From: a virus
Direction: 5' to 3' (one strand)
DNA length: 64,000 nt
Virus record (IMG/VR): IMGVR_UViG_3300029188_000196
Coordinates: 2,329-66,328 of that record
Shown: positions 1 to 64,000 of the stretch, piece after piece
How the letters are laid out: every line of letters begins with the position of its first letter
How positions within the stretch are numbered: position 1 is the first letter of the stretch
Notes under the pieces: model-generated
Seen by the model: only the letters and a program-made list of their open reading frames with translations
The model's database searches: none
What the model was told of the DNA's origin: nothing
Made by a program: the position numbers and the translations under genes

Positions 1-559
1 GTGAAATATGGCCAATTTCAGTAACTCAATTAGTGTGCAAAACAGGTTCTTTTTGGCAATGCTACGTCAATACGGTTTGTTGAGTAGACATTTGTTTTGT
101 ACTTTTGTTGCATATAAATAGTTAAATCGTGCAATTATATTTACATTTCGCTTCAACCGGGGTAGTCATTTTCTGAATCGAGTGATTATTCAGGGATTAT
201 GACCGTCCAAAGCCTCTCTTGAAAGAATGAAATTTGCATAAAAATAAGGCCTACCGACAGACGTCGATAGACCTTAGGCATGATAAAATCATTTATTTTG
301 AAATATTGCTCATAGCTGATTATAATCACCTATTTTTATCTTATAAGTAATTATAATCAGTTTTTCATTTTACTTTCCTACACACCACATTTTTTCTTTG
401 CAATGCTAAATTGTAACCAGAGTGGCACTTAGCTGTTCTCCTTCCCAACATTGCCCCTTAGTCTGTTCAGCTGCTATTGTTGCTTTACGACATACAGTGT
501 CTTCTACTCAACGTAGAGTAACCTTGGGACTTATAGCCTCGTCCTTTCTTTATCTGTTG

Positions 560-964
560 CTATAGAGTTCCTGATGCTCCAAATTCCTTTAGTGAGATTA
601 GGTTTCCTTTTTCATTTGCCGCAAGCGAAATAACAACAGCGTTTTTCTCTATATCATACCGCCCACTAAATTGATAGTCTTTTCCCGTAACAAGACCGTT
701 AGCATCCAAAAGTGACTGAACAAACCCCATTCCGTTGATTCTCATTTTGCATTGTCCATCAGTCAACAGCTTATCCGGAACCCGAAATGACATAGGGTGA
801 ACCGCAGCACACGGCGTAATCACTATGGATTTTCGATCTTTTCTCTGCAAAACGCAAATATAATCCGGGCTTCCAAGAATACGAATGATGTCCTTTCCAA
901 TATGTACTCTCCGACTTTCCGCTGGAATCGTCACCAATAAATTCATGATTCGTCCTGAATTCAT
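560..964 (-). CDS. Hypothetical small protein, possibly an AbrB/SpoVT-like DNA-binding fold
   Basis: 134-aa ORF. The N-terminal segment 'RRVHIGKDIIRILG' resembles the swapped-hairpin AbrB/MazE motif. No other recognisable motif. Confidence 0.3.
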   Translation of the reverse strand: MNSGRIMNLLVTIPAESRRVHIGKDIIRILGSPDYICVLQRKDRKSIVITPCAAVHPMSFRVPDKLLTDGQCKMRINGMGFVQSLLDANGLVTGKDYQFSGRYDIEKNAVVISLAANEKGNLISLKEFGASGTL

Positions 965-1785
965 GTCGGAGTTCCTCTCTCGACAGCTGTACTATCTGGT
1001 GGCTCCATATTCTCAGACTGTTCCTGCAAAACGGATAAAGAGGTTTCCTTAGAGGCTTCATCGGTCTGGAGTGTTGATTCTTTTGAAAGTTCATCCTTTT
1101 CCTGTTCAGGCTCATTCAATGCCACAGCCCCCTGATACCCGATAAAATCCTCAAACATGTTCATCTGATGAGCTGCAACATAATCATTATAAGATTTTCC
1201 GATACAATTCTTATAGGCATCCGGGAAGAATTTTATCTGCTTTTTCTTCGTTTCGCCAGTAACAGGGTCTGTATATTGCTGTGGTTTCGGTGTGAACATG
1301 ATGGCCTCTTCCAAGTCGAATAGCATACAGAGACCTTGATTTGAGTTAGCCACCCGTCCAAGCACTTTATAACGGCATTCTCTATTCCAGCTCATCATTT
1401 TATAGATTTTCTCTACAAATTCTAATGATACAATGTCCTTATTCACCCAACTTTCACCCTTTTGTCTGGCCCATTCAACAGAAGCACTGTCTTCTTCCGG
1501 GCACATAATCAATGCAAGTCGCTTCTTGTACGGATTCAAAATCGGGACTACATACTTAATTCCTTCAAAAAGTCGGATGCAGGCCATGTTAAATTTCATA
1601 ACGCCATATTTTATGCTCAATGCGGGTTTATTCAGCATAGAGAACTGTGTACGCGGTGGAAGTTCATAGCCATCGAAATTTTCGTACTCCAGTTCTCTTT
1701 TTTGTTCTTTCCGTATCTGCGCCAGTTCACGAATCAGCGTAATTTCCTGTGCACTCAGTTTCTGCTCCCGGCTTTTTTCTTCCAT
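961..1785 (-). CDS. Hypothetical protein
   Basis: 274-aa ORF translationally coupled to the downstream gene. Acidic N- and C-termini, no motif recognised. Confidence 0.35.
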   Translation of the reverse strand: MEEKSREQKLSAQEITLIRELAQIRKEQKRELEYENFDGYELPPRTQFSMLNKPALSIKYGVMKFNMACIRLFEGIKYVVPILNPYKKRLALIMCPEEDSASVEWARQKGESWVNKDIVSLEFVEKIYKMMSWNRECRYKVLGRVANSNQGLCMLFDLEEAIMFTPKPQQYTDPVTGETKKKQIKFFPDAYKNCIGKSYNDYVAAHQMNMFEDFIGYQGAVALNEPEQEKDELSKESTLQTDEASKETSLSVLQEQSENMEPPDSTAVERGTPT

Positions 1786-1799
1786 TCTACAAGTTCCTC

Positions 1800-3644
1800 C
1801 TACATAGACATCAAAAGAGCATCCAGTTCACGCTGTACCTCATTTTTGCTCGGAATTGCGCCAATCATGGGATTTTCTACGACCAGTCCATACTCCATTA
1901 CATCGCTGTTCATAATGCTTTGAATCCACTTGCTCCGATATAATCGACATCCCAGATTCATAGCGGAGTTCTCAGCCTTCTTATAATGATTTTTTCCAAT
2001 CAAAGTCTGAGATTCATCCAGTTCAAAAATCAAGAATTTCGTATTTTGCCGCCCACGAGAGATACCACGACACTGATAGCGACAGTCCTGTTTCCAGTTC
2101 ATTTCATCTAATATCGCACCCGCAAAAGCTCTAGATGAAAATCTATTGCAGATGTCATTTGCATTTTGCCAATGAATCGCCGTTGAAGAGTCATGACCGC
2201 TCTTTCGCAGAATTATGACCTGCAGGATTGGATGATATAGCAGTTCCACATATTCACAGTCGTCCAATCTGGTATGACAAGCCTTGCTAAAACGAATTTC
2301 ATTTTTAGCAATTGTAATAACTGGGCTACTATGGTTGATAAAGCAGGCGCTGGAAGCCGTCAGATATTCAGACTGATACATCGAATCTTGTTTTTTCCCG
2401 GCCCTCATATCAGCCATAGCATTTAATTCTACCACTTCTTCTGGCATATAGGCACTCAGACAAAGGCTGCGGATACTTTCATCGTTTATACCACTCCAGT
2501 TCGGATGAATGCCTACAAATCCTTTCAATGCTCCCTGTTTAATTACAACGATATCCTGTACCCCACACCTTTTGCTGCTGGATGCCACAAGATGTGCAGC
2601 TCGTGCAATCTCCGGTGAAACAATCGCTTCGTGATGTTCTGGGACATAAGCCGAGCATCGGTCGCCATTATTCTTCGTCACCTTCCCCAGCTTATAATCT
2701 ACCACGATGCTCTTCCGAGCTTCCAAATCACCCCAGCGGCGTTCGTTTTTCATGATGTTGGCTACCATCATGCCGTTCCACTTTTGCCTGCCTCGCAGGG
2801 TGCTGCGCTTCTTTTTCGTAAGGATCATTGCAATTTGGTCGTAGTCGTACCCTTGAATAAAGGCCAGAAAAATAAAACGTACTGTCTTTGCTTCTTCCGG
2901 CTCGATTACCAGCTGCCCATCCGTTGTATGCCGATATCCCATCAAATCAGCTACCGGATATTGGCCAGTCATAATACGCTGATCATACGAAAGAATCATG
3001 CGACGGCTCTTATTACCAGATTCCCAGTCTGCTAAAAGAGCCTGAACATCCAAGCTATACTGGCTGTCAGGATTAAGCGTGTAAATATTTTCAGTTTCAA
3101 AGTACACACCAATCGGATGAGCCGGATGCATAGTTTTCAGGGCAGCGATTTGTGTCATGCAATCCGAGAAATTTCGAGCAAAACGCGAAACACTGGCACA
3201 AACAACCAAGTCGATTTTTCGCTCTTTTGCATCCTGCATCATGCGCTTAAAAGCATCACGCTTTCTCAGTGATGTACCGGATTTTCCTTCATCACTGTAT
3301 ATATTCTGCAGTGTCCAGTTCTCGGTTTCTGCAATCTTTTTAGTGTAATAGAGAGTTTGATTTTCAATTGAAGAAATCTGCTCTTCGCTGGAAGTACTAA
3401 CACGGGTATAAACCGCCACACGTTTCAGATTACTGTCATAAATAGATGGCGTGGGTTTTGCCGGACGGAAATAGTCTTTTGCCGTTTTCTGGCAGTGGTC
3501 CGTCTGCTTATGAATTCTACCACGAATTTCCGCTTTTCGTCTTTCTGCTTCCGTATGTCGGCTCTGCCAGTCCGTTCCAAGTGGGAGCATCTCAGTTTGT
3601 CCTGCAGGAATATACTCTATGGCTTTTTGTCCTTCTACAATCAT
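1800..3644 (-). CDS. Large serine recombinase (integrase)
   Basis: Resolvase catalytic motif 'VAVYTRVSTSSEEQ...SVSRFARN' followed by a recombinase domain and a long C-terminal extension. 614 aa, with about 75 aa ahead of the catalytic domain. Confidence 0.9.
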   Translation of the reverse strand: MIVEGQKAIEYIPAGQTEMLPLGTDWQSRHTEAERRKAEIRGRIHKQTDHCQKTAKDYFRPAKPTPSIYDSNLKRVAVYTRVSTSSEEQISSIENQTLYYTKKIAETENWTLQNIYSDEGKSGTSLRKRDAFKRMMQDAKERKIDLVVCASVSRFARNFSDCMTQIAALKTMHPAHPIGVYFETENIYTLNPDSQYSLDVQALLADWESGNKSRRMILSYDQRIMTGQYPVADLMGYRHTTDGQLVIEPEEAKTVRFIFLAFIQGYDYDQIAMILTKKKRSTLRGRQKWNGMMVANIMKNERRWGDLEARKSIVVDYKLGKVTKNNGDRCSAYVPEHHEAIVSPEIARAAHLVASSSKRCGVQDIVVIKQGALKGFVGIHPNWSGINDESIRSLCLSAYMPEEVVELNAMADMRAGKKQDSMYQSEYLTASSACFINHSSPVITIAKNEIRFSKACHTRLDDCEYVELLYHPILQVIILRKSGHDSSTAIHWQNANDICNRFSSRAFAGAILDEMNWKQDCRYQCRGISRGRQNTKFLIFELDESQTLIGKNHYKKAENSAMNLGCRLYRSKWIQSIMNSDVMEYGLVVENPMIGAIPSKNEVQRELDALLMSM

Positions 3645-4132
3645 TTTTCTTCAACCTTTTCCATTTCATTTTCCAATCGTGCTCTCCAAGCAAGATAGTC
3701 TGCTTTACGGATTGCTGTGTATTTTTCGGCTAAAACTTTCAGACTCCGCCTCTGATCTTCCACATCCAAAATAGTATCGATTCGCTGATCATTATCGTCC
3801 GTAACAATGTCAATCCGCATTGGCAAGTCAAACAGATATTGCAATAAGAAACAAAATTCGCATGTATTGGCTGCAAGGTAGGCTCGTGTCTGCGAAGAAA
3901 TTAGATTGATTTTCCCCTTTTTGCAGTCACGGAGTAAATGTACCATCTCTGGACGTTTGAAGATTTCTTTATTGCCTGTAATGTCAATGTACACACCGAA
4001 CAGCTCTTTATCTGTATCATCTTTGAATTTTTCAGCATAGTAGGAACTATGATAGGCTACTACGGCATCTTTAGAGCGTTCCCATAGTTTTGCCAGTTTT
4101 ACATAGCCGCCGACCTTATATTTGCTGTCCAT
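3641..4132 (-). CDS. Resolvase-like domain protein, catalytically degenerate
   Basis: Aligns to a resolvase N-terminal domain ('GGYVKLAKL...KRPEMVHLLRDCKKGKINLISSQTRAYLAANTCEF'). The Y-A-R-V-S nucleophile motif is replaced by Y-V-K-L-A, so the catalytic Ser is absent. Its stop overlaps the recombinase start. Confidence 0.55.
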   Translation of the reverse strand: MDSKYKVGGYVKLAKLWERSKDAVVAYHSSYYAEKFKDDTDKELFGVYIDITGNKEIFKRPEMVHLLRDCKKGKINLISSQTRAYLAANTCEFCFLLQYLFDLPMRIDIVTDDNDQRIDTILDVEDQRRSLKVLAEKYTAIRKADYLAWRARLENEMEKVEEK

Positions 4133-5105
4133 TTATAGCACCTTCTTCCGGCTGAACACTCCAATACCATCTCCGTTTCTTCTGATAGCAATGAATGCCC
4201 ATTTCCGTTTTCGCCATCCGTGCAACTCGTTTGCTGATGCCCTCATTATCCAGACGGCAATAAATTTCATTTGCACTCATATCACCATTTGCAAGAAAAT
4301 GTTTGATCCAATAGGCCGCCTTCTGCTGCTCAGAGTCAAATTTAGGCTTATCATCTTTCTGCTGAAATTCATAGGTTTGTGGTTTGCATTCCAGCCACTG
4401 AAAGCCACTCTCGGCAGAAATGGAAAAGCGAATGTCTTCTGCTGTAGGAGCAAGGCTGTTTTTGATTTGGTGTACGATTCTTATATCGGAGTTTTCCGTA
4501 TCTCGTTCTACCTGCAGGACGCTCCGCGCAGCTGCCACAACATCAATACTTCCAAGGCTACGGTACAGTCCCTTGGAGCCTTCCTTTTTATTAAGGTGTC
4601 CGATTAGAACGATGGCGCAGTCGTAGCCAGTAGCCCACATTCCAAGGCGGCGCATAAGTTTTCGTGCCCTACCTGCGATTTGCAAATCCGAATCGCTACC
4701 GAGGTATGCTTGGATCGGGTCAATCACGACCAATCGCGGCCGGAATTCAACAATTGCCTGACGGATACGCTCATCATCCAAGGTAAGACCGTTGTATACT
4801 TCCTCATTAATGAAAGCTATCTTCCTGCAATCTGCTCCGCATCGTTCCAGACGGGGTTTTATTGTGTCCGAAGCGTCATCTTCGGAGCACTGATAAATCA
4901 CCTTTTGTGGTACACCTACTTTACAGCCGTCTGGGGTCTTTCCTCCTGTCGAAAGCTCTGCAATCAGATTCATCATCATAGTGGATTTTCCATCGCCAGG
5001 ATCTCCCTGCAATAATGTGATTTTCCCAATTGCAATAAACGGATACCATAACCATCGTACATCTGTTGACTGAACTTCGCTGTACAACGTCAGTAACTGT
5101 TCCAC
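4116..5105 (-). CDS. AAA_25 / RecA-like (KaiC/DnaB-like) ATPase with C-terminal HTH-like region
   Basis: Walker A 'GDPGDGKST', Walker B 'LVVIDPIQ', then 'IGHLNK'. Typical of RepA/primase-associated helicases on mobile elements. GTG start. Confidence 0.75.
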   Translation of the reverse strand: MEQLLTLYSEVQSTDVRWLWYPFIAIGKITLLQGDPGDGKSTMMMNLIAELSTGGKTPDGCKVGVPQKVIYQCSEDDASDTIKPRLERCGADCRKIAFINEEVYNGLTLDDERIRQAIVEFRPRLVVIDPIQAYLGSDSDLQIAGRARKLMRRLGMWATGYDCAIVLIGHLNKKEGSKGLYRSLGSIDVVAAARSVLQVERDTENSDIRIVHQIKNSLAPTAEDIRFSISAESGFQWLECKPQTYEFQQKDDKPKFDSEQQKAAYWIKHFLANGDMSANEIYCRLDNEGISKRVARMAKTEMGIHCYQKKRRWYWSVQPEEGAINGQQI

Positions 5106-5177
5106 GTCGTTCTCACCGCCTCATCCTTGCAACTTAACTTCACGCTTTTATTATACGCCTGTCAGATAATTTTTTCT

Positions 5178-5225
5178 GTGAAGTAACACTTCACATGTGC
5201 AAGGAATTGTGATGTAACACTTCAC
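5178..5225. promoter_or_regulatory. Pair of 17-bp palindromic operators in a divergent promoter region
   Basis: A perfect palindrome GTGAAGTaacACTTCAC at 5178-5194 and a near-copy GTGATGTAACACTTCAC at 5209-5225 lie 31 bp apart, between the minus-strand ATPase gene and the plus-strand XRE gene. Confidence 0.5.
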
Positions 5226-5372
5226 AAAATCGCCTCAGAATACATGACCGCTAGAGGTAGGGCTGTAATCTCTGAGCATTTTCTATCATCAAATGCCCAT
5301 TGCTTGTATACGCTTCCTGAAAAGCGAATAATTATATTGTCTTATGCGGGCATTTGAAAGGAAGTTTTACTT

Positions 5373-5717
5373 ATGTCCGTCAATTATTCCGCTTTAGGGA
5401 AACGTATTGGCTATTTCAGAATGCAGTGCGGTAACATCACCCAAGAAGCCTTAGCTTCTAAAATCAATCGCAGCCGTGAATTTTTGGCTAAAATTGAAAA
5501 AGGCACCGAACATCCAAGCATTGCCACGCTAGTCGATATTGCTGATGCCCTTTGCATTTCTGTTGATGATTTGTTGATTGATAGTCTTCACTATTCTGTT
5601 TCAACATCTAACTCCGAACTGCATCGTTTACTATTGGATTGCAATGAAACAGAGCAGGCCATAATCACCCGCATGGCAAAAGAGTTAAAGGCTACTCTTG
5701 TCAGCCTTGGAATTTAA
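5373..5717 (+). CDS. XRE-family HTH transcriptional regulator (Cro/CI-like)
   Basis: HTH motif 'ITQEALASKINRSREFLAKIEKG'. 114 aa, divergent from the recombinase operon. Confidence 0.9.
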   Translation: MSVNYSALGKRIGYFRMQCGNITQEALASKINRSREFLAKIEKGTEHPSIATLVDIADALCISVDDLLIDSLHYSVSTSNSELHRLLLDCNETEQAIITRMAKELKATLVSLGI

Positions 5718-5823
5718 CATTTTTTCGTAGCAAAGGTTAAAATAAAAAGGCTCGCATAAGCTGCAGACGCACCCTCGAATTCTCCTAGGTGCTGTCTGTG
5801 GTTTATGCGGCCATAGACAGCAA

Positions 5824-5876
5824 TAAAAAAAGCCCACCAACGAACCATGTAGCAATTACACAGTGCGTTAGTGGGC
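5824..5876 (-). terminator. Rho-independent terminator downstream of the AAA-ATPase gene
   Basis: On the minus strand, hairpin GCCCAC...GTGGGC followed by TTTTTTT. Confidence 0.6.
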
Positions 5877-5882
5877 ATGTGG

Positions 5883-7514
5883 TCAATCTTTCTCGTATTT
5901 TTCAATCAGGCATTGATGTTCTTTAGTGTCCTTGTCGTAATTAATTCCTACGAGTAGGATATCTCCAGTATAGCTCAGAATCGAAGACGGATACTTTTTG
6001 TCTTTTATCTGTTGCATGGCTGTCGCAGCATTTTTACTCCACTTCAATTCAACGACCATCGCTGGATATGATGAAATATACTCTGGCTTCGGTATGAAAA
6101 CAAAATCTGCAAAGCCTCGGCCAGTTGGCAGCTCCCGAATCGGTTTGAAATAATACTGCATTGCGCTCAAGTATGCGATTGCCAGTACACTGCTCAACGA
6201 ATTTTCGTTATGATACTGGATTACCGATACATATTCATTATGGATTTTCTCAATTTGAGCAGCGACTGTTATGCCATCCATGTCCAATGTTGCATCAAGT
6301 AGACGTTCTGAATCTCGCTGGAAAGACAGCATCTCATTCCACGCTCCACTTTCGACTGCTGCTGTGAGCTCCTGCCGAATTTCTTCATTGGGTACGAAAG
6401 CCGTCTTCAATTTTTGATTAAACCCAAGATATCCCAGATGAATCATATAGGTCAGCACATCGTCCCTACTTTTTATATTAACTGTATCATTTTTGAACGT
6501 CGCTGTGTTCACCTTGACCTCTGCACCAGAAAGCATCTCGATGATGGCCGTTTTTAGTCCATCGAAATCCATATTAATCAGTGGCACAATTGCATCATAG
6601 GAAGCAGTTTCTGACCAATAGCTTTTGAATTCTCCTCGCAGCATTACACTGACAACCGCTCTAGGATTATAGACTTGATAATCCTTCAGAAGATATCCGT
6701 CATACCACCGCTTCACCTCATCGAAATCCTGATGGTACTCCTCCGCCAGTTTCCGCACCTCATCTTCTGTAAATCCAATATATGGTGCTAGTCTGCTTGC
6801 ACTCAGCATTGTAAATTCATCAAAATTATTCAGTGCCGACTGAGTTTTTTCCTTCTTTATGGGAAGGATGCCTGTCAGATAAGCCAGTTGAATATACTTT
6901 GTTGGCTCTGTTCCTTTGAACATTCCTCTGAGGAAATTGATGTAATCTTCCTGTGCCTTCGTATTAGCAGCCTCGTCACGAATAAGAACATCCCATTCAT
7001 CAATAATGACGATGAACTTTTTTCCTGTTAGGGCATTGATTTGTGATAAAGCCTCTGGCAGCGACTTTGTTTCCTCTGGAAGCGTATCTGGATAGTACTC
7101 CTTAAGCTCTGCAATTGTCCTCTCAGAAATGTAAGGAACTACCTGTTCCGCTCCCCCCGCTGGTTCCATACACCATTGAATATCAAGATGAATTACGTCA
7201 TATTGATTTAAGTGCTTCTTAAAATCCGCGCTCTTGCTGATTTCCAAATCTGCGAACATCGCTTCTGAGTCGCAGCCTCTACTATAGTAAGCTGTGAGCA
7301 TATTCGCTGTAATAGACTTACCGAATCTTCTCGGACGGCTGTTGCAAATATAACCTTGCAGTGTATTTAAAACTCTATTTGTGTATTTAATGAGTCCGCT
7401 TTTGTCCACATAGATTTCAGAATTCAAAGCGACTTGGAACGCAGAATTGTCTGGATTCACAAACATTCCCATATCGTATCCCGTTCCTTTCCGTGACTGT
7501 TTGATACAAATCAC
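5883..7514 (-). CDS. AAA-ATPase-like (PF09820-type) plus PD-(D/E)XK (PDDEXK_9-type) family protein
   Basis: 'SRPRRFGKSITANMLTAYY' P-loop region typical of the 'predicted AAA-ATPase' family, with a C-terminal nuclease-like region. The likely true start is the internal ATG at 7472 ('MGMFVNPDN'), preceded by AAAGGAA. A TTGCTA-17-TAAAAT promoter sits at about 7528-7556 on the minus strand. Confidence 0.75.
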   Translation of the reverse strand: MICIKQSRKGTGYDMGMFVNPDNSAFQVALNSEIYVDKSGLIKYTNRVLNTLQGYICNSRPRRFGKSITANMLTAYYSRGCDSEAMFADLEISKSADFKKHLNQYDVIHLDIQWCMEPAGGAEQVVPYISERTIAELKEYYPDTLPEETKSLPEALSQINALTGKKFIVIIDEWDVLIRDEAANTKAQEDYINFLRGMFKGTEPTKYIQLAYLTGILPIKKEKTQSALNNFDEFTMLSASRLAPYIGFTEDEVRKLAEEYHQDFDEVKRWYDGYLLKDYQVYNPRAVVSVMLRGEFKSYWSETASYDAIVPLINMDFDGLKTAIIEMLSGAEVKVNTATFKNDTVNIKSRDDVLTYMIHLGYLGFNQKLKTAFVPNEEIRQELTAAVESGAWNEMLSFQRDSERLLDATLDMDGITVAAQIEKIHNEYVSVIQYHNENSLSSVLAIAYLSAMQYYFKPIRELPTGRGFADFVFIPKPEYISSYPAMVVELKWSKNAATAMQQIKDKKYPSSILSYTGDILLVGINYDKDTKEHQCLIEKYEKD

Positions 7515-7585
7515 CTATTGTACTTTGATTTTACCATTTAGAAGGACAAATAGCAAGTTGATATTCCCTCGCAGCACCACTCTTT

Positions 7586-7975
7586 TCAGTCTTTTCTCAA
7601 GAGGATATACACATCTTCGACAAAACTCATGAATTCCACACTGGCTCTCTCGACCATGTGCTTTCCATTTATACCTTTCAACTCTTCCATGACCTTTTCT
7701 GCCGCAACACCTCTCCGCTCTCCCACTTCTTGCATCGTACTCACCACCGCCTCATCGATGAAAGAAGCGTACTTTGCACCATCGATATGGCTTCGTACTG
7801 GCACAAGTTCGCCACTTTCAATGCGGAGCACGTTCGGCATATAGATTCGTTCAATCCTTGCCAGTGCTTCATCAGCTTCCATTTTACAAAGATACAGCTG
7901 CATGGCACTTACAGCCGCAACCTCCGATGCACAAACTCCATAGTTCTCCGATACGAGCTTTGAGATGTTATTCAT
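7586..7975 (-). CDS. Hypothetical protein at the prophage/host junction
   Basis: 129-aa ORF with an AGGAG RBS 8 nt upstream. It sits just downstream of the strong terminator that ends the recombinase operon. Confidence 0.5.
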   Translation of the reverse strand: MNNISKLVSENYGVCASEVAAVSAMQLYLCKMEADEALARIERIYMPNVLRIESGELVPVRSHIDGAKYASFIDEAVVSTMQEVGERRGVAAEKVMEELKGINGKHMVERASVEFMSFVEDVYILLRKD

Positions 7976-8061
7976 TTTGCTTTCTCCTATGTGTATTACT
8001 TGCTACCCACAACATATAACAAAATTCTGCACATAGCAATCCCTGAAAAAAAAATACCTAT

Positions 8062-8104
8062 AAACGAAAAAAGGCCCCGCCAGACTATTTTGTCCAGCGG
8101 GGTC
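8062..8104 (-). terminator. Strong rho-independent terminator ending the prophage late/integrase transcript
   Basis: On the minus strand, GACCCCGCTGG...CCAGCGGGGCC hairpin (6-bp GC stem) followed by TTTTTTCGTTTAT. Confidence 0.7.
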
Positions 8105-8146
8105 GTGATTGTTCACATTTTGCTTCTAGTCGAATCATCTTTTTTC

Positions 8147-10415
8147 TTACACAGCATCTTTACGCTCACGCTTTGCAGCCATCGTCAGGTATCGGCGGTA
8201 CTGAATGCTGAATCCATAAACCTTATACGGAGCATCCACATACTCAACCGTGCCATCCATATTGCACCGCTTGAAACCTCGGAAGCTGTTCAGCGTCCGG
8301 CGGTTTCCAACCGTAGTAAGGGTCACACCGAAGGTCGTCTTGAACTCGACCACATCTCCTTTGACCGTTTCCTTTTCAATGAAAGCACAGTAGATGCCCT
8401 TTTCAAAATGAAGCAGGTCGGGAGCCTCGGCAATCAGCTCCGGTGTAAGTTTCAGGCTACGCTTACGAGTACTCGTAGGGTTGCCATCTTCATCCCTATA
8501 TGCACTACTCTGAACATTCAGCCCATATACCTTCAGAGGCATACCTGCCGTGTTCTGTTCAGGAAGCTGTTTCAGGCAGTCGATGAAGACATCGAAGTTC
8601 TTCTTCATGTTTCCGAGTTCTCCCTGTTCGTTTTCCAGCATACTGCGCTCTTTTCGCAGGTCATCCATACGCTTCCGAATCTCATTTGCAAGCGTGTTAT
8701 AGGTTTCGACCACAGAACCTTCCTCGACATCGATGCTGTACATTCTCGTTCCAAGGTCACTGGCTGTCAGTCCATTGCGGATGTCCATTTCAAGGTCACC
8801 AATGGAAAGGTCACCGTTTGCAATGGCTTCTTTTAAATTCTCGTTCTGCTCCATCGCCGCCTCACGCATTGCAACCACCTGTTTACCGATGATTTCATTC
8901 AGTTTGACTTCCAATTCTTTCACCTGATCGTCCAGAGCTTCGATACGCTGAGCAGAAACTGCACTGTTTTTCACTTTCCGGTAAAACTTGTCGTAGGCAG
9001 CCTTAAACATCCGGACGATATCCGAACCATCACCTTTTGTCTCGTAGTCATACTTTAGTCGGTAGAGCATTTCCATGAAGCTCTGTTCCAAAGCGACCTC
9101 ATGGTAGAGTATGGTAGAGTTCGGAAGGACACCGCTCCTCGGCGGCTTCCCGTTCCGCATCTGTCATCCGCCCCAGTTTGCTGCGGCAGTATTTCTTCTG
9201 GTCAAGAGTTCCAGTCTTGGGTTCTTCCCCTTCCCGTACTCCGGCTTTCCTCTTACAACGCCAGACCGGGAATGCAAAAGTGTACTTCTCCAGATATTCA
9301 CCGCCGTCCTCACCTGTTGCCTGCAAACTCCGCTCATCCGTATAGCCAGATGCCACGTTCGTGTAGGTGAGGCGGAAGAATCCGGCACCGCACTCTTCTC
9401 CATCCGGCAAATGCGTTCCACAGACAAGGTTTACAAAGGGACGTTTCACAATGGTCTTCTTCTCTTTGGTCTTGATGTCTCCCCGGTTGGGTTTGTTGTA
9501 CATCATGGCCTGTACTTTATCCCAAGTCAGACGGTCGATGATTGCGACATGATGGTTTTCGATATAGTAGCGAGGTGCTTCACCACTGTTCTTTGAAGAC
9601 CGATGGGTTAGGAAGTCTTTTGTGATGGTCTTCTGCATCTCAATGTCGCCCACATACTTCTCATTCCGAAGAATGATCATAACGGAACCAGCTGCCCATT
9701 TCTTTCCGTTTACTGTCGGCCGCCCCATCTCATTCAATTCTGCCGCGATTTTAGTGGCGGACAGTCCCAGCAGATACCGCTCAAAGATGTAGCGGACGGT
9801 GGCCGCCTGATCGGAGTTGATGATCCATTCACCATCCGGACCCATATCGTAGCCAATCATGCGCTTCAGATTGATCTGCGGACTGCCGCGCTGGAACTTG
9901 CGCTGGAGTGCCCAGCGGATGTTGTCCGAAATGGAGCGGCTTTCGTCTTGCGCCAGAGCCGAAAGAATGGTCAAAATCAATTCACCAGTTGCATCCAGCG
10001 TATCGATATTCTCTTTTTCAAAGAAAACGCCCACCGGAGGATTGAGCTGTCGAAGCTCACGGATACAAGTTAGTGTATCAACCGTGTTACGGGCAAAACG
10101 GGAAATGGACTTCGATACGATATAATCGATTCTTCCTGCCTTGGCATCATCCATCATGCGGTTGAACTCCACGCGGTGCGCACGGCTCGTGCCGGACAAT
10201 GCTTCGTCCGCATAGATGCCAGCGAAACGCCAGCCCGGTTTGCTGGTGATGAAACTCGTATAAAAAGCTTTCTGGGTCGTATAGGAAGTCTGCTGACTTT
10301 CATCTCCCGTGGAAACACGGCAGTAGGCAGCCACACGGATGTTGTTCTGCATCTTCAACTGACCGCCATTTTGCACAGAGCGTTTGGTTGCCGGAATAAT
10401 AGAAACATTTGCCAT
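8147..10415 (-). pseudogene. Large serine recombinase disrupted by a frameshift (10-bp tandem duplication)
   Basis: An N-terminal ORF (9099..10415; 'VAAYCRVSTGDE...SKSISRFARN') and a C-terminal ORF (8147..9160; coiled-coil and C-terminal domain) sit in frames that differ by +1. Deleting one copy of ATGGTAGAGT at 9101-9120 restores a single reading frame of about 755 aa ('...CPSELYHEVALEQSF...'), matching the neighbouring intact paralog. Confidence 0.8.
9101..9120. repeat. Perfect 10-bp tandem duplication (ATGGTAGAGT x2) causing the recombinase frameshift
   Basis: Read directly from the sequence. Confidence 0.9.
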
Positions 10416-10429
10416 AGTGCTTTCTCCTC

Positions 10430-12661
10430 TCATTTTATAAACCGTTTCCGGTATGCGTTATCCCGCATGACCTGTCCATCATAGTAGCTGGCGGTATTGC
10501 GGAAGTCTTCAATATTGCTGTCCATCTCCACTTTTGTTCGAGTGTCATCGAACCAATGAACACTGTACTTCAGCGGAGAGTAAACCGTGATGGACAGGAT
10601 GAACGCTTTGCAGTGTTCCCCTGTCAATCCATTCAAGAATGCTACGGTTCCCTCTCGGCCCTTGGGAAGCTGTCTCATCCACTGCACCGCTTCTTCTCTG
10701 CGGTCGTAGTCATCTTCCAGCTCATCCCAGTAGTCTTCCAGATAATCGAGCTTGTCCTCCAGCTTCTGGGCTTCGGTCTCATCCTGCTCTATCCGTTTTC
10801 TCAACCGCTCGATTTCCTCTTTTCGCTCAGTCAGGGCCGCTTCATCTATCGTTTCATCTCCAAGCAAGTCCCGCCGGGTCTCCATCGCATCTTTCTGGCT
10901 TTGAAGAAGGCTCATTCTCTTATGGGCAGCTTCTGCGTCTTTCTGGAGTGCGATGATTTGCTTTTTGTAGAAACAACGGTCACGCTCCATGAAGTCAATC
11001 TTCTGCAGGTTTTCAAGCCGTGCCTGCATCTGAATCACAAAGTCATCGGCCTCATGAGTAAGAAAGTCGGTATTCTCTGCGTACCGTCCGCTCATAATGT
11101 CTGCCACGCTCACATCATCCCGAATGGGGGCGCTCGACAACTGGAAGCGTTCTATCACGGCCCTGCGGATAACACGGACAATCTGCTCTTCGTAGACACT
11201 TTCGGCATGGCAGATGCTCTTTCCATTGTTCTGCTTCGCCGAAGGGCAAAACCATATAGGATTCAGATTTCTATTTCTTACATTGAAAAATCGTCCGCAG
11301 CTTCCGCAGATAAGCCGTCCTGAAAAAGCCCACTGTGTTTTTTCCTCTCTCTTGTGCGAATCCGATTTTGCATTGACGATCTTTTGCACCTTTTCAAACA
11401 GTTCCCTGCTCACAATCGCTGGATGATGGTCTTTAATGTAGTACTGCTGAACTTCACCTTTGTTTTTCCGCACTTCATGCGACAGATAGTCAGCAGTATA
11501 GCTTTTCTGTACCAGAACATCTCCAGTATACCGTTCATTGCGAATCATCCCAGCAATCCGACCGTTTGTCCATCCGGTGTCAAGCTCGCTGTTAAGCTGA
11601 CCTTTCTTGGATTTGACCTTGCGCAACTTCTGTGCACTGCTCTCCGGAGCAGGAATGTGCTCACGGTTCAATTTCCTTGCGATGTCTGCAAACGAGAACC
11701 CTTCTGCGACCTCTTGGAAGATGCGCCGGATAACTACAGCTTCCTCCTTAACGATTTCAACTGCCTTATACTTGTAGCCGCTTTCGCTGGTAATCATCTC
11801 ACCATTGTAGCGGTATCCATAGATGTCAACATTCCGCACATCTCCACGCTTAAAGCGCATCTTATTGCCAAGGTTGATGTTGCCGGAGATGCTTCGGCTT
11901 TCCTCTTGCGCAATAGCCCCCAGTGTAGTAAGGATGAATTCACTGGTCGGGTCTGCTGTATCGAGATTTTCTTTCTCGAATAGAATCGTCACATTGTTTT
12001 CTCGAAGCAAATCCAGTGCCATCATAAAATCAGCCGTATTTCGGGCGAATCTCGAAATCGACTTGCAAATCACGCGGTCGATTTTCCCTGCCTTGCAATG
12101 CCGAAGCAGTCTGCGGAAGCCGGTACGCTTTTCACTGTTCGTGCCAGAGATACCATAGTCCGAATATACACCGATGGGATTCCACTCAGGGTTGGCTTCA
12201 ATCAGCTGGTTAAAGTACCGTTCCTGCGTTTCATAGGAGTTTTCCTGGTCAGATGAATCCGTTGAAACACGGATATAAGCGGCAACATTCAGCGTTCCAG
12301 TCTTCTGCTTCGTTGCACGGAAGCTCTCAGCAGAGATGAAATCACCCGGTTTTGCTTCATATACCAATTCCTGAGAGGGCTCATCACTCCTCTCAACCGG
12401 AATCGTAATGTCCTGCCGTACCACGGCGGCCTTCTTTGTGGTGACTGCTTGGTCGATGAACGCCTGCAATGCGGGGTCAACTTTCTTTTTTTGTTGAGTA
12501 GACTTGTCTTTCGTCTGATTTTTCTTGGGTGAAAAAAGAACCGCAGCGGAACCCAGTTCAGGCAGGTTCACAGCTGCGGTCTTGTTAGATGTCTTTGGCT
12601 GTACCGACTTTTCTTCAGTCATCTTCTGCAATTTTGCCAAGAAATCAGTTGTTGTACTCAT
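10430..12661 (-). CDS. Large serine recombinase (integrase) with about 125-aa N-terminal extension
   Basis: 'LNVAAYIRVSTDSSDQ...CKSISRFARNTADF' catalytic domain, recombinase domain, zinc ribbon 'CGSCGRFF', coiled coil. AAAGGAGAG RBS precedes the first ATG, so the Lys/Thr/Gln-rich extension is translated. Its stop overlaps the start of the next recombinase (ATGA). Confidence 0.9.
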   Translation of the reverse strand: MSTTTDFLAKLQKMTEEKSVQPKTSNKTAAVNLPELGSAAVLFSPKKNQTKDKSTQQKKKVDPALQAFIDQAVTTKKAAVVRQDITIPVERSDEPSQELVYEAKPGDFISAESFRATKQKTGTLNVAAYIRVSTDSSDQENSYETQERYFNQLIEANPEWNPIGVYSDYGISGTNSEKRTGFRRLLRHCKAGKIDRVICKSISRFARNTADFMMALDLLRENNVTILFEKENLDTADPTSEFILTTLGAIAQEESRSISGNINLGNKMRFKRGDVRNVDIYGYRYNGEMITSESGYKYKAVEIVKEEAVVIRRIFQEVAEGFSFADIARKLNREHIPAPESSAQKLRKVKSKKGQLNSELDTGWTNGRIAGMIRNERYTGDVLVQKSYTADYLSHEVRKNKGEVQQYYIKDHHPAIVSRELFEKVQKIVNAKSDSHKREEKTQWAFSGRLICGSCGRFFNVRNRNLNPIWFCPSAKQNNGKSICHAESVYEEQIVRVIRRAVIERFQLSSAPIRDDVSVADIMSGRYAENTDFLTHEADDFVIQMQARLENLQKIDFMERDRCFYKKQIIALQKDAEAAHKRMSLLQSQKDAMETRRDLLGDETIDEAALTERKEEIERLRKRIEQDETEAQKLEDKLDYLEDYWDELEDDYDRREEAVQWMRQLPKGREGTVAFLNGLTGEHCKAFILSITVYSPLKYSVHWFDDTRTKVEMDSNIEDFRNTASYYDGQVMRDNAYRKRFIK

Positions 12662-12828
12662 AATTCTACTCTCCTTTCTGCCCTTTATTTCCTTTGGGCA
12701 GTCACATATTCCCTCTGTTTCGTGATATTATCAAGTAAATTTGGCGCAGAAAAACGGAGAATAATCTGTCGGATTATTGTCTTTTCTGCACGATATGTAC
12801 TCCCCGCCCAATAAGGACGGGGACAGAC

Positions 12829-14283
12829 TCAGATACGAGTCACAAGGTCGAGCGAGATCCAGCCTGCACCGGATTTCAGCTTGCCCCAGCCTTTCGTGGA
12901 ACCAACGCCAGTAGATTCTGCCACAATGGTGAATACACCCTTTCTGGTGTACTGCCCGGTCTTTGCATAGTTCGTGCCCGGACCTTTGCGGATGTTGAGG
13001 TCGCTGACGGACACACGGACTGCATACGGAACAGAGGACTTCTGCTCCGGATAGACCGCCTTGCCCGCCGGGTCAAACACACAGTAGCCCGGATTGGCAT
13101 CCGCACACTGCTTTGCGTTGGCGAGGTCACGGAACGCCCCCTTCTGGGATGCAGCGTTCTGCCAGCTCTTACGCACACGATACCATCCGGAAATCGTAGT
13201 GTCGGTGGTGGAATTGAACTTCGTCAGATTCCATTGCTCGATGATGCTGCAAAGGTTTTGTACATAGTCATGACTGGTAGCGTAACCACCATCCTTGATG
13301 ATTTGTGCGGCCTTCTTGTAATCGGTACAGCCAGCCAGACTCTCATAGCGTTTCTTGCTGCCATTCATCGCACCGAGCAGATACGCCGCATGGTCGGCAA
13401 TAGAGTCCTCGACACAAGTGTACTTACGGAAATCAGCATTGAACATCACATAGCTTCCTTCTGCATTCTGTTCCTGCGTTTTCTTGGTGTAGACGGACTT
13501 GCCATCCCACACAGAGTTCGGCCAGCTGTTCCCGGAAAGGCTGGTCTTCATACCAAAGCAGTTGTTCGCCTTTCGTGCCAGTTCGGAAGAACCGTAGCTG
13601 GATTCCAGAATGAACTGCGCCATCGACACACAGGCGAGGATGCCAGTGGTTTTCTGGTTTGCAGTAAACAGCGGACCGATTTTGGCTACCGTCTCCGCTC
13701 TAGTAAGATTTTCCAAGTCAGCCGCCTGCAAGCCGGGAGAATCATTCAGGGCAGCTGTAACCTTTTCGGCCAGATCCCCAAGACGAGCATACAGCCAGTC
13801 GCCGGGGCAGCTTTTATTTGCATACCAGCGATGGACCGTCAGTACCATCTCATCCGACGCAGGTGCGTAATTGAGAGTTTTATTCTTGTCGCCAAGCCAT
13901 AAAAGTTTCCGCTTGCCATTGCGCTGGCAAATGTCAGTGCAGAGTTTGATGAGCGAGGCATACACGGCACTGTTCATGGCATACGGCTCGCTCTTATCGC
14001 TTGCACACTCAATCGTGATGGCGCGCTGGTCATTGGCATTGCTGGACGAACACCAGCTGCGGTTTTTCTCTTCTACGCAAAGAGAGATTTTCCCGTCTTT
14101 GCCAATACCATAGTTACAGCTTGCCTGACGGCTCGTGCTTGCAAAGCATCCGCAGATACTTTCCGCAGAAAGCTGACCGACCACACAATGCGGAGTGATA
14201 CGGTCAATGCTGTGGGTGCGCTGCCCGGAATGATTCGGACTGAGTTTGGTGTAGGACACCAGAGGGCTATTGGAATAAGCCAT
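12829..14283 (-). CDS. Endolysin: N-acetylmuramoyl-L-alanine amidase (Amidase_2/PGRP) + glucosaminidase + ~50-aa module + SH3b
   Basis: 'HSIDRITPHCVVGQ' amidase_2 region. 'MAQFILESSYGSSELARKANNCFGMK' mannosyl-glycoprotein endo-beta-N-acetylglucosaminidase motif. C-terminal SH3-like 'VRVSVSDLNIRKGPGTNYAKTGQY...GWGKL'. Start at 14283, preceded by AAAGGAG. Confidence 0.85.
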   Translation of the reverse strand: MAYSNSPLVSYTKLSPNHSGQRTHSIDRITPHCVVGQLSAESICGCFASTSRQASCNYGIGKDGKISLCVEEKNRSWCSSSNANDQRAITIECASDKSEPYAMNSAVYASLIKLCTDICQRNGKRKLLWLGDKNKTLNYAPASDEMVLTVHRWYANKSCPGDWLYARLGDLAEKVTAALNDSPGLQAADLENLTRAETVAKIGPLFTANQKTTGILACVSMAQFILESSYGSSELARKANNCFGMKTSLSGNSWPNSVWDGKSVYTKKTQEQNAEGSYVMFNADFRKYTCVEDSIADHAAYLLGAMNGSKKRYESLAGCTDYKKAAQIIKDGGYATSHDYVQNLCSIIEQWNLTKFNSTTDTTISGWYRVRKSWQNAASQKGAFRDLANAKQCADANPGYCVFDPAGKAVYPEQKSSVPYAVRVSVSDLNIRKGPGTNYAKTGQYTRKGVFTIVAESTGVGSTKGWGKLKSGAGWISLDLVTRI

Positions 14284-14356
14284 TTCACACACTCCTTTAT
14301 AATAAGGAAAGGCCCGGACCACTCCGAGCCTTTATGGGTTGATTACTTCTTTGTGT

Positions 14357-15064
14357 TTAGGGAATCAGCAATTTCATACCGACACGGATGGCATTGGAAG
14401 TCAGACCGTTCAGGGTACGGATATCCGCACAGCGACTTCCATCTCCCAGTTCCTCCTTGGCAATCTTCCAGAGGTTGTCACCGGGCTGGACGGTATAGGT
14501 CTTGCTGGCCGTGAATGCGTAGGTGTCTGCACTGTTCAGGACATATGCCACGCCATCTTCTGCTTCCGCACACTTGATCTTCAGCCAGCCATCACAGAAC
14601 TGGATGATCTCTACAAGGGTGTTTTTCTTATAGACCGTCACGATCTCCGCACTGGTATCCGGTTTTTTGCGGATGTTCATGAGGGTCTTGAGCTTGCCAT
14701 AGGCAATGGTAGCCGGAAGTTCTTCTGCGGTCGGAAACTCGGTCTCGTCCACATCAGCCTCGGCTTTCTCCTCTGCCAAATCATCCGTCTTCGGCTGTTC
14801 CTCTACATCAGGTTCTTTCTCTTCCTGCTCGTCCAGAACCGGCTGTTCCTCGCTCTCCTCTGCTCCGGTGACAGGCACAGCCTCCTCCGGGTAGATCACA
14901 TTGCCGTCGTTGTCGAACACACGGCTGCCGGGATTCTCATCACACTTGGCTTTTGCGTTCGCCAACAGACGGTACGCGCCCAGCTGAGATGCTTCATCCT
15001 CCCAGTCCATGCGCACGCGATAGTAACCGGTCGTCAGTTTTGCAGGATAATTGTTCTTACTCAT
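14357..15064 (-). CDS. Cell-wall-binding protein (shared ~50-aa module + acidic linker + SH3-like + LysM) with no catalytic domain
   Basis: N-terminal 'TGYYRVRMDWEDEASQLGAYRLLANAKAKCDENPGSRVFD' is paralogous to a segment of the endolysin. C-terminal LysM 'YTVQPGDNLWKIAKEELGDGSRCADIRTLNGL'. GGAGG RBS 8 nt before the ATG at 15064. Confidence 0.65.
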   Translation of the reverse strand: MSKNNYPAKLTTGYYRVRMDWEDEASQLGAYRLLANAKAKCDENPGSRVFDNDGNVIYPEEAVPVTGAEESEEQPVLDEQEEKEPDVEEQPKTDDLAEEKAEADVDETEFPTAEELPATIAYGKLKTLMNIRKKPDTSAEIVTVYKKNTLVEIIQFCDGWLKIKCAEAEDGVAYVLNSADTYAFTASKTYTVQPGDNLWKIAKEELGDGSRCADIRTLNGLTSNAIRVGMKLLIP

Positions 15065-15116
15065 AGCACTTGCCTCCATAAAATGTGGGAGGGGCCGTTA
15101 CACCCCTCCCGGTTGC

Positions 15117-15560
15117 TCACTGTTTCTTCTCTTCGCTGGTTTTACCGTTCAGTTTAGCCGCATGATTCTCATCCACAAGCTGAATGAGCATGGCTTTCAA
15201 CTTCTCCGGCACAGGGAGTCCGATCACAGCACAGTTCTCCAGAATAGAAAGGCCCTCGTTAGAGATTGCCCAGAAAATCAGAGCAGTTCGGAGTGCTGCG
15301 CCCTCGCCGATGATCTGCGTATCGATCACACTGGAGATACCAACAAGGATGAAGATGCATACCTTCTTGGCGATACCCTTAAACCCGACCTCAGAAGACA
15401 GCTCATGTCGCACGGCCGCTGCAAGCACCCCAGTGAAATAATCACAGGTCACAAAAACAACCAGCGCATAAAAGAAGCCGTCAAAACCGCCGAAGAACCA
15501 GCCCAGGAATGCACCCATACCTGCAAACATCAGCTCTAACTTATCGATCACATTCTGCAT
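15117..15560 (-). CDS. Holin (TcdE/phage_holin_4-like, three predicted TMs)
   Basis: 147 aa with hydrophobic segments 'FAGMGAFLGWFFGGF', 'ALVVFVTCDYFTGVLAA', 'VCIFILVGISSVI' and a charged C-terminus. Sits immediately upstream of the lysin genes. Confidence 0.75.
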   Translation of the reverse strand: MQNVIDKLELMFAGMGAFLGWFFGGFDGFFYALVVFVTCDYFTGVLAAAVRHELSSEVGFKGIAKKVCIFILVGISSVIDTQIIGEGAALRTALIFWAISNEGLSILENCAVIGLPVPEKLKAMLIQLVDENHAAKLNGKTSEEKKQ

Positions 15561-15690
15561 AATTCTTTCCTTTCCGCCCTCTTGAGGGCATAAAAATTGG
15601 GCGGCATTGCTGCCACCCTGTGTAACTGTCTGTCTATACTAAACACCGTGGAGCAGGAGCAAGGAACACCTCTGCCCTTTCGGTGGGAAT

Positions 15691-18600
15691 TTACGAGGAG
15701 CTATCTTCCGTCAGCCACGCGCGGATCTGACAGTAGTAACCATCTGCCCATGCCTGATAGCCTCTTGCGGAGGGATGGATGCTGTTCGTCAGCGTCCGGC
15801 TCGTTTCCGTGAAGCGGTTCGTTACAGGCTTGTCCGAATACGGGAATGCCAGACGGCGGTCAGTACGCAGACCGTGCGCAAAGCAGGTCACATTCTTATG
15901 GTACTTGCCAGCATCAAATGCTTTGATGAGTGCGAGATTGAGCGTGTTGATGCTCATATGGAAGATGCCCATGCTTGCACCGCACTGATAAGAATAATCC
16001 GAACCGGGACCACAAAGACCGATACCGATCTTGCAATTCGGGAAGCCCGTTTCCTTATCCAGCAGCGCATCGATGAACTGCTTTGCCTGATCCACGAACT
16101 TCTGTACCTCTGCTTCCGTGCGGTATAGTGTAGTGCCCTGCGATACATCATTGGTACCAAGTGCGATCAGGAAGTAGTCGATGCCCTCATAGCCGTTGGT
16201 CTCGCAATATTTCTGGAAGTCCAAACGGCCTTTGATCTTGTCCCAGAACGCATTCGTTTTGCCAGCGTAATCCGTGTCTGCCAGATACCGGGCAAATGTC
16301 CAGCTGCCGCGTCCTTCGTGTTTACCGCCTTCCGGTCCTCTCGTTCCCAGCGGATGGATCACGCAGTCATTATCCTCTGCCAGCAGACGGTACACTTCCG
16401 TTGCCACAGAACCATTGTCCACGAGAGAATCTCCACAGATGCAGATATTTTTCGTGAGCTTATCCTTCAGCTTATGGTGGACCCTGACCTGCACAGGTTT
16501 GGACGATACCGTATGGCAGTCTTCTTCATCCAAACGGCGGACGGTCAGTGCAAAATCCGTACTGTCCTTCGTCGGCGTGTAATTCATGCAATACTCGTTC
16601 CGGGTCAAGCTCGGTGCATTCGTGCCTCTGGCGAGCACATACAGATTTTCCTTGCCATCATGCCGGGAAAGACAGTCAAAGAAGATGGAAAGCTGGCGCC
16701 CTTCCATGCAGTCCCAGTGGGACGGGGTCACGATGTCATCTTCTACAGCCGGAGTAATAGCTCTCTGCACATAATCCGTGATACGCTTCGGGATAAAAGA
16801 CGCCTCGTTATCTGCGAACAGATTGCCCGCTTTGTATTCCTTACCGCCCACAATGAACTTCACATCCGGGTGAATGTGCGGATTATATAGCTTGCTCTGA
16901 TACCAGCTTGCAATATAGAAACCATTCGTTCCCAGCTTGCGGAACAGGCTGGTGTCGTACAGATTGATGGTTCTCGTGCCAGCGTCATAAGCAAGAATGC
17001 GCATCGGCATGCCAAATGTCGAGCTGGGTGTGTTAAACGCCATCTCTACCGGATCACCTGCCGTGATCCACTCATAGTGAAACGTATCCGGAACACCCAG
17101 ACACTTGGTACTGACCTGGATCGTACCGGCATTCTGGTCAATGGTAATACCGCCGCTTGCCAGATACATGTGACGGGAATCCTTACCGGCGAGATCCGTG
17201 CGGAGCTGCTGGAAGCGGTCCTCATACTTCTTTTCGATATAGGAATCACGCCGTTCCTCATCGAACAGCTCACCAGCCTTATAAGTCGTGCCATCCAGTA
17301 CAATGCTGAAAGAGGAACCCATGTGCGGATACCAGAAATGCTTTTCATACCAGGCAGCGATATAGTAGCCGTTTACTCCCAATGCACGGTACTGCGCAGT
17401 GTTGTAAAGATTGATCTGGTCCTTGGATGAGTCATAGGCAAGGATCAGCATATGATTCTTTTCCGCTTCCGTACTATCCAACATCGGCACCGGCTCCTCG
17501 CTAGCACTGATCCAGTAGTAAGCACCGTTATCAACCACCGCCAGGATACGTTTTGTGACCTGAATGGTGCGGTTGACCGTATCGATCGCAAACTGGCCCG
17601 TGGACAGGAACATCTTTGCTGAACGGTACTTGTGCTGGGTCATCGCAGTATTCGCAATTTTGGCTGGATTGCCATAATCGATCCCGTTGATGACTGTACC
17701 GCTACTCGAAGGAGCTGCATACACCACATTCCAGTCAAAAAAGACCGCAAAAACAAAGCGCCCCCTTGTGAATAGATCGCCCCAGCTATCGCCGCTCGTA
17801 TTTTCCACCTTAATGACCGGAACCTCTGTCTTTTCTCCCGTCTCGTCTGCGGATACTTCCGCACCATCATAGTAGATCGCCCACCATTTTCCCACCACCG
17901 CAAAGTCAGCCGAAATACTGTTTTCCGCCACCAGTTTCGTCTGCTCGTACTGTGTACCATTTGTACGGCGGCAGACATATACACTCTTTCCCTCCGGGAA
18001 TGTGACCGTCACCTTGCTGCCAGTGAGCCTGATGTCCACACTTCCGTTCATCCACTGCCATCCAGTTGCATAATTCGACAGTAATCTCAGCGGAAGCATG
18101 TTGTCATAAAGGTAAACAGAGAGCTTCGAGAACAGCTTTTCATTGGTGGTGACCGAAATAAATCGAGTGTTCGGAAGCAATGTGATCACATAGTTGTCAT
18201 AAACCTTGCCGCTCTCTGCCCGGAAACAGCCGCCAAGAAATTTGCGGTCCATGTCATAGCAGACCATGTTGTTGTAGTCGTCCCGGCCGCTCATATAGCC
18301 GAACTCACCATCTACCAGAATTGCTCCGCCACTAACAGGGACCATATATGCCGCCCGCCAGCCCTCAGAGGATGCCAACCTGCCATACTGGTTTACAAAA
18401 CCATTTTTGATTACCCAGTTCTTCATGATATTCTGCATGGAACGTACCCTGCCGATGGCACGGACATTCTCTCCAGCAGTACCATAGGTCTTCCCGGTGT
18501 TATCCACACGGGCATCTACCAGCTCCTGTGCATAGTTGGCATTTTTGTCCGTAGATGCCTTGACATTGGCATTGATCTGGGCTTTCAGCGTTTCTGCGGT

Positions 18601-18933
18601 CTTATCCATCTCGGACTTACTGGCCACAACAGCACTGTTTGCGGCATCGACCTTCTGAGTGATATCCGCCACATCCTGTGCGGTCATCTTGCGCAGGGTG
18701 GCCACATCTGCTGCAGTATTCTGGCGGTACAGAGCCATCTGCTCCGAGAACCGAGAACACATCGCCCAGTATTCCTCCTGTGACAAAAGCGTTCCGGCCG
18801 GCACAGGTTTCCGGCTGAGATAGCTGTCACCCGTTGCTTCCTCATATACAATCGTAAGAGGCTCATACTCTTTTGCTTTGTCCCAGATACCATCATGGCG
18901 AGGGACGATTCGGTTTCCGATATATTTCGACAT
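15691..18933 (-). CDS. Tail fibre / receptor-binding protein with tandem duplicated beta domains and C-terminal SGNH/GDSL hydrolase domain
   Basis: C-terminal 'ICICGDSLVDNGS...DYFLIALGTNDVS' has the GDS(L) and GTND SGNH esterase motifs. An internal domain of about 150 aa is duplicated (residues ~425-572 and ~603-722; 'ILAYDSSKDQINLYNT...YKAGELF' versus 'ILAYDAGTRTINLYDT...YKAGNLF'). Start at 18933 with a GGGG RBS. Confidence 0.7.
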   Translation of the reverse strand: MSKYIGNRIVPRHDGIWDKAKEYEPLTIVYEEATGDSYLSRKPVPAGTLLSQEEYWAMCSRFSEQMALYRQNTAADVATLRKMTAQDVADITQKVDAANSAVVASKSEMDKTAETLKAQINANVKASTDKNANYAQELVDARVDNTGKTYGTAGENVRAIGRVRSMQNIMKNWVIKNGFVNQYGRLASSEGWRAAYMVPVSGGAILVDGEFGYMSGRDDYNNMVCYDMDRKFLGGCFRAESGKVYDNYVITLLPNTRFISVTTNEKLFSKLSVYLYDNMLPLRLLSNYATGWQWMNGSVDIRLTGSKVTVTFPEGKSVYVCRRTNGTQYEQTKLVAENSISADFAVVGKWWAIYYDGAEVSADETGEKTEVPVIKVENTSGDSWGDLFTRGRFVFAVFFDWNVVYAAPSSSGTVINGIDYGNPAKIANTAMTQHKYRSAKMFLSTGQFAIDTVNRTIQVTKRILAVVDNGAYYWISASEEPVPMLDSTEAEKNHMLILAYDSSKDQINLYNTAQYRALGVNGYYIAAWYEKHFWYPHMGSSFSIVLDGTTYKAGELFDEERRDSYIEKKYEDRFQQLRTDLAGKDSRHMYLASGGITIDQNAGTIQVSTKCLGVPDTFHYEWITAGDPVEMAFNTPSSTFGMPMRILAYDAGTRTINLYDTSLFRKLGTNGFYIASWYQSKLYNPHIHPDVKFIVGGKEYKAGNLFADNEASFIPKRITDYVQRAITPAVEDDIVTPSHWDCMEGRQLSIFFDCLSRHDGKENLYVLARGTNAPSLTRNEYCMNYTPTKDSTDFALTVRRLDEEDCHTVSSKPVQVRVHHKLKDKLTKNICICGDSLVDNGSVATEVYRLLAEDNDCVIHPLGTRGPEGGKHEGRGSWTFARYLADTDYAGKTNAFWDKIKGRLDFQKYCETNGYEGIDYFLIALGTNDVSQGTTLYRTEAEVQKFVDQAKQFIDALLDKETGFPNCKIGIGLCGPGSDYSYQCGASMGIFHMSINTLNLALIKAFDAGKYHKNVTCFAHGLRTDRRLAFPYSDKPVTNRFTETSRTLTNSIHPSARGYQAWADGYYCQIRAWLTEDSSS

Positions 18934-18955
18934 ATTTTCCCCTTTCCCGGCCGCA

Positions 18956-19624
18956 TTAGCCGTTTGCAAACTCTACGATCAGCCGCCCATTACCATCCAT
19001 GGAAAAGATGAGTTTCAGACCATCTTCGGTACTAAAGGCAAGATAACCATCATCCGTGACCGTACAGTTCAAAAGATTCTCGATGAATTTCTGGATGGTG
19101 CTGGATTCCGACTTGTCACTGAAGCCGAGTCCGTCCTCCGACACAACGGCAAAATAGCCATCGTCCGTGATATACACTTCCAGCAGTCCCTGGCGGATGG
19201 CTTCCACAACACCGGCGTAGGTATAAGTGGCGATCTTGCCGTTGTTGATGGCTGCCCGCTCCACCTTCAGCGTGAGGGAGAACGACCCAAGGACATCCCC
19301 TGCTGTGCTGAGCATAACAACATCCAGTGGAAAACACCCTGCCTGTGCGGTCATGAAGGTCGTGATCGTAAAGATGACCGCCCCATTTTCAACAAACACA
19401 AGGTCGGATGCCGTCTCGCTGGTGTAATGGAATATTGTGCCGTCCGGTCTGGTACCGGAGCAGGCAACGATGCAGTCCTGCGGCACGGAATACTGTACCG
19501 AGTTGTTATACAGGACACATCTGACTTTCCGTGCCCTGTTATCATATTGTTTGACCGGGACTATCACCGGGATCAGATTCTCCGTCAGTGACAGCTCCAC
19601 TTCCTGATAAATGCTTGTGATCAT
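18956..19624 (-). CDS. Putative tail/baseplate-associated structural protein
   Basis: The likely start is ATG at 19624 with GGAGGG 9 nt upstream. The Arg-rich N-terminal extension in the ORF track is read-through of the upstream gene. Its position between Tal and the tail fibre suggests a structural role. Confidence 0.4.
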   Translation of the reverse strand: MITSIYQEVELSLTENLIPVIVPVKQYDNRARKVRCVLYNNSVQYSVPQDCIVACSGTRPDGTIFHYTSETASDLVFVENGAVIFTITTFMTAQAGCFPLDVVMLSTAGDVLGSFSLTLKVERAAINNGKIATYTYAGVVEAIRQGLLEVYITDDGYFAVVSEDGLGFSDKSESSTIQKFIENLLNCTVTDDGYLAFSTEDGLKLIFSMDGNGRLIVEFANG

Positions 19625-21584
19625 TACGCGCTCCCTCCTGATCGGTCTTCTTATCCTCTGTTTCTTCTTTATTCCCATTATCTTTCTCTTCGGTGTCCGG
19701 GTTCTCCGGCTCCGGCTGTTCCGGTTCCGTTGGTGTAGTCGGTTCCGTTGGCTGTTCCGGCTCATAGCCAATGGTCTGCCACTGTTCTCCATCCCAGAGC
19801 TTTAACCGAAGGTTCTTCTTATCGATCCAGAGCGTATCTGCTGCCAGGGCCTCCGGTGCGGTTTCCGATACCGGGATACTCGGCTGGTACTTTTCATCCA
19901 GTTCTTTTTCAACCTCTTCCGACAGCTTCTTCGCCGCACTGTATCTCTCGTCCAACTCCTTTTGCAGATCTTCTGAGATTTCCGTAAGGGTGCCATACCG
20001 CTTATCCAGTTCCTCATACAGCTCTATGGACAGCTTTTTGGCAGTTTCGTACCGCTGATCGAGTGTTTTCTGAAGCTCGGCAGAGATAGCGGTCGCTGTT
20101 TTGTACCGCTCATCCAGTTCCTTCAGCAGCTCCTCGGAAAGCTCCGTGGCTTTCTTATAGCGGTCATCCAGTTCCTTGAGGGTCTGTTCCAGCAGGATCG
20201 CTGTCCTGACTGCCGTGTCATCCGACTCCCAGCCATAGCTCCACGTCTTACCGCCATCCGTGGATACAAACAGTCCGGCAGAGCTGTTCTTCCATGCGAC
20301 CGTGGACTGTTTCAAAGTCGCCGCATTGAATGCATACCGGGTCGTGTTTCCCTTGCTGTCCGTCTCATTTTTATAATGAAGGCCAAATAGCGCAGCAAAA
20401 AGCGCACCGTCATAAATAATAGATGCTGTGATCCCACCGACCTGCTCCCCCACTGCTGTCTCCGCACGGACTGCCGTATCGTAGGCAATCGTTGCTGTAT
20501 TCCGGATGCTGTTGAGCGAACCGGTCAGAGAAGAATTCCGGCTGCTGACCGTGGAGTTTGAGAGCGTGATGCTGTTATAACGTTCCAGCAGCGCATCATA
20601 CTCGGTCTCGGTGACTTTGGAACTGACCTCAATGCCCAGCTTTGAGATATACACATGGACCGTATCACAAAGGGAAACACGCTCTGCTTCCACAATGTCC
20701 TCATACCCCGGCGTATTCCAGAGCTGTAAAAAGTCGATCTTGATGTCGATCTCCGGCTCCGTTAAGTCCGTGGTGTCGATATAGTTCTGTGCGTATTCCC
20801 GGAGTGCCGCTTCACTCGGCTTTTCCTGAAAATTACTGGTACAGTCCAGCACGGTGATCTTCTGGTAGGGGATCGACCGTTTGCTTTGCAGCACCACCTT
20901 CTCCGGCAGTTCCATGACCGCCTGGGTTTCATTATCCACCCAGTACGGATGCACACCAGTGATTGTGTTCTCGATAGATTTTTCCATCTTGAAATCCGTC
21001 AGGTTCTTACCGTAGATGATGTGGACGTTATGGTCGGCACCTCTTGCCTTATGGAACCTGACCGTATACCGGTCCCACTCGAATTCACCGCCAAAAACAT
21101 CCAGAACTGACCCTGCCATACCTCCAAGGCAGTTTCGGAAGGAAGATGGAACCCCAAGCGTAAAAGTCGCGCTGGATTCCACATCCGTCCAGACATTAAA
21201 CGGACAGTCAGAAGCCGCATGGCTTTTCAACCCCTGCATTGCCCCGACACAGCCAGTCACTGAAAAAGACGATACCGTGATAAAGTTGAGCTGGTAGGAA
21301 ATATGCCGTGCCTGCACCTCCAGCTTTCCGTCAATGGGAGTAGTGATCTTGTAGATACGGAACGGCTGAGACTGCATGGTATCGGATGGCTTGGCAAGGA
21401 TGATATTCCCCTCCTCCAGCATCTCTGCATGGATGCCATCTGCCGGACAGATGAGTTTCAGCTCATAGCTTCCGTTTCTCTTTTCCGTTACGGTACAGGA
21501 CTGTGCATCTGCCAGCTTTCCGATGCCGTTATGGTCAAATCTCATTTCTCTGGAATCATATAAACATGGGATCACTGGCTGCAC
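19542..21584 (-). CDS. Tail-associated lysin / Tal-like tail tip protein (prophage tail endopeptidase family) with C-terminal coiled-coil repeats
   Basis: Located after Dit. The N-terminal ~350 aa are typical of siphovirus tail endopeptidase. The C-terminus carries six 18-aa 'ELDxRYxxAxxLSEEL' repeats and a Pro/Glu/Thr-rich tail. Confidence 0.7.
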   Translation of the reverse strand: MQPVIPCLYDSREMRFDHNGIGKLADAQSCTVTEKRNGSYELKLICPADGIHAEMLEEGNIILAKPSDTMQSQPFRIYKITTPIDGKLEVQARHISYQLNFITVSSFSVTGCVGAMQGLKSHAASDCPFNVWTDVESSATFTLGVPSSFRNCLGGMAGSVLDVFGGEFEWDRYTVRFHKARGADHNVHIIYGKNLTDFKMEKSIENTITGVHPYWVDNETQAVMELPEKVVLQSKRSIPYQKITVLDCTSNFQEKPSEAALREYAQNYIDTTDLTEPEIDIKIDFLQLWNTPGYEDIVEAERVSLCDTVHVYISKLGIEVSSKVTETEYDALLERYNSITLSNSTVSSRNSSLTGSLNSIRNTATIAYDTAVRAETAVGEQVGGITASIIYDGALFAALFGLHYKNETDSKGNTTRYAFNAATLKQSTVAWKNSSAGLFVSTDGGKTWSYGWESDDTAVRTAILLEQTLKELDDRYKKATELSEELLKELDERYKTATAISAELQKTLDQRYETAKKLSIELYEELDKRYGTLTEISEDLQKELDERYSAAKKLSEEVEKELDEKYQPSIPVSETAPEALAADTLWIDKKNLRLKLWDGEQWQTIGYEPEQPTEPTTPTEPEQPEPENPDTEEKDNGNKEETEDKKTDQEGARNDHKHLSGSGAVTDGESDPGDSPGQTI

Positions 21585-21591
21585 CTCCCTC

Positions 21592-22374
21592 TTACAGCGT
21601 CCACCAGCGTGGAGTCACCTCCACCGCCGTGATACCGCCTGTCCATGTGATCTGTGTCTTTCCTTCCGGCAGTTCCGGGAAATCATCCGAAAGGATTGTC
21701 TCATTGCAGAAGCCGGAAGCGTTGTAGGCATTGTGCGTCTCACAGTTGAGCAGCACATAGTCCTGAATGCTGTGGATCGTAATCTTTTGTTCTCCCACAT
21801 ACAGCTCACCACCGCTGTCTCCGTAAACCTTGAAGATGGGCTGTGCCGGAAAAGCAAAGGGGTTCTTTAAGGTCGACCTGCCATCCAGCCGGATCACCCT
21901 CTGCCCATCCACGCTCCACCTCTGGGGCTTACAGTTGAATGTCAGCTCCATCTCAGCGGCTTTCTGGGCGGTGATATCAAAGGCAAGGGCATCCTTGCAG
22001 ACCGCCATCCGGAAAAAATCCGGATCGTAGGTATCCTGCAATTTCTGATACCCGATCGGAGATAACAGCCACGCCTTGACCGCTGCTGTCTTGGCTGGCA
22101 GACCATTGAAGAAAAATGCCTTATATTTGATATCCACGTTCTGATATCTGCGCCTGCCTGTTCTTGCATTCTCGGTGATGATATCCCCGTTCCTGCCGGG
22201 TACGGAGGTGCTCTCCACATCCGCAGCCGGGGAATCATACACACCGGGGCCAGACAAATATAATAGGAAGTCCTTACTGGACTTCCCGGCAAAGGACAGA
22301 TACTGTCTGGCGTATCTGCCTTTAAGCTGAAACTGTGATACTGTCTGCTTTGGGGCATTGTAGCCCATACGCAT
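21592..22374 (-). CDS. Distal tail protein (Dit, Sipho_tail family)
   Basis: 260 aa, immediately downstream of the TMP, conserved synteny. 'FFFNG...AFDITAQKAAEMELTFNCKPQRW' beta-sandwich-like region. Confidence 0.75.
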   Translation of the reverse strand: MRMGYNAPKQTVSQFQLKGRYARQYLSFAGKSSKDFLLYLSGPGVYDSPAADVESTSVPGRNGDIITENARTGRRRYQNVDIKYKAFFFNGLPAKTAAVKAWLLSPIGYQKLQDTYDPDFFRMAVCKDALAFDITAQKAAEMELTFNCKPQRWSVDGQRVIRLDGRSTLKNPFAFPAQPIFKVYGDSGGELYVGEQKITIHSIQDYVLLNCETHNAYNASGFCNETILSDDFPELPEGKTQITWTGGITAVEVTPRWWTL

Positions 22375-22383
22375 CTACCTCCT

Positions 22384-25300
22384 TTACTTGAAGACCGAAT
22401 CATCCTCGTGGATCATGCCGTTGATCTTATCGGCAACGGTCTGTGCGAGTTCATCATCGTTCCGGGCATTGTAGCCATTGACCGTGATATACACACCGCC
22501 AAGGTTGGTCGTCCGGGTGGTGCCGCCTCCGGCCAGAGCCGCCTGCGGGAAGTTCCAGCCAGAGCCATCGAAGTGCGGCAGGGTCAGTTCCGGCAGGCTG
22601 AAGGAACTGATGCCCTCCATTCCCTGCTGTACCTTTGCTGCCATCGACCTGATCTGGCTGATCAGTCCGCCCTCGCCTTTCTTGATGCCACCGGAAAGCA
22701 GTTTCATAAAGTCGGGCATATAGGTGTCCGCATCTGCCAGAGGTCCTTCATCCGGCACAGAGAAGTGCAGGAACGAACGGATACCGCTTGCCACACTCTT
22801 GACCGCATTGCCGACCCAGCTCACACCCTTCTTGATGCCTCCTGCAATGCCGCCAACGATGTCCTTGCCCCAGCTGACTGCCGAGGAAGCCACGTTCTTG
22901 ATACCGCCCCAGATGGACGATGCCACGTTGCCAATAGCAGATGCCGCATTGGAGATTCCGTTCTTGATGGCGTTTATTCCATTCGAGAATACCGAAGTGA
23001 CCTTGTTCCAGATATTTGTGACACCTTCCCGGAAGCCATCGCAGTTTTTCCAGAGAGCGGTCAGTCCAAGACCGATGCCGCCAACGGCTGCCACTGCGAT
23101 ACCTGCAGGACCCGCCAAACCAGCAAGTGCCGTGCCTGCGGATGCGAGGAAACCACCTGCGGAGCTTGCTACCCCTGCAAGGGCTGTACCTGCACCAGCA
23201 GCCAGGCCGGATACGGTCGTACCCACAGAACCGAGCAGACCGGAAAGCGTTGTGCCGACTGTCCCGGCAATACCGCCCAGCGAAGAACCGATAGACGATA
23301 CGATGCCGGAAAGACTACCGCCTAAGCCGCCGATCTTCGATACCACACCAGAGAGCAGTCCGCCCAGATTCGACAGGATTCCCCCACCGCTGGAGCCAAG
23401 GCTTCCCAGCTTCGAGATGATGCCGGAGATTCCCTCTCCCAGACCGCCCATTTTGGAGGTCAGTCCGGAGATCAGATTGCCAAAGTTCGACACGATCTGA
23501 CCGCCATCTGCACTGCCGATTTTTGACAGGAAACTGCCGATGTTGGATAACAGACCACCGCCGTTCTCTGTACCGAGGACATTGCCGAGGTTCTGCATGG
23601 TATCACCAATGTTTCCGATGGTGCTCTTCATGGAACCAAGCTTGTCCACAAGCCCCGTGACCGTATTGACCGTATCGCCGACTTTGCTGATACCATTGCC
23701 CAGACTCTTTAAGAAATCCGAGTTGAAAGTATCGCCAAGGCTTCGGATCGAATTTCCAAGGGAACTGGTCTGAGAACTCAGCTCGCCAATGGAAGATTTC
23801 ATGTCCGCAAAACCCTGCTTTACTTCATCACTCATGCCGCCGACTGCGGTTTTGGTGATGCCCTGCAAGTCTGTCCAGAGCTGTTGAAACTGTGTTTTCA
23901 CACCGGAAAGGCCAGACATCAACTGAGTCTGGATACTACTGCCAACGCTCCGTGCAGCCGAACCGATTCCGCTCTGGTTTCTGCTGATTGTTGCAGCAAA
24001 GCCCCCGACCACCGAATCCATCCAGTCTCCCAGAGAATTCACAGGGGTCGTAAGGTTATTGCTCATTGACCCAGCCAGACCTTTCACGGCTTTAACTACA
24101 ACTTTTACATTTTTCTTGATACCACTTGCCAGCAGCTTCATAAAGTCTGGCATATACTCATCGGCATCGGACAGCGGACCTTCATCTGGCACTGAGAAGT
24201 GCATGACGGAACGAATCTTATCCGCAACACCATTGATGGCACTTGTCACCTCTCCGATCTTCGACTGAATGCCAGAAACGATATTCCCGATAATATCCGC
24301 ACCCCAAGAGAAAGCCTGACTTGCCAGCCCCTTGATATACGCAACTGCGCTGTTGAACCCTGCTTCAATTGCGGAACGAATGTTTCCGACCGTACTTATG
24401 ATGCCACTATGCATAGCAGTGAAAGCACTGATTGCCGCATCCCTTGCGCTGTTGCTGAAAGAAGTAACCGCAGTCTTTGCCGCATTCCACCCAGCAGAAA
24501 TTGTGGACTGGATCGTAGCGGTAACGGACGAAATCGTACTGCTGATGCCGGTCCAGATGGAAGAAACAGTGGACTGGATTGCAGAAAGGACCGTCGAGAT
24601 GACTGTCTTGATCGCATTCCATACCGTGCTCATCTGGGTCTGGATGCCAATCAGCAGCGGAGATAGGAACGATACAATGGCGTTCCACACCGTAGTCACT
24701 GCGGTCTGGATCGCAGTCAACGCGGTGGAGATCGCGGTCTGGATGGCTGTCCAAATCGTAGAGAAAGTTGTTTGCAATCCGGTCAAAATCGGCGTTATAA
24801 ATGCAACGATGGCGTTCCAGATGGAAGTGATTTTCGTCTGGATTGCGGTCAATGCCGCACCGATCAGGATTTGTATTGCCTGCCAGATGGTCTCAAACAA
24901 ATATTTGAACGCATCCAACAGAGGTTTCATGGTGTTATAGATGCCATTCCACACCGAAGTGATGGTCGTGCTGATGGTATTCATGACCGTAGTGATCGCG
25001 GTCGAGATCGCCGTCCACACAGTTGTCACCGTGGTATGGATCGTATTCAGCACGGAAGAAACTGCTGTAGAAATGGCAGTCCAGATGGTGCTGAAGGTCG
25101 TCTGGATACTCGTAAGGACAGTCGTAAAGAAACTCGAAACTGCTGTAAATACTGTCGTTGCCACACTCTGGATAGCGGAAACTGTGTTTGAAAAGAAGCT
25201 GCTGATTCCGCTCCACACGGTCTCGAAGAAGCTCTTGATACTGCCCCAGACCGTCTGCCAGTCTGTCCCAAACAGACCGAGGAACACATCCAGTGCGCTC

Positions 25301-27375
25301 TTTAGTGCGGTAAGCGTCGTGGAGAATACAGACTTCACACCTTCCCAGATGCTGGCGAAGATTTCCTTTACCGCTTCCCATGCACCGCTCCAATTGCCGG
25401 AGAACACATTGGAAAAGACATCGAACAGACCGAGCAGCGTATCCAGAACCGTACTCAATACCGTAGCCATAATCTGGAATGCTCCCTCGAACAGCGGTGC
25501 AAGCACCTGACAGAAGCCATCCCAGACGGCTTTCAGTACCTCAGTGACATCCTTAAAATCAAAGCCCAGCCCGTTGATCCGCTGTGTCAGCTGGTCGCAG
25601 AAGCCTTTCACCTTGGAAACAATGTCGTTCCAGATGCCGGTAATGGCAGTGCGGAACTCCTCGTTGGTGTTCCAGAGGTTCATGAACGCCGCCACCAGCG
25701 TACCGATGACCGCCACCACTGCTACGACCGGCCCGGACAGACCACCCAGAACCACACCCAGCTTGCTGAACACACCGCTGGCACTGCCCACATGGGTGAT
25801 GAGAAGCCGGACACCCTTTGCAAGAGAACTGAATCCCCGCATCGCTGTGCCGACGGTCGATATGGTCTTGCCCAGCACAATAAGCAACGGACCAATGGAT
25901 GCCGCCAGAAGTCCGATCTTGATGATCGTTTCCCTGGTGCTTTCATCCATGCTGTTCAGCTTGTCCACGAACTGCTGCACGGCAGATACGATCTTGCGGA
26001 TGGTGGGCATCAGGATATCGCCAAAAGAAATAGCCAGCTCCTCCAGCTGAGATTTCAGGATGGTAAGCTGACCATTTAAATTGTCCTGCATGGTCTCTGC
26101 CATGCTCTCGGATGCGCCATCGCAGTTTTCAATGGCACCACGCAGTTTGTTGATGTCCGTCTCGCTGGAATTCATCAGGGCAAGGAAACCGGACATGGCA
26201 TTCTTACCGACCAGTGCCTCTGCGTTGGCTGCCTTCTCAGATTCCGACAGCCCGGAGAATGCCACACGGCAGTCCGCAAGGATGTCGTTTAGGCTTCTCA
26301 TGCTGCCATCTGCGTTGCTGGTCGCAATCGTGACCTCACCGATGTTTTTACCAACATAGGTCACTTCACCGGAAAGGTTGTTCATGATGGTACGAAGGGA
26401 AGTACCAGCCTGAGAAGCCTTGATACCACTGTTTGCCATCAGACCGATGGCTTCTGCGGTATCCTCTGCCGAGAACCCCAGTGCACCGGCAATAGGCGCA
26501 CAGTACTTGAACGTCTCGCCCATCATGGAGACATTGGTGTTCGCATTGGAAGAAGCGGCCGCAAGGATATCTGCAAAATGCCCGGAATCTGCCGCAGACA
26601 AACCGAAAGCTGTGAGGGCATCCGTAACGATATCCGAAGTCGTAGCGAGGTCTTCACCGGATGCCGCCGCAAGGTTCATGATACCTTCGATACCGTTCAG
26701 CATGTCGGAGGTCTTCCATCCGGCCATGGTCATATACTCCATCGCCGAAGCTGCCTCGGATGCAGAGAACTTGGTCTTTGCACCCATCTCACGGGCTTTC
26801 GCACGAAGCTGGTCGAAGTCATCCCCGGTCGCACCGGAAATGGCAGAGACCTTGCTCATCTCGGAATCGAAATCTGCTGCAGTCTTCACTGCAGCAGTGC
26901 CAAGACCCGTTACAGCGGCAGTCACCGGCAGGAACTTCTTACCGACATTCTCCACAGAAGATCCAATGTTCTGGAGCTTTTCTCCGGCTTCATCGATTTT
27001 GGCAAGAGTCGCATTCGTGGTCGCCGCCTGGTCCTGTAAGGATCGCAGATTCTGTTCAGTCTCCACGATCTCACGCTGGAGAGCATCGTACTGCTGCTGG
27101 GTGATCTCACCGTTGGCAAGCTGCTCATTAGCCTGCTGTGCGGCAGTCTTCAGCGTTGCCAGCTTTTCCTTGGTGGCTTCAATGGCATCCTTGAGCATCT
27201 TTTGCTTCTGGACGACCAGTTCTGTATTGGAGGGGTCCAACTTCAGGAGTTTGTTGACATCCTTCAGTCCGGACTGCGTCCCCTTGATTGACTTGTTTAC
27301 ACTTTCCAGTGCTTTGGAGAGCTTTGTGGTATCGCCGCCGATCTCAACGGTGATGCCCTGGATTCTGGATGCCAT
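22384..27375 (-). CDS. Tail tape measure protein (about 1660 aa)
   Basis: N-terminal TMP helical region ('KLDPSNTELVVQKQKMLKDAIEATKEKLATLKTAAQQ'). Long internal T/V/W-rich repeats ('STIWTAIQTAISTALTAIQTAVTTVWNAIVSF...'). Gly/Ser-rich tract. Duplicated 'HFSVPDEGPL(S/A)DAD(E/T)YMPDFMKLL' modules. Start at 27375 with AAGGAGGTGG RBS. Confidence 0.9.
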   Translation of the reverse strand: MASRIQGITVEIGGDTTKLSKALESVNKSIKGTQSGLKDVNKLLKLDPSNTELVVQKQKMLKDAIEATKEKLATLKTAAQQANEQLANGEITQQQYDALQREIVETEQNLRSLQDQAATTNATLAKIDEAGEKLQNIGSSVENVGKKFLPVTAAVTGLGTAAVKTAADFDSEMSKVSAISGATGDDFDQLRAKAREMGAKTKFSASEAASAMEYMTMAGWKTSDMLNGIEGIMNLAAASGEDLATTSDIVTDALTAFGLSAADSGHFADILAAASSNANTNVSMMGETFKYCAPIAGALGFSAEDTAEAIGLMANSGIKASQAGTSLRTIMNNLSGEVTYVGKNIGEVTIATSNADGSMRSLNDILADCRVAFSGLSESEKAANAEALVGKNAMSGFLALMNSSETDINKLRGAIENCDGASESMAETMQDNLNGQLTILKSQLEELAISFGDILMPTIRKIVSAVQQFVDKLNSMDESTRETIIKIGLLAASIGPLLIVLGKTISTVGTAMRGFSSLAKGVRLLITHVGSASGVFSKLGVVLGGLSGPVVAVVAVIGTLVAAFMNLWNTNEEFRTAITGIWNDIVSKVKGFCDQLTQRINGLGFDFKDVTEVLKAVWDGFCQVLAPLFEGAFQIMATVLSTVLDTLLGLFDVFSNVFSGNWSGAWEAVKEIFASIWEGVKSVFSTTLTALKSALDVFLGLFGTDWQTVWGSIKSFFETVWSGISSFFSNTVSAIQSVATTVFTAVSSFFTTVLTSIQTTFSTIWTAISTAVSSVLNTIHTTVTTVWTAISTAITTVMNTISTTITSVWNGIYNTMKPLLDAFKYLFETIWQAIQILIGAALTAIQTKITSIWNAIVAFITPILTGLQTTFSTIWTAIQTAISTALTAIQTAVTTVWNAIVSFLSPLLIGIQTQMSTVWNAIKTVISTVLSAIQSTVSSIWTGISSTISSVTATIQSTISAGWNAAKTAVTSFSNSARDAAISAFTAMHSGIISTVGNIRSAIEAGFNSAVAYIKGLASQAFSWGADIIGNIVSGIQSKIGEVTSAINGVADKIRSVMHFSVPDEGPLSDADEYMPDFMKLLASGIKKNVKVVVKAVKGLAGSMSNNLTTPVNSLGDWMDSVVGGFAATISRNQSGIGSAARSVGSSIQTQLMSGLSGVKTQFQQLWTDLQGITKTAVGGMSDEVKQGFADMKSSIGELSSQTSSLGNSIRSLGDTFNSDFLKSLGNGISKVGDTVNTVTGLVDKLGSMKSTIGNIGDTMQNLGNVLGTENGGGLLSNIGSFLSKIGSADGGQIVSNFGNLISGLTSKMGGLGEGISGIISKLGSLGSSGGGILSNLGGLLSGVVSKIGGLGGSLSGIVSSIGSSLGGIAGTVGTTLSGLLGSVGTTVSGLAAGAGTALAGVASSAGGFLASAGTALAGLAGPAGIAVAAVGGIGLGLTALWKNCDGFREGVTNIWNKVTSVFSNGINAIKNGISNAASAIGNVASSIWGGIKNVASSAVSWGKDIVGGIAGGIKKGVSWVGNAVKSVASGIRSFLHFSVPDEGPLADADTYMPDFMKLLSGGIKKGEGGLISQIRSMAAKVQQGMEGISSFSLPELTLPHFDGSGWNFPQAALAGGGTTRTTNLGGVYITVNGYNARNDDELAQTVADKINGMIHEDDSVFK

Positions 27376-27400
27376 TTGCGTAACCACCTCCTTGCAGGCA

Positions 27401-27479
27401 TGAAAAAAGCCCATCTGCACGGAGCAGACAGGCTAAAAAATGGGTATAAAAATACCCTGCCAGCTTTCACCAGCAGGGT
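27401..27479 (-). terminator. Two tandem rho-independent terminators between the ATPase moron and the TMP gene
   Basis: On the minus strand, ACCCTGCTGGTGAAAGCTGGCAGGGT + ATTTTTAT, then CCCAT...ATGGG + CTTTTTTCA directly before the TMP RBS. Confidence 0.55.
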
Positions 27480-27491
27480 TGATTAGAATTT

Positions 27492-28889
27492 TTACTTGTA
27501 AAGGTCTTCCAGCGTTATCAGCCGAACTTCACCTCGCTCTTGTGCCTGAAGAAGTCCATCTGTGAATCCGCCTTTCGAGAAGATATAGTAGTGATAGTTG
27601 TTGCCCTTTCCAAAAACTGAGGCATAATTCCGAATCAAATCGAGTTCATCCACACCGATTTTCTCATTCCGGTATTTGCATGAACCGATGATATAGTCTT
27701 TGCCCTCAACAGGAGTTCCGACGATATCAATCTGTATCTGCTTTTTCTTCTTCGGGTCTGTCCCCCACCACTGGCCGATTTCACTCAGCTCAATAGGAAG
27801 GCTATCCGAATAATAGAGCAGGTAATCCTGACACATCTTCTCATAAATTAGACCCATGTAATCCGGAAGATACTGTTTTACAGCGTGTGGATAGGTCTTT
27901 GCAATTCTGCCAGAGTCAATGGCACTCATATTGATTGGCACAAACCGATACCAGAAACGGAAGAAGTTATCAGCCAGCAGATAGATGGTTTTCTTACCCG
28001 GTTTTTCTGTAATCGGTGTTTCTTTCTTAGCAATGCCAAGGTCGATCAGCGTTTTCAGGTACTTCGATACGACCGAGTTCTCCTCGCCGACCTTCATCTT
28101 GATATCGTTCATTCGGGAAGCACCTTCTGCAATCGCTTTAATGATTGCATTATAAATGGCTGGCTCCCGGAGTTCCTGCTTCAGTAAGTTCCCCGGTTCC
28201 TCATACAGATAGCTGGAGCGGTCAAAGAAATTATCCAACAGAGCTTCATCCACACTATCTCGCACATCCAACTTATTGATATAGTGGGGAACTCCTCCCG
28301 TGATTCCATAAATCAGGGAATTGTCTTCTGCGGACAGATTTGGGTGGAACACAGCGGTTTCTTTATAGTCTAGCGGCTCAATCTTAAACTGGCCAGTACG
28401 TCTGCCATACAGCGGACTTTCCTTGCCAAGCACCTGACTCTCCATGAAGCTCATAGAGGAGCCGCAAAGAATCAGGTACATCTTTGATTCTGTCCACTTG
28501 TGGTCGATGATGTGCTGCAGCATCGCTGAAATGGCCGGCTTTGCCTTTGCAAGATACGGGTACTCGTCAATAACAAAGACTATTCGTTTTTCCTTTGAAA
28601 GTGCAGTCAGCTCGTCCAAGGCAGCATCATAAGACCTGAACTCTGGTGCAAACTCCATATCTGGCCGCTCAAAACTCATGATTGACTTTGAGAGAGCCTC
28701 CAGATTTTCCTTTCCTGTCGTATTCAATGCAGAAAAGAAAATGGTAGGCTTATCTTTACAGAACTCATTGATCAATGCTGTTTTACCAACACGTCGTCTG
28801 CCGTAGATGACGATGCACTCAAACTTATCACCAGCGTACCGTTTATTCAGTTTCCGAAGCTCATCCTCACGGCAATAGAATTGATTCAT
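27492..28889 (-). CDS. AAA+ ATPase (Arch_ATPase/DUF234-type 'ATP-binding protein'); moron in the tail module
   Basis: Walker A 'GRRRVGKTALI', 'VFVIDEYPYL' Walker B, DUF234-like C-terminal region. It has its own TTGACT-17-TATTAT promoter and its own terminators, and sits between G/GT and TMP where no conserved tail gene is expected. Confidence 0.7.
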   Translation of the reverse strand: MNQFYCREDELRKLNKRYAGDKFECIVIYGRRRVGKTALINEFCKDKPTIFFSALNTTGKENLEALSKSIMSFERPDMEFAPEFRSYDAALDELTALSKEKRIVFVIDEYPYLAKAKPAISAMLQHIIDHKWTESKMYLILCGSSMSFMESQVLGKESPLYGRRTGQFKIEPLDYKETAVFHPNLSAEDNSLIYGITGGVPHYINKLDVRDSVDEALLDNFFDRSSYLYEEPGNLLKQELREPAIYNAIIKAIAEGASRMNDIKMKVGEENSVVSKYLKTLIDLGIAKKETPITEKPGKKTIYLLADNFFRFWYRFVPINMSAIDSGRIAKTYPHAVKQYLPDYMGLIYEKMCQDYLLYYSDSLPIELSEIGQWWGTDPKKKKQIQIDIVGTPVEGKDYIIGSCKYRNEKIGVDELDLIRNYASVFGKGNNYHYYIFSKGGFTDGLLQAQERGEVRLITLEDLYK

Positions 28890-28950
28890 ACGTCCACCTC
28901 CAATAATTATACTCGTGAGTTAGTAACTCGTAAGTTACTTCTTTGCGAGT

Positions 28951-28979
28951 ATAATAAATCAGATGGTCTGCAAAGTCAA
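28951..28979 (-). promoter_or_regulatory. Sigma70-type promoter (TTGACT-17-TATTAT) of the ATPase moron, followed by a nested palindromic 5'UTR
   Basis: The -35 and -10 hexamers are 17 bp apart. Downstream are nested inverted repeats TTATACTCG...CGAGTATAA and GTAACtcgtaaGTTAC (28908-28954), then a GGAGGTGG RBS. Confidence 0.5.
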
Positions 28980-28997
28980 GTAAAATAAGTCGAACCT

Positions 28998-29539
28998 TTA
29001 GAACCGGTCGAAGTCCGACTGACTTGCCAGCTCTTTGTACGGATAGTCGTCGTTCTGCCGCTCCGTGAACATATCATTGACCAACCCGATGGTCAGCAGG
29101 TCGAGGTCGGCGATGCTGATACCGAGCTGTACACAGCGCAGCAGAAAGAGCGGGGTGGTCATTTCCCGCTCACTTTTTCGAGGTTTTTTCTGGATTCCAC
29201 CTCGGTCTGCACGTTCAGACCCCACAGTTCGATCAGCTGGGGAAGGATCTGATAAATGGAGAACGTGTTGAACTGGTCCAGGAACTCCTCCGGGCTGTCC
29301 GGCACATTCGCAGGGTCAGCATGACGGGCCATCAGCCATGCCAGATCCTCGAACATTTCCAGACTGAACAGGTCGAGGTTGGAATTGTCCTCATCGTTCT
29401 CACCCACGCTCTTTTCCAGCTGGCGCAGGTCTTTATAGATGTCACGGCCGAACTTGATGCGGTACAGGCGAGGCACAGCGGCACTTGCCTTAAAGATGAC
29501 TTCCTTGCCATCGATCTCGATTTTCTTTGTAACTGCCAT
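28998..29539 (-). CDS. Tail assembly chaperone GT, -1 frameshift fusion product
   Basis: The -1 frame is open from the slippery site to 28998 ('GIQKKPRKSEREMTTPLFLLRCVQLGISIADLDLLTIGLVNDMF...'). Conserved position between the major tail protein and the TMP. Confidence 0.6.
29159..29539 (-). CDS. Tail assembly chaperone G (gpG-like)
   Basis: 'MAVTKKIEIDGKEVIFKASAAVPRLYRIKFGRDI' is a typical TAC N-terminus. Start at 29539 with GGAGGA 9 nt upstream. It ends 7 codons after the slippery site. Confidence 0.7.
   Translation of the reverse strand: MAVTKKIEIDGKEVIFKASAAVPRLYRIKFGRDIYKDLRQLEKSVGENDEDNSNLDLFSLEMFEDLAWLMARHADPANVPDSPEEFLDQFNTFSIYQILPQLIELWGLNVQTEVESRKNLEKVSGK
29183..29189 (-). other. 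Programmed -1 ribosomal frameshift slippery heptamer A_AAA_AAC (G/GT)
   Basis: The minus-strand sequence AGA AAA AAC in the G frame becomes CAG AAA AAA C in the T frame. This is a classic X_XXY_YYZ site near the 3' end of G. Confidence 0.65.
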
Positions 29540-29572
29540 AATCGTAATCCTCCAAAATTTCATGTAAAATTG

Positions 29573-29593
29573 GCAGAGCCGAAGCCCTGCCGT
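29573..29593. repeat. Direct repeat copy 1 (CAGAGCCGAAGCCCTGC hairpin-like) flanking the SPFH gene
   Basis: A 17-bp element identical to that at 30461-30481. It forms a GGCAG...CTGCC stem followed by a U-rich tract on the minus strand. Confidence 0.7.
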
Positions 29594-29605
29594 ATATCGT
29601 GTTTC

Positions 29606-30439
29606 TTACTCTGCCGGGTCAATGCTGACCAGTGCATTACCGCCACTCACAGTCGGCAGCTTTCCATCCCACTTCTGGATCTTCTGGTAATCGATCAGCG
29701 TATCGGACAGGCTTTCTGCCAGTTTGCGGTTTGCCTCTGCCTGTGCTTCTGCGGCAATGGAAGTCTTCTGGGCTTCCGCCTCTGCATTGGTGATCGCCAC
29801 CTGCTTATCCGCTTCTGCCTTGGCAATGGCGGCTTCATTCTCGATCTTCTGCTTATCTGCGTTCTGCTGGGCAATGGACTTCTGCTGGATGGCTTCGTTG
29901 TAGGCATCCTCGAAATTCATGTCGTTGATGACGACCTTATTCACGAACACAACGTCCTCACCATACTTCTGCACAAGGGACTCTGCCAGCTTCTGCTGCG
30001 CCAAAGGTTCAATCTTAGTGCGGTTGGTTACCTCATTGGGGCCAAGTTCAGCCATCGCAGACTTGATGGCAGATGCCACCAGCTCGTCACCGACCAAATT
30101 CTTGATGTCGGACACATTCGCATACAGCCATGCACTCTTCTCAGGAAGCACCTGATAGGTCACGATCACATCTGCAGCATACACAGGTGTTTTATCGGCG
30201 GCTTCGCCCCAGACCTGTGCTTCGATATGCTTATCCTGCTGCTTGTTGTTGACCTTGTGGATACTCTGCACAAAGGGAATGCAGAAGTTGAGCTTGCCAC
30301 TCTGAATGGTGGTCTCCTTGATCTGACCGAAGCTGGTCTTCACGCCGGTGTAGCCGGTAGGGATGATGTGGAACGAGCAGACAGCCAGCACCAGAACGAT
30401 GATCACTGCGAACAAAGGAAAAATCTTCTTCATAATCAT
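29606..30439 (-). CDS. SPFH/Band 7 (prohibitin/HflKC-like) membrane protein; moron in the tail module
   Basis: N-terminal TM helix 'IFPLFAVIIVLVLAVC', SPFH core 'IIPTGYTGVKTSFGQI...', Ala/Glu/Gln-rich coiled-coil C-terminus. Inserted between the major tail protein and G/GT. Confidence 0.8.
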   Translation of the reverse strand: MIMKKIFPLFAVIIVLVLAVCSFHIIPTGYTGVKTSFGQIKETTIQSGKLNFCIPFVQSIHKVNNKQQDKHIEAQVWGEAADKTPVYAADVIVTYQVLPEKSAWLYANVSDIKNLVGDELVASAIKSAMAELGPNEVTNRTKIEPLAQQKLAESLVQKYGEDVVFVNKVVINDMNFEDAYNEAIQQKSIAQQNADKQKIENEAAIAKAEADKQVAITNAEAEAQKTSIAAEAQAEANRKLAESLSDTLIDYQKIQKWDGKLPTVSGGNALVSIDPAE

Positions 30440-30460
30440 ATACCTCTTTATAATAATGTA

Positions 30461-30481
30461 AGCAGAGCCGAAGCCCTGCGG
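30461..30481. repeat. Direct repeat copy 2 flanking the SPFH gene
   Basis: Same 17-bp element as 29573-29593. It lies immediately downstream of the major tail protein gene and acts as a terminator-like hairpin. Confidence 0.7.
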
Positions 30482-30497
30482 TGTGTGTGTCGGTCAC

Positions 30498-31112
30498 TTA
30501 GCCCTGCGGCTCCTCGGTGTGACCGGTGTCTTCGGTGTCCACAGCTTCCGCCTGCGGCTCATAGACCGCATCGTACCACTTGTTATAGACATCATCGGTG
30601 GTGTTGGTACCGGTCTTTGCCTTTACATAACCGTTTGCCAAAGGGGTTGCCTGCAGGTTCAGGGTGTCCGTCTTGACTTCCTTGCTGTCCTCATTGGTCT
30701 CACCCTCGATGGACGGACGGCTTGCCACACAGTTGTACAGCACATGACGGATGTGGCGCTGGTCACCATCGAACTCGAACAGGAACGCAAAATGCTCCAG
30801 TTCCACATTGGCATTCTCAGCAAGCACGCCGTTGCCGTCCAGCTCCTCGTGCATGATGTCCGTAAGGAAGCTCTCCGGAATCAGTGCGATCTCCAGATCA
30901 CCCTCGTAGCCGGAGTTGTTATTCACGACATAGTAAGCGATATTGTCCGCATAGAACGGCTCGATCTCGCCATTGGCATCCATAGAAAGACTGACTGCAC
31001 CGGGGATGCGGACCGGCTTTGCGTAAGTGACGCTGCCATCTTCGTCAAAGGTTGCCTTGGCATAATGGCAGTTTTTCAGGCCAAATTTGACCTTATTGCT
31101 TTTCTTCGACAT
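30498..31112 (-). CDS. Major tail protein (TP901-1/phi13 family)
   Basis: 'KFGLKNCHYAKATFDEDGSVTYAKPVRIPGAVSLSMDANGE' family signature. 204 aa with an acidic C-terminus. Confidence 0.8.
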   Translation of the reverse strand: MSKKSNKVKFGLKNCHYAKATFDEDGSVTYAKPVRIPGAVSLSMDANGEIEPFYADNIAYYVVNNNSGYEGDLEIALIPESFLTDIMHEELDGNGVLAENANVELEHFAFLFEFDGDQRHIRHVLYNCVASRPSIEGETNEDSKEVKTDTLNLQATPLANGYVKAKTGTNTTDDVYNKWYDAVYEPQAEAVDTEDTGHTEEPQG

Positions 31113-31146
31113 AGTGTTCCTCCCATAAAAATATCCTGCATGAGCA

Positions 31147-31464
31147 TCACACGGTCAGCTCATACAGGACTTCATACATCTTTTCGGTTTCGATCCAGAC
31201 CTCACTTTTCTCATAGTAGAGTTCATGCTCGGTCAGGACTTCTTCAATATTTGCTTCCATATCCGGGTCTTTGTAATCGGTGTAGACCTCAATGTCCAGC
31301 CGGTTGAAATGGTGGTACACAAGGTTATCCGCACCAAAGTTCTCAGCCCTGGGATACAGAAAGCAGATAAACGGTGGATCAGGACTCTCCCCTTCTGCGA
31401 AATGGTCATACGCATAAGGAAGCCCCATCTCCTCCACCAGAGCTTTTACTTCTTCGTGGGTCAT
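31147..31464 (-). CDS. Putative tail completion/terminator protein
   Basis: 105 aa, placed between the gp10-like and major tail genes. Called on synteny only. Confidence 0.35.
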   Translation of the reverse strand: MTHEEVKALVEEMGLPYAYDHFAEGESPDPPFICFLYPRAENFGADNLVYHHFNRLDIEVYTDYKDPDMEANIEEVLTEHELYYEKSEVWIETEKMYEVLYELTV

Positions 31465-31473
31465 TGGTTTCTC

Positions 31474-31851
31474 CTATTTCAGCGCCTTTTCGATGAGGGA
31501 CTGGAGCTGCTCGATGCCGGCCTGTTCTGCTGGAGCGATATGCGGTCTTCCTGCCACCCGTCCGCCACCGCGCTTGGCATGACCTTTTTCCAGCAGATGT
31601 GCCAGCTGGTAGCGGTTCTTGGAATGCACTACCATCTGAAGGCTCTGGCTGGATTCGGACTGCTTGGTCGCCATCCAGCTTCCTTTGTACGCGCCCGTCC
31701 GGGATGGTGCATTGGCCGAGATCTGGTCTTTGACCGTTTTCGCAGATTTGCGGACTGCCTTCTTGACCTCCGTGGAGGCAAGGGTCGCATACTCTTTCAG
31801 TCCTTCGTTGATGGCGTCTGCCATCTCATCAATGCTGACGGTTCTGCTCAT
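31474..31851 (-). CDS. HK97 gp10-family head-tail joining protein
   Basis: 125 aa at the conserved position; 'APSRTGAYKGSWMATKQ' region. Confidence 0.55.
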   Translation of the reverse strand: MSRTVSIDEMADAINEGLKEYATLASTEVKKAVRKSAKTVKDQISANAPSRTGAYKGSWMATKQSESSQSLQMVVHSKNRYQLAHLLEKGHAKRGGGRVAGRPHIAPAEQAGIEQLQSLIEKALK

Positions 31852-32182
31852 CCGGCTGCCTCCTTTCCAGTCTGCAATGAATCTTCAGAATCTTCTTCTG
31901 ATAGTTCATCGGGTCAACGGATTCGATATTGTAGAGCTGCTCCCGGAAGCGGATGCGGAAACCCGTTGATGTGAGATTTCTGGTCTCACTGCACCAGCGC
32001 ACCGTAAACACCACGCTCTTCTGTTCGGCTGTGACCTCACCCTCTTCTTCCTGCGCCTGATAGGTCGAAGCGTAGGCAAAGCAGGTGAAATATTCCTCCC
32101 ATGTGTTCCGATGGTTTCCGACCTTATCGGTCACAACCGTGCTTTTCTCGATCGTGATCCGCTCATTCAGTTTCTCGATCAT
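31829..32182 (-). CDS. Head closure / head-tail adaptor protein (SPP1 gp16-like)
   Basis: 117 aa, synteny and 'VFTVRWCSETRNLTSTGFRIRFREQLYNIESV' motif region. Confidence 0.6.
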   Translation of the reverse strand: MIEKLNERITIEKSTVVTDKVGNHRNTWEEYFTCFAYASTYQAQEEEGEVTAEQKSVVFTVRWCSETRNLTSTGFRIRFREQLYNIESVDPMNYQKKILKIHCRLERRQPDEQNRQH

Positions 32183-32520
32183 CAGAACACCCCCTCCCTC
32201 ACAGCAAACAGAATGGAACGAAGCGTCAGCATCAGCTGGTGATGATCAGCTTCGTCCCGGTGCTCATAGAGATACCCCAGTGCATACAGAATCGCTACAC
32301 GGCAGGTGCTTCGCAGGGCTTCCAGTTCCCTTGTGGGCTGTATCCCATTTTCGGCATCCCGGTCAGCGGCATTGACTGCCTCCCACTGGTCTTCCGATAA
32401 ACGTCCCACATCCTTGCACATCTGCTCCGCAGAAGATAAAAGGATGCCGATCAGGGCATCCTCATCACTGCTGTCCACGCGGAGATAGGTCTTCGCTTCG
32501 TAAAGCGGGATCAGTGCCAT
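32182..32520 (-). CDS. gp6-like head-tail connector protein
   Basis: 'MALIPLYEAKTYLRVDSSDEDALIGILLSSAE' is a typical Phage_connect_1 N-terminus. Confidence 0.65.
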   Translation of the reverse strand: MALIPLYEAKTYLRVDSSDEDALIGILLSSAEQMCKDVGRLSEDQWEAVNAADRDAENGIQPTRELEALRSTCRVAILYALGYLYEHRDEADHHQLMLTLRSILFAVREGVF

Positions 32521-32546
32521 AACCGGCTCCTCCTTTCCAGGCTTTC

Positions 32547-33752
32547 TTAGCCCTGCGGTGCCATCTGCAGAAGCTGTACGGCTTCCGGCAGGATCAGCTT
32601 GCCATCCACACGCTGGGTGGTCAGGAAACCGACCTGATCAGTACGGGCATACAGCTCGTTCAGACGGCGGAAGGTGCGGTTCTGGCGGTCAGCCACCCAG
32701 TAGTAGCTGTAATCACCAAAGGCCATGACCTTGCTGCCACCCTTGATCTCCGGCATGAAGGCGGAGGTCTTCAGCGGACGGTTCAGCAGGGTATCAGGCT
32801 TGCCGATTTCCAGACCCGGCTTCCAGATATAGTTGCCGTTGTTGTCCTTGATGGTCATCAGCTGCAGCACCAGGGCTTCGTTGCAGAGGAACTGTGCCTT
32901 CTTGCGGTACGGAGCCTTCAGTGCGTAGTAGAGCTTGAAGATCTCATCAAAGGACACAGCATCCTTCTGGGCAGCGGTCACACCGACCTTGGCACCGCCG
33001 GTCTCTGCCAGCAGGCCCAGAGGCTTGCCCACACCGTCGCCGGTGATAAATGCACGCTCCTCTGCGTTGCCCATACGCACACCGAAACGGCGGGCAATAT
33101 AGGTGGCAAGGTCGAATGCAGAGTCGTTCAGCAGCTCGTTGGAGATCTTGATCATAGTGCCCAGCTTGTAAGCAGACAGCATGGTCTGACCGAAGGTGGT
33201 GTCGCTCTCCGGGATCTCCTCGCCCTCATCGATCCAGCTTGCCTCGCCGGTATCCTCTGCGATAGGAATCTTACGGGTACCGGAGCTGGTGCGGATGACG
33301 GTCGCCATACCACGGAAGATGTTGTTCTCCTCCAGTGCCTCTACCAGCTTCTTCTCAAACTCATCGGGAACGGTAAAGCCGCCCTCGGTGTCCTCACCCA
33401 CAGACAGGGCATTGCGGACCTCGCCGTAATGGCCGCGGTTGCGGATCATGTTCCAGAAGTTCTCAGCGTACTCGGCAGTGGCGGTCGGCTTGACATCCTT
33501 CTTGGCACCGTTCTTCGGGTCCGCATGGACAGGGCTGGAAGTCGGTGCGGACAGCTGTGCCTCGATCTGTGCCTGCTGCTCCAGACGCTCGATCTCCGCA
33601 CCCAGGTCCTTGACCTCCTGTGCCATCTTGTTGTACTGCTCCACGGCATCAGCCTTTACCAGACCATTCTCGCCGCGGTTCTTCTCCAGAAAGTCCTTGG
33701 TCTGCTCCCAGAGAGTGTTGCGCTTGGTGCGCAGTTCCAGAATCTTACTCAT
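32547..33752 (-). CDS. Major capsid protein, HK97 family
   Basis: 401 aa; 'GGFTVPDEFEKKLVEALEENNIFRGMATVIRTSSGTRKIPIA' HK97-fold signature. N-terminal delta-domain-like coiled coil. Confidence 0.85.
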   Translation of the reverse strand: MSKILELRTKRNTLWEQTKDFLEKNRGENGLVKADAVEQYNKMAQEVKDLGAEIERLEQQAQIEAQLSAPTSSPVHADPKNGAKKDVKPTATAEYAENFWNMIRNRGHYGEVRNALSVGEDTEGGFTVPDEFEKKLVEALEENNIFRGMATVIRTSSGTRKIPIAEDTGEASWIDEGEEIPESDTTFGQTMLSAYKLGTMIKISNELLNDSAFDLATYIARRFGVRMGNAEERAFITGDGVGKPLGLLAETGGAKVGVTAAQKDAVSFDEIFKLYYALKAPYRKKAQFLCNEALVLQLMTIKDNNGNYIWKPGLEIGKPDTLLNRPLKTSAFMPEIKGGSKVMAFGDYSYYWVADRQNRTFRRLNELYARTDQVGFLTTQRVDGKLILPEAVQLLQMAPQG

Positions 33753-33809
33753 AGTGTTTGTCCTCCATAAATTGATTTGTGGTGATATGAAAAACAGCCT
33801 GAATGCACA

Positions 33810-34709
33810 TCACTTCATGCACTCAAGCTGCTTCATCAGGATATTGTAGGGGATGCTGCCATCCTCAGTCTTGCCGTCCATGTCAAGGACAGGCCCCGGA
33901 TTAGCAGGCGGTTCTACCTGAGGGGTCGGCTCGGCGGACGGTTTCGGGTCAGCAGGCGGCTCCTTCGGCTCAGTGTGTTTCTGGCCCACATCTTCCGGTT
34001 TCACACCCAGACGGTTCAGGACGATTAGATCCATCTGACGGCTGGAGAAAAGGTGCCCTGCCGTGTCCTTCTGGAACGGCTTCTCTTCTCCGCCCTCGCC
34101 CGGTTCACTGTCGGGGGCTTCTTCCGGATTCTCCGGGTCTGCCGGGTCACTGTCCGGCTCCTCCTCTTTCTTTGCAAAGAGGATCTCGTCTGCAAAGCCC
34201 AGCTCCACCGCCTTCTTCGCATTCATCCAAGTTTCATTGCTCATAAGGTTGGCGATGCGAGCATGGCTGAGTCCGCTCTTTGCAGCGTAGGCATTGATAA
34301 TGCTCTCCTTGACCTCGGTCAGCACCTCGATGGCTTTCTCCATGTCCTTAGTATTGCCCATCGCTACCGTGCTGGGGTCATGGATCATCAGCATGGCAAC
34401 GGGACTCATCTGGACAATGTCACCGGCCATTGCCACAACGGATGCAGCAGATGCCGCAATCGCATCGATCTTGACCGTGATGCTGCCCTTGTAATCCTTA
34501 AGCATGGTATAGATCTCAGCAGCGGCGAACACATTTCCGCCCGGAGAGTTGATCCAGACGGCCACATCCCCCTCACCGGATTCCAGCTCATCCCGGAACA
34601 TCTGTGGCGTGATCTCATCGCCCCAGAACGATTCCTCATCGATGGGGCCTTCCAGCCGGAGGATTCTGGTATCGTCACTGTTTTTGATCCAGTTCCAGAA
34701 TTTCTTCAT
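33810..34709 (-). CDS. Prohead protease (ClpP/S14 family) with acidic C-terminal extension
   Basis: 'VWINSPGGNVFAAAEIYTMLKD...AASAASVVAMAGD...MIHDP' ClpP motifs including the catalytic Ser and His regions. Confidence 0.85.
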   Translation of the reverse strand: MKKFWNWIKNSDDTRILRLEGPIDEESFWGDEITPQMFRDELESGEGDVAVWINSPGGNVFAAAEIYTMLKDYKGSITVKIDAIAASAASVVAMAGDIVQMSPVAMLMIHDPSTVAMGNTKDMEKAIEVLTEVKESIINAYAAKSGLSHARIANLMSNETWMNAKKAVELGFADEILFAKKEEEPDSDPADPENPEEAPDSEPGEGGEEKPFQKDTAGHLFSSRQMDLIVLNRLGVKPEDVGQKHTEPKEPPADPKPSAEPTPQVEPPANPGPVLDMDGKTEDGSIPYNILMKQLECMK

Positions 34710-36106
34710 CGGGTTCTCCTTCTTTCATTTTTCCGTGGCTTACTCTCACTCAGCCGGTTATCGCTTTCAGGTTCTTCTTCCGGGTCGGGCTGTGTTTCTT
34801 TCGGCTGATTCTGCTGGACGGCGGCAGCTTTATTCTGCTGTGCCACTCCTGCATCTTTCAGCTTTACATAGCCGCCGTTCAGGTAGTAGTCATCTCCGCC
34901 CTCCTCTGCCGGGATGAGATCCATGTTCTCCAGCCGATGCACATCATTCGGGGAGAGGAACCCATTGCTGATGCCGGTCGCATAACCGTTCATCCGGCTC
35001 TGATAGTCGCCACGGAGCAGACCGTCCACATTGAACTTCGGGAAGTAGGTGTCCTGCTCCTCTTCCAGCAGCAGATCCTTGATGATGCCCTGCTCGATGC
35101 GGACAAGCCACGGAGTCAGGGAGTGCATCACGAAGTTCAGTGACTGGTATTCAATGTTGGAGAAGGTCGCTCTGGACAAGTCCGCCACCAGATGCGGAGG
35201 CACACGGAAGATACGGCAGATCTCCGTCACGGAAAACTGCTTCGTTTCCAAAAACTGGCTGTCCTCCGGCGGCAGGGAGATTGGTTTGTAGGATAGGCCC
35301 TCTTCCAGCACAGCCACACGATGTGCATTGGAAGCACCACCGTAAGCCGCTTCCCAGCTGTCCCGGATACGGTTCGGGTCTTTCACAACGCCGGGATGCT
35401 CCAGCACACCGCTAGGCTGTGCACCATTCTTGAAGAAGGACGAGCCGTACTTGTCCACCGCAATGGATGTGCCGAGGCTGTTCTTCATCATGGCAATCGG
35501 TGAGAAACCAATCAGACCATTAAAGCCAAGCCCCGGCACATGGAAGATCTCGTCCCGGCGGAAGTAGATGTCTTTATTCTGCTCTCCCGGAACTTCATCC
35601 GTGTATGCGTGGTAGATATAGTAAAGCTCGCCACTCTCATCTCGATCCACTTCGACATTCTCCGGCAAAAGCGGATACAGACCCAGCACCGTGTTCTTGC
35701 CATCCCGAACAATCTGTGCATAGGCGTTGCCCCAGAGGAGCAGGTGGGTCATCAGTGTCTCCCAGAAGACAAAGGATGTCATCTCCGGGTTGGGCTGCCG
35801 ATACAGAATCTTGTACAGCGGATGATCCCGTGCCTTTTCCTTGTTGCCGTTATCGTCCGTCACACGGTAGAGATGCAGCGGCAGTGCTGCAATGGACTCT
35901 GCCAGCAGACGGACACAGGCATATACGGTCGGGATCTGCATGGCGGCTTTTTCATCCACCTGCTCCCCGGCATTGGAACGACCAAACACAAAGGTCTGCC
36001 CGGAATCGCGGACGTTATCCGTGACCTGCGGCAGACCTTCTTTTGGCTGTTCTGTTTTGGGAGAATCCCTTGGGTTCTCAAACCCCATCCATTCCCAGAA
36101 TCCCAT
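34706..36106 (-). CDS. Portal protein (HK97 family)
   Basis: 466 aa; conserved portal core ('LPLHLYR...GNAYAQIVRDG'). Start codon overlaps the stop of the upstream gene. Confidence 0.85.
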   Translation of the reverse strand: MGFWEWMGFENPRDSPKTEQPKEGLPQVTDNVRDSGQTFVFGRSNAGEQVDEKAAMQIPTVYACVRLLAESIAALPLHLYRVTDDNGNKEKARDHPLYKILYRQPNPEMTSFVFWETLMTHLLLWGNAYAQIVRDGKNTVLGLYPLLPENVEVDRDESGELYYIYHAYTDEVPGEQNKDIYFRRDEIFHVPGLGFNGLIGFSPIAMMKNSLGTSIAVDKYGSSFFKNGAQPSGVLEHPGVVKDPNRIRDSWEAAYGGASNAHRVAVLEEGLSYKPISLPPEDSQFLETKQFSVTEICRIFRVPPHLVADLSRATFSNIEYQSLNFVMHSLTPWLVRIEQGIIKDLLLEEEQDTYFPKFNVDGLLRGDYQSRMNGYATGISNGFLSPNDVHRLENMDLIPAEEGGDDYYLNGGYVKLKDAGVAQQNKAAAVQQNQPKETQPDPEEEPESDNRLSESKPRKNERRRTR

Positions 36107-36321
36107 TAAGCCTTATCCTCCTTCTCCAGCTCCGGCAGACCGGCAAGGCTGGTACCGAGGGATGCAACGCCTGCCACGATAGCTGCACTGCCAACTGCCA
36201 TCCAGTCCACAGTACCACCGGGCATCTGGGTCACGATCAGAGCTGCGCCGGTCTGGAACATCGTCTTTGCAGCACGGATACCGGCTGCCTTCCACCATTC
36301 TGCACTCATCAGATACTTCAT
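36106..36321 (-). CDS. Small membrane protein (holin-like) between terminase and portal
   Basis: 71 aa, two hydrophobic segments. GGGAGG RBS; stop overlaps the portal start (TAATG). Confidence 0.5.
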   Translation of the reverse strand: MKYLMSAEWWKAAGIRAAKTMFQTGAALIVTQMPGGTVDWMAVGSAAIVAGVASLGTSLAGLPELEKEDKA

Positions 36322-36399
36322 AGAAACCTCCCTTTCTTTCCCGATTCTTTCCTGCTTTCTTTCTCGTCTTAATGTGGAAAGAAAGAAGTGAAAGAAAAA

Positions 36400-38025
36400 C
36401 TAAAAAACGATCATGTCACGTTCGTCGTAGACGCTTCCCTGCTGCTGTCCTTCGTTTCGGATGCAGCGGTCCAGTGCCATGATCGCAGCGACGATACCAT
36501 CGATCTTCTCCGGCGACTTCGCCTTTGTCGGCTTGATGTTGCCCGCCGGGTCGGTATCCACGACCACATTGCCGGCCATCCATGCCATGACCGGGTTGCC
36601 GCCGTGGATAATTCTGCCTTCCATCAGGAGCTTGTAGAACTCCTTGGTAGGCGGGCTCATATCTTTGAAGCCCTGACCAAAAGGCACGACCGTAAATCCC
36701 ATCCCCTCAAGGTTCTGGGTCATCTGCACGGCTCCCCATCGGTCAAAGGCAATCTCTAAAATGTGATAGGTCTTGCCCAGTTCCTCGATGACCTTTTCGA
36801 TAAAACCGTAGTGGATGACATTGCCCTCGGTCGCCATCAGGTAGCCCTGCTGGTACCAGACATCATACGGAACGGATGCCCTGCGCACACGCTGGGGGAT
36901 CGTATTATCCGGTATCCAGAAGAACGGAAGCATGATGTATTTTTCTTCCGAGGTTCTGGGCGGGAACATCAGCACAAAAGCAGTGATGTCTCCGGTGCTG
37001 GACAAGTCCAGTCCTCCATAACAGTCACGGCCTTTGAGAGTTTCCATATCGATAAGCTGGTTGCCGAGGTCATAGATGTGTTCTGGGATGAACCGGGTCA
37101 GCGAGGACACCCACATATTCAGACGGAGCTGCTTGAACACATTCTCCTCTGCCGGATTGTCCGGTGCCTCCTGATACGCATCCCGAACACGCTGGATCTG
37201 AATGGTCTGGCCGAGAGAGGGATTGGCTTTATACCAGTTCGCTTCGTCGTGCCAGTCATCTTCATCCGTTAGTCCGTAGACCACGGGGTAAAAGGTGTGG
37301 TCAATCTTACGTCCAGCCAACAAGTCAAGTGCCTTCATGTGGAGTTCGTAACAGATGCTCTCCTTGTCCGTGCCGGCCGTGGTGATCAGGAAGAACAACG
37401 GCTGCTCACGGGCATCACCGGAGCCTTTGGTAAGGACATCATAGAGCTTTCGGTTGGGCTGGGCATGAACCTCATCCAGCACCAGACCCGACACATTCAA
37501 GCCGTGCTTCGTGCCGACTTCGGCAGACAGGACTTGGTAAAATCCTACATTGCCGTAATTCACGATACGCTTCGTTGCCGCCATAATCTTGCACCGCTTC
37601 AAGAGTGCCGGTGTCATCTGCACCATCTGGTGCGCGACATCAAAGACGATGGATGCCTGCTGGCGGTCGGCGGCAGCACCATAGACTTCGGCAGAGGGTT
37701 CGTTATCGGCAAAGAGCAGATACAGAGCCACCGCAGCGGCAAGTTCGGACTTGCCGTTCTTCTTACCGATTTCGACATAAGCCGTGCGAAACTGACGGTT
37801 TCCTCTCTCGTCCACGATGCCGAACACATCCCGGATGATCTGTTCCTGCCACGGAAGCAGCCAGAACCGTTTTCCCGCCCACTTGCCTTTAGTGTGTCGG
37901 AGGTTCTCAATAAAGGTCACTGCCCGGTCTGCTTTTGCGGCATCGTAGTGGCAGGTTGAAAGCATGAACCGGCTTGGCTTATAGTCCTTCAGTTTCGGAT
38001 AGTTTTTTGGTCTGCACTCTGCCAT
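36400..38025 (-). CDS. Terminase large subunit (Terminase_1 family)
   Basis: ATPase Walker A 'EIGKKNGKSELAA', 'LVLDEVHAQ' Walker B/DE and a C-terminal nuclease region. 541 aa. Confidence 0.9.
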   Translation of the reverse strand: MAECRPKNYPKLKDYKPSRFMLSTCHYDAAKADRAVTFIENLRHTKGKWAGKRFWLLPWQEQIIRDVFGIVDERGNRQFRTAYVEIGKKNGKSELAAAVALYLLFADNEPSAEVYGAAADRQQASIVFDVAHQMVQMTPALLKRCKIMAATKRIVNYGNVGFYQVLSAEVGTKHGLNVSGLVLDEVHAQPNRKLYDVLTKGSGDAREQPLFFLITTAGTDKESICYELHMKALDLLAGRKIDHTFYPVVYGLTDEDDWHDEANWYKANPSLGQTIQIQRVRDAYQEAPDNPAEENVFKQLRLNMWVSSLTRFIPEHIYDLGNQLIDMETLKGRDCYGGLDLSSTGDITAFVLMFPPRTSEEKYIMLPFFWIPDNTIPQRVRRASVPYDVWYQQGYLMATEGNVIHYGFIEKVIEELGKTYHILEIAFDRWGAVQMTQNLEGMGFTVVPFGQGFKDMSPPTKEFYKLLMEGRIIHGGNPVMAWMAGNVVVDTDPAGNIKPTKAKSPEKIDGIVAAIMALDRCIRNEGQQQGSVYDERDMIVF

Positions 38026-38510
38026 CAGCTTCCACCTCCTCCCAGCAGATTCTCCATCTCATCGGCTGCATCCGCAGGACCACCGTCCGAAGCAATGATC
38101 CGGCTTCGGGAGGACGGGGTCAGACCGAACTGCTCTGCAAACTTGTTCATGATCTTCAGATAGGTCTGTGCAATGGACACCTGCGGCACTTGCTGCCAGT
38201 AGCCGGACGGGGTCTTGACGATGGTGCCGTGCTGGGTGATGAACTCCTCAGCCTCTTTCCATCGGGCATAGGCCTGACAGTAACCGGCAAAGGCCGCCAT
38301 ATCCACTTCGGTCAGGATGCCGATGGCTTCCATCTGCTTTGCAAGTCTGCGCCACTCTTTCTTTGCTTCCGGCTCCAGCCACTTCGGACAGGCCGGCGCT
38401 TTCTTATTGGGCTTCGGTTCGCTGGTATTCAGCGGATGCTTGCCCGGATTGCCTTCCAGCTCCTTCATGGCGGTCGGCTTTGGTTTTCTGCCTCTGGTAG
38501 CCATTGGCAT
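38025..38510 (-). CDS. Terminase small subunit (P27 family)
   Basis: 'MATRGRKPKPTAMKELEGNPGKHPLN' is a typical P27 N-terminus. The start is at 38510 or 38504 (GGGAGGAG RBS). The ORF-track N-terminal extension is untranslated leader. Confidence 0.7.
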   Translation of the reverse strand: MPMATRGRKPKPTAMKELEGNPGKHPLNTSEPKPNKKAPACPKWLEPEAKKEWRRLAKQMEAIGILTEVDMAAFAGYCQAYARWKEAEEFITQHGTIVKTPSGYWQQVPQVSIAQTYLKIMNKFAEQFGLTPSSRSRIIASDGGPADAADEMENLLGGGGS

Positions 38511-38632
38511 CTCCTCCCTTCTGCAAAAATGGGTAAAGAAAAAGGACCTCCGAAGAAGTCCTTGAAATCTATATAAAACACATCGGATACGAGGCACAGC
38601 CCCTTTACGGGGCGTGTACCCTTTGGGTGCTG

Positions 38633-39013
38633 TTAGGTGTTGGGGTTGGCTTCCTTCCAAGCCTCGTACTCATCGACCAGCTCCGCTTCCTCGATGACCT
38701 GCCAGACGCTGCAGAAGCGGCTTCTTTGCTGCTCGATCTCCGCTTCCGTCCAGTCTTCCGGCTTGCGGCTCATGTCGTGGTAGGCATCCATCTCCGCCTT
38801 CGTCCGGAAGAATAGGATCTGCTTCAGCTTCAGCGTTTCCTCGTTGTTCCGCAGGCTGTACCGCTTATCCTCTGCCGCCCTGCAAAGGCTTCCGAGGTCG
38901 TTGCAGCCAAGGGTCATGTCCTGCTTGAAGGCGATCTCGATGCCGATCAGCTTCTTCTCGGTGTCGGCTTCCTGAATGTTCTTAAGGTAGGTTTTTGCTT
39001 TGTTCGTCATGGT
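38633..39013 (-). CDS. Hypothetical early protein
   Basis: 126 aa starting 'MTNKAKTYLKNIQEAD'. Preceded by GGAGG and promoter-operator module P1. Confidence 0.5.
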   Translation of the reverse strand, partial: TMTNKAKTYLKNIQEADTEKKLIGIEIAFKQDMTLGCNDLGSLCRAAEDKRYSLRNNEETLKLKQILFFRTKAEMDAYHDMSRKPEDWTEAEIEQQRSRFCSVWQVIEEAELVDEYEAWKEANPNT

Positions 39014-39060
39014 CTGTATCCTCCGTATGTTTTGTTTTCCGTAGGGCTTTTCCCTTCGTT

Positions 39061-39110
39061 GTGACTGTATATTACCGTCACTGCCGGATACTATCAAGCG
39101 GCTATACTGC
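39061..39110 (-). promoter_or_regulatory. Repeated early promoter-operator module, copy P1 (TTGATA-17-TAATAT with GTGAC-N11-GTCAC)
   Basis: Read on the minus strand: CTTGATAG, a 17-nt spacer, TAATAT. The palindrome GTGACGGTAATATACAGTCAC overlaps the -10. Confidence 0.6.
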
Positions 39111-39210
39111 ACGATCATACACACCTCTTTTTGTCGGATTTATGTGTATTTACACGCCGGAAGAATCCGCCACTACGAGCAAAAGCTCCCGAAGGAGCCC
39201 TGCCCATTTC

Positions 39211-39495
39211 TTAGTGTGCGTTTTTAATGCACCACTCGATTGCGTGTCCGGCATCCGTGTAGGTCTCATCGGAAATCTTCAGAAGCTCCAGCCGGCACTC
39301 AATCGGTGACCAGCCTTCCTCTGGGTCTTCCACAAATCCGTATACCGCTCCCTCCAGCATGCCGTTCCAGTTCATCTGGGCTACCAGAACCCGGTCACCG
39401 AACTGCATGATGCTGTCGTAGCAAGGTCTGAGTCGGTCATAGAAACTCTCGATGCTGATGTTGTTTTCCGGGAAGTCGATCAAATGCATTTTCAT
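39211..39495 (-). CDS. Hypothetical early protein
   Basis: 94 aa from 'MKMHLIDFPENN'. Preceded by module P2 and a GGAGG RBS. Confidence 0.5.
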   Translation of the reverse strand: MKMHLIDFPENNISIESFYDRLRPCYDSIMQFGDRVLVAQMNWNGMLEGAVYGFVEDPEEGWSPIECRLELLKISDETYTDAGHAIEWCIKNAH

Positions 39496-39540
39496 GGTAA
39501 AATCCTCCGTGTTTTCGTTATTCCTTGGGGCTTTCCCCTT

Positions 39541-39595
39541 TCGGTATGTGCATATTACCGTCAGGTGCAAAGGATAGCAAGCGGCTAAAGTACAC
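39541..39595 (-). promoter_or_regulatory. Early promoter-operator module, copy P2 (TTGCTA-17-TAATAT)
   Basis: Conserved module sequence. A GGGGAAAGCCCC 5'UTR hairpin lies downstream. Confidence 0.6.
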
Positions 39596-39629
39596 GATCT
39601 TCTGCCCGGAATACCAAGCAGAATGTACA

Positions 39630-39836
39630 TCACTCTGCATCCTGCTCCATGAGTTCCACAATGGTATCGTAGAAGAACTGCGGGTCATATGCCAGCGGCT
39701 CCCGTCCGGCTTCCTTGTCCATCCTGATCTGGTCTTCCACCATATCCTCGGCATCCTCCAGCGTGAAGGCATCCTTATCGCTGTCATCCATGTGGTTGTA
39801 GATTTCCACGATGGTATCCATCATCCGTTCTTCCAT
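39630..39836 (-). CDS. Small acidic hypothetical protein
   Basis: 69 aa, very acidic ('DDSDKDAFTLEDAEDMVEDQIRMDKEAG'). GGAGGG RBS 8 nt upstream. Confidence 0.45.
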   Translation of the reverse strand: MEERMMDTIVEIYNHMDDSDKDAFTLEDAEDMVEDQIRMDKEAGREPLAYDPQFFYDTIVELMEQDAE

Positions 39837-39885
39837 GTGCTTTTCCCTCCTGGCGCATCCACGCCGCCACATCTGCCCCTGTCTG

Positions 39886-39951
39886 GGGCGTTACCGGTTC
39901 ATCCGGATTGTTTTGCCACCCGTGGCACAAGCCCCTGTGTGGGGCTGTGTC
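39886..39951. repeat. Two GC-rich hairpins GCCCC-TGTNT-GGGGC about 36 bp apart
   Basis: GCCCCTGTCTGGGGC (39886-39900) and GCCCCTGTGTGGGGC (39937-39951) lie between two early genes. No U-tract follows, so they are not canonical terminators. Confidence 0.5.
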
Positions 39952-39964
39952 GGGGGCTGCCGGT

Positions 39965-40156
39965 TTATCTGTTCATCCGTCCCAGCAGGTAGGCTTCCTC
40001 CATTGCTTTCTGGATGCCCCAGACCGGAACCTCGATGAAGTCCTCGCTGTCATTGTCGCGGACTTCGAGGTCTCCCCGGCTGTCTACCGCTGCCATCAGG
40101 CGCTTGGCGATCTCCAGCAGGGCTTTTTCCTCTTCCTTGGTGATGTTCTTCTTCAT
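39965..40156 (-). CDS. Hypothetical early protein
   Basis: 64 aa from 'MKKNITKEEEKALLEIAKRL'. Preceded by module P3. Confidence 0.45.
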   Translation of the reverse strand: MKKNITKEEEKALLEIAKRLMAAVDSRGDLEVRDNDSEDFIEVPVWGIQKAMEEAYLLGRMNR

Positions 40157-40186
40157 GGTGGTTTCCTCCGTTTTTCTTGGTTTTCC

Positions 40187-40240
40187 GTTTCGGTATGTGC
40201 ATATTACCGTCACTTCCACACACTATCAAGCGGCTATACT
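40187..40240 (-). promoter_or_regulatory. Early promoter-operator module, copy P3 (TTGATA-17-TAATAT)
   Basis: Conserved module sequence. Confidence 0.6.
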
Positions 40241-40327
40241 ACACAAAGATGGGAAATCAGAACTGTGAGTATTACGGTAGAAGAAAAGGGCTGCCGTTTT
40301 TCGGCAAGCCCCATGTGTTTCTCTGGC

Positions 40328-40792
40328 TTAGTAGTCTTCTTCGTCCTCGTAATCTTCCTCGTCGTAGTCCTCTTCGTCCCAGCCGTCTTCCTCTTCTTCC
40401 ATCCAGCTGTCATCCCGGTCTTCTTGCTCATCCTTGAAGTCCCACATGTCTTTGGTCGGCTGGTTTCGGAGGTCTGGGTTCTGTTCGATGTAGTCGGCGA
40501 CCGCTCCCTCAAGGGTATCCAGCACCTTTTCGTAAGCATCCTCGCTGAAGATTTCCCAAAGGGCAACCGTCAGGTCTGCGATTTCGTGGTTGCCTTTTGC
40601 AATCAGGAATCGGGCCGGCGGGTTGCAGGTTTCCTTGCCGTAGGCAATGTTCACCATGTCGCCGTCGTTGCAGAATCGGTATCCGATTCGGTTGATGGCT
40701 CTGACCAGTTCTCCGGCGAGGCTTTCTGCCTTGCCCATGTCCGGCACCAGTTCCTTAAAAAGTTTGCTCAGTCGCTCTTCGTTCTTCGTCAT
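40328..40792 (-). CDS. Acidic early protein with poly-Asp/Glu C-terminus (candidate DNA-mimic / anti-restriction protein)
   Basis: 154 aa ending 'DDSWMEEEEDGWDEEDYDEEDYEDEEDY'. Preceded by module P4. Confidence 0.45.
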   Translation of the reverse strand: MTKNEERLSKLFKELVPDMGKAESLAGELVRAINRIGYRFCNDGDMVNIAYGKETCNPPARFLIAKGNHEIADLTVALWEIFSEDAYEKVLDTLEGAVADYIEQNPDLRNQPTKDMWDFKDEQEDRDDSWMEEEEDGWDEEDYDEEDYEDEEDY

Positions 40793-40822
40793 TGTCGTAT
40801 CCTCCGTTTTTGTTGTTTTCCC

Positions 40823-40878
40823 CTTTCGGTGACTGTATATTACCGTCACCTCGGAGCACTATCAAGTGGCTATACTAC
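40823..40878 (-). promoter_or_regulatory. Early promoter-operator module, copy P4 (TTGATA-17-TAATAT with GTGAC-N11-GTCAC)
   Basis: Conserved module sequence including the full palindrome. Confidence 0.6.
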
Positions 40879-40994
40879 ACGATCATTCGGCCCTGTAATT
40901 GTCATATTCATGTGCTTTTCATGCCAGCTTTCGGAAGACAGACACGAGCAAAAGGCTGGTCGATTCCAGCCCCTTGCGCCTGTCGGTCTTGCCC

Positions 40995-41255
40995 TTATCG
41001 GATAATTTCGAGGTAGCTGATGTTGCCCCAGCAATCCGTACCCTTGAAGCGGATGCGCTTTTCGTTCTCCCTGTCGAGGGTGAATTTCCGCAGGAGCTTC
41101 ATCTTCTGGATACGGTTCAGAAGGTCCTTGCCGTTCTTCGCATCCTCAACGGCATCCCTGATCTCGACCACCGCACTGTCGCTTCCGTACCAAAGGTTGC
41201 TGAGTGCCTCCGGAATTCCGTTTGCAAGGTAAAGGTTGATTTTTGTGTAGGTCAT
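40995..41255 (-). CDS. Hypothetical early protein
   Basis: 86-aa ORF, second gene of a two-gene unit behind P5. Confidence 0.45.
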   Translation of the reverse strand: MTYTKINLYLANGIPEALSNLWYGSDSAVVEIRDAVEDAKNGKDLLNRIQKMKLLRKFTLDRENEKRIRFKGTDCWGNISYLEIIR

Positions 41256-41270
41256 GTTTTTGTTCTCCTC

Positions 41271-41477
41271 TCAGAATGTCATCGTTTCCAGAATCTCATC
41301 CATGCCTGTCTCCCAGTCATGGCGGCTAAGTTCAATTTTGCTGTACATCTCTGCGCTGTCCGGCTCATCGAAAAGCCGGAAGCATTCTCTTGCCAGCTCC
41401 TCGCTAGTGTGCTGCTGGATTTCATCCGGCTGTCCATCCAGCCGTGTAAAGGTGATCTCGTAAGTGTAGCGTTCCAT
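41271..41477 (-). CDS. Hypothetical early protein
   Basis: 68 aa, 'MERYTYEITFTRLDGQPDEIQQH...'. Preceded by module P5. Confidence 0.45.
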   Translation of the reverse strand: MERYTYEITFTRLDGQPDEIQQHTSEELARECFRLFDEPDSAEMYSKIELSRHDWETGMDEILETMTF

Positions 41478-41496
41478 GTTCTTTGCCCCTTTCGTT

Positions 41497-41550
41497 TTGG
41501 TAGCTGTATATTACCGTCACTGCCGGATACTATCAAGCGGCTAAAGTACA
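41497..41550 (-). promoter_or_regulatory. Early promoter-operator module, copy P5 (TTGATA-17-TAATAT)
   Basis: Nearly identical to P1 over more than 50 bp. Confidence 0.6.
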
Positions 41551-41616
41551 CGATCATCTGCGCCCTGATCTGGTGGATTTATGTGTTTATCCGGGGAGGT
41601 TTCCCTCCCCGTTTTC

Positions 41617-41793
41617 TTAGCTGAACATCTCTGCCGTGTCATCGTCAATCCAAAGGTGCATGCCATCTGCTTCCATGATCGCGTGGTCTTCATGAACCTC
41701 GGTGATGATTCCTTCCCGGCTTCCGCTACCATCGAATTCGTTCCAGTGCCATGTTGTCTTTCTTCCTTTTTTCCATGTTCTCCAATCAGCCAT
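41617..41793 (-). CDS. Hypothetical early protein
   Basis: 58 aa from 'MADWRTWKKGRK'. Preceded by module P6. Confidence 0.4.
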   Translation of the reverse strand: MADWRTWKKGRKTTWHWNEFDGSGSREGIITEVHEDHAIMEADGMHLWIDDDTAEMFS

Positions 41794-41816
41794 TCTGCTG
41801 TCCTCCTTTGCTTTTT

Positions 41817-41866
41817 GTAGCTGTATATTACCGTCACTGCCCTGTGATAGCAAGGCCATAAAACCT
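41817..41866 (-). promoter_or_regulatory. Early promoter-operator module, copy P6 (TTGCTA-17-TAATAT)
   Basis: Conserved module sequence. Confidence 0.55.
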
Positions 41867-42002
41867 CATATTATCAACGATCTTCGTCCCTCATGTTTGG
41901 TACATATATGACCCCTGATTGACTTGCTATATATGTGTTTCTGCGGCATTATACACACAACGAAAGCAAAGAAAACCAAACCAAAAACGGAGGACAAAAA
42001 CC

Positions 42003-42254
42003 ATGAAAAAGACCATTACAGAAGTTGAAACCGCAATCGAAAACCGCATCGCAGAGCTTGAAGAAGAATACGAGCTGGACATTTACGACCGCAACGACAT
42101 TCGGGAAGAAGAATACCAGAAAGCCGGATGGCGGCACGACCCTTTCCCAGAGGAGCTTGAGGAAAAGGACGAAGAAGAGGAAGAGGATTGGCACTACCAC
42201 AGCATGGAGGAACGACTGAACGAGGTCGGCATGAGCATGAGGGATTTCTTCTAA
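42003..42254 (+). CDS. Small acidic coiled-coil protein (only plus-strand gene in the prophage)
   Basis: 83 aa from 'MKKTITEVETAIENRIAELEEEY' with an 'EEKDEEEEEDWHYH' acidic tail. GGAGG RBS 9 nt upstream. Confidence 0.5.
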   Translation: MKKTITEVETAIENRIAELEEEYELDIYDRNDIREEEYQKAGWRHDPFPEELEEKDEEEEEDWHYHSMEERLNEVGMSMRDFF

Positions 42255-42373
42255 GGAATCCCAAGAGGCTCCCCAGCAGAGGCTGGGGCTCTGCCTCGTA
42301 TCCCCCGTTTTGGTTTGGTATGATACACAAAACCGCTGCCAGATGTTTGTGTACATTATGGCGGCGGTTTTCC

Positions 42374-42402
42374 TTGCTATCGTTGCTTTCCAGAGGTAAT
42401 AT
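42374..42402 (+). promoter_or_regulatory. Inverted-orientation copy P9 of the early promoter module (TTGCTA-17-TAATAT, plus strand)
   Basis: Same module on the opposite strand. It fires into the 42412-42447 hairpin and runs antisense to the minus-strand genes at 42453..43099. Confidence 0.45.
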
Positions 42403-42411
42403 ACAGTAAAC

Positions 42412-42447
42412 TGGAAGGGGGTTCTCATTCTTTTGAGGCCCCCATTT
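42412..42447. terminator. Bidirectional terminator hairpin between convergent genes
   Basis: GGGGG-ttctcattcttttgagg-CCCCC, followed by ATTTTCC on the plus strand. Confidence 0.55.
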
Positions 42448-42452
42448 TCCGT

Positions 42453-42644
42453 CTAATCGGCTTCGCCCTGTATTGCCTGATGCATCACCCTGCGGTTATG
42501 CGCTCTGGCTTTCTTTTTCAGATCCCTTTTCCATCTGCGGATGGTCACCGCCTTGCAGTGGTTTCTCGACCATTCGTATTCATCCAGAACGTATCTGCCG
42601 CCGTGTTCCCTCTCGCCATAAGCCGGCATCTTTCTGTGTCCCAT
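42453..42644 (-). CDS. Small basic hypothetical protein
   Basis: 63 aa, Arg/Lys/His-rich. Confidence 0.4.
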   Translation of the reverse strand: MGHRKMPAYGEREHGGRYVLDEYEWSRNHCKAVTIRRWKRDLKKKARAHNRRVMHQAIQGEAD

Positions 42645-42715
42645 AGGCTCCTCCTGTTAAACTAAGCCCTCCCGGTCTTTTCTGGCCGAGAGGGTATTTT
42701 TCTGATTGTGGTATC

Positions 42716-43099
42716 TTATTCCGGTTTCGTGCCGTCATCCATCCGGATGATACTCATCTGCCCGAACATGCTGACGAATGCTTCCGGCACCCAGAAGCGT
42801 TCCGTATATTTGCGGATGAGGTCTTCCGGCAGCTCTGCGAAATCCTCCTCGCCCAATCCGCAAATGAAGAAGTTTCCCTTGATGGGCTGCTTCAGCTCTG
42901 GGATGTATCTGCTGAACGGCTTCTCAGTGAACAGCCCGTTGTCGTCCGTTACCAATGCGACTGCATCGGCTTCCCACGGGTAGGTTGCCGTAATGCAGTC
43001 GCATTCGAGGATGCGGTAGAATTCATCCAGCGAATCCTCGATGTCGACCACCTGCGGATGCTCCATAGGCTTGATCAGAAGGACTTTCATTCGACCCAC
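42716..43099 (-). CDS. DUF3846-like protein
   Basis: 'MKVLLIKPMEHPQVVDIEDSLDEFYRIL' N-terminus resembles DUF3846, a family common in early/anti-restriction regions of phages and conjugative elements. Family assignment is from memory. Confidence 0.45.
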   Translation of the reverse strand: MGRMKVLLIKPMEHPQVVDIEDSLDEFYRILECDCITATYPWEADAVALVTDDNGLFTEKPFSRYIPELKQPIKGNFFICGLGEEDFAELPEDLIRKYTERFWVPEAFVSMFGQMSIIRMDDGTKPE

Positions 43100-43106
43100 C
43101 CCGCTT

Positions 43107-43556
43107 TCACGATTCCGTATCCATGCATTCTTTCAGCGCACTTTCGAGGATGTGCATCGGGAACTTGAATGTCTTGTAGCCGTCATGCAGAACTTTGTAG
43201 TAATGCAGACTCGGTGCGCGCCGACCGAAGTCGTTTTCCATAATGTAGACCATTGCGGTCACCATCTCCGGCTCTGCGCCCTCACGGAGCAGTTCGATGT
43301 TCAGTTCTTCCTTGCGGTAGTAGGTCGGGTAGCCCTCGTAGGTGTCGAGGTTCTTTTCATCCCTCTCGGAAATCTCCCACACCAGAACCGGGGTGTTCTT
43401 CTTCGGATTCGGTGCAATGGTGGCGCAGCCCCGGAACAAAAGCTCCCAGCCGGCCAGCACCGCCTGTCCTGCGATTCTGGCATCCGGACACCGGTGTGCC
43501 ATCTGCTCCACCGACAGGTTGCTGCCGTAGGCAATGTAGTATTTCTTGTTTTTCAT
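43107..43556 (-). CDS. Gamma-glutamyl cyclotransferase-like (GGCT/AIG2-like) protein
   Basis: 'KYYIAYGSNLSVEQMAHRCPDA...VLAGWELLF' matches the AIG2/GGCT fold signature (YGSN(L/M) motif). 149 aa. Confidence 0.65.
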   Translation of the reverse strand: MKNKKYYIAYGSNLSVEQMAHRCPDARIAGQAVLAGWELLFRGCATIAPNPKKNTPVLVWEISERDEKNLDTYEGYPTYYRKEELNIELLREGAEPEMVTAMVYIMENDFGRRAPSLHYYKVLHDGYKTFKFPMHILESALKECMDTES

Positions 43557-43686
43557 TATTTCTTCGCGCTCCTTTCGTTTTCGCCCTTGTAAGGTGGTAT
43601 GGTATATATGCCTCTGTTCGGCTTAATTATCAAGGTCGATGAGCATCATATACTGCACAATGTTTTCTACCTGTGATCGTGTACTT

Positions 43687-43917
43687 TTACATTGGCGGCA
43701 GTTCACACGCCGTTACTTCGACTCCCTGGAAATCTTCGGTTCCCAGTTCGATTTGGCTGTCCTGCCACCAATCCTCCGCAACACGCTCGGCTTCCTGAAC
43801 GGTCGGCTCTTTCATTTCGGATTCATACACGGTGATGGTTCTCTGGTAGGTTTCGGTAATGGTCACCTTGAACGCTCTGCCATTCGGCTGGTTCTTTGTC
43901 TTGCTGGTATTGTTCAT
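43687..43917 (-). CDS. Hypothetical protein
   Basis: 76-aa ORF downstream of amidoligase-1, preceded by a GGGCGG..CCGCCC hairpin and a GAGGAAGGGAG RBS. Confidence 0.4.
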   Translation of the reverse strand: MNNTSKTKNQPNGRAFKVTITETYQRTITVYESEMKEPTVQEAERVAEDWWQDSQIELGTEDFQGVEVTACELPPM

Positions 43918-43990
43918 AGCTTTCGCTCCCTTCCTCTACCACCTAAAGGGCGGTTGTCCGCCCATAAGGTTCTTTCAGTTTGCGTAAGGC

Positions 43991-44926
43991 TTACCGCCAT
44001 GCGCTGTTCCCTTCCATGTTGTTCAGGTAGTATTCTCTGGCAGTCTTGAATTCGTCACCGATGAAGCCAAGCCTCAGCATCCAGCACCGCATTGCGTACT
44101 TTTCGTTCTCGGTCTGCTGGGGTTTAGGGCTTGCTGTTCTGACCATCTTGGCAAGCTGGTTGATGGCAAGGCAAAGCTGGATGAATGACTTGACCTGTCC
44201 AGCATGCATTCCGTTCTGCTTGCCATCGTGAGGGCAGTCGAATTGAAAAAGCCGAAATTCGATGGTGTGGTGTCCGTGGAAGAAGCTGTGCAGGTTGCAA
44301 ACTCGATATCGTGACGAATTGTAGTGGGTGTACCGATTCCCGTCCGCATTCTGTGTCTGATACCAGAGGTCTTCAAGCTCCTCCATCGTTCTGGGCTTCT
44401 TTCGATTGACCCCTTCCAGAAACTTGGGGTCAACCGTTCGGCAGTAACGGTTCATTCGGTTGCGGTCAATTCGGATTGCTTTTGCCAGCTGGCTTTCATG
44501 GGCCGCCATGATGTTCACGAGGTTTCGGATGGTCTGCGGTGTGTGTCCCTCCCCGCTGATATGAACATGAACTCCCGCCATTCTGGTGTAATCACTTTTC
44601 ATTCCGGCTTTCCGCAGTGCTCTTACAACCCCCTGCAGAAGTTCCATGTCCTCGTAATGAAGAATGGGGCTGACCATTTCACATTTCTGGCTTTCCGGGC
44701 CGGTAATGCTGACATCCTTCTGAAACTTCCACTCCCTGCCCTGCGCATCCCACGCACTCCACGCATCGTAGCCGTTGCGTCCTGCAGTGTATTCGTAGCG
44801 GTCGGTCTCAAAATACCGTGCCGCCGTTCTGGCAGCTTTCTCTCTCGTGATATTGTTACCCTCGATTTCAATACCGAATGTAGGCTTCTTCATGGCTTCA
44901 ATCTGCTCTCTTGTTTTATCATTCAT
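43991..44926 (-). CDS. Amidoligase (GCS2/COG2170-like carboxylate-amine ligase, 'Amidoligase_2')
   Basis: 'KKPTFGIEIEGNN' N-terminal strand and 'GVHVHISGEGH' HxH motif, as in the glutamate-cysteine-ligase-2 / PF12224 family. 311 aa. Preceded by module P7. Confidence 0.7.
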   Translation of the reverse strand: MNDKTREQIEAMKKPTFGIEIEGNNITREKAARTAARYFETDRYEYTAGRNGYDAWSAWDAQGREWKFQKDVSITGPESQKCEMVSPILHYEDMELLQGVVRALRKAGMKSDYTRMAGVHVHISGEGHTPQTIRNLVNIMAAHESQLAKAIRIDRNRMNRYCRTVDPKFLEGVNRKKPRTMEELEDLWYQTQNADGNRYTHYNSSRYRVCNLHSFFHGHHTIEFRLFQFDCPHDGKQNGMHAGQVKSFIQLCLAINQLAKMVRTASPKPQQTENEKYAMRCWMLRLGFIGDEFKTAREYYLNNMEGNSAWR

Positions 44927-44948
44927 GGTATGTTCTCCTTTGGCTTTC

Positions 44949-44997
44949 TTCCCTTTCGGTGTGTGTATATTACCGTCAGGAACGGACTAATTCAAGG
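44949..44997 (-). promoter_or_regulatory. Early promoter-operator module, copy P7 (TTGAAT-17-TAATAT)
   Basis: Conserved module sequence. Confidence 0.55.
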
Positions 44998-45065
44998 CCA
45001 TAAAAGAACATATAGTCGACAAATATACAGTAGAAAAATCGTGTACATTTCTGCGATTTATCCGC

Positions 45066-45094
45066 TTGATAATGTACATTTGAAGAGTTAATAT
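45066..45094 (+). promoter_or_regulatory. Inverted-orientation promoter P10 (TTGATA-17-TAATAT, plus strand), antisense to the amidoligase-2 3' end
   Basis: It shares the CCGCTTGATA -35 context with the early modules. No RBS-preceded ORF lies downstream. Confidence 0.4.
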
Positions 45095-45151
45095 CGGTAC
45101 AATGGAAGAAGGTCTCGCATATTTCCGGCCCCCATTGGGGGGCTTGGGAGC

Positions 45152-46300
45152 TTACGCTCCCGCCTCCAGCATCTGCGCCGTGTCTGCCTCACAGTCGGGC
45201 TGTGTTGGCTCGGCATTTGCCGATGCGACCGTTACCCCAGAGGGGAAACCGCCCTCCTGTGCCGCCTGTTTCGCGGCCTTGAGTGAATCTCGTTTTGCCT
45301 TTTCCCTTGCGAGGAACTTCTGTGCTTCCTCATCCGTGCGGAAAGCCGCATGCCCGGAAAGATTCTCCATGAGGATCTTGCGAGTTGCTTTGAAATCCGA
45401 CCCATTCATGCCCAGACGGATGAGCCATGTGCGGAGCGCATATTTTTCATTTTCATCGTTGACATTCTTAGCCTGAATGCGCTTCTGGCTGATGGCCTGC
45501 TGGTTCATCAGAACGGCAAGCTGTGCGAAAGCTGTCAGGTGTTCGTGGTCCGGTGCAGTCGGGAAGCCAGTGAAAATGACCTTCTCGGTGGTGATTTTCA
45601 AGCCTTCCAATGCCGCGCCATGCTCTGCTTCATAACCATTGACTGCGCTGATGAAGTTCATGGTGGCAAGGGTGCAAGTGTCATCCTTCAGCTTGTCGAC
45701 CAGCCCCTCTTCCACATGAAAGTGGCCGCCCGTTGCTTTCCCGATAAGATTTCCGCGGCTGTAAAGGAGGTTGACCAGATTACGCAGGGTCACACCGTTG
45801 TGCTGACTGACCAGGAAGGAAAGTTCCAAATCCAGAGGAACTTCATCCTGCTGGTCTTCCTCTTCCGTTTGCTCTTCGGTCTCCTGCTCCCCTGTATCCA
45901 ACTCTTCTTCCGGCTCATCCTCTGCTGTGTCGTCCGGCTCCGGTACTTCCGCAGGTTCATTCTGCTCTGCAAAATCATCTGCTTCGGATTCCTGCTCATC
46001 GGGAACTTCCGGTTCTGCTTCAGTCGGCTGTTCCTCTTCCGGTGCCGACTCTGCGTTCTCCGGCTGAACATCCGTGCTCTCGGCGTTGCGAATCAGCCCC
46101 TCGTTCAGCAGGCTCGTCAACAGCTCTGCATCCGCATTCTCCGGTTCGACCAGCAGGTTTCCATCCCGGTCGATGGTATAGTCGCCAATATCATAGGCAT
46201 ACAGAGGTGCTTTGGTGTAGTAAGGGTGGATGCCAGTCAGCTCCTCCATGCGTCTTGCGAGGGTCTTGCGCTCGGCTACATTCAGTTCAAATTTCAACAT
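45152..46300 (-). CDS. Amidoligase paralog with a large acidic insert (possibly divergent/inactive, or a partner/substrate)
   Basis: The C-terminal half aligns with the 43991..44926 protein ('GGHFHVEEG' ~ 'GVHVHISGEGH'; 'ENEKYALRTWLIRLGMNGSDFKATRKILMENLSGHAAFR' ~ 'ENEKYAMRCWMLRLGFIGDEFKTAREYYLNNMEGNSAWR'). An acidic Glu/Pro/Thr-rich insert of about 130 aa lies after the N-terminal domain. Preceded by module P8. Confidence 0.6.
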   Translation of the reverse strand: MLKFELNVAERKTLARRMEELTGIHPYYTKAPLYAYDIGDYTIDRDGNLLVEPENADAELLTSLLNEGLIRNAESTDVQPENAESAPEEEQPTEAEPEVPDEQESEADDFAEQNEPAEVPEPDDTAEDEPEEELDTGEQETEEQTEEEDQQDEVPLDLELSFLVSQHNGVTLRNLVNLLYSRGNLIGKATGGHFHVEEGLVDKLKDDTCTLATMNFISAVNGYEAEHGAALEGLKITTEKVIFTGFPTAPDHEHLTAFAQLAVLMNQQAISQKRIQAKNVNDENEKYALRTWLIRLGMNGSDFKATRKILMENLSGHAAFRTDEEAQKFLAREKAKRDSLKAAKQAAQEGGFPSGVTVASANAEPTQPDCEADTAQMLEAGA

Positions 46301-46346
46301 AATTCGTCGCTCCTTTTTTAATTAGTCTTTTGTGCATTCCGATGTT

Positions 46347-46395
46347 CTTTTCGGTAGCACATATATCCCTCTAAACCGAGCAAATAGCAAGGCCA
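46347..46395 (-). promoter_or_regulatory. Early promoter-operator module, copy P8 (TTGCTA-17-GATATA)
   Basis: Conserved -35 context GGCCTTGCTAT; the -10 is more divergent. Confidence 0.45.
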
Positions 46396-46522
46396 TTTCC
46401 CGATATTCTTCATGTTCAACCATTTACACAACACGGTTCAAAAGCTGTTGTGTAAATGGTCCTGATATGTATGCCCACCATATCACTGGGTAGCTGTCTA
46501 CCTAGTAATATAGCGGGCCAGT

Positions 46523-48694
46523 TTATTCTTCCAGTCCTGCGCACCATGCGATGCCTGCCAGAACAAAGTACACACATGGAAGTGCGACACCGTTACCCCA
46601 GAGTTTGTACTCAGCCGCATCCGAATACGGATCTGCCAGCCATTTCCGGATTTGCTTCTCCGTCTTCGGCTTCTTCGCATGGGTCACGATCTTACGGTGT
46701 GTTTCAAACACATCTGCCCAGAATGCCAACTCTTCCTCGGTTGGATTTTCCGTTCCAAGGTCTCTGCACCACCAATCCGGGAATCCTTGAAGTCTGGCAC
46801 ACTCGGTCGGTGTCAGGCGGCGGACGGTGTAGGTCACAGGTGTGGACTGTGCTTCCGGGTTGTCGATGACAAGACGGTCATTGAAAGCGTCCTGCCCATT
46901 GAAGCCGCTGGGATGTGCCCCGCTCGCCACGGTACCAGCCACACCCTCGTTCAGATGCGGTGCCGGTGCAATGGTGGTCGGGTCTTTGTAATCCCGTGCC
47001 ATCAGAGTCGGAGATACATTCTCCTCTACTCGCATAAAGGAGCCAGTGGTCATGGCATACACATCTTCCGGTGCGCAGACTGCATGACGGTCAGTGGCGT
47101 CCAGCGTAAAGCAGACATCCTCATTGACCCCATCTCCCTGTGGACCATTCTCGTCCTTGCGGCCGATCATGTTACCCTGCAGGACGAAGGTCTGCATCTG
47201 GTCGCTTCGGGTCGCCATGAGTGCGCCAGACTTTCCATGCAGGTCAATCAGCTCATTGCGCTGATTCACATGGAAAGCAGTCACATCTTCCGGCTGTACC
47301 ACAAAGGTCTGCTGTTTCATTCCCGGCTCTGCTGCCAGTGCCGCTGACTTGTCCCCCAGATCCCGGACTTCATCTCTCTGGTTCTGGGTAAAAGCAACAG
47401 GCTCTACCACACAGATGCCGCCCTGATTGCAAGTCGGAGCACCGCCGCTGCGGTCCAGTGTCCGGGAAGTTTCCGCTTCATAGAAACCGCTATGCGGATT
47501 GTCGGACATCATGGAATGGCTGGCTTTCGAGCAGACACCATAGCATTTCGGGACGAACAGTGTCTGGTCGTTGTTACAGCCAAGGGTGGCCGATTTTTCT
47601 TCCTGCCAGATGACTCCCTTGCCGCCGCCCTCACACCCGGAACGGATCTTCAGCGTGACTGCCGGAGAATTATCTGCACCATCCATGACCAGCGGAACAT
47701 TGCCACCGCCCGTACCGCATCGGCTGGTCAGCGTTTGAACCTTGCCATCTTCGGAAATCTTCACCCTGCTGTCTGCCGGATGATTTTCCAATGCAATGGC
47801 GGCAGGTACGACACCTGCCCGGAGGGTCGGTGACCGTTCTTCCTCATATCCGATGCTTCTGGCATTTGCGGAATGCTCAGTACAGAAACCAGCAGCTTCA
47901 AGAATCTCTCCCGGCTTGTTCAGGCCGATTCTTCCTGCACAGCTTGCCGTTCCAATGCCGCTTTCAGAACTGGCGGCAGCTCTTTGCCACGCACGGAAGC
48001 TCTCCGGAGAATACCGAGACAGGCCTTCGGACTTAAATAGTACTTTTCCGGCACTTTGACCTGCAAAGTCTGCGACAAGGAACAGACGTTTTCTTCGTTG
48101 AGCCAAGCCGAAGTGTTGAGCATCGAGAGTTCTGTATGCCACGCTCCATCCGTCTCCCAGAATAATATCGGCGGTTGCCCACTTTCCCTTTTCAGGCATA
48201 GGCAGCGGTGGCGCTTCTGGCTCTTTGACTGCGATGATTTCTTCAAGGACCGACTTAAAGTCCTCACCGGATTTGCTGGAGAACAGTCCGGGAACGTTCT
48301 CGACGACAAAATATCGTGGGTTTTCTCCATCGGTTGCTTCCCTCATTTCTTTAATAATCCTGACCGCCTCATAAAACAGACCACTTCGGGTTGTCTTTTC
48401 TCCGCCGTGGTCGATATGCTGAACGCCCTCTCTTTTTCCAGCCACAGAAACGGACTGGCAAGGGAAACCACCTGTGATGATATCTACAGGAGGGAGTTCC
48501 GCTCCACGAAGACTGGAAATATCTCCGTAGTGGATTACCTGCGGCAGTCGTTTTGTAGTCACACGAATTGGGAATGGTTCAACTTCACAGTTCCAGACCG
48601 GCTGGATTCCTGCAAGCAGCCCTCCCAATTCAAAACCCCCGGAACCTGCAAAGAGGCTGCCGAGGGTCAAGGTCTTATTCTGTTCTGTACTCAT
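46523..48694 (-). CDS. DNA (cytosine-5)-methyltransferase, large (723 aa; probably multispecific phage-type)
   Basis: Motif I 'LFAGSGG', motif IV 'GFPCQSVSVAG', motif VI 'FVVENVPGL'. A long variable region suggests several target-recognition domains. Confidence 0.85.
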   Translation of the reverse strand: MSTEQNKTLTLGSLFAGSGGFELGGLLAGIQPVWNCEVEPFPIRVTTKRLPQVIHYGDISSLRGAELPPVDIITGGFPCQSVSVAGKREGVQHIDHGGEKTTRSGLFYEAVRIIKEMREATDGENPRYFVVENVPGLFSSKSGEDFKSVLEEIIAVKEPEAPPLPMPEKGKWATADIILGDGWSVAYRTLDAQHFGLAQRRKRLFLVADFAGQSAGKVLFKSEGLSRYSPESFRAWQRAAASSESGIGTASCAGRIGLNKPGEILEAAGFCTEHSANARSIGYEEERSPTLRAGVVPAAIALENHPADSRVKISEDGKVQTLTSRCGTGGGNVPLVMDGADNSPAVTLKIRSGCEGGGKGVIWQEEKSATLGCNNDQTLFVPKCYGVCSKASHSMMSDNPHSGFYEAETSRTLDRSGGAPTCNQGGICVVEPVAFTQNQRDEVRDLGDKSAALAAEPGMKQQTFVVQPEDVTAFHVNQRNELIDLHGKSGALMATRSDQMQTFVLQGNMIGRKDENGPQGDGVNEDVCFTLDATDRHAVCAPEDVYAMTTGSFMRVEENVSPTLMARDYKDPTTIAPAPHLNEGVAGTVASGAHPSGFNGQDAFNDRLVIDNPEAQSTPVTYTVRRLTPTECARLQGFPDWWCRDLGTENPTEEELAFWADVFETHRKIVTHAKKPKTEKQIRKWLADPYSDAAEYKLWGNGVALPCVYFVLAGIAWCAGLEE

Positions 48695-49464
48695 TCGGCA
48701 ACCTCCTCTCCGAGCATCTGCTCATTGGCTTTCTGGTAAAAATCTCTGGATACCTCAAATCCATAGCTGTTGCGGCCAAGCTCCCGTGCGGCACGAAGGG
48801 TCGAACCGCTGCCAGCACATGGGTCAATAACCACATCGCCGGGGTCAGTGAAAGTTTCGATCAGGCGTTTCAGCACAGAGATTGGTTTCTGAGAGGGATG
48901 AATTTTCGGATATTCCTTACTATCCCGTTTCCAGTCAAACCAGTTGAAGATCATGTGGGGCTTGCCGTCCTCACCGAGATTGCGGAACTTGGGGAGCTTG
49001 CCCCGGTACAGCACCAGCGCATACTCCGTTGCACCCACAATCTTCATGTTGGCTTTGAGTACCTGTGGACTGTAGTTCTTACAGAACACCAGTGGGATAT
49101 AATTCTTGAAGCCGTATTTTTCCGCTTCGGTGATCACCTTCGGGATCTGCTGGAACGCACAGAACACAATCATGCATGGCGCGTCCTTTTCACCCGTGCC
49201 GGGTTCTTTCTTCAGCAGGCGGTTGCAGAAATGGAAATATTCTGCAATGTTGAAAGTGAAGTCGGTATTGAATGCCGCTTTCCTCGCCTTGCTGCTCTCC
49301 CCGTTTTTGTTGTCGCCATCCACATACCAGTCCGGCCGACTGGCGTAGAAGTCCGTACCGATGTTGTACGGAATGTCTGCGATCACCAGCTGTGCCTTGG
49401 GGATGTTGTAGGACTTGAAGTTCTGGAAGTTGTCATGGATGAGGACACATTTTACATCAGGCAT
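48691..49464 (-). CDS. DNA N6-adenine/N4-cytosine methyltransferase (beta-class)
   Basis: 'VIADIPYNIG' DPPY motif and 'HPSQKPISVLKRLIETFTDPGDVVIDPCAGSGST' AdoMet motif. The likely start is the internal ATG at about 49464. Confidence 0.8.
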   Translation of the reverse strand: MPDVKCVLIHDNFQNFKSYNIPKAQLVIADIPYNIGTDFYASRPDWYVDGDNKNGESSKARKAAFNTDFTFNIAEYFHFCNRLLKKEPGTGEKDAPCMIVFCAFQQIPKVITEAEKYGFKNYIPLVFCKNYSPQVLKANMKIVGATEYALVLYRGKLPKFRNLGEDGKPHMIFNWFDWKRDSKEYPKIHPSQKPISVLKRLIETFTDPGDVVIDPCAGSGSTLRAARELGRNSYGFEVSRDFYQKANEQMLGEEVAE

Positions 49465-50737
49465 CGGCATCCACACTTTCCGGCTCAAAGGTCGCCACTT
49501 CCTCAAACTTCAGCTTCTGACTGTCACGGATAACATACACATCATCGTAGTGACCCTCCCGGAACTGAATGTAGCGTTTGACTGCAACATCCACGAACTT
49601 CGGTTCCACCTCCACACCATAACAGATACGATCGATCTGTTCACAGGCAATCAGGGTCGATGCGCTGCCGAGGAAGCCGTCCAGAACAATGCCGTTGGTC
49701 ATGGTGGACTGCTTGATCAGATAGGCAATCAGTGGAACAGGCTTGCTGGAGGGGTGGCCGAAACCATCCTCTTTGGAGTTCTTGATGCCCTCAAATTCAA
49801 ACACATTGGTCTGCTTCTGATCGCCGTACCAGCGATGACGGCCGTCCTTACGCCAGCCAAAGATGATAGGCTCGGAGTTGAACTTCCAGTCGGTACGCAT
49901 AAAAGGCGCACGAGGCTTCTTCCAAATCAGGCCGGCTCCCACCTTGAAGCCCGCATCCTCGAAAGCATCGTAAAACACACGGGCTTTCATCGTGGCGTAG
50001 AATTCATAGATGGAAGCGTCCATCGCCATCGCATTTTTGAAGTTGGCGTAGACCTTCATCAAAAACTCGTAGGCGGACTTGTCATCCAGATCATCATTCT
50101 TGATACTGCCGGAAGCATTCTCCAGCTTGACGAAGTAAGGTGCATCGGTACAGACCAGATTAACCTTGGTATCGCCCAGCAGATTTTTATAAACCTCCGG
50201 GTCCGTGGAATCTCCGCAGATGGCTGTGTGTTTACCAAGGTGCCAGATATCTCCGGCCTTGGAAAAACACGGCTGTTTCAGTTCAGATTCCACATCGAAA
50301 TCATCATCTTTCACATCCTTGTCGTGGACACTAGTAAAGAGTTCACTGATTTCCGGTGGCTCAAAACCTGTCTTTCCGAGGTCGAAGTTTGAATCTTCGA
50401 GGTCTTTCAGCAGATCAGCCAGCAGGGAATCATCCCATGCACCCGTAATCTTGTTGAGTGCGATGTTCAGGGCTTTCTCCCTGGTCTTGTCGATGTCCAC
50501 CACCGCGCAAGGCACTTCGGTGTAGCCCAGCTCCATCGCTACGGTCAGTCTCTGGTGACCACCGATGATCGTCATATCGGCATTGACCACCAAAGGATCT
50601 GCGAAGCCGAACTCCGTGATGGAGTTCTTGATCTTCTCGTACTCTTTGTCCCCCGGCTTCAGCTTCTTCCGGGGATTGTATGCGGCCGGCTTGAGTACGG
50701 ACACCGGCAGCATCTTCAATTCAGCAGTCGCTTTCAT
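49457..50737 (-). CDS. ParB-like nuclease domain fused to DNA methyltransferase (N6/N4 family)
   Basis: N-terminal ParB/Srx motif 'IIGGHQRLTVAMELG'. C-terminal 'HPSSKPVPLIAYLI...DGFLGSASTLIACEQ' MTase motifs. Confidence 0.8.
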   Translation of the reverse strand: MKATAELKMLPVSVLKPAAYNPRKKLKPGDKEYEKIKNSITEFGFADPLVVNADMTIIGGHQRLTVAMELGYTEVPCAVVDIDKTREKALNIALNKITGAWDDSLLADLLKDLEDSNFDLGKTGFEPPEISELFTSVHDKDVKDDDFDVESELKQPCFSKAGDIWHLGKHTAICGDSTDPEVYKNLLGDTKVNLVCTDAPYFVKLENASGSIKNDDLDDKSAYEFLMKVYANFKNAMAMDASIYEFYATMKARVFYDAFEDAGFKVGAGLIWKKPRAPFMRTDWKFNSEPIIFGWRKDGRHRWYGDQKQTNVFEFEGIKNSKEDGFGHPSSKPVPLIAYLIKQSTMTNGIVLDGFLGSASTLIACEQIDRICYGVEVEPKFVDVAVKRYIQFREGHYDDVYVIRDSQKLKFEEVATFEPESVDADA

Positions 50738-50758
50738 GTAGATCCTCCCACTTTAGAT

Positions 50759-50977
50759 TCACACGCGCATGACCCCAGAGAACGGCACGAAAAAGGAGCC
50801 GAATAAAAAGCCCGACTCCATCTCATCGCCATTTTCCCGCGGCTGTTCGGTCATCTCGCACCATTCCGGGTTTTCTCCGTTCACGGATGCCAGCACCTTA
50901 TCTTCCGCATCGTCAATCGCATGTACACAGATCCCCCCGGTGTTGAACATCGGGAACACACCGACAATCTTACTCAT
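50759..50977 (-). CDS. Hypothetical protein
   Basis: 72-aa ORF. Confidence 0.35.
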   Translation of the reverse strand: MSKIVGVFPMFNTGGICVHAIDDAEDKVLASVNGENPEWCEMTEQPRENGDEMESGFLFGSFFVPFSGVMRV

Positions 50978-51470
50978 CCTGCTTTGCCCCCTTTAACCCA
51001 TATCGAAATTCAAAATAGCATTCCCGGCTGCAAAATCTTCTCTGTCCGTTACATTCGTGGACGGCCTTAAACTCTCTTCCACAGTTCTGGCAGATTGCAT
51101 TTCGGCCGGTCGCCAGACTTTTGTAGTGTTTTCGCTCGTACTCGTCTTTGCATTCCTTTGAGCAAAAGCGCCGAACACCACCGACTTTCTGCAACACCGG
51201 TTTTCCACACACCGGACAGAACTTCCCTTTCGTCATGTTCGGAGGGATCAGGTGACAATTCCCGACTTCCGGCAGCCCAAGTTCTCTGCAATAGTCGATG
51301 ACCTGTTCTATCGGAAGGCCTGTTTTCTCTGCGATTTCCACGCACTCCACGCCTGCCAGCCGCTGATTCCGCACTTCTTCACGCTCTGCGGAATAGGCCA
51401 TGCCTTCTATCAGGCAGTCCAGACGAACTCCATGCTTTACCACATCACGCTGTATTGTCAAAGGTTCCAT
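50970..51470 (-). CDS. Sigma-70 region-4-like HTH + double zinc-ribbon protein (putative transcription regulator)
   Basis: 'REEVRNQRLAGVECVEIAEKTGLPIEQVI' region-4-like HTH, followed by two CxxCG...RRFCSxEC modules. AAGGAG RBS 8 nt before the ATG at 51470. Confidence 0.55.
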   Translation of the reverse strand: MEPLTIQRDVVKHGVRLDCLIEGMAYSAEREEVRNQRLAGVECVEIAEKTGLPIEQVIDYCRELGLPEVGNCHLIPPNMTKGKFCPVCGKPVLQKVGGVRRFCSKECKDEYERKHYKSLATGRNAICQNCGREFKAVHECNGQRRFCSRECYFEFRYGLKGAKQDE

Positions 51471-51753
51471 CCGATGCACTCCTTCCTCGATTCGCACAGG
51501 CGCGGCTGCAATATTTCCGTTCTAGTCCATACTGTTGTCGGTAGGAAAATTCCCTGCCGCACACCGGGCAGATCTTCGACCGCACGGTCTTCCAGTTCTC
51601 CAGTTTCGGATGAGTGTTGTTCCACCGTGACCGGCATTCCGGTGAACAGAACTTCCGTGGTCTGCCTTTATGGTTTGGTACGATTGCCGTACCGCACTGA
51701 GGACAGAACGAAAACGCCATGTCCTTGATCATCTCAGCCGTGAAATCTTCCAT
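51445..51753 (-). CDS. Double zinc-ribbon protein, paralog of the C-terminal half of 50970..51470
   Basis: 'FCPQCGTAIVPNHKGRPRKFCSPECRSRW' and 'ICPVCGREFSYRQQYGLERKYCSRACANRG' repeat the same module found in the neighbouring gene. Confidence 0.5.
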   Translation of the reverse strand: MEDFTAEMIKDMAFSFCPQCGTAIVPNHKGRPRKFCSPECRSRWNNTHPKLENWKTVRSKICPVCGREFSYRQQYGLERKYCSRACANRGRSASDGTFDNTA

Positions 51754-52155
51754 CTGCCCTCACCCCACTCTCATTTTTCGCCGTTTCTTCGGCGGTTTCT
51801 TGGAAAAGTTTCATAATTCATATGAAAAGCGGCGAAGTGGAAATCGGCACCGCCCCGCCAGGTCGGATTGTTGTTGCGGCGGCCGATTCGCACTCGCCCC
51901 TGCTCCTCCCGGAACAAGCTAAAATGTGCGAAAGCTCCCTGTTTACGAGAGTTTTCACACACTTTGGTTCATTTCGGGGAAAAAGGAAGGCACCTGAACC
52001 GAAGCTCCGATGCCTGTGCATTTTCCTGTTTCATTTTGCGCCGTTAATCCTCTGACCCCCGGCCTACTAATTTTGCGATTTTTCACACGAAAGCCATCGC
52101 CGGTCTCCGTGTGACTTCACCATAGAGAAGTGACCCCGGCCCCCGGTGGGCCCTG
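51754..52155. other. 400-bp GC-rich noncoding region with multiple hairpins (function unknown)
   Basis: No RBS-supported ORF. Contains GGCCC-ACCG-GGGCC and GTGAC...GTGAC elements. Lies between the HNH gene and the zinc-ribbon genes. Confidence 0.4.
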
Positions 52156-52515
52156 TCAGTAGGTGTAGGTCGGGTTGATGTCCTCGGTCAGTGTCTTGCG
52201 GTCATGACACTCTTTGCAGAGAGCCTGCCAGTTGCTCCGATCCCAGAACAATTTCTGGTCACCACGGTGTGGTTTGATGTGATCCACCACCGTTGCCCGG
52301 ACGTACTTTCCTCGCTTGGCACACTCCACACACAGCGGATGAGCTTCGAGATACGATTTTCTCGCTTTCTGCCACCGCCTGTTATAACCTCGCCTGGCGG
52401 CGGGTCTTGTTGCTTCCGGATGGAGAGGCAGATGCTTCTCACAGTAGAGCCGGCCGGCTTCCACCAGTTCTGGGCAACCGGGATGGTGGCACGGTGTCTT
52501 TGGTCTGTACGGCAT
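52156..52515 (-). CDS. HNH endonuclease
   Basis: 'VDHIKPHRGDQKLFWDRSNWQALCKECHDRKT' HNH motif with CxxC pairs. Confidence 0.85.
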   Translation of the reverse strand: MPYRPKTPCHHPGCPELVEAGRLYCEKHLPLHPEATRPAARRGYNRRWQKARKSYLEAHPLCVECAKRGKYVRATVVDHIKPHRGDQKLFWDRSNWQALCKECHDRKTLTEDINPTYTY

Positions 52516-52518
52516 GGG

Positions 52519-53586
52519 TCAGTCCTCCCACGGAAGACCAGCCTTGCCGAAGTGACCGTAGGCACTGACCTTGTTGTAGTCCACGTCCAGCAATCCCAGC
52601 CGCTTGATGATACCCTGCGGAGTCAGGTCGTAGCTGTCTTTGACATAAGCCTGAATGAACTCCAAGTCCTCACGCTCCGTGCCGAAGCACTCGACCGACA
52701 CACCCACCGGCTGAACCACACCAATGGCGTAGGCCAGCTGGACTTCGCACTTGTCAGCGTAGCCAGCCTGCACAATGTTCTTGGCAATCTTCCGTGCCAT
52801 GTATGCTGCGGAGCGGTCCACCTTGGTGGGGTCTTTACCGCTCAGAGCACCACCGCCCATGCGACCGATGCCGCCATAGGTGTCACACGCCAACTTCCGG
52901 CCGGTCACACCGCAGTCTGCGTAGCTACCACCCAGCACGAAACGGCCGGTCGGATTCACAAGCTTCGTGAAGTCACCGTTCAGACCATACTCGCAGGCGG
53001 CCAGCACCATCATAGATTCGATGATGTGGCGGAAGTCGCTGACCTCCACATCCGGGCTATGCTGCACGGAGCAGAGAAATGTGGTAATGCGACCAGTGTC
53101 GTAATCATAGCTGACCTGTGCCTTGGCATCTGCACGGAACATCTTAGTTGGATGATTCTTCAGCAGTTGCAGGAACTTGGTTGCTACCATGTATGGAATC
53201 GGCATCTGCTCTGCCGTTTCGTTTGTAGCGTAACCGTACATGATTCCCTGGTCACCGGCACCACCCTTATCCACGCCGAGTGCGATGTCCGGCGACTGTT
53301 TGTCCACCAAAACGCCGATGCGAATTCGGTCGCTAAAGTCGAAGCCCATCTTCTCCGCACCAATGTGAGTAATCACATTGTGTACGAGCTGATGGTAGTT
53401 CGGCTGATAGTCAGTCGTCATCTCGCCAGCAATAAAGAGCTGGTTCTTCTTCAGCAGGCATTCGATTGCGACACGCGCATTCTTGTCGTGCTTCAGAACA
53501 TCCGTCACGATGGCGTCTGCAATCTGGTCACAGATTTTATCGGGATGGCCGTTGCTGACCTGTTCACAGGTAATGATCTTGCTCAT
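52519..53586 (-). CDS. metK: S-adenosylmethionine synthetase (MetK), phage-encoded
   Basis: 'SEQVSNGHPDKICDQIADAI' N-terminal signature and 'GGGALSGKDPTKVDRSAAYMAR' C-terminal signature. Start at 53586 with a GGAGGG RBS. Confidence 0.85.
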   Translation of the reverse strand: MSKIITCEQVSNGHPDKICDQIADAIVTDVLKHDKNARVAIECLLKKNQLFIAGEMTTDYQPNYHQLVHNVITHIGAEKMGFDFSDRIRIGVLVDKQSPDIALGVDKGGAGDQGIMYGYATNETAEQMPIPYMVATKFLQLLKNHPTKMFRADAKAQVSYDYDTGRITTFLCSVQHSPDVEVSDFRHIIESMMVLAACEYGLNGDFTKLVNPTGRFVLGGSYADCGVTGRKLACDTYGGIGRMGGGALSGKDPTKVDRSAAYMARKIAKNIVQAGYADKCEVQLAYAIGVVQPVGVSVECFGTEREDLEFIQAYVKDSYDLTPQGIIKRLGLLDVDYNKVSAYGHFGKAGLPWED

Positions 53587-53983
53587 GGTTCTTGCCCTCC
53601 ATCTCTTTCCAGCCATTTTCTTTATTGCCACAGTTCTTACAAGTGTAGTAAAGCGTGGAATTGTCGCACTCCTCCATGTGAGGTTGAAGGCGTTTCCCGC
53701 ACTTGGGACAGTGTCGAATCGGGACGACCGTAGCTCTCAAATCGAAGCCACTCCAATTGGACAACTCATACGGATAAACTACGCGCTTACCCTCTTCCTC
53801 CGCTTCTGCCAGACAATAGCAGTTCGGTGTGTCTACACAATCACGCATCACGACATTGTCCTCGTCATCGGTATCCACACACATAACCGTCATGCCATCG
53901 GGCAAAGGAATGAGCCGCATCAGCTGGATGTCCTCATATCCGTCTGTATCTGTTCCCAAGAAGTCCTGATTACCGTTTTTCAT
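53564..53983 (-). CDS. Hypothetical acidic protein with C-terminal zinc ribbon
   Basis: 'CPKCGKRL...CKNCGNK' CxxC pairs. The ATG at 53983 is the likely start. Confidence 0.4.
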   Translation of the reverse strand: MKNGNQDFLGTDTDGYEDIQLMRLIPLPDGMTVMCVDTDDEDNVVMRDCVDTPNCYCLAEAEEEGKRVVYPYELSNWSGFDLRATVVPIRHCPKCGKRLQPHMEECDNSTLYYTCKNCGNKENGWKEMEGKNHEQDHYL

Positions 53984-54374
53984 TGTATATGTCCTCCAGA
54001 CCAAGTTGTACTTTTACCGCCGTTTCGATATCTGCGACCATTTTTGCATCCTCGCAGGCACACAGCTTTCGCCGCAGCCTCCACTTTGGAATGGCGGTGA
54101 TCTGTTCTGCCAACACCACAGAGTCCTCATCCAGCAGGTCACTGATGATGCAATGGGTCGGCATATACATCTTCTTTATCTGGCTCGTCATCGGAAGTAC
54201 CGTCACAACATCCGAGCATCGATTCGCCACATCATTGCTGATAACCAGCACAGGACGGTCACCTTCCTGCACGGAAGTACCGGTGTTCTCTCTCAGGTGT
54301 GCGTACCAGATATCCATCCTTTTGGGAGGCTGGATATTCGTCACCGAAGGCAGCGGTTTTCTGTAGATTCGCAT
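53970..54374 (-). CDS. MazF/PemK-family toxin (mRNA interferase-like)
   Basis: 'DIWYAHLRENTGTSVQEGDRPVLVISNDVANRCSDVVTVLPMTSQIKK' matches the PemK/MazF core (RPxxVxS...P.TS). The start is uncertain (54374 or 54317). Confidence 0.7.
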   Translation of the reverse strand: MRIYRKPLPSVTNIQPPKRMDIWYAHLRENTGTSVQEGDRPVLVISNDVANRCSDVVTVLPMTSQIKKMYMPTHCIISDLLDEDSVVLAEQITAIPKWRLRRKLCACEDAKMVADIETAVKVQLGLEDIYNEKR

Positions 54375-54378
54375 CGGC

Positions 54379-54696
54379 TTATTCTTCCTGCTCATCTCTC
54401 GCCCTTTCTGCGGATTCTTTCCACGGCATCTTACCACCGTAGTATCTCTCCGCATAGGCTTTCTGCTCATATGCAGGAAGGCGGTTCATGCGCTCATCAT
54501 GCTTACGGATAGACTCTTCATGCTGTTCTCTGGTCTTTCGGAACGGGCACGGAGTCTCCGGAGTGTGAGAACATACAGGGTTTGCAAGTGCCCTGCAAAG
54601 ATGGAGATTTCCAACAAAGGCACATCCTTTACTGTTCTCCTCGCTGACTGCCTTCTGCTTTGCGGTCAGCTTGCGTTCTGCTTGACGAAAATCCAT
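54379..54696 (-). CDS. Cys/His-rich hypothetical protein translationally coupled to the MazF-like gene (candidate non-canonical antitoxin)
   Basis: 106 aa from 'MDFRQAERKLTAKQ'. Contains C..C..C..H..C.C. Its stop lies 2-5 nt from the MazF-like start. No AbrB or RHH similarity. Confidence 0.4.
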   Translation of the reverse strand: MDFRQAERKLTAKQKAVSEENSKGCAFVGNLHLCRALANPVCSHTPETPCPFRKTREQHEESIRKHDERMNRLPAYEQKAYAERYYGGKMPWKESAERARDEQEE

Positions 54697-54849
54697 AATC
54701 AAATCATCCTTTCCGGGGTTTCCCCACATCGTTTATGTATAAAAAGATGCCATGTGGCTTCATAGAACCGCACAGCACCCTTTTATCACCAAAAGCAGTC
54801 ACCCAGCGGAGCAAGTCAGCACCAGGCAACCGCAGCAAAAGTAAACAGG

Positions 54850-54895
54850 CATAAAAAAAGACCGACCGGGTGTTACGCCGGTTGGCCTATCTTTC
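54850..54895 (-). terminator. Rho-independent terminator after the sigma factor gene
   Basis: On the minus strand, GGCCAACCGGCGTAACACCCGGTCGGTC + TTTTTTTATG. Confidence 0.6.
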
Positions 54896-55090
54896 AGGAT
54901 CATCGCCTGTTCTTCCTGTTCACTTTTGCATTATAAGTATAACACAGCATTTCGTTTCTGTCCAGTGCCAAAATGGTACAATTTTGTTTCTGTTCAGATT
55001 TGTTTTTGATTTTTCATACGCAATATCAAATTCATCTGTTCAAAGTTGCTCGAATATTGAGCAACAACTAATTATTGGGCAACACTCTTG

Positions 55091-55747
55091 TCACCCCAGC
55101 ATGATGCGGAGCTTATTGTTTTCCCGTTCTTCAAGAACCCCAGCCATATAAACGATGGCTTTGTCCTTGATTCGGCTGATTGTAGTATGTGACCGGACAT
55201 GGAGAGCATCTGCGATGGCATCCCAGCCCTGGTCTTCGATCCAGAGCATTCTTGCCACGAGCGATGTTTTCTCATCCATGCCGGATATCGTAGTACTGAT
55301 GAAATCAACTACGCTTTTCTTTTCGAGATACCGACTTTCAAGCATCAAGAGCTGTTCTTTGTAATACGCCGGCTCATCATTCAACTCTGCCATCAGCCTG
55401 TCGTACTCTTTTTCATAGTTGAGAGCGATTCGTGCTGTCGGGTCAGAGATGTTACTGCTCTTCACTCGCTCACAGTCGGTACTGACTCCGGGGTGGCACA
55501 TCATTTCGATGACTTCTGTTTTCGACAACGACCGGTGCGGAAGACTACCCTTTTCGCCCCTTGCCTTCAAGTCCTCCAACTGATGCTTTGCCGTGCGCAT
55601 CTCAAACTCCACCTTGCGATAGTTTTCCAGAAGCGTTCTGGCAGCAGCTACAAAATAGCTGTTACAGGCTGCGCGTGTTTCATCGCTCAATTCAAGGGTG
55701 ATCATTTCGCCATTTGCAGTTTCAAACTCCATCTGATTTCTTGACAT
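55091..55747 (-). CDS. Sigma-70 family (ECF-like) sigma factor
   Basis: C-terminal region 4 'TSLVARMLWIEDQGWDAIADALHVRSHTTISRIKDKA'. GGGGAGG RBS 8 nt upstream. Confidence 0.7.
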   Translation of the reverse strand: MSRNQMEFETANGEMITLELSDETRAACNSYFVAAARTLLENYRKVEFEMRTAKHQLEDLKARGEKGSLPHRSLSKTEVIEMMCHPGVSTDCERVKSSNISDPTARIALNYEKEYDRLMAELNDEPAYYKEQLLMLESRYLEKKSVVDFISTTISGMDEKTSLVARMLWIEDQGWDAIADALHVRSHTTISRIKDKAIVYMAGVLEERENNKLRIMLG

Positions 55748-55818
55748 ATCTTTGTCCTCCCCTATTGGTTTATATTGTCAGTATTCAGTTATCAACTATC
55801 TGCCGGACGCTGTTTTGC

Positions 55819-57213
55819 TCACCCGTAAAGGCGTGCTTTGACGGCTCCAATCAGGTCATCCTGCCGGATTTCCTTCCTGTCGAGAGCTTTCATAACATCT
55901 TCATCTACGGTATCTTTCATCAGGATGTGGTGGATCGTTACAACGCTTTTCTGGCCCTGCCGCCACAGACGAGCATTCGTCTGCTGGTAAAGTTCCAGCG
56001 ACCATGTAACCCCGAACCAAATCAGGATGTGCCCGCCAGACTGGATATTCAGTCCATGCCCTGCGGAAGCCGGGTGAATCAGAGCAACTGAGATTTTCCC
56101 ATCACACCAGTTCTCCATATCCTTGCTGCTTTTGAGTTCCCTCACCGGAGTATGCTTCTTTTTGAAATACTCAATGATTCGATCCTTATCGTGCTTGAAC
56201 CAATATGCCACCAGAACGCTCTGCCCATTAGCCAATTCGATTAGTTCGTCCAAGGCTTCCAGTTTTTTGTTGTGGATCTCACGAACCGTGCCGTTCTCAT
56301 CGTAGACAGCTCCGTTCGCCATCTGGTGGAGCTTCCCGGACAATGCTCCTGCGTTTGCTGCTTCCACATCTCCGTCTACCATTGGCAAAATCAGGTCTGC
56401 TTTCATCTGGTCATAGAGTTTGCGTTCTCGTTCATCCATCTGGATCTCGACCTTGTTGTAAATGCACTCTGGCATATCAAGGTAATCCAGAGCCTTCATG
56501 GAGATGCAAATATCTGAGATTCGGTCGTATATCAGTTTATCTGCGCCCTTCCGCAGCTCGTAACTGAATACAACACCCGTATTGGGATTCATGCTTCCGG
56601 GTCGGAAGTACGCATAACGGTAATCCGTAATGAACCGTCCCAGCCGTTGTCCCATGTCCAAGATTCCAATTTCTGCCCACAGATCCATGAGACCATTCGG
56701 GCTGGGTGTACCGGTAAGCCCTACCACTCGTTTGAACTTCGGGCGAATCGACTTGAGCTTTTTCCACCGGGCGCTTTTGTTATTCTTAAACGAGGACAGT
56801 TCATCAATCACGAGCATATCAAAGTCCCATTCGAGCTGATGCTCCTCATAGTACTTCACCAGCCACGGAATGTTTTCACGGTTGATGGTGTAGATGATGG
56901 ATTTCCGCTCCAAGGCTTTGATTCGCTGCTTCTCCGTTCCGACCATGACGGACACCGTCAAATACTGAAGGTGCTCCCACTTGATCACTTCTGCCGGCCA
57001 AGTGTCCCGTGCGCCCCGGAGCGGAGCTACGATCAAGACCTTCTGAATGAGGAACTGCTCCAGTACCAGCTCTTCGATTGCCGTCAAAGTGATAACCGAC
57101 TTACCGAGTCCCATGTCCAGAAGCAATATTGCAACAGGATGCGTCAGGAGAAAACTCGATGCAAACCTCTGATACTCATGAAGCTGTTCTTTTTTCAACT
57201 TCTCACTTTCCAT
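55819..57213 (-). CDS. SNF2-family helicase
   Basis: 'LLDMGLGKSVITLTAI' motif I, 'LVIDELSSFKN' DExx motif, and helicase-C motifs in the C-terminal half. Confidence 0.85.
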   Translation of the reverse strand: MESEKLKKEQLHEYQRFASSFLLTHPVAILLLDMGLGKSVITLTAIEELVLEQFLIQKVLIVAPLRGARDTWPAEVIKWEHLQYLTVSVMVGTEKQRIKALERKSIIYTINRENIPWLVKYYEEHQLEWDFDMLVIDELSSFKNNKSARWKKLKSIRPKFKRVVGLTGTPSPNGLMDLWAEIGILDMGQRLGRFITDYRYAYFRPGSMNPNTGVVFSYELRKGADKLIYDRISDICISMKALDYLDMPECIYNKVEIQMDERERKLYDQMKADLILPMVDGDVEAANAGALSGKLHQMANGAVYDENGTVREIHNKKLEALDELIELANGQSVLVAYWFKHDKDRIIEYFKKKHTPVRELKSSKDMENWCDGKISVALIHPASAGHGLNIQSGGHILIWFGVTWSLELYQQTNARLWRQGQKSVVTIHHILMKDTVDEDVMKALDRKEIRQDDLIGAVKARLYG

Positions 57214-57216
57214 TTC

Positions 57217-57681
57217 TTACCCTCCATCAGTGGAGTTCTTTATAGCGGGGATATTATCGAAATCCGAAAAAGGATCTCCGTACTTTGCCACAACTGCATC
57301 GTACTCCCTGAACTCCACATCACCCATCTGCTTCACCACATCTTCCACTGCTCTCAGGATCGGGATTTTCGCTCCAACACCCTCTGTGCTGTCTCCGGGG
57401 CGGTATTCTCGAATCGCATCAATGACCGGACGAATCTGTTCAAAGCGATCTACACAGTAGACTGGAAATCCGAGTTCTTCAAGCTGTATCTTCCGCTTCA
57501 CTTGCAACGGGCGCATCATCTTGCCCGGAGCTTTCAGCTCACAAAAACCGACGTGACCTCCAGGAAGAAGCACAAGACGATCCGGCACACCGTTCATCGT
57601 CTGGGAAGAAAACTTTAACGCCAGACCTCCCTGCTTCTTCACTTCATCACGGAAAGCCTGTTCAACCACATACTCTCTCAC
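57217..57681 (-). CDS. VRR-NUC domain nuclease
   Basis: 'GVPDRLVLLPGGHVGFCELKAPGK' PD-(D/E)xK core, as in VRR-NUC proteins. Confidence 0.8.
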   Translation of the reverse strand: MREYVVEQAFRDEVKKQGGLALKFSSQTMNGVPDRLVLLPGGHVGFCELKAPGKMMRPLQVKRKIQLEELGFPVYCVDRFEQIRPVIDAIREYRPGDSTEGVGAKIPILRAVEDVVKQMGDVEFREYDAVVAKYGDPFSDFDNIPAIKNSTDGG

Positions 57682-57699
57682 TGTCCTCGCCTAATCCTT

Positions 57700-58188
57700 T
57701 CCCTATCCTTCTCAGCCCTTCCGCTTTGCGTGTTTCTCAATGTTGCTCTTCGCGCGCGCGTATATGGGCGAATCGCGTGTTTTACCTGTTTTCTGTATGT
57801 CTATCTGTCTATTTTTATATAAATACATAGATAGTAATTATTAAGCAACAGAGCAACAACAGTACAGAAAACACAGTAAAATCAACAACTTTTTGGCGTT
57901 GCCGAGAACTGTTGCCCTCGTGTTGTGTTGCTGGACTGTTAAGCAACACCTTTGTTGACACTCGGCACTTTTTCTCGAAAATTACCGATTTTGTTGCCTG
58001 TTGCTCGCCCCTCATTTCTGAGCAACGGCAACAGCAACAACCCAAAACAGAGTTATTTTCCGCTCTACATTCCCATCTTCTCCTTTCCTTCACCCGTAAC
58101 CCAATCAACAAGAGTTGCCCTAGAGCGTCCCTCTGCTCTCCTGCAACACCTGTCAAGTCGGTTCGCTGTGACAGCCCATGACGTTCTC
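57700..58188. other. Putative phage origin of replication: iteron array (GTTGC/GCAAC x >12) plus AT-rich inverted-repeat unwinding element
   Basis: 'TTAAGCAACA' occurs twice; many AGCAACA/TGTTGC copies lie at 57840-58070. The AT-rich palindrome CTATCTGTCTATTT-ttatata-AAATACATAGATAG is at 57800-57840. The region lies between the VRR-NUC and primase genes and contains no ORF. Confidence 0.55.
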
Positions 58189-60837
58189 TCATTCTTCGTC
58201 ACCTGCATCACGGACATAGACATTCACGATGCCGTAGCCCTTGACGCGCTGCTTTTTAGGGCTTCGCTTCCAGCCATCGATACGCTCCATCATAGCGATG
58301 ATTGAATTGGAGTCCTGACGCCCAATAGAACCACGATCCCGGCCGAAGCACTCGCACCAGATCTCCTGATTGCATACGACCGTACGCTTCACCGTTCCCG
58401 GCAGCGTGGACACACCATCGTTGCTGAACTCGGTTCCCTGAATATAGTCCCGACGTTGGAACAGAGTAAGGCTGTCCCAGTTTGCAGGGAGCAGCTTGTC
58501 CAGATACTCACGCACCATAGGCTCACGGTCATCCGTCTCCATCGACATCTTCTGCTGATGGATCGCTTCGATACCGATATCACCTTCGAGGTACAGTTTC
58601 TCGCCCTGCTCATAGCGATACAGAGCTTCCGCCCAAATCTGCTTAACCTCCTCATCCGAGAGTTCCCACGAGGGGCGGCAACCACGCACACGGTCTTCTT
58701 CTTTGAAGCCCGGAGTATTGACAGGCCAGAAACGGCGGTTACCAGTAACATCGCGGAGATAACCGTTTTCCGCATTCGTTGTGCCGATGAAAACACACTG
58801 GCGCGGATGCGGCGTGGCACGGCGGCCGAATGCAGCGCGGAAGATGTCATCCTGACGAGATAGAAAGCCTTTCAGGATTTCAGTGTCGGCCTTGCGCAGA
58901 CCTGCCAGCTCACCGATTTCCATGATCCAGTAGCCCTGCAGTTTTTCGGCAGCAGTCTTATCCTTGGTATCGTTCAGCTGAAGAGAGTCGTTGTACCAGT
59001 TTCCGCCCATGCGGCGAATCAGTGTAGACTTGCCACAGCCCTGCTCACCCTTCATGACCAGCATGGAATCGAACTTTATGCCCGGATGCTTAACACGAGC
59101 AATAGCAGCCACAAAAGTCTTTCTGGTAACGGCACGGATATAGGGCGTATCTTCTGCGCCCAAAGTAATATACAGAAGCGTGTCCAGCCGTTCGGTACCA
59201 TCCCATTTGGGCAGCGCATCCAGCCACTGCTTGATAGGATGGTAGGAGCGGTCATCTGCGATTTTGGTAAGACCCGCCTTGAAGTTACGGTCGGAAAAAG
59301 TACCATAGTGAGCTTCTAAGTACGCCATAAGCTGCGCATCATCCTGATCGCGCCAGAATTCTTTCTCCGGCCGGCCCCACGGTGCTTTTCCCGTAAATTC
59401 AATGTTATCTGCCAAAGCGTTATAGCGAATGCCTTTCAATTCCGGGTCATTGCTCAGGATCAAAAGGAGGTTACGGATGCTGTTCACAAGCTGTCCGGAT
59501 TTCGAGTAGTCCAGTGCAGTCTTCCACGCATCCGGGTCAGCAGGAGTACCACCGACATTGTTGGCAGATACTGTTGCACCGGCTGTGTTACTGGCGTTAC
59601 CGCTGTTACCGCTTTTGGGCGGCTTACCACCCATCAGCTTGAAATCCGCTTCCGCTGCGGCTTCACGCATCTGGAGCAGCACCTTTTTCACTTCACCATC
59701 TGCGGCCGCGAACTCACACATTGCTTTGTAGGACGGCAGCTTCGTGGTTTCCGTCACCGTGACAGATTCGCCATCCAGATTGCCGAAGCGGTGGACACGG
59801 ACAGCATCAAAGGAATTCAGCAGCATACCACTTGCCGGGTCGGTAGCATGATGGGAATACATAAACTTGTTCTCATATACCACGACACCAGCAACAGAGT
59901 CTGCCGGGATATAGCTGTATCGGTCCGGAGAGGCAGTCGGCTCATACACCTCGTTGAGAAAACTGCCAATAGCAGACGGAATGTCGTATGCCTGACAGAA
60001 TGCACCGATCAGGTTATTTTTCGTCAGTGGGTCTTTCTGCTTCTGCATCATGTGCTGAACGATCTTCGTCTGCCGGGAAGAAACCGGGTACTCGCTGACA
60101 TCGTGCCAGTTCTTGTACCTAGCAAGGACGCTGTCCGGATTCAGCAGGTCACCATGCAGTTCCCGGTACACATATACGCCGTCCTTAGAGGTGCTGGGCC
60201 AGTACATTAGTCGGTTCGGTTCGTAGGTAGTGTCATCGAACATCTCGATGTCGATTTCCTCAGCCACCTTACGAGCAATTGCTACATATTCCTCTGCCAT
60301 AACCGAACGCGACAGAGGAATGACCAAACGGAGGCGTGGAGCTTCCGGCTTATGCTTGTGCGTGGAATAGATGATGCCGGCGAAGTCCGTAGTAAAGTCC
60401 AGAACATCTTCAATACCAGGCACACCGTAATCGATGTCCAGCGTGATCGCAGAGCGGGACAAAACATCCTGCTTGCCACGATGACCACCTTTCAGCACGG
60501 CCATGACCATGCCGCCGACATCCTTGATCTCGCCCTGCTTGGTACGGCTGAAAGTCGCATACTGTGCCATCGTTTCATCGGTGTACACCGTCTTGGCAAG
60601 GCGCTCCTTAAGCTGTTTGAATGTGATTTTATACGGTTTCCAATTCTTCTGGTTACGATTTTTGCCTACAGCGATGTCCAGAACGAAATCATCGTGGGGA
60701 GACAACTCCACCTCGATTTTAGGATGAGGCTGCCCTGCGGCAGCCGCCTCCTTCTGCATTATCGTGGTGTTGGCCGACTCGACCGGGACTGCGGTGGTCT
60801 CCATGCCCATCACAGTATTCTCTTTCTTTTCACTCAT
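58189..60837 (-). CDS. Bifunctional primase-polymerase / VirE-type (D5-like) helicase
   Basis: 882 aa; C-terminal P-loop 'VMKGEQGCGKSTLIRRMGG' of the VirE/D5 family and N-terminal prim-pol-like region. GGAGGA RBS. Confidence 0.8.
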   Translation of the reverse strand: MSEKKENTVMGMETTAVPVESANTTIMQKEAAAAGQPHPKIEVELSPHDDFVLDIAVGKNRNQKNWKPYKITFKQLKERLAKTVYTDETMAQYATFSRTKQGEIKDVGGMVMAVLKGGHRGKQDVLSRSAITLDIDYGVPGIEDVLDFTTDFAGIIYSTHKHKPEAPRLRLVIPLSRSVMAEEYVAIARKVAEEIDIEMFDDTTYEPNRLMYWPSTSKDGVYVYRELHGDLLNPDSVLARYKNWHDVSEYPVSSRQTKIVQHMMQKQKDPLTKNNLIGAFCQAYDIPSAIGSFLNEVYEPTASPDRYSYIPADSVAGVVVYENKFMYSHHATDPASGMLLNSFDAVRVHRFGNLDGESVTVTETTKLPSYKAMCEFAAADGEVKKVLLQMREAAAEADFKLMGGKPPKSGNSGNASNTAGATVSANNVGGTPADPDAWKTALDYSKSGQLVNSIRNLLLILSNDPELKGIRYNALADNIEFTGKAPWGRPEKEFWRDQDDAQLMAYLEAHYGTFSDRNFKAGLTKIADDRSYHPIKQWLDALPKWDGTERLDTLLYITLGAEDTPYIRAVTRKTFVAAIARVKHPGIKFDSMLVMKGEQGCGKSTLIRRMGGNWYNDSLQLNDTKDKTAAEKLQGYWIMEIGELAGLRKADTEILKGFLSRQDDIFRAAFGRRATPHPRQCVFIGTTNAENGYLRDVTGNRRFWPVNTPGFKEEDRVRGCRPSWELSDEEVKQIWAEALYRYEQGEKLYLEGDIGIEAIHQQKMSMETDDREPMVREYLDKLLPANWDSLTLFQRRDYIQGTEFSNDGVSTLPGTVKRTVVCNQEIWCECFGRDRGSIGRQDSNSIIAMMERIDGWKRSPKKQRVKGYGIVNVYVRDAGDEE

Positions 60838-60852
60838 ATTGTGAGTCCTCCA

Positions 60853-61920
60853 TTACTGGTTCAGGATCTTCCACTGCTTCGGCTCCATCGTAGCGACCTG
60901 CCAGCCCACTTCCTCCAGCACCGTTGCACGGTCATAGGACTCGATGTCCTGTGATGCACGAGTGATGGCGTTCGACAGACCATACTTGGAGAGGTCACCA
61001 CCCTCAATGAGATACTTGAGGATGCTGTTCTGTTCGTCACTGTTCATGCCGTAGTTCTTCGCAGTAAGCTCCACCACATCAGTGACAGCACCCTCGATGG
61101 GGATACCTGCCGCTTCTTTCAGCTGGTCAACTGCCGTATGGAAGCGGCTCTCCTCAATGGCTGCAGTCGTTGCGTCACGGAGTTTGAGCAGGAAAGCTTT
61201 GTCCTCAGCTTCCATCGTTTCGTCCGAATAAACGGTATAATCGCAATCTTCGATGGCTTTCTGCTGGCGTCCGACATGGTGACGGCGTTCGCCCAGACTA
61301 TTCAGTATCATGCCATTGGTGCAGACAAGGCGGTACAAAAGAGGGCGCACAGACACGGCTCCCAGTCCGACCTCGGAGTTGGAAATCACCACACCAGCCT
61401 GCACAATATCGCCCTTTTTCACCTCTGCTTCCAGACGATGGTTGACGATTTTGATGTGGAGACGGGATTCCGTCACCTCTGTGGACACCACTTCAACATC
61501 CGGCAGGCCAGCGAAAAGAGGAAGCGTGGCAGTTGCAATTTCCAGATTGTCCACACGGCGGTAACGCTCCGACAGGAAAGCACGAGCAGTCGGCATGCCG
61601 CTGCCGTAATCCATCGTGCGAACCATGTAATTGACTTTACGGTCATAGACGAGGGTATTCACGGTACTGACCAGCAGTTCCGGGTGGGTCTGTGCCAGAT
61701 AATCATAGAACTTGGTGGGGATGTTCAACGCACTTGCCATCTGATGATGGAACAGCGTATTCGGCGCAAAACGCTCGGTACTGTTTTTGTTGTAGATGCC
61801 GATCCAGTCCGCCTCATCGCCCATGAAGATGCTCTGCGCCGGAACAATAAGATCACGCTTTGCCTTCGCTTCTTTTTCGACCTGTTGCATGACCTCAGCG
61901 AGTGTACGACCCTGTTTCAT
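60853..61920 (-). CDS. DUF932-family phage/plasmid protein
   Basis: 355 aa, conserved partner of primase genes on mobile elements. Domain family assigned from memory. AAGGAG RBS. Confidence 0.5.
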   Translation of the reverse strand: MKQGRTLAEVMQQVEKEAKAKRDLIVPAQSIFMGDEADWIGIYNKNSTERFAPNTLFHHQMASALNIPTKFYDYLAQTHPELLVSTVNTLVYDRKVNYMVRTMDYGSGMPTARAFLSERYRRVDNLEIATATLPLFAGLPDVEVVSTEVTESRLHIKIVNHRLEAEVKKGDIVQAGVVISNSEVGLGAVSVRPLLYRLVCTNGMILNSLGERRHHVGRQQKAIEDCDYTVYSDETMEAEDKAFLLKLRDATTAAIEESRFHTAVDQLKEAAGIPIEGAVTDVVELTAKNYGMNSDEQNSILKYLIEGGDLSKYGLSNAITRASQDIESYDRATVLEEVGWQVATMEPKQWKILNQ

Positions 61921-61972
61921 AATGTGCTCCTTCCTGCGGACAGTCCGCTTTAAAATAAGTGATAGTTGATTG

Positions 61973-62329
61973 TCATTGGTTGAGTTCTAACCGGATACGG
62001 TTAGAAAGCTGCATAACAACCTCCCCCATTTTCTCCCGGCTCAAGTGTTTCTCATATAAGAGCGAGGACACTGCCTCTGTCTTCTCCAGTAAATCCAGAA
62101 GTATATTTCGATGCTGTTCGCGGCGCATTTCTGCGTCCTGCACCATCTGCTCAAGGATTTTTTCATAGTCATCGCCATCTGCCAGATTTACCTCATAGTA
62201 GCTGGCAAGATATCGTTTGAGCTCCTCCCCGGCATACTCCCCGGCATACTCTCCGACTGCTTCCAAGGCATCATCCAAAGAGAGAATGACGAGGAGTTGC
62301 TGGTCCTTCAGTTCCACGCTGTATGCCAT
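61973..62329 (-). CDS. Hypothetical protein with EYAG tandem repeat
   Basis: Likely start 'MAYSVELKDQQ'. Contains a 12-bp tandem DNA duplication at 62227-62254 encoding EYAGEYAGE. Confidence 0.45.
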   Translation of the reverse strand: MAYSVELKDQQLLVILSLDDALEAVGEYAGEYAGEELKRYLASYYEVNLADGDDYEKILEQMVQDAEMRREQHRNILLDLLEKTEAVSSLLYEKHLSREKMGEVVMQLSNRIRLELNQ

Positions 62330-62342
62330 GATGCGCCTCCTG

Positions 62343-64000
62343 TCAGTCTTTGCGGTACCACTCGCACTCGTAACCATCTGCACGAAGCGGGAGCTTGTCA
62401 TCGACCCAGTCCGGTGATTCGGCCATCATATCACAGAGTTCCTTGACTGAGGATTTACCATTGGGGACTTCCACGATCATTTCATCGTGAACGTGGGCAA
62501 CGATGTCAAACCCGGTGGCATCGACACGAAGCATAGCCTCTGCCAGAATATCTCTGGCGATTGCCTGAATGCAGTTCTCAACGAGTTTCGGGCCGTAAGT
62601 CATGATACGCTCCCATTTGCGTGTCTTACCGACACCCATGTAGGTCAGTTCCATACGATTGAAGCTGTTCAGCCGTTTTTCTGGCTCGATGTAAGCCAGC
62701 TTCCGTCCAGACGGCAGACAGATGAACAGCTTGTGGTCATAGTAACCAATCTTCAAACGGCCAGCTGTCTGCATCTTTCCCGTATCAAGAGCTTTGTTAG
62801 CGGCACGGTCAACATCCCACCAGAACTTCGTAATAGCAGGACTGGCGGCGCGCCACTGCTTGATGATATCCGGGAGTTCTTCCTCTTTCAGTCCTTTATC
62901 GATAGCTCCCATCGACTTCATTGCACCAACGCCGCCACCATAACCGAGGGCCAGCTCAGCGACCTTTCCGGTCGTTCTCAGCTCACCGTTGATGCCATGC
63001 TTCTCAACAGGTACATGGAACATCTGGCTGGCAGAAGCGCAATAGATATCCTTTCCTTCACGGAAAACATCCAACCGCCACTGCTCCCCTGCCATCCATG
63101 CAAGAACACGAGCCTCGATCTGGCTGAAGTCTGCCACAATGAACCGGCAGCCCGGTTTCGGAATAAACATGGTACGAATCAACTGAGAGAGCACATCTGG
63201 GGTGTTTTCGTAAATCATCTCAAGAACACCGAACTCTCCCATACGAACGAGCGTCCGGGCCTCTGCCAGAGTTTCAATGTGATTCTGCGGCAGGTTTTGA
63301 AGCTGCACGAGACGCCCTGCCCAACGACCAGTACGATTGGCACCCATAAACTGAAAACAACCGTGTATCCGGCCATCCTTGCACACGCTCCGTGCTGCTG
63401 CTTCATATTTTTTGACTGAGGACTTTGCCATCTTTGCCCGGAGTGCCAAAACCTCGATTGCTTCCGCATTAGAGGAGGCGTTCTTCTCTAGTTCTTTCAT
63501 GGTCTGCTTGACGGCCTTTTTAGAGAGGCTGTCGATTTCAACGCCCTGCTCCGAGAGCCATCCTTTTAATTGGGATACGCTATTGGGATTGTCACAGCCA
63601 GTCAGTTCATAGGCTCTTGCGGTAGCGGTTTCGCTGTGCATCACATCGCAGGCGATTGCCTGCTTTACCAGCTCCATATCTACTAGCACACCACGGTCAT
63701 TGATACGCTGGTCAAGGCGATACAGCTCCATTTCGTGCGGACTGATTGGATACAACGAGATTTTCTTCTCGATGTCACGTTCTGTCTCAACATCCTGGCA
63801 GCAGTAATATTTGAATTTGTCCCATTTTTCCGGTGCATGTTCCGGGAGATTCCAAGTGCGGCCACTGTTCAGTTTGGTAGGTTTGCACGGAACACAAAAG
63901 TAGCGGATCAGGTCGTGCCCCTCCTTATCTTTCTGCTCTACTGTTTTCAGGGCTTCTGCACAGCCCTCCAGAGACAGCGGCAGCGACAAGTAACAGGCCT
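62343..64000 (-). CDS. Family A DNA polymerase (partial; N-terminus beyond the window end)
   Basis: Motif A 'FIVADFSQIEARVLAW', motif B 'RTTGKVAELALGYGGGVGA', motif C 'VHDEMIVEV'. The ORF remains open up to the window edge. Confidence 0.85.
   Translation of the reverse strand, partial: ACYLSLPLSLEGCAEALKTVEQKDKEGHDLIRYFCVPCKPTKLNSGRTWNLPEHAPEKWDKFKYYCCQDVETERDIEKKISLYPISPHEMELYRLDQRINDRGVLVDMELVKQAIACDVMHSETATARAYELTGCDNPNSVSQLKGWLSEQGVEIDSLSKKAVKQTMKELEKNASSNAEAIEVLALRAKMAKSSVKKYEAAARSVCKDGRIHGCFQFMGANRTGRWAGRLVQLQNLPQNHIETLAEARTLVRMGEFGVLEMIYENTPDVLSQLIRTMFIPKPGCRFIVADFSQIEARVLAWMAGEQWRLDVFREGKDIYCASASQMFHVPVEKHGINGELRTTGKVAELALGYGGGVGAMKSMGAIDKGLKEEELPDIIKQWRAASPAITKFWWDVDRAANKALDTGKMQTAGRLKIGYYDHKLFICLPSGRKLAYIEPEKRLNSFNRMELTYMGVGKTRKWERIMTYGPKLVENCIQAIARDILAEAMLRVDATGFDIVAHVHDEMIVEVPNGKSSVKELCDMMAESPDWVDDKLPLRADGYECEWYRKD

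Follow-up and report, generated by a model that had tools for sequence, protein, structure and literature searches.

A very probable moron cassette with an AAA+ ATPase gene in the cargo slot before the tape measure gene of a Heliusvirales-type prophage

The locus in the phage tail operon

The window, the whole stretch of 64 kb of viral DNA that was analysed, belongs to a very common human-gut Heliusvirales-type prophage. Around the insert, the following elements of the phage were identified:

29159..29539, minus strand: gpG tail assembly chaperone (phrog_709, E=4.1e-39); an upstream ATG extends the ORF to 29563
29189..29183, minus strand: slippery heptamer A_AAA_AAC of G/GT, read from the sequence
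28998..29225, minus strand: gpT, the -1 frame of the G/GT frameshift product (phrog_3033, E=2.7e-23)
27392..27387, minus strand: ribosome-binding site AGGAGG of the tape measure protein (TMP) gene, from the sequence
22384..27375, minus strand: TMP gene (phrog_1272, E=6.5e-265)

In identical contigs gpG is called with 126 aa, and TMP with the same 1663 aa that result here from the ATG at 27375. A PHROGs search of the ten ORFs upstream of terS yielded no late-gene regulator or antiterminator, and tRNAs were absent from the 64-kb window. An earlier note on this DNA had placed a gene for a 465-aa ATPase between G/GT and TMP, together with its own transcription signals. The gene is present on the minus strand, and the insert comprises these features:

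~28993..27437, minus strand: mobile single-gene cassette of promoter, candidate operator, ORF and terminator 1, delimited by blastn edges and GC content
28979..28951, minus strand: predicted sigma-A-type promoter TTGACT-17-TATTAT (-35 box 28979..28974, -10 box 28956..28951, predicted start ~28944)
28906..28955, no strand: 50-bp palindrome, candidate operator, with 23-nt arms around a 4-nt centre; both the -10 box and the start site are overlapped by it
28897..28901, minus strand: Shine-Dalgarno sequence GGAGG of the ATPase gene, from sequence and folds, left free by the palindrome
27492..28889, minus strand: gene of the 465-aa AAA+ ATPase with winged helix and PD-(D/E)xK-like domain (ATG start; PADLOC PDC-S27)
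27444..27479, minus strand: predicted terminator 1 (T1), part of the cassette; stem 27479..27454 and tail ATTTTTATAC
27403..27434, minus strand: predicted terminator 2 (T2), attributed to the phage backbone; stem 27434..27408 and U-run

The ATPase and its C-terminal domain

The protein matched Pfam ATPase_2 (PF01637) over residues 4-207 (E=7.8e-27, 95 bits, cut-off 33.2) and DUF234 (PF03008) over residues 313-408 (E=4.2e-18, 66 bits, cut-off 22.5). The PADLOC model PDC-S27 covered residues 1-414 (E=3.7e-56), and PDC-S01 (AAA_14 + DUF4143) and AAA-ATPase_like + PDDEXK_9 were weak secondary PADLOC matches. These two share the three-part design and recur among the neighbours of the cassette, but belong to other Pfam families, which are just as uncharacterised. 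Searches in PHROGs and NCBIfam gave no matching family. The earlier note had called the DUF234/Arch_ATPase family widespread, and ATPase_2/DUF234 (COG1672, PDC-S27) indeed comprised 8,743 clusters at 50% identity (E≤1e-3). It ranks among the most prevalent candidate defence genes in archaea and in rumen and gut bacteria (PMC12988326, PMC13356809).

A structure was predicted with AlphaFold on a 79-sequence alignment (pLDDT 96.9). In the model, the AAA+ module is followed by a winged helix, as in Orc1/Cdc6 initiators, and residues 338-438 are predicted to form the α-β-β-β-α-β core of a PD-(D/E)xK fold. A profile of the C-terminal domain compared with PDB sequences retrieved AF1548 (1y88, E=2.9e-5) in an alignment that brings the D and ExK motifs into register, and DUF234 has been placed in the PD-(D/E)xK superfamily before (PMC3424549). 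Walker A (G30..G35-K36-T37), Walker B (D108-E109) and R163 were invariant in 113 clade members and conserved also among the 79 family representatives. In all, the protein joins an AAA+ ATPase, probably Orc1/Cdc6–STAND-like, to a winged helix and a domain of Mrr-like PD-(D/E)xK fold. Two canonical catalytic acids of that domain are replaced: Q386 and S403 occupied their positions in 113/113 clade sequences, whereas the consensus of the wider family is E386-x-D388 and E403-x-K405, with E386 in 69 and E403 in 65 of the 79 representatives. E350, D388 and K405 were invariant in the 113 clade members, which leaves a non-canonical SxK as C-terminal motif. The replacement of the family acids means that the predicted nuclease may be inactive or non-canonical.

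Known proteins resemble the ATPase in parts. The archaeal Walker-type ATPases PAB2304 (2qen) and SSO1545 (2fna) are 350-aa structural-genomics proteins, and their alignments span the ATPase and the winged helix only, without the nuclease-like domain. STAND NTPases such as plant NLRs, CED-4 and Avs5 differ by a sensor repeat domain and an N-terminal effector; the ATPase carries no TPR, LRR or WD40 repeats, its C-terminus being a 135-aa nuclease-like domain, and the putative effector is C-terminal. In contrast to Orc1/Cdc6, the gene lies in a tail operon here and beside unrelated neighbours elsewhere, and a link to a replication origin is absent. PDC-S27 (ATPase_2 + DUF234; COG1672) itself combines an ATPase with a PD-(D/E)xK superfamily domain (PMC12988326, PMC3424549), the same architecture, and one homologue of our protein adjoins type I restriction-modification (RM) genes. 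PDC-S27 is, however, a "guilt-by-embedding" candidate only. The present member differs in being phage-borne, in its conserved promoter and palindrome, and in the Q386/S403 pair that its clade has instead of the glutamates.

A variable slot between gpT and TMP

The comparison set comprised about 200 related loci overall. At 64 loci with 96-99% identical gpG, the gap between gpT and TMP took about 24 lengths from 76 to 3444 nt; at locus L001 it measured 14 nt. Sixty-six related loci had an identifiable cargo: ParE/Phd (19 loci), DUF3990 (18), Abi_2 (12), AbiEi/AbiEii (8), the ATPase (3) and others (6). Nucleotidyltransferase modules were also found among the slot cargos of near-identical phages, and at least eight cargo types were distinguished. 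Among deposited Heliusvirales phages, some lack an insert here, and others have a 325-aa gene on the reverse strand, an acetyltransferase or different ORFs. On its left side the slot has a conserved …CTCGAC and GTGCTTAT-N11-ATAAGCAC, on its right side conserved hairpin elements, namely the T1-type tail TATACCC and T2. The near-empty locus L145 was considered as the ancestral empty site and rejected; its spacer resembles a right junction of the L195 type, and a secondary deletion is likelier. A conserved tail component, the finding that would speak against a moron, is not what the ATPase represents; 3 of the 66 related loci carry it. It is probably a passenger gene of an already known kind, perhaps host-protecting, rather than a part of the tail.

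The position recalls gene 15 of phage HK97, the first "moron", which confers superinfection exclusion and sits between the chaperone and TMP genes. It is transcribed independently, has a promoter and a terminator of its own, and stands out by its GC content (PMC3594210). The likeness extends to position, promoter, terminator and base composition. The differences concern the product, a small inner-membrane protein in an E. coli phage against a cytoplasmic ATPase of 465 aa in a gut phage of Firmicutes, and the slot, which is far more variable here. Prophage and satellite hotspots of the P2/P4 type likewise offer a fixed site in conserved phage genomes to interchangeable defence or toxin-antitoxin (TA) cargo; the present slot differs in lying inside the tail operon, directly before TMP, and in being bounded by a conserved terminator-like hairpin.

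Extent and mobility of the cassette

The cassette is 1.55 kb long and recurs at more than 70 unrelated chromosomal or other non-phage sites. In blastn comparisons with 118 loci, the 5' homology edge clustered at 28979-28995 and the 3' edge at 27486-27499 or 27436-27447; thus phage, RM-adjacent and IS-adjacent copies are homologous from the -35 box to the stop codon or to just past T1. The GC content of the insert is 0.42-0.46, that of the flanks 0.52-0.55. From 80 genomes, 247 flanking ORFs fell into 203 clusters without a recurring partner, and traces of the flanks of this phage were present at just 10 of the 80 genome loci. Copies with T1 adjoin β-lactamase-like, PhoH/PIN, fucose-pyrophosphorylase and IS110 genes, the homologues of group P0086 abut type I hsdM/hsdS, and one copy of group P0033 lies near a SIR2/TIR gene. 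N6_Mtase occurred in one alone of 132 nearest neighbours. The insertion sites had no sequence in common. Cultured isolates with the cassette include Fusicatenibacter saccharivorans AM67-22ACA (L031), Blautia glucerasea MSK.18.94 (L039), Coprococcus sp. OM04-5BH (L042) and Blautia sp. OF03-15BH (L057).

By the sequence criteria for morons (Hendrix/Juhala; archetype HK97 gene 15), which are extra DNA, an own promoter, an own terminator and deviant base composition, the cassette presents additional DNA of deviant GC content with a predicted promoter and its own T1. The moron status put forward in the earlier note is borne out by the foreign GC content, the absence or replacement of the insert in near-identical phages and a promoter that travels with the gene into non-phage contexts. 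The stretch from promoter to T1 is very probably a self-contained, horizontally mobile moron cassette. Two ideas on its mobility were rejected. For most copies, recent horizontal transfer does not account for the ~90% protein identity across genera: the synonymous sites have reached saturation, and a dN/dS of ~0.03 indicates very strong purifying selection on the ATPase. Only a group with 94-99% identity is recent. A transposon-like element with defined ends is contradicted by ragged edges and by the lack of terminal inverted repeats (TIRs) in the edge sequences; target duplications are absent too, and the cassette does not qualify as a transposable element, for which defined ends with inverted repeats, a target duplication and a transposase would be expected.

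A contribution of the ATPase to lytic growth of the phage, such as a role in assembling tails, initiating replication, degrading host DNA or countering defences, is highly improbable. The gene has the orientation of the late operon, so that read-through would express it, and the fold is Orc-like. Against these points stand its occurrence in 3 of the 66 near-identical phages sampled, the more than 70 non-phage contexts, the foreign GC content and the lack of a PHROG family; furthermore, 50,697 deposited phage records contained only 8 distant matches (<34% identity), and no close fold turned up in the viral structure library.

Another explanation regards the cassette as a selfish or addiction-type element, in which the ATPase–nuclease-like protein maintains or spreads the cassette or the prophage without any protection. 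The extremely diverse insertion contexts without a partner gene, the very strong sequence constraint and the many metagenome contigs that stop at the cassette edges agree with such an element, as does a resemblance to TA modules, ParE/Phd pairs being the commonest slot-mates. We consider it unlikely, since TIRs, target duplications and a sequence shared by the insertion sites are absent, the homology edges are ragged, and a single gene stands without an antitoxin-like partner: between promoter and T1 the ATPase is the only ORF, and no other gene consistently accompanies it. In this, the cassette differs from the TA and two-gene Abi slot-mates, which have an adjacent pair.

Two hairpins before TMP

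Two tandem terminators ending about 10 nt before the ribosome-binding site of TMP had been predicted, and both hairpins are present. T1 and T2 have 11-bp stems and were the top two hits of the terminator scan, with folding energies of -18.6 and -18.4 kcal/mol (z -3.9 and -5.6; 0/200 shuffles folded equally well). Each consists of a GC-rich hairpin and a U-run and fits a predicted intrinsic (Rho-independent) terminator. The G·U pairs of T2 are specific to the sense strand; its U-run ends at 27403, 10 nt from the AGGAGG. The assignment of both hairpins to the moron holds for one of them. T1 is shared by the chromosomal copies L034, L035, L037, L042, L044, L047-49, L053, L054, L065 and L066 and is the own terminator of the cassette, whereas T2 precedes TMP with nearly every cargo type and also in the 76-nt near-empty slot L145. 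Very probably, T2 belongs to the phage backbone and is conserved whatever the cargo. The need for read-through or antitermination ahead of TMP, claimed for this insert, persists as a need, but it is a property of the phage lineage, because T2 is conserved with other cargos and in the near-empty slot. T2 is kept even beside reverse-strand cargos, which the idea of an insulator leaves unexplained.

Promoter and palindrome

With 10/12 matching positions, the promoter shared first place among the 9 hits in 18 kb. Shuffled sequences gave 12±3.4 promoter-like hits; the hits are thus not in excess and the TTGACT-17-TATTAT match alone is not significant. Its conservation distinguishes it: among 89 unique upstream sequences from unrelated contexts, TTGACT was kept in 61 and TATTAT or TAATAT in 73, and the spacer was 17 nt in 82 of the 86 sequences with an aligned -35 box. 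The promoter of the earlier note is thus present and conserved with the gene across unrelated contexts. Promoter and leader, 58 nt in all, had a mean column identity of 89% although the synonymous sites of the ORF are saturated, hence the non-coding part of the cassette is constrained as well.

The palindrome has arms at 28906-28928 and 28933-28955 with 78% complementarity and includes 12-nt direct repeats at 28911-28922 and 28926-28937, spaced by 15 nt. Across 41 distinct sequences, 84% of the cells paired in register versus 29-44% when the arms were slid. A second copy was found nowhere else in the 64-kb window. Judged from the sequence, the palindrome is probably a DNA operator, which we favour over a structure of the 5'UTR. 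An RNA hairpin in the 5' leader that tunes mRNA stability or translation would gain from the fold obtained with the left arm included (-16.8 kcal/mol, z -2.5), and read-through transcripts from the phage late operon would hold both arms. This alternative is unlikely. Because the left arm reaches into the -10 box and the start, it would be missing from a transcript of the own promoter, and that transcript folds no better than shuffles (z -0.36). Mismatches in the palindrome showed no bias towards G·U, with 40 cells of the wobble type against 89 of the A·C type and 10 against 11 when distinct events are counted; the covariation count revealed no compensatory change above controls and shuffles, the Shine-Dalgarno sequence stays free, and an Rfam search of 27200-29700 gave no match. 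Of the earlier description as a palindromic 5'UTR and candidate operator, the operator part gained from the missing wobble bias, while the position of the left arm makes the element more than a mere 5'UTR.

The most divergent homologues had other repeat sequences and clustered substitutions at residues ~268-277, the predicted start of the recognition helix. As an indication of an operator, this co-change is weak because phylogeny confounds it. A shared operator for unrelated cargo was also considered, as the ATPase-type leader occurs beside the DUF3990 cargo of L195, L182 and L183, and was rejected: the leader precedes the promoter that this operon itself has, and L142 and L168, with the same DUF3990 cargo, lack it; it is a remnant scar.

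Proposed function

Taken as a whole, the explanation towards which we lean, somewhat above even, is a mobile moron in a cargo slot that is self-repressed, expressed in the lysogen and active in defence. In this scheme the lysogen would express the ATPase gene from the promoter of the cassette, and the ATPase would repress that promoter by binding of the winged helix to the palindrome; such autoregulation has in our view an even chance, and the conserved promoter and palindrome make it a testable prediction with a specific DNA site. T1 and T2 would shield the tail genes from transcription of the cassette, and late phage transcription would have to pass both hairpins. The ATPase may act as an ATP-dependent sensor or effector on foreign DNA in a defence of the PDC-S27 type against phages or other mobile genetic elements.

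Whether the ATPase serves host defence or exclusion, as the earlier note had suggested, is evenly balanced. The role is plausible because the slot-mates are Abi and TA systems, the protein matches PDC-S27 (3.7e-56) and homologues lie beside type I RM genes. On the other side, defence genes rarely have a dN/dS as low as 0.03, which counts against the favoured explanation, as do the chromosomal neighbours of the cassette, which are mostly not recognisable defence genes. The Q386/S403 pair, the palindrome's lack of compensatory change above controls, the presence of T2 beside reverse-strand cargos and the missing late-gene antiterminator in the PHROGs search upstream of terS weigh against that explanation as well. 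In the only published test, E. coli B was challenged with T4, T5 and T7, and the PDC-S27 representative did not figure among the systems that protected (bioRxiv 10.1101/2024.09.26.614923).

The residues of the nuclease-like domain bear on a further alternative, in which the protein is a nuclease-dead, ATP-switched DNA-binding regulator in the manner of the STAND proteins MalT/IniR or of Orc1/Cdc6 and alters host or phage expression. Such a regulator would be in line with the loss of the family glutamates throughout the clade, with the winged helix and Orc1/Cdc6-like fold and with the conserved palindrome at the own promoter; IniR, a regulator of transcription, also contains an SSO1545-like ATPase domain (PMC5760070). 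The retained, invariant E350, D388 and K405 speak against it, and the candidate operator, present once in the 64-kb window, leaves no regulon visible. Some restriction enzymes (Cfr10I family) are active with an SxK variant of the motif, which also counts against a dead nuclease. We regard the regulator as improbable.

A more far-reaching proposal, to which we give a low probability, is that the interval between gpT and TMP is a dedicated exchange site, insulated at the level of transcription, for defence cassettes running from promoter to terminator, with the ATPase as a single-gene immune system. The cassettes may be swapped between phages and bacterial chromosomes, and the DUF234 ATPase may repress its own gene and sense foreign DNA under the control of an ATP switch, its SxK nuclease site being non-canonical. 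If true, a member of one of the largest uncharacterised families of ATPases would work as an immune system encoded by a single gene.

For annotation, the G/GT–TMP junction of Heliusvirales phages can be treated as a cargo hotspot, with a conserved terminator-like hairpin before TMP regardless of the cargo. In nature the phage also occurs as a series of alleles in which little but the slot cargo varies, comprising ATPase, ParE/Phd, Abi_2, AbiE, DUF3990 and near-empty forms. In the index of the assembly collection, the exact 465-aa protein appears in 648 blocks, and a sibling gene of the ATPase-nuclease family is located in the same window at 5883..7514.

Gene layout between the chaperone and tape measure genes

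All elements proposed in the earlier note, an ATPase gene between the G/GT chaperone genes (gpG/gpT) and the tape measure gene (TMP) with a promoter, a palindrome and two terminators (T1, T2), were found on the minus strand:

29159..29539 (−), gpG, matching phrog_709, upstream of the ATPase gene
29189..29183 (−), slippery heptamer A_AAA_AAC of the textbook type, read from the sequence
28998..29225 (−), gpT in the −1 frame, matching phrog_3033, upstream of the ATPase gene
28979..28951 (−), promoter TTGACT-17-TATTAT, from a consensus scan
28906-28928 and 28933-28955, arms of a 50-bp palindrome between −10 box and SD
27492..28889 (−), ATPase gene, 465 aa
27479..27454 (−), T1, 11-bp stem, from a terminator scan
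27434..27408 (−), T2, 11-bp stem, from the same scan
22384..27375 (−), TMP, phrog_1272 (E=6.5e-265), downstream of the ATPase gene

A 12-nt direct repeat is also located between −10 box and SD. The insert had a GC content of 0.42-0.46 versus 0.52-0.55 in the surroundings. Nine promoter-like matches were found and 12±3.4 were expected; the promoter match by itself was not significant. T1 and T2 were the top two terminator matches in the 18 kb scanned, each folding at about −18.5 kcal/mol, a stability equalled by 0/200 shuffles. The U-run of T2 ends 10 nt before the AGGAGG of TMP.

A hypervariable cargo slot

Eighty IMG/VR loci encoding gpG at 96-99% identity were surveyed. In the 64 of them that extend into a TMP gene of 96-100% identity, the distance between gpT stop and TMP ATG took about 24 values (76-3444 nt). 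Identifiable cargo was present in 66 loci: ParE/Phd (19), a DUF3990 operon (18), Abi_2 (12), an AbiEi-like protein with AbiEii (8) or with HTH and a DUF6036 nucleotidyltransferase (3), the ATPase of the window (3) and others (3, one with a group II intron reverse transcriptase). Deposited Heliusvirales phages also differed at this junction, which was either without an insert (14-nt gap) or occupied by an acetyltransferase, a 325-aa gene on the reverse strand or other small ORFs. The gpT-TMP interval is thus a hypervariable cargo hotspot. The ATPase, present in so few sister loci with the slot otherwise filled differently, is not a tail component, and its designation as a moron was confirmed. 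The cassette is a classical moron in position and logic, both shared with HK97 gene 15, for which the word was coined; that gene is flanked by chaperone and tape measure genes and confers superinfection exclusion (PMC3594210).

Several slots among the related loci (L-numbers) carried further traces. In L195 (5900-6016), L182 and L183, about 60 nt of the ATPase leader (…AAAGTAACTCACGAGTTAGTAACTTACGAGTATATTA…) remain between T2 and a DUF3990 cargo on the reverse strand; this remnant appears to be a scar left by an ATPase cassette that once filled the slot, and hence evidence of cargo replacement. The sole near-empty slot (L145:4566-4643, 76 nt, T2 kept) is disfavoured as an ancestral empty site: its spacer resembles the L195-type right junction, so it probably arose by secondary deletion. 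In one sister phage a group II intron reverse transcriptase/maturase (RVT_1 + GIIM) was inserted in the slot (L125:6600-8000). An inverted repeat, GTGCTTAT-N11-ATAAGCAC, just past the gpT stop is common to many cargo variants (L129, L142, L151, L159 and others), in some of which it surrounds a TTGACT-17-TACAAT promoter of a 194-aa AbiEi-like gene; it is a putative further conserved regulatory module of the slot.

Transcription into the tape measure gene

T2, composed of GCCTGTCTGC-loop-GCAGATGGGC and a U-run, preceded the TMP RBS in nearly all slot variants including the 76-nt slot, and therefore belongs to the phage backbone and not to the cassette; a few variants had another hairpin and U-run instead. 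Only the sense RNA accommodates the two G·U pairs of T2 and the three C→U changes that arose in it independently. Of the two moron terminators assumed earlier, only T1 is part of the moron, and the read-through postulated for TMP expression is a need of the whole lineage. T1-type hairpins with an identical ATTTTTATACCC tail also followed other forward cargos and were inverted after reverse-strand cargos. A PHROGs search over ten ORFs upstream of terS recognised no antiterminator or late regulator. T2 (27403..27434; homologous positions in L119-L198) was kept even with cargo transcribed away from TMP, for which a pure insulator role is an insufficient explanation. More distant Heliusvirales phages without cargo at this junction (L001) had no T2-like hairpin.

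A mobile promoter-to-terminator unit

The exact ATPase protein was indexed in 648 blocks of a public assembly collection, with the same prophage context in every block read. Homologues with 73-99% identity occurred in 80 species-representative genomes, mostly of Lachnospiraceae, but also of Oscillospiraceae, Faecalibacterium, Phascolarctobacterium and Coriobacteriia. Their surroundings were nearly all different: 247 flanking ORFs formed 203 clusters without a recurrent partner family, and traces of the flanks of the window phage were seen at 10/80 loci only. Among the neighbours were type I hsdM/hsdS with a trp operon, capsule-locus IS elements and, in one case, a SIR2/TIR gene. Homology to the window set in a short way upstream of the −35 box (28979-28995) and broke off either directly past the stop codon or close behind T1 (27436-27447); ordinary chromosomal genes adjoin the copies carrying T1. 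Of the 89 unique upstream regions compared, 61 had TTGACT as −35 box and 73 had TATTAT or TAATAT as −10 box, with a 17-nt spacer in 82 of the 86 having an alignable −35 box; upstream of this box conservation fell to background. Promoter, palindrome, ORF and T1 thus form one mobile unit, for which a selfish or addiction role is kept as an alternative to defence. Short TMP-like fragments (79-100% protein identity) directly upstream of chromosomal cassettes in Coprococcus and Jutongia genomes (L042:4775-4898, L047:236-359, L076:14-91) may be debris of phage-to-chromosome transfer.

Synonymous sites were saturated (pS 0.64-0.86 for copies 77-92% identical in protein) and dN/dS was 0.03-0.05 wherever measurable, hence the high protein identity across genera reflects mostly constraint rather than recent transfer. 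Against this saturation, the 89% mean column identity of the 58-nt promoter and leader indicates that the non-coding part is under selection as well.

The palindrome as a candidate operator

The left palindrome arm ATACTCGTAAG begins within the −10 hexamer and would consequently be missing from a transcript begun at the predicted start, about 7 nt downstream of the −10 box. Folded as RNA, the whole palindrome reached −16.8 kcal/mol (z −2.5), and an RNA role is retained as an alternative; the transcript from the predicted start was as stable as its shuffles (z −0.36). Arm mismatches lacked a G·U bias (40 wobble-type versus 89 A·C-type cells; 10 versus 11 distinct events), compensatory changes in the arms did not exceed shuffles, and Rfam gave no match at palindrome or leader. 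The register was kept, with 84% of cells paired versus 29-44% when slid, and no second copy of the motif was present in the 64-kb window. The simplest reading is a candidate DNA operator; the candidate operator suggested earlier was upheld as the better reading, its placement simply in a 5'UTR was not. Since the single protein of the cassette has a winged helix, autoregulation, with the ATPase repressing its own promoter via the palindrome, would be the economical hypothesis. Those homologues that diverge most had other repeat sequences, e.g., GATTCAG or TAAGTAACAT types, and substitutions clustered where the predicted recognition helix begins. This parallel change may hint at a protein-palindrome pairing, but is confounded with overall divergence and only suggestive. 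Owing to the palindrome, the opposite strand also has a mirrored −10-like box (TTCATA-17-TATACT, 28885..28913 (+), 9/12), a possible antisense or divergent promoter directed into gpT.

The ATPase and its proposed function

An AlphaFold model from a 79-sequence alignment (pLDDT 96.9, pTM 0.92) showed an α-β-β-β-α-β unit at residues 338-438. The C-terminal domain profile matched the Mrr-like AF1548 (1y88, E=2.9e-5) with aligned D and ExK motifs, consistent with the assignment of DUF234 to the PD-(D/E)xK superfamily (PMC3424549). The ATPase motifs were intact. E386 and E403 of the family are invariantly Q and S in the clade of close homologues, while E350, D388 and K405 are retained; judged from these residues, the nuclease-like site may be either non-canonical or inactive, and a nuclease-dead regulator is kept as a further alternative.

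PADLOC assigned the protein to PDC-S27 (E=3.7e-56), a single-gene candidate defence family identified through "guilt by embedding" in RM, BREX and DISARM loci (bioRxiv 10.1101/2024.01.29.577857). PDC-S27 proteins, ATPases fused to a PD-(D/E)xK domain, are among the most prevalent archaeal candidates (PMC12988326). In the sole test found, with E. coli B challenged by T4, T5 and T7, the one representative included was not among the four protecting systems (bioRxiv 10.1101/2024.09.26.614923). We propose that the ATPase would be expressed in the lysogen, repress itself through the palindrome and act in defence or exclusion by ATP-dependent DNA recognition. The cassette belongs to known kinds (moron, prophage defence hotspot, PDC-S27 family); its value lies mainly in a clean natural system to test an abundant uncharacterised ATPase family.

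Other genes of the phage

A second ATPase–nuclease gene of a sibling family (5883..7514 (−), 543 aa; AAA-ATPase_like PF09820 and PDDEXK_9 PF08011) is located near the prophage end between two large serine recombinases (1800..3644 and 10430..12661 (−)). Several DNA methyltransferase genes lie at 44000..50800 (−), among them a 723-aa C5 methylase (46523..48694). A 277-aa Band_7/SPFH gene (29606..30439 (−)), with the major tail protein on one side and gpG on the other, was present in 67/69 related IMG/VR loci; L001 and L002 lack it. Flanked by a promoter-like site (30462..30435) and a subsequent hairpin (29591..29572), its position looks like a second moron slot. In L003 (1084-4392), ParB_N–N6_N4_Mtase genes are directly upstream of the Band_7 gene, where head genes otherwise stand.

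What the first reader, a model, noticed from the sequence alone, without database searches (positions are those of the whole stretch)
29573..30481. SPFH/Band-7 membrane protein gene inserted in the tail module, flanked by 17-bp direct repeats
A prohibitin/HflKC-like SPFH gene sits between the major tail protein and the G/GT chaperones, a position that is normally gene-free. It is bracketed by identical CAGAGCCGAAGCCCTGC hairpin elements, as if the native post-MTP terminator was duplicated when the gene was acquired. A phage-borne SPFH protein could modulate FtsH-type proteolysis, membrane microdomains or superinfection exclusion in the lysogen.
Basis: partly seen in the sequence, partly recalled or inferred. 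Interest (0 to 1): 0.65.

Follow-up and report, generated by a model that had tools for sequence, protein, structure and literature searches.

The report
SPFH membrane gene in tail operon
A gut-bacterial prophage carries a prohibitin-like membrane protein gene wedged between its tail-tube gene and tail-chaperone genes. It is bracketed by two copies of a duplicated intergenic hairpin, and it is a real, old and conserved accessory gene of a known but functionally unexplained kind.

Summary
A 277-aa SPFH/Band-7 gene (29606-30439, minus strand) lies between the major tail protein gene and the G/GT chaperone genes. It is bracketed by an 18-bp exact direct repeat 889 bp apart. On the mRNA strand the repeat is a GCAGGGC-UUCG-GCUCUGC hairpin.

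The repeat is the core of a duplicated intergenic unit: hairpin, YTACAT, Shine-Dalgarno, ATG. In one relative the two copies match over 47 nt. Two relatives whose flanks are 100% identical to SPFH-bearing phages lack exactly the 889 bp and keep one hairpin.

The gene is not a recent moron:
- About 76% of sampled close relatives carry it intact at this site.
- It has diverged in step with the tail genes (dS about 0.8-0.96, dN/dS 0.11-0.14).
- Its GC3 matches its neighbours.
- No credible promoter of its own was found.

The next slot, GT to tape measure, is instead a hypervariable defence/toxin-antitoxin hotspot. In this window it holds an ATPase_2-DUF234 gene.

I infer that the protein is made late, with the tail proteins. 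I also infer that it is a signal-anchored, outward-facing SPFH protein that forms a cage acting on a host membrane client. Function is untested. Verdict: solid but fairly ordinary, a new member of the phage SPFH family (phrog_200).

The parts
30498..31112 (-). Major tail (tube) protein gene, 204 aa
   Evidence: phrog_88 at 1.2e-58; Pfam L_lac_phage_MSP at 31 bits.
30440..30497 (-). Upstream copy of the duplicated intergenic unit: A/C-rich spacer, hairpin, TTACAT, Shine-Dalgarno AGAGG, ATG of SPFH
   Evidence: Sequence read. The layout is conserved in 40 distinct variants from 157 loci.
30462..30479 (-). Upstream 18-bp repeat copy; sense RNA GCAGGGC-UUCG-GCUCUGC hairpin
   Evidence: The stem covaries between lineages.
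29606..30439 (-). SPFH/Band-7 (prohibitin/HflC-like) gene, 277 aa: N-terminal signal-anchor helix, SPFH domain, long C-terminal helix
   Evidence: Pfam PF01145 at 60 bits; phrog_200 at 3e-40. AF2 model with pLDDT 75; Foldseek top hits are prohibitin and HflK/C at 1e-14 to 1e-13. dN/dS 0.11-0.14.
29540..29605 (-). Downstream copy of the intergenic unit: spacer, hairpin, TTTTACAT, Shine-Dalgarno GGAGG, ATG of G
   Evidence: 39 distinct variants from 188 loci.
29572..29591 (-). Downstream hairpin GGCAGGGC-UUCG-GCUCUGCC, containing the 18-bp repeat copy 29573-29590, followed by AAUUUUACAU; terminator-like
   Evidence: Flagged as terminator-like. Fold centroid -15.7 kcal/mol.
29159..29539 (-). Tail assembly chaperone G, 126 aa
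   Evidence: phrog_709 at 4e-39. Called as 126 aa on metagenome contigs.
29183..29189 (-). -1 slippery heptamer A AAA AAC in the G frame; shifting here reads into the T frame (KKPRKSEREMTTPLF...)
   Evidence: Direct reading of the sequence together with the 75-aa ORF 28998-29225.
28998..29225 (-). T part of GT, open in the -1 frame from 29225. The separately called 54-aa ORF spans 28998-29162.
   Evidence: phrog_3033 at 2.7e-23; gene calls.
27492..28889 (-). Neighbouring true moron, not part of the SPFH unit: ATPase_2 + DUF234 gene. It has a sigma-70-like promoter at 28979-28951 and terminator-like hairpins at 27479-27454 and 27434-27408.
   Evidence: Pfam at 95 and 66 bits; PADLOC PDC-S27 at 3.7e-56; promoter and terminator scan. 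GC3 is 0.52 against about 0.68 for the neighbours. Found in only 3 of 80 close relatives.
22384..27420 (-). Tape measure protein gene, about 1678 aa; downstream end of the chaperone/moron region
   Evidence: ORF. Annotated as tape measure in the syntenic position of related phages.

Best explanation
WHAT IT IS
- The window is largely a temperate siphovirus prophage of gut Clostridia, distantly related to Ca. Heliusvirales.
- Inside its late tail operon sits an 889-bp unit: a host-derived SPFH (prohibitin/HflC-like) gene plus a second copy of the intergenic segment that precedes G.
- That segment consists of an RNA hairpin, YTACAT, a Shine-Dalgarno sequence and the ATG.
- The '17-bp direct repeats' are the hairpin cores of this duplicated segment.

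SHOWN
- The gene is old at this site and common in the lineage.
- It has co-diverged with MTP and G and is under purifying selection.
- It can be lost precisely by recombination between the two hairpin copies.

INFERRED
1. The gene has no promoter of its own. Any transcript that reaches the essential G, GT and tape-measure genes must cross it. So both hairpins must be leaky, acting as attenuators or 3' stabilisers on the sense RNA, and SPFH is made late with the tail proteins.
2. The protein is a signal-anchored N-in/C-out membrane protein. Its SPFH domain and long helix assemble into a ring or cage on the outer face of the cytoplasmic membrane.
3. There it sequesters or modulates a host membrane client during late infection. 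An FtsH-type protease is the precedent; the host's own roughly 45%-identical SPFH paralogue is an alternative. The effect would be to condition the membrane, for example lysis timing or protection of phage membrane proteins.
4. It is an accessory gene, not needed to build the virion.
For: Identity:
- Pfam Band_7 at 60 bits and phrog_200 at 3e-40.
- PDB sequence hits to HflC, prohibitin and QmcA.
- The AF2 model shows TM helix 6-22, an SPFH domain at 23-175 and a helix at 177-255. Foldseek top hits are prohibitin 8rrh at 1.4e-14 and HflK/C at 6e-13.

Duplicated intergenic unit:
- 18/18 identity in the window; 47 nt at 91% in L190, running through to the ATG.
- The same layout is seen in 79 distinct intergenic variants.

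Hairpin as a sense-RNA structure:
- Stems differ between lineages but always pair: GCAGGGC/GCUCUGC, GCGGGGC/GCUCCGC, GGGGCGGG/CCUGCCCC, GGGCAGGG/CCCUGUCC.
- All 42 non-Watson-Crick pairs are G-U on the sense strand, which would be C-A on the antisense strand.

Long residence at this site:
- 65 of 80 loci chosen through G alone have full SPFH; 66 of 87 distinct contexts are intact.
- The MTP-SPFH-G order is kept down to MTP 71% / SPFH 81% identity.
- dS is 0.81-0.96 for SPFH, 0.76-1.96 for MTP and 0.71-1.13 for G. dN/dS is 0.11-0.14.
- GC3 is 0.67 for SPFH, 0.68 for MTP and 0.69 for G.

Precise loss:
- L023 and L038 keep one hairpin, with the left flank of the upstream copy and the right flank of the downstream copy.
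- Their flanks are 100% identical over 1507 + 1476 nt to the SPFH-bearing loci L093, L101, L024 and L035.
- Exact junction counts in IMG/VR are 2 empty against 68 filled.

No own promoter:
- The only hit is a 9/12 match whose -10 box overlaps the start codon, and the same pseudo-site sits before G.

Topology:
- The N-terminal KK/KKR is conserved, and Cys21 is not conserved.

Host origin:
- Homologues at 36-46% identity lie in non-phage chromosomal contexts.
Against: - There are no expression data. Absence of a promoter rests on a sigma-70 consensus scan only.
- Topology rests on the positive-inside rule only.
- Oligomerisation and the client are analogy, not evidence.
- In other phages (Toutatis, Lelie, Skarpretter, phiFN37) SPFH genes sit in early or replication regions. 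A late role may therefore not generalise.
- The SPFH-less and frameshifted alleles come from metagenome contigs, and their viability as phages is unknown. 'Dispensable for the virion' is therefore inferred.
- The upstream hairpin was not flagged as terminator-like by the scan.
- No PADLOC or other functional family gives a direct clue.
Confidence: 0.7

Rival explanations
1. The gene is a classic moron, expressed from the prophage, which gives the lysogen superinfection exclusion, defence or altered FtsH proteolysis.
For: - It is an extra gene absent from sister phages.
- It is a membrane protein, as many exclusion proteins are.
- It lies next to a proven moron hotspot.
- A terminator-like hairpin follows it.
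Against: - No credible promoter of its own.
- No PADLOC match.
- Its content is constant across the lineage. The adjacent GT-to-TMP slot instead swaps at least 10 defence or toxin-antitoxin cargo sets among near-identical phages.
- Its composition and synonymous divergence match the tail genes, unlike the ATPase moron.
Confidence: 0.2
2. The gene is a genuine tail-morphogenesis or structural-module gene of this lineage, needed to assemble or deliver the tail, for example by handling the very long hydrophobic tape measure protein at the membrane.
For: - Fixed position between MTP and G.
- Co-divergence with the tail genes and purifying selection.
- Obligatory co-transcription with the tail genes (anatomy).
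Against: - Sister phages with homologous MTP, G and tape measure lack it.
- Precise-deletion, frameshifted and internally deleted alleles occur in otherwise near-identical phages.
- The predicted extracytoplasmic anchoring is hard to reconcile with cytoplasmic tail assembly.
- In other phages SPFH is not in structural modules.
Confidence: 0.05
3. The hairpin repeats are recombination sites of a mobile cassette, integron attC-like or homing-type, that moves SPFH between genomes.
For: - The cassette is bracketed by imperfect palindromes.
- Loss is precise and leaves one site.
- Paralogous copies are more alike within a genome than orthologous copies are between lineages.
- An HNH-AP2 homing endonuclease sits right after the downstream hairpin in some relatives.
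Against: - Among the close homologues (at least 72% identity), whenever the downstream flank was readable SPFH was followed by G.
- No integron-type integrase is adjacent.
- The hairpins are 18-26 nt and strand-asymmetric (G-U only on the sense strand), which points to RNA.
- The repeat extends through the ribosome-binding site to the ATG, which is a duplication signature.
- SPFH divergence tracks that of its neighbours.
Confidence: 0.03
4. The gene is a functionless passenger and the repeat is chance or an assembly artefact.
For: - About 15% of sampled relatives carry disrupted or partly deleted SPFH.
Against: - dN/dS is 0.11-0.14 over dS of about 0.9.
- 0 of 100 shuffles give two copies of the 17-mer.
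- Nearly all of the 170 loci with full SPFH and readable flanks, from many samples and isolate genomes, have a hairpin on both sides.
Confidence: 0.02

Closest known systems
E. coli HflK/HflC-FtsH complex and mitochondrial prohibitin PHB1/PHB2-m-AAA protease cages
   Same: - N-terminal membrane anchor, SPFH domain and long C-terminal helix.
- Best structural matches (Foldseek 1e-14 to 1e-13) and best PDB sequence matches.
- The predicted N-in/C-out orientation matches that of HflK/C and prohibitin.
   Different: - Only 17-23% identity.
- Fails the HflC equivalog cut-offs (24-32 bits against 134-427).
- It is a single gene with no K/C-type partner next to it.
- It is phage-encoded and embedded in a tail operon.
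- No client has been demonstrated.
Phage-encoded SPFH proteins (PHROG phrog_200, labelled 'lipoprotein'; examples include Faecalibacterium phage Toutatis gp21, Bacillus phages AR9/PBS1, Escherichia phage Skarpretter 'band 7 protein', Fusobacterium phage phiFN37)
   Same: - Same family (phrog_200 at 3e-40; tblastn 23-44% identity).
- Function is unknown. A 2026 paper states that the reason the domain is found in a phage genome 'remains unclear' (PMC13239085).
   Different: - In the four that were examined, the gene sits among early or replication genes, not in the tail operon.
- The lipoprotein label does not fit here, because the Cys is not conserved.
Morons in siphovirus tail regions, e.g. 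HK97 gp15 between the G/GT chaperone genes and the tape measure gene, and lambda lom/bor (from my own knowledge; not checked in the paper library)
   Same: - An extra gene inserted between conserved tail genes and absent from sister phages.
- Followed by a terminator-like hairpin.
- A membrane protein.
   Different: - No promoter of its own was found, there is no compositional contrast, and the content is constant across the lineage.
- The textbook moron pattern is shown instead by the neighbouring ATPase_2-DUF234 gene and the other GT-to-TMP cargoes.
Intra-operon stem-loops acting as leaky intrinsic terminators or 3' mRNA stabilisers, setting the stoichiometry of abundant versus rare products (general knowledge)
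   Same: - A GC-rich 7-11 bp stem with a stable tetraloop (UUCG or GAAA).
- A U-rich tail, placed directly after the most abundant tail protein gene.
- The structure is conserved by covariation on the sense strand.
   Different: - The element is present twice because of the duplication.
- An invariant YTACAT motif follows it, and I cannot explain that motif.
- No Rfam family matches.
- Termination efficiency has not been measured.

Membership tests
SPFH / Band 7 superfamily (Pfam PF01145) | Sequence match to the family profile above the curated gathering score | tested here: met
   60.0 bits against a cut-off of 23.6; residues 25-211 cover profile positions 2-175 of 176.
SPFH / Band 7 superfamily (Pfam PF01145) | SPFH alpha/beta fold followed by a long C-terminal helix, as in the solved cage-forming members | tested here: met
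   AF2 model with pLDDT 75: strands and helices at 23-175, helix at 177-255. Sixty PDB matches at E<=1e-3; the top hits are prohibitin, HflK/C, erlin, QmcA and stomatin.
SPFH / Band 7 superfamily (Pfam PF01145) | Membrane anchoring through an N-terminal hydrophobic segment | tested here: met
   Hydrophobic helix at residues 6-22, preceded by a conserved KK/KKR. The N-in/C-out orientation is inferred from the positive-inside rule only.
SPFH / Band 7 superfamily (Pfam PF01145) | Assembly into a large homo- or hetero-oligomeric ring or cage | not testable with these tools
   Only a monomer was modelled. Testing this needs biochemistry or cryo-EM.
HflC / HflK (FtsH modulator) equivalogs | Score above the NCBIfam equivalog cut-off | tested here: not met
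   NF008259 gives 32.2 bits against 427. TIGR01932 gives 23.6 bits against 134.4.
HflC / HflK (FtsH modulator) equivalogs | A paired hflK-hflC gene arrangement | tested here: not met
   The immediate neighbours are the major tail protein gene and chaperone G. There is no second SPFH gene in the region read, 25-36 kb.
Moron (extra transcription unit in a prophage late region) | An extra gene between genes that are adjacent in related phages | tested here: met
   MTP and G lie between a 4-nt overlap and a 13-nt gap in six Heliusvirales relatives.
Moron (extra transcription unit in a prophage late region) | Its own promoter upstream | tested here: not met
   The only hit is a 9/12 consensus match whose -10 box overlaps the start codon. 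An equivalent pseudo-site precedes G. This was a consensus scan only.
Moron (extra transcription unit in a prophage late region) | A terminator downstream | tested here: met
   The hairpin at 29591-29572 plus AAUUUUACAU is flagged as terminator-like.
Moron (extra transcription unit in a prophage late region) | Composition that differs from the surrounding phage genes | tested here: not met
   GC3 is 0.673 for SPFH, 0.683 for MTP and 0.693 for G. The neighbouring ATPase moron is at 0.517.
Moron (extra transcription unit in a prophage late region) | Expression from the repressed prophage | not testable with these tools
   Needs a transcriptome or proteome of a lysogen.
Known or candidate anti-phage defence proteins (PADLOC-DB v2) | Match to any defence-system protein model | tested here: not met
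   No SPFH family at E<=0.01. For contrast, the adjacent ATPase matches PDC-S27 at 3.7e-56.
Bacterial lipoprotein (the label PHROGs gives phrog_200) | A conserved lipobox cysteine at the end of the signal peptide | tested here: not met
   Cys21 (LAVC) is replaced by S, T, Q, R or L in homologues of 72-88% identity.
Intrinsic (Rho-independent) terminator | A GC-rich stem-loop directly followed by a U tract | tested here: inconclusive
   The downstream copy passes the scan. The upstream copy (tail UUACAUUAUUAU) does not. Both must be leaky because essential genes lie beyond them.
Integron-type gene cassette | attC-like recombination sites with an integron integrase nearby, and variable cassette content | tested here: not met
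   Cassette content is constant. Repeats are 18-26 nt with sense-strand-only G-U pairs. The recombinases in the window are serine recombinases 17 kb or more away.

The most novel reading that the evidence does not exclude
The phage SPFH protein is made late with the tail proteins. It builds a cage on the outer face of the host membrane that captures host FtsH, or co-assembles with and poisons the host's own SPFH paralogue. That would control lysis timing or protect phage membrane proteins. If so, it would be the first assigned function for the widespread but unexplained phage SPFH family (phrog_200), found in one of the commonest human-gut prophage lineages. The hairpin-RBS duplication would be a general way to slot a gene into a translationally coupled operon.
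Probability: 0.2. Interest if true: 0.65.

Novelty: new member of a known kind. Interest (0 to 1): 0.4.

Why it matters
- SPFH genes are scattered through many phage genomes, and none has a known role.
- This one is conserved, under selection, and carried by a prophage lineage found at 93-98% protein identity in Blautia, Faecalibacterium, Clostridium fessum, Lawsonibacter and Wujia.
- Natural precise-deletion alleles with identical flanks exist, and so do cultured lysogens. Together they make a clean experiment possible.
- The locus also gives a well-documented case of how a gene is inserted into a tightly packed late operon, by duplication of a hairpin-RBS-ATG segment, and how the same repeats later delete it.
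- It contrasts a stable accessory gene with a true hypervariable defence hotspot about 0.6 kb downstream.

Tried and rejected
- **Own promoter for SPFH.** The consensus scan gave only a 9/12 site whose -10 box overlaps the start codon. Rejected.
- **Defence-system membership.** PADLOC gave no hit.
- **HflC equivalog.** Scores are far below the cut-offs.
- **Lipoprotein.** The cysteine is not conserved.
- **Known RNA family for the hairpin region.** Rfam gave no match at E<=1.
- **Mobile cassette at several genomic positions.** I suspected this from gene calls that fuse SPFH to Terminase_4, ClpP or Pep_deformylase. The two fusions examined (Terminase_4, ClpP) are deletion derivatives still followed by G. 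Rejected.
- **Empty site as the ancestral state.** Rejected, because L023 and L038 have flanks 100% identical to SPFH-bearing phages.
- **Native post-MTP terminator in the wider phage order.** Not found in six outgroups.
- **An SPFH-less sister clade that carries a hairpin.** A search seeded with a diverged G protein found none. It returned only more SPFH-bearing or deletion-derivative loci.
- **Enrichment of deletion breakpoints in SPFH over MTP.** About 8 against at most 1, but p is only about 0.05 by my own rough binomial estimate, and sampling was conditioned on G. Left as an observation.
- **Literature.** No functional study of a phage SPFH protein turned up. The Heliusvirales paper does not mention SPFH.
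Full report
**1. What is at the site**

All genes in this part of the window run on the minus strand. In the direction of transcription the order is:
- portal (34706-36106)
- ClpP-type prohead protease (33810-34709)
- major capsid protein (32547-33752)
- connector, head-completion, gp10-like and tail-terminator genes
- major tail protein, MTP (30498-31112)
- the SPFH gene (29606-30439)
- chaperone G (29159-29539)
- the T part of GT (28998-29225)
- an ATPase_2 + DUF234 gene (27492-28889)
- a tape measure gene of about 1678 aa (22384-27420)

These assignments rest. G and GT are confirmed by a canonical A AAA AAC slippery heptamer in the G frame at 29183-29189. A -1 shift there reads into the T frame. 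The rest of the window carries an endolysin, a tail endopeptidase, a large serine recombinase, a VapE-type primase and an SNF2 helicase. Most of the 64 kb is therefore one prophage.

**2.

- The 17-mer occurs exactly twice in the window. Shuffles predict 0.02 occurrences.
- The exact repeat is 18 bp, with 889-bp spacing.
- On the sense RNA each copy is a 7-8 bp hairpin with a UUCG loop and one G-U pair.
- The SPFH assignment is firm. Pfam Band_7 scores 60 bits against a cut-off of 23.6, and phrog_200 scores 3e-40.
- PDB sequence matches are to HflC, prohibitin and QmcA.
- An AlphaFold model (pLDDT 75) has an N-terminal helix, an SPFH domain and a helix of about 80 residues. Its best structural matches are prohibitin and HflK/C.

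**3. The repeat is the core of a duplicated intergenic unit**

Both intergenic regions have the same layout: a short A/C-rich spacer, the hairpin, YTACAT, a Shine-Dalgarno sequence, then ATG. In the window only the hairpin and TTACAT remain identical. In the diverged relative L190 the two copies match over 47 nt, from the hairpin through to the ATG. The duplicated unit therefore supplied translation signals to both SPFH and G.

Across 170 loci with full SPFH and readable flanks, hairpins flank the gene on both sides in nearly all. The stem sequence differs between lineages but always pairs. Every non-Watson-Crick pair is G-U on the sense strand, which argues for an RNA-level role. That census defined stems by sense-strand pairing, so the argument is modest. 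No Rfam family matches.

**4. Empty sites exist, but they are recent deletions**

I fetched 80 IMG/VR loci through chaperone G alone (96-99% identity), which is unbiased with respect to SPFH:

| State of SPFH | Loci |
|---|---|
| Full gene | 65 |
| Disrupted or partly deleted | 12 |
| Cut by a contig end | 1 |
| MTP directly followed by G (L023, L038) | 2 |

The empty junction is the left flank of the upstream copy, one hairpin, then the right flank of the downstream copy. This is exactly what recombination within the 18-bp repeat would leave. The flanks of L023 and L038 are 100% identical, over 1507 + 1476 nt, to the SPFH-bearing loci L093, L101, L024 and L035. Other relatives in the same sample differ from them by 1-11% in these flanks. 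Exact-junction searches of IMG/VR give 2 empty against 68 filled.

**5. The gene is old at this site**

- The MTP-SPFH-G order holds in relatives down to MTP 71% and SPFH 81% identity.
- Synonymous divergence of SPFH (0.81-0.96) is like that of MTP and G. dN/dS is 0.11-0.14.
- GC3 matches the neighbours.
- Six more distant Heliusvirales phages have MTP and G overlapping or separated by at most 13 nt. They have no room for a hairpin.
- The insertion is thus specific to this lineage. A 'native' post-MTP terminator is not shown in the outgroups.
- The nearest non-phage relatives (36-46% identity) lie in ordinary chromosomal contexts of Clostridia, which suggests capture from a host.

**6. Contrast with the neighbouring slot**

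Between GT and the tape measure gene, phages with near-identical G carry at least ten different cargo sets:
- ParE/Phd
- Abi_2
- AbiEi/AbiEii
- DUF3990/DUF3791
- HTH + DUF6036
- DUF3800
- the ATPase_2-DUF234 gene of this window
- nothing at all in one locus

The window's ATPase matches the PADLOC candidate PDC-S27 at 3.7e-56. It has a 10/12 sigma-70-like promoter, two terminator-like hairpins and low GC3. That is what a moron hotspot looks like. The SPFH slot does not behave that way.

**7. How it most likely works**

Shown:
- the identity of the gene
- the anatomy of the unit
- conservation and purifying selection
- precise loss through the repeats

Inferred:
- No credible promoter precedes SPFH, and the essential G, GT and tape-measure genes lie beyond it. 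Transcripts must therefore read through both hairpins, and SPFH is made late at a level between MTP and G.
- The conserved basic N-terminus followed by one hydrophobic helix predicts an N-in/C-out signal anchor, as in HflK/C and prohibitin. The non-conserved cysteine argues against a lipoprotein.
- By analogy with the solved SPFH cages, the protein would form a ring on the outer membrane face and act on a membrane client. FtsH is the precedent. No data here bear on the client.

**8. Comparison with what is known, and novelty**

SPFH genes are annotated in many phages. In four that I examined they lie in early or replication regions. A 2026 paper states that the reason for the domain's presence in phages 'remains unclear'. 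I found no functional study. The Heliusvirales description does not mention the gene.

This is therefore a new, well-characterised member of a known but unexplained family, at an unusual position. It is not a new kind of system.

**9. Unexplained points**

- Paralogous intergenic copies are more alike within a genome than orthologous copies are between lineages. L190 shows this best. It implies gene conversion or re-duplication.
- YTACAT is almost invariant after every hairpin, and I have no explanation for it.
- Many deletion derivatives have one breakpoint inside SPFH, some as in-frame fusions. The excess over MTP is only marginal. My own rough estimate gives p of about 0.05.

Noticed in passing
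window 27492-28889 (-), promoter 28979-28951, terminator-like hairpins 27479-27454 and 27434-27408: An ATPase_2 + DUF234 gene lies between GT and the tape measure gene. It has its own promoter-like site, two terminator-like hairpins and low GC3 (0.52). It matches the PADLOC candidate defence protein PDC-S27 at 3.7e-56 and is present in only 3 of 80 near-identical relatives. This is the real moron of the region.
   Followed up: partly
GT-to-TMP slot in loci L004-L111 (window 27421-28997): The slot is a hypervariable cargo hotspot. At least 10 different gene sets occur among phages with 96-99% identical G: ParE/Phd, Abi_2, AbiEi/AbiEii, DUF3990/DUF3791, HTH+DUF6036, DUF3800 and ATPase_2-DUF234. 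One locus (L039) is empty with a 31-nt gap.
   Followed up: partly
window 28890-28997 (-); also L009 about 6900-6950: The region upstream of the ATPase contains a long imperfect inverted repeat around the -10 box (TATACTCG...GTAACTTACGAGTTACTAACTCACGAGTATAAT). A very similar sequence appears next to a different cargo (DUF3791/DUF3990) in L009. This suggests a shared promoter or operator module for the hotspot.
   Followed up: no
L099 4897-5592; also L303 and L304: In some relatives an extra stretch of about 770 nt separates the downstream SPFH hairpin from G. In L099 it encodes an HNH_3 + AP2-domain protein (homing-endonuclease type). L303 and L304 show a similar gap, but their sequence there was not examined.
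   Followed up: partly
L093 (Blautia faecis DFI.3.66) vs L101 (Faecalibacterium intestinale CLA-AA-H281): The roughly 3 kb flanking the SPFH site, compared through L023, are 100% identical in prophages on long contigs of isolates from two different bacterial orders, Lachnospirales and Oscillospirales. This implies very recent cross-order spread. SPFH at 93-98% identity also occurs in Clostridium fessum, Lawsonibacter and Wujia.
   Followed up: partly
L009, L010, L054, L061, L064, L066, L078, L100, L110, L112, L275, L279, L284, L314; representatives P0121-P0139: Many independent deletion derivatives have one breakpoint inside SPFH, at about aa 47, 54, 105, 120, 122, 142, 183, 184, 192, 200 and 225. 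Several are in-frame fusions such as Terminase_4::SPFH, ClpP::SPFH and portal::SPFH, and some are in isolate genomes. Breakpoints in MTP are rarer (at most 1 against about 8), but the excess is marginal (my rough estimate is p about 0.05) and sampling was conditioned on G.
   Followed up: partly
L190 2457-2503 vs 3348-3394; clade comparisons: The two intergenic copies in one genome resemble each other more than they resemble their orthologues in other lineages. Examples are both GGGGYGGG-GAAA type in L103/L190 and both CAGAGC in the L117 group. This implies gene conversion or re-duplication.
   Followed up: partly
window 30456-30461 and 29562-29567 (-), and the same position in 79 intergenic variants: A YTACAT motif follows the hairpin in almost every upstream and downstream copy across all lineages, although the surrounding bases vary. 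Its role is unknown. It could be part of the U-rich tail, a processing site or a recognition element.
   Followed up: no
window 36106-36321 (-): A 71-aa r1t-type holin-family gene (PF16945, from the precomputed calls on identical contigs) lies between the large terminase and portal genes. This is an unusual place for a holin-like membrane protein.
   Followed up: no
P0012, alignment A1 columns 217-239: One homologue carries a 23-aa tandem duplication (IAKAEADKQVAITNAEAEAQKTS) inside the C-terminal coiled-coil helix.
   Followed up: no
window 1800-3644 (-), 5883-7514 (-), 10430-12661 (-): Two large serine recombinases and an AAA-ATPase_like + PDDEXK_9 gene lie at the left of the window. The recombinase at 10430-12661 sits next to the endolysin and is probably the prophage integrase. 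The leftmost genes may belong to a second element.
   Followed up: no

What the first reader, a model, noticed from the sequence alone, without database searches (positions are those of the whole stretch)
39041..46360. Conserved 5'UTR hairpins downstream of the repeated early promoters
Between each repeated promoter and its RBS lies a conserved G/C hairpin, for example GGGGAAAGCCCC at about 39525-39536 and GGGAAAAGCCC at about 39045-39055. Equivalent ACCGAAAGGGGAAA segments occur at 40171-40200, 40811-40835, 41481-41500, 44941-44965 and 46331-46360. A structured leader shared by all early transcripts could be an RNase processing site, a binding site for an RNA-binding regulator, or a stabiliser.
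Basis: seen in the sequence. Interest (0 to 1): 0.5.

Follow-up and report, generated by a model that had tools for sequence, protein, structure and literature searches.

The report
Repeated phage promoter cassette, variable 5′ leader
A gut (Blautia-type) phage places the same ~100-bp promoter-plus-leader cassette in front of many small accessory genes; only some copies carry a small hairpin at the start of the mRNA, the rest keep just a ribosome-binding-site-like half of it, and both forms resemble known mRNA 5′-end protectors, so this is interesting but not a new kind of element.

Summary
The sequences exist at about the stated coordinates, on the minus strand. They are the first 14-25 nt of the predicted mRNAs from a repeated expression cassette: a conserved upstream block, -35 TTGMTA, a 17-bp spacer, -10 TAATAT, a conserved A start, a purine-rich leader and an ACGGAGGA SD.

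They are not a hairpin shared by all transcripts. Only u1 (39040-39058) and u2 (39523-39544) of nine window units fold. u3 and u8 keep only a 3-4-bp outer stem. u4 and u7 keep only the 5′ half (ACCGAAAGGGGAAA). In u5 that box is the SD itself, and u6 lacks it.

Across 283 units from related phages and Lachnospiraceae genomes, 75 of 152 distinct leaders carry a two-tier stem-loop starting at about +2. Its presence is gene-specific (34/35 and 29/32 versus 0/21, 0/26 and 0/19). A 13-nt indel bounded by a short direct repeat toggles it within one gene. Formal covariation is weak to moderate.

The single-stranded half-box pairs with the 16S 3′ end as well as the true SD does. The best reading is a 5′-end stabiliser module in two forms, stem-loop or STAB-SD-like, inside a PeSL-like shuffling cassette. 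Function is inferred, not shown.

The parts
39008..39097 (-). Cassette u1: -35 TTGATA 39092-39097, -10 TAATAT 39069-39074, predicted start A 39062, 52-nt leader, SD GGAGGA 39019-39024, ATG 39008-39010 (125-aa unannotated gene 38633-39010, last gene before terS)
   Evidence: orthologues carry the same cassette
39040..39058 (-). u1 5′ stem-loop: outer CG/CG plus inner AGGG/CCCU, loop AAAAG; 4 unpaired nt before it
   Evidence: RNAfold -7.1 kcal/mol, z -2.7; CM hit 39035-39060, E = 3e-4; present in 68/77 loci encoding the orthologous gene
39493..39580 (-). Cassette u2: -35 TTGCTA 39575-39580, -10 39552-39557, start A 39545, 50-nt leader, SD 39503-39508, ATG 39493-39495 (Nmad4-domain gene 39211-39495)
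39523..39544 (-). u2 5′ stem-loop: outer CC/GG plus inner GGGG/CCCC, loop AAAG; begins at +2
   Evidence: RNAfold -7.8 kcal/mol; CM hit 39519-39545, E = 1e-9; 29/32 orthologous units have it
40154..40229 (-). Cassette u3: -35 TTGATA, -10 40201-40206, start A 40194, 38-nt leader, SD 40164-40169, ATG 40154-40156 (DUF6900 gene)
40181..40194 (-). u3 5′ box ACCGAAACGGAAAA: outer stem only (CCG-AAA-CGG, -1.4 kcal/mol), inner helix absent
   Evidence: CM aligns it with the 13 inner-helix positions deleted; 0/21 orthologous units have the full hairpin
40790..40865 (-). Cassette u4: -35 TTGATA, -10 40837-40842, start A 40830, 38-nt leader, SD 40800-40805, ATG 40790-40792
40817..40830 (-). u4 5′ box ACCGAAAGGGGAAA, single-stranded and SD-like; this is the hairpin-less allele of a leader that is polymorphic among relatives
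   Evidence: no fold; anti-SD duplex -12.0 kcal/mol; same gene with/without a 13-nt segment bounded by a GGGAA repeat
41475..41536 (-). Cassette u5: short 24-nt leader; the box CGAAAGGGG (41486-41496) is the SD of the gene itself
   Evidence: 0/26 orthologous units have a hairpin
41791..41853 (-). Cassette u6: same promoter, 25-nt leader ACAAAAAGCAAAGGAGGA...; no box, no hairpin
   Evidence: 0/19
44924..44995 (-). Cassette u7 (amidoligase-like gene 43991-44926): -35 TTGAAT, -10 44967-44972, start A 44960, box ACCGAAAGGGAAGA 44947-44960, no stable hairpin (-2.7 kcal/mol)
46298..46390 (-). Looser cassette u8 (second amidoligase-like gene): -35 TTGCTA, -10 GATATAT; 5′ box ACCGAAAAGAACAUCGG 46339-46355 forms only a 4-bp CCGA/UCGG stem (-4.0 kcal/mol)
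   Evidence: CM 46335-46355, E = 0.23, inner helix replaced by 7 nt
43554..43633 (-). Looser cassette u9 (GGCT gene 43107-43556): -35 TTGATA, -10 CATATAT; leader has CGAAAACGAAAGGAG next to the SD, no 5′ hairpin

Best explanation
The flagged motifs are the 5′-terminal module of the mRNAs made from a ~100-bp expression cassette. The phage repeats this cassette in front of each small accessory gene between its methyltransferase genes and its terminase genes. Each unit is a self-contained promoter-leader-SD-gene-terminator module.

The 5′ module occurs in interchangeable states:
1. A small two-tier stem-loop (outer CCG/CGG-type helix, A-rich internal loop, inner GGGG/CCCC-type helix, variable A-rich loop). 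In 33 of the 75 folding leaders it starts 1 nt after the predicted start; in the rest, 2-7 nt after it.
2. The same leader with the 3′ half deleted. This leaves a single-stranded polypurine box (ACCGAAAGGGGAAAA) that is as complementary to the 3′ end of 16S rRNA as the real SD is.
3. Short leaders in which that box is the SD, or is absent.

The most likely function of states 1 and 2 is protection of the mRNA 5′ end in a Firmicute host. Protection would work either by burying the 5′ end in a helix (a poor substrate for RppH and the RNase J1 5′-exonuclease) or by parking a 30S subunit on a 5′-proximal SD-like sequence (STAB-SD/polypurine-stabiliser type). This would set gene-specific expression levels.

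Shown: the anatomy, the distribution, the folding, the anti-SD complementarity and the polymorphism. Inferred: the transcription start, RNA-level function and stabilisation.
For: - **Cassette and start site:** seven exact promoter cores. In the profile of distinct units from related contigs, conservation runs from -50 to +20. The 7th base after the -10 is A in 94 %, and the -35/-10 spacer is poorly conserved.
- **Folding:** +1..+30 of 152 distinct leaders is bimodal. 75 fold at <= -4.8 kcal/mol. The mean is -4.56, against -1.30 for shuffles and -1.96 for a downstream control. The helix starts after 1 unpaired nt in 33 of the 75.
- **Strand:** sense folds better than antisense (58 versus 32 at <= -7 kcal/mol; paired Wilcoxon p = 5e-7).
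- **Diversity of helices:** 15 inner-helix types and 7 outer types, including a CCG/CGG to CGG/CCG flip, and 33 loop sequences. Native halves are more stable than chimeras (-7.6 versus -5.75 kcal/mol).
- **Gene specificity:** 34/35 and 29/32 for two genes, and 9/9 in a group with very different stems. A protein-anchored sample gives 68/77 loci.
- **Specificity of location:** the hairpin CM hits nothing credible outside promoter-proximal positions in the window.
- **SD-likeness:** the box-anti-SD duplex is -12.0 kcal/mol, against -9.5 for the true SD. Class means are -8.6 to -9.3, against -4.7 to -6.0 for shuffles and -2.3 to -3.7 for the middle of the leader. In 17-28-nt leaders the box is the SD.
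- **Host:** Lachnospiraceae (Blautia, Wujia), from multi-copy genome hits.
- **Literature:** BsRppH needs at least 2, and prefers at least 3, unpaired 5′ nt and a G at position 2 (here it is C); 5′ 'roadblocks' stabilise downstream RNA against RNase J1 (PMC3997798). STAB-SD is thought to work by 30S binding (PMC12970973).
Against: - No transcript data exist, so the start site is only predicted.
- Formal covariation on the CM alignment of close relatives is not significant: 118 of 500 shuffles do as well, and changes are mainly one-sided G-C to G-U.
- 30 % of foreign 3′ halves pair as well as the native one, because nearly all stems share a G-run/C-run core.
- The u2 hairpin alone is not better than shuffles (z = -0.7).
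- The stems are short (4+2-3 bp, -7 to -12 kcal/mol).
- u1-type leaders have 4 unpaired nt before the helix, which is enough for RppH.
- Half of the cassettes do without any hairpin, and some (u6) without the box.
- The hairpin has been lost repeatedly, so it is dispensable.
- The whole leader, not just the stem, is conserved in orthologues. That also fits cassette homogenisation by recombination.
- The box's ACCG is also the right arm of a DNA inverted repeat around the -10.
Confidence: 0.42

Rival explanations
1. There is no RNA-level function. The box and hairpin are passengers of a repeated promoter/5′UTR cassette. The cassette is kept similar by recombination or gene conversion between copies and by selection on DNA-level promoter properties, such as a purine-rich initially transcribed sequence that favours promoter escape and a pyrimidine-poor leader that keeps the SD open.
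For: - The whole leader from the -10 to the ATG is about equally conserved in orthologues.
- The cassettes bound gene replacements and indels among relatives, as in PeSLs (PMC2839356).
- The hairpin has been lost repeatedly and is absent from half the units.
- Formal covariation is weak.
- Leaders are 67-81 % purine.
Against: - Hairpin presence is strongly gene-specific and stable across 76-100 % protein identity. Random homogenisation between neighbouring cassettes would blur this.
- Very different stem sequences keep pairing at the same place in one orthologous group (MTEKTAQQ).
- Sense folds better than antisense.
Confidence: 0.25
2. The element is a binding site for a regulator. One option is a DNA operator made of the inverted repeat that brackets the -10 (CGGTA-N9-TACCG or GTGAC-N11-GTCAC, whose right arm is the start of the box). 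The other is an RNA hairpin bound by a phage protein, as a translational repressor site or a boxB/N-like antitermination site.
For: - 69 of 126 distinct units have a perfect inverted repeat of at least 5 bp around the -10, against 18 of 126 shuffles, in two sequence versions.
- A further conserved ~22-bp block lies upstream of the -35.
- The hairpin-bearing units are the two nearest the terminase operon, which is preceded by a terminator-like hairpin and has no sigma-70-like promoter.
Against: - The left arms of the inverted repeats were partly fixed by my search pattern, and units within a type are related, so there are effectively two observations.
- The hairpin loops vary from 3 to 9 nt with 33 sequences. 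That is not what a sequence-specific loop reader such as N/boxB expects.
- No boxA-like partner or candidate protein was identified.
- Every gene has its own promoter and terminator, so antitermination is not required.
Confidence: 0.15
3. The hairpin is an endoribonuclease processing site (RNase III, RNase Y or a phage RegB-like enzyme) that matures or inactivates the transcripts.
For: Position in the leader. Phage early RNAs of SP82/SPO1 and T7 are known to be processed at conserved hairpins (own knowledge, not checked here).
Against: - Helices of 4+3 bp are far below the roughly two helical turns RNase III needs (established knowledge).
- If the hairpin sits at the very 5′ end of the primary transcript there is nothing upstream to remove.
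- It is absent from half of the units.
Confidence: 0.05
4. The hairpin is a PeSL-type terminator/attenuator that stops read-through from the upstream cassette.
For: PeSL stem-loops are often polyG/polyC tracts next to repeated sigma-70-like promoters in front of ORFans. The layout here is similar.
Against: - No U-tract follows the stem; the flank is A-rich.
- The stems are only 4 bp.
- Separate, classical terminators lie upstream of the promoters (e.g. 40291-40307).
- The stem is downstream of the predicted start.
Confidence: 0.05

Closest known systems
5′-terminal stem-loop mRNA stabilisers (E. coli ompA/papA leaders; B. subtilis aprE leader)
   Same: A small helix at or within a few nt of the 5′ end of the mRNA. 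It is upstream of, and does not occlude, a strong SD, and no U-tract follows. The host is a Firmicute with the RppH/RNase J-type 5′-end-dependent decay described in PMC3997798.
   Different: The helix is much shorter and weaker (4+2-3 bp). It is repeated as part of a promoter cassette in a phage, present on only some genes and polymorphic. No half-life data exist.
STAB-SD of B. thuringiensis cry3A and the SP82 phage polypurine 5′ stabiliser (Agaisse & Lereclus 1996; Hue et al. 1995, cited in PMC5737220 and PMC3997798)
   Same: An SD-like polypurine sequence (GAAAGGGG here, GAAAGGAGG for STAB-SD from memory) lies close to the mRNA 5′ end. No start codon follows it, and it lies well upstream of the real SD. 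One precedent comes from a Firmicute phage early RNA.
   Different: Here the sequence sits at the primary 5′ end rather than at a processed end. In half of the leaders its G-run is sequestered in the hairpin. 30S binding is untested.
PeSLs (promoter-early stem-loops) of T4-type phages (PMC2839356, PMC4122927)
   Same: A ~100-bp repeated cassette with a strong sigma-70-like promoter, a G-run/C-run stem-loop and an SD lies in front of small unannotated genes in a plastic genome region. Cassette-bounded gene gain, loss and replacement is seen among relatives.
   Different: The phage and host are different (Lachnospiraceae phage with terS/terL adjacent). The stem-loop is inside the transcribed leader and is not terminator-like, and separate terminators exist. 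Recombination or mini-circle formation was not tested.
Lambda nut boxB / N antitermination
   Same: A short G/C stem with a purine-rich loop lies just downstream of repeated phage promoters.
   Different: Loop length and sequence are not conserved. There is no boxA, no N-like protein was identified, and the hairpin is absent from many units.

Membership tests
5′-terminal stem-loop mRNA stabiliser | Stable helix within a few unpaired nt of the mRNA 5′ end | tested here: inconclusive
   Relative to the predicted start (A, 94 % conserved, 7 nt after the -10), the helix begins after 1 nt in 33 of 75 hairpin leaders and after 2-7 nt in the others. u2 has 1 nt and u1 has 4 nt. The start site is not experimentally known.
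5′-terminal stem-loop mRNA stabiliser | Presence of the helix lengthens mRNA half-life; disruption shortens it | not testable with these tools
   Needs rifampicin-chase or reporter experiments.
STAB-SD / polypurine 5′ stabiliser | Sequence complementary to the 16S rRNA 3′ end, comparable to a real SD | tested here: met
   The duplex with GAUCACCUCCUUUCU is -12.0 kcal/mol for ACCGAAAGGGGAAAAC, against -9.5 for the true SD. Class means are -8.6 to -9.3, against -4.7 to -6.0 for shuffles. The anti-SD sequence was assumed from Bacillota in general, not read from the host.
STAB-SD / polypurine 5′ stabiliser | Located near the 5′ end, far from and not serving the start codon | tested here: met
   In long leaders the box is at +1 to +14 and the true SD is 20-40 nt downstream. 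No ATG, GTG or TTG follows the box at SD spacing. In short leaders (u5) the box does serve the start codon, so those copies fail this criterion.
STAB-SD / polypurine 5′ stabiliser | 30S binding and stabilisation of downstream RNA | not testable with these tools
   Needs toeprinting and half-life assays.
PeSL regulatory cassette | Repeated composite motif: sigma-70-like promoter plus stem-loop plus SD in front of small accessory genes in a plastic region | tested here: met
   The genes are mostly unannotated. Cassette-level gene differences occur among relatives.
PeSL regulatory cassette | The stem-loop acts as terminator/attenuator for upstream transcription and sits upstream of or just before the start site | tested here: not met
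   The stem is downstream of the predicted start, only 4 bp, and followed by an A-rich rather than a U-rich tract. Separate terminators lie upstream. A weak inverted repeat does bracket the -10, and its role is unknown.
PeSL regulatory cassette | Recombination between cassettes (mini-circles, modular shuffling) | tested here: inconclusive
   Synteny with cassette-bounded replacements and gains or losses is seen in 21 gene-order patterns. Breakpoints were not mapped.
Lambda-type nut (boxB) | Conserved stem with a GNRA-like purine pentaloop of fixed sequence, plus boxA | tested here: not met
   There are 33 different loops of 3-9 nt. No conserved partner box lies downstream apart from the A-rich spacer.
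RNase III processing hairpin | Long (about 20 bp) double-stranded stem | tested here: not met
   The longest helices are 5-6 bp inner plus 2-5 bp outer.
Any curated RNA family (Rfam 15) | Match to a covariance model | tested here: not met
   No hit at gathering thresholds in the window, and none at E <= 1 in 38400-46500.

The most novel reading that the evidence does not exclude
The 5′ module is a deliberately switchable device. A 13-nt segment bounded by a short direct repeat (GGGAA/GGAAAA) is gained or lost by slippage. This flips a given accessory-gene mRNA between a hairpin-capped 5′ end and a ribosome-docking (SD-like) 5′ end, so phage populations can retune individual anti-defence or accessory genes without touching the promoter or the gene.

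Alternatively, the hairpin on the two terminase-proximal cassettes, together with the palindrome around the -10, is the target of a phage factor. That factor would let transcription from the last cassette read through the terminator-like hairpin at 38542-38563 into the otherwise promoter-less terminase/late operon.
Probability: 0.1. Interest if true: 0.6.

Novelty: new member of a known kind. Interest (0 to 1): 0.3.

Why it matters
If the stabiliser reading is right, this abundant group of human-gut Lachnospiraceae phages uses one portable promoter/5′UTR cassette with a tunable 5′ cap (hairpin, SD-like box or neither) to express a shuffled set of small accessory genes, several of them next to DNA-modification enzymes. 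Three consequences would follow:
- PeSL-like 'mobile regulatory cassettes' would extend from T4-type coliphages to Firmicute gut phages.
- It would provide natural allelic series (±13 nt) for testing 5′-end-dependent mRNA decay in Clostridia, where almost nothing is known.
- It would give compact, strong expression parts for Blautia and other Lachnospiraceae.

It does not point to a new class of RNA element.

Tried and rejected
- **Rfam:** no hit at gathering thresholds or at E <= 1. No tRNA or tmRNA genes.
- **MAFFT plus RNAalifold** on 72 hairpin leaders gave no consensus structure, because variable helix and loop lengths break the alignment. MAFFT on trimmed helices was no better.
- **CM-based alignment of close relatives** gave no significant covariation, so I do not claim covariation proof. 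I used alignment-free tests instead.
- **HMM search for more promoter copies** in the fetched loci added almost nothing.
- **Exact box at 15675-15684:** no cassette around it, so it is a chance match.
- **Homologue search for the u1 gene product:** hundreds of unannotated gut-phage proteins and no functional clue. PHROGs and Pfam were uninformative for most small genes.
- **SD-sequestering alternative fold** (C-run pairing with the true SD): not seen in any full-leader MFE. Rejected.
- **Intrinsic terminator or attenuator reading:** rejected for lack of a U-tract.
- **RNase III site:** rejected on helix length.
- **Hue et al. 1995 (SP82 polypurine stabiliser):** could not be read because it is not held. 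It is cited only through the reference lists of PMC5737220 and PMC3997798.

Full report
**Context**

The window is a human-gut phage. It is 99.9 % identical over part of the region to the unannotated record MT836278 'Bacteriophage sp.'. It has no tRNA genes and no Rfam hits. Nearly all genes are on the minus strand.

The flagged region lies between three DNA methyltransferase genes (one of them a ParB-methyltransferase fusion), two amidoligase-like genes and a GGCT gene upstream, and small and large terminase downstream. In between are small genes that are mostly unannotated, apart from one Nmad4 and one DUF6900 gene.

**What is there**

Seven exact copies of GACGGTAATAT lie on the minus strand, at 39069, 39552, 40201, 40837, 41508, 41825 and 44967; none is expected by chance. 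Two looser copies lie at about 46361 and 43604.

Each copy is the core of a cassette with these parts:
- a conserved ~22-bp upstream block;
- a -35 hexamer TTGATA or TTGCTA;
- a 17-bp spacer;
- a -10 hexamer TAATAT;
- six variable bases, then a conserved A;
- a purine-rich leader (67-81 % purine);
- the SD ACGGAGGA;
- 7-8 nt and then the ATG.

Terminator-like hairpins follow several of the genes. Each unit is therefore a self-contained promoter-leader-gene-terminator module.

They occupy the first 14-25 nt after the conserved A, which is the predicted 5′ end of each mRNA.

**Do they fold?**

Only two do:
- u1 (39040-39058; CG/CG outer helix plus AGGG/CCCU inner helix) folds at -7.1 kcal/mol with z = -2.7.
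- u2 (39523-39544; CC/GG plus GGGG/CCCC) folds at -7.8 kcal/mol, but with z only -0.7.

All other leaders fold at 0 to -4 kcal/mol with z > -1.

I built a covariance model from a gap-free seed of the two-tier hairpin. In the whole 64-kb window with filters off it gave the following:
- u2 as a full match (E = 1e-9) and u1 as a full match (E = 3e-4).
- u3 (40181-40194) and u8 (46335-46355) as forms in which the inner helix is deleted or replaced. These keep only a 3-4-bp CCG/CGG stem.
- Nothing credible away from promoters.

u4 and u7 retain only the 5′ half (ACCGAAAGGGGAAA). In u5 the same CGAAAGGGG is the gene's SD, and u6 has no box. So 'a conserved hairpin between each promoter and its RBS' is not correct for this window.

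**Relatives**

To avoid selecting on the leader, I scanned with a promoter-only pattern (TTGNTA-N12-GACGGTAATAT).
- The viral collection gave 119 stretches, many with 2-7 copies.
- The genome collection gave multi-copy hits in Blautia isolates and MAGs, Wujia and other Lachnospiraceae. The host is therefore very probably a Clostridia-class Firmicute.

Together these yielded 283 units and 152 distinct leaders.

The position profile, made on the viral loci alone, shows conservation from about -50 to +20. The -35/-10 spacer is close to random. The A at position 7 is 94 % conserved, and the box is ACCGAAAGGGAAAA. This is not the uniform similarity expected of a recent duplication.

**The hairpin family-wide**

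Folding +1..+30 of all 152 leaders gives a bimodal distribution:
- 75 leaders fold at <= -4.8 kcal/mol, and the rest are near zero.
- The mean is -4.56 kcal/mol, against -1.30 for shuffles and -1.96 for a downstream control segment.
- The sense strand folds better than the antisense strand (58 versus 32 leaders at <= -7 kcal/mol; p = 5e-7).
- In the folding class the helix begins after a single unpaired nucleotide in 33 of 75 and ends at +23 to +25 in most.

The architecture is an outer helix (CCG/CGG, CGG/CCG, CG/CG or CC/GG), a 1-4-nt A-rich internal loop, an inner helix and a hairpin loop. There are 15 inner-helix types: GGGG/CCCC, AGGG/CCCU, GGGC/GCCC, GGGCG/CGCCC, AAGGC/GCCUU, GGGA/UCCC, CGCC/GGCG and others. 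There are 33 different A-rich loops of 3-9 nt.

**How strong is the evidence for selection on pairing?**

It is moderate.

For:
- The helix persists at the same place with different sequences. One orthologous gene group (N-terminus MTEKTAQQ...) has five or six different stems.
- Swapping 5′ and 3′ halves between helix types costs about 2 kcal/mol on average.

Against:
- On the CM alignment of close relatives the formal test is not significant. 118 of 500 shuffles do as well, and changes are mostly G-C to G-U.
- 30 % of foreign halves pair as well as the native one, because almost all stems keep a G-run/C-run core.

I therefore treat the hairpin as real and recurrent, but not as proven by covariation.

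**Distribution by gene**

Grouping units by the N-terminus of the downstream protein shows that the hairpin is gene-specific.

| Downstream gene (orthologues of) | Units with hairpin |
|---|---|
| u1 gene | 34/35 |
| u2 (Nmad4) gene, two subgroups | 29/32 |
| u3 gene | 0/21 |
| u5 gene | 0/26 |
| u6 gene | 0/19 |
| u4 gene | 14/34 |
| u7 gene | 2/22 |

A sample anchored on the u1 protein rather than on the promoter gave the same picture:
- 68 of 77 loci and 21 of 26 distinct leaders carry the hairpin.
- There are a few single-copy degenerate variants and one deletion variant.
- The whole leader is highly conserved, while the promoter spacer is the most variable stretch.

For the u4 gene, leaders in front of proteins with identical N-termini differ by a 13-nt segment (CAGCCCCAAGGGA) bounded by a GGGAA direct repeat (L087 versus L064).

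Gene order among relatives is syntenic, with cassette-bounded replacements, gains and losses. The two hairpin-bearing cassettes are consistently the two nearest terS.

**The half-box is SD-like**

- ACCGAAAGGGGAAAAC can form an 8-bp duplex with the 3′ end of 16S rRNA (-12.0 kcal/mol), stronger than the downstream ACGGAGGA (-9.5).
- Class means for the box are -8.6 to -9.3 kcal/mol. The true SD gives -9.9 to -10.1, shuffled boxes -4.7 to -6.0, and the middle of the leader -2.3 to -3.7.
- No start codon follows the box in long leaders.
- In the 17-28-nt leaders the box is the SD.

**Mechanism**

In Firmicutes, two classes of 5′ stabiliser are established (own knowledge, backed by the reference lists and text of PMC3997798 and PMC5737220):
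- 5′-terminal stem-loops, such as the aprE leader;
- 5′-proximal SD-like or polypurine sequences that bind 30S without translation, such as STAB-SD of cry3A and the polypurine element from phage SP82.

Both act as roadblocks to the 5′-exonuclease RNase J1. BsRppH needs at least 2-3 unpaired 5′ nucleotides and prefers G at position 2. The hairpin leaders of the u2 type offer one unpaired nucleotide and a C at position 2. PMC12970973 restates the 30S-binding model for STAB-SD.

The cassette's two long-leader states match these two classes. So I take 5′-end protection, tuned gene by gene, as the most likely function (confidence about 0.4). Every functional step is inferred: the start site, RNA folding in vivo, 30S binding and stabilisation.

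**Rivals**

1. *Passenger of a homogenised cassette, or a DNA-level promoter property (about 0.25).* This fits the uniform leader conservation and the repeated loss of the hairpin. It fits less well with the strict gene-specificity.
2. *Regulator site (about 0.15).* 69 of 126 distinct units, against 18 of 126 shuffles, have a perfect inverted repeat of at least 5 bp bracketing the -10. It is CGGTA-N9-TACCG or GTGAC-N11-GTCAC, and in the first type the right arm is the ACCG of the box. This could be an operator or a PeSL-like stem-loop overlapping the -10. However, my search pattern fixed part of the left arm, and the observations are effectively two. A boxB/N-like RNA site is unlikely given the variable loops.
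3. *RNase processing site (about 0.05).* The helices are too short for RNase III.
4. *PeSL-type terminator (about 0.05).* There is no U-tract, and separate terminators exist.

**Comparison with known systems**

At cassette level the closest analogue is the PeSL of T4-type phages. PeSLs are ~100-bp repeats with a strong sigma-70-like promoter, a polyG/polyC stem-loop and an SD. They lie in front of ORFans in hyperplastic regions and mediate modular shuffling (PMC2839356, PMC4122927).

The differences here are the phage and host, the stem-loop's position inside the transcript, and its non-terminator character.

At RNA level the closest analogues are the 5′ stem-loop and STAB-SD/polypurine stabilisers. 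No curated RNA family matches.

**Verdict**

The element is best filed as a new member of known kinds. It has a mildly interesting twist: interchangeable hairpin-capped and SD-like 5′ ends, toggled by a short indel.

Interest is 0.3.

Noticed in passing
window 39098-39120, 39581-39603, 40230-40250, 40866-40888, 41537-41559 (minus strand, immediately upstream of each -35): A ~22-bp block (consensus GATGATCGTGTAnTTTAGCCGC) directly upstream of the -35 is about as conserved as the hexamers across related phages. It is not A/T-rich like a UP element, so it may be a binding site for an activator or repressor of the whole cassette family.
   Followed up: no
window, around each -10: e.g. 39062-39082 (GTGAC-N11-GTCAC, u1), 40828-40849 (u4), 39541-39560 (CGGTA-N9-TACCG, u2), 40190-40209 (u3): Perfect 5-6-bp inverted repeats bracket the -10 hexamer in 69 of 126 distinct units, against 18 of 126 shuffles, in two sequence versions. 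This could be an operator or a PeSL-like stem-loop overlapping the -10. The left arm was partly fixed by my search pattern.
   Followed up: partly
window 42375-42450 (+ strand): A cassette-like promoter on the opposite strand (TTGCTA-17-TAATAT-ACAGT, same -10 context) is followed after about 10 nt by a very stable hairpin (GGAAGGGGGUUCUC...GAGGCCCCCAUUUUCC; -22.8 kcal/mol, z -2.6) with a U-tract. It may make a ~45-nt small RNA. The hairpin also serves as terminator of the minus-strand gene 42453-42644.
   Followed up: partly
window 45066-45094 (+ strand): A perfect TTGATA-17-TAATAT promoter match on the + strand lies divergent from the u7 promoter. It points into the 3′ end and terminator hairpins of the minus-strand amidoligase-like gene 45152-46300, so it is a possible antisense transcript.
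   Followed up: no
window 38500-38640 (minus strand): Between the stop of the u1 gene and terS lies a 9-bp UUCG-loop terminator-like hairpin (38542-38563), followed by GGAGGA-N7-ATG at about 38506. This is probably the true terS start, since the PHROG match begins at residue 51 of the longer ORF. No sigma-70-like promoter precedes the terminase/structural operon, so its expression may depend on read-through or on an unrecognised late promoter.
   Followed up: no
window 41900-42005 (+ strand): The only + strand gene in the cluster (42003-42254, acidic 83-aa protein) has a leader of the same style (CACAACGAAAGCAAAGAAAACC...AAACGGAGGA-N8-ATG) behind a different promoter. The leader module is therefore not tied to one promoter or one strand.
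   Followed up: no
window 24544-25110 (within the 1678-aa gene 22384-27420, minus strand): A family of 39-nt direct repeats is spaced at multiples of 33 nt (33, 66, 132, 198) inside a very large gene (family D3). This probably reflects an 11-residue periodic protein repeat in a tail or fibre protein.
   Followed up: no
window 42716-50737: A dense cluster of nucleic-acid-modification-type genes sits next to the cassettes: GGCT, two amidoligase-like genes, three DNA methyltransferases (one a ParB-methyltransferase fusion) and, at 39211-39495, an Nmad4 domain protein. This suggests the cassette-driven small genes belong to an anti-restriction or DNA-modification island.
   Followed up: no
L168 (Blautia sp. 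HCP28S3_G10, 67.9-kb contig), L184 (Blautia luti), L186 (Wujia chipingensis), L172 (uncultured Blautia): Multi-copy cassette arrays occur in Lachnospiraceae isolate genomes and MAGs. This points to Blautia or Wujia as hosts of this very abundant phage group; the u1 protein clusters hold thousands of member sequences. Two 'Lawsonibacter' bins (L137, L173) also carry them and may be mis-binned.
   Followed up: partly
window 15675-15684 (minus strand): An exact ACCGAAAGGG lies outside the cassette region, upstream of a different promoter-like site and with no cassette around it. I judge it a chance match.
   Followed up: yes
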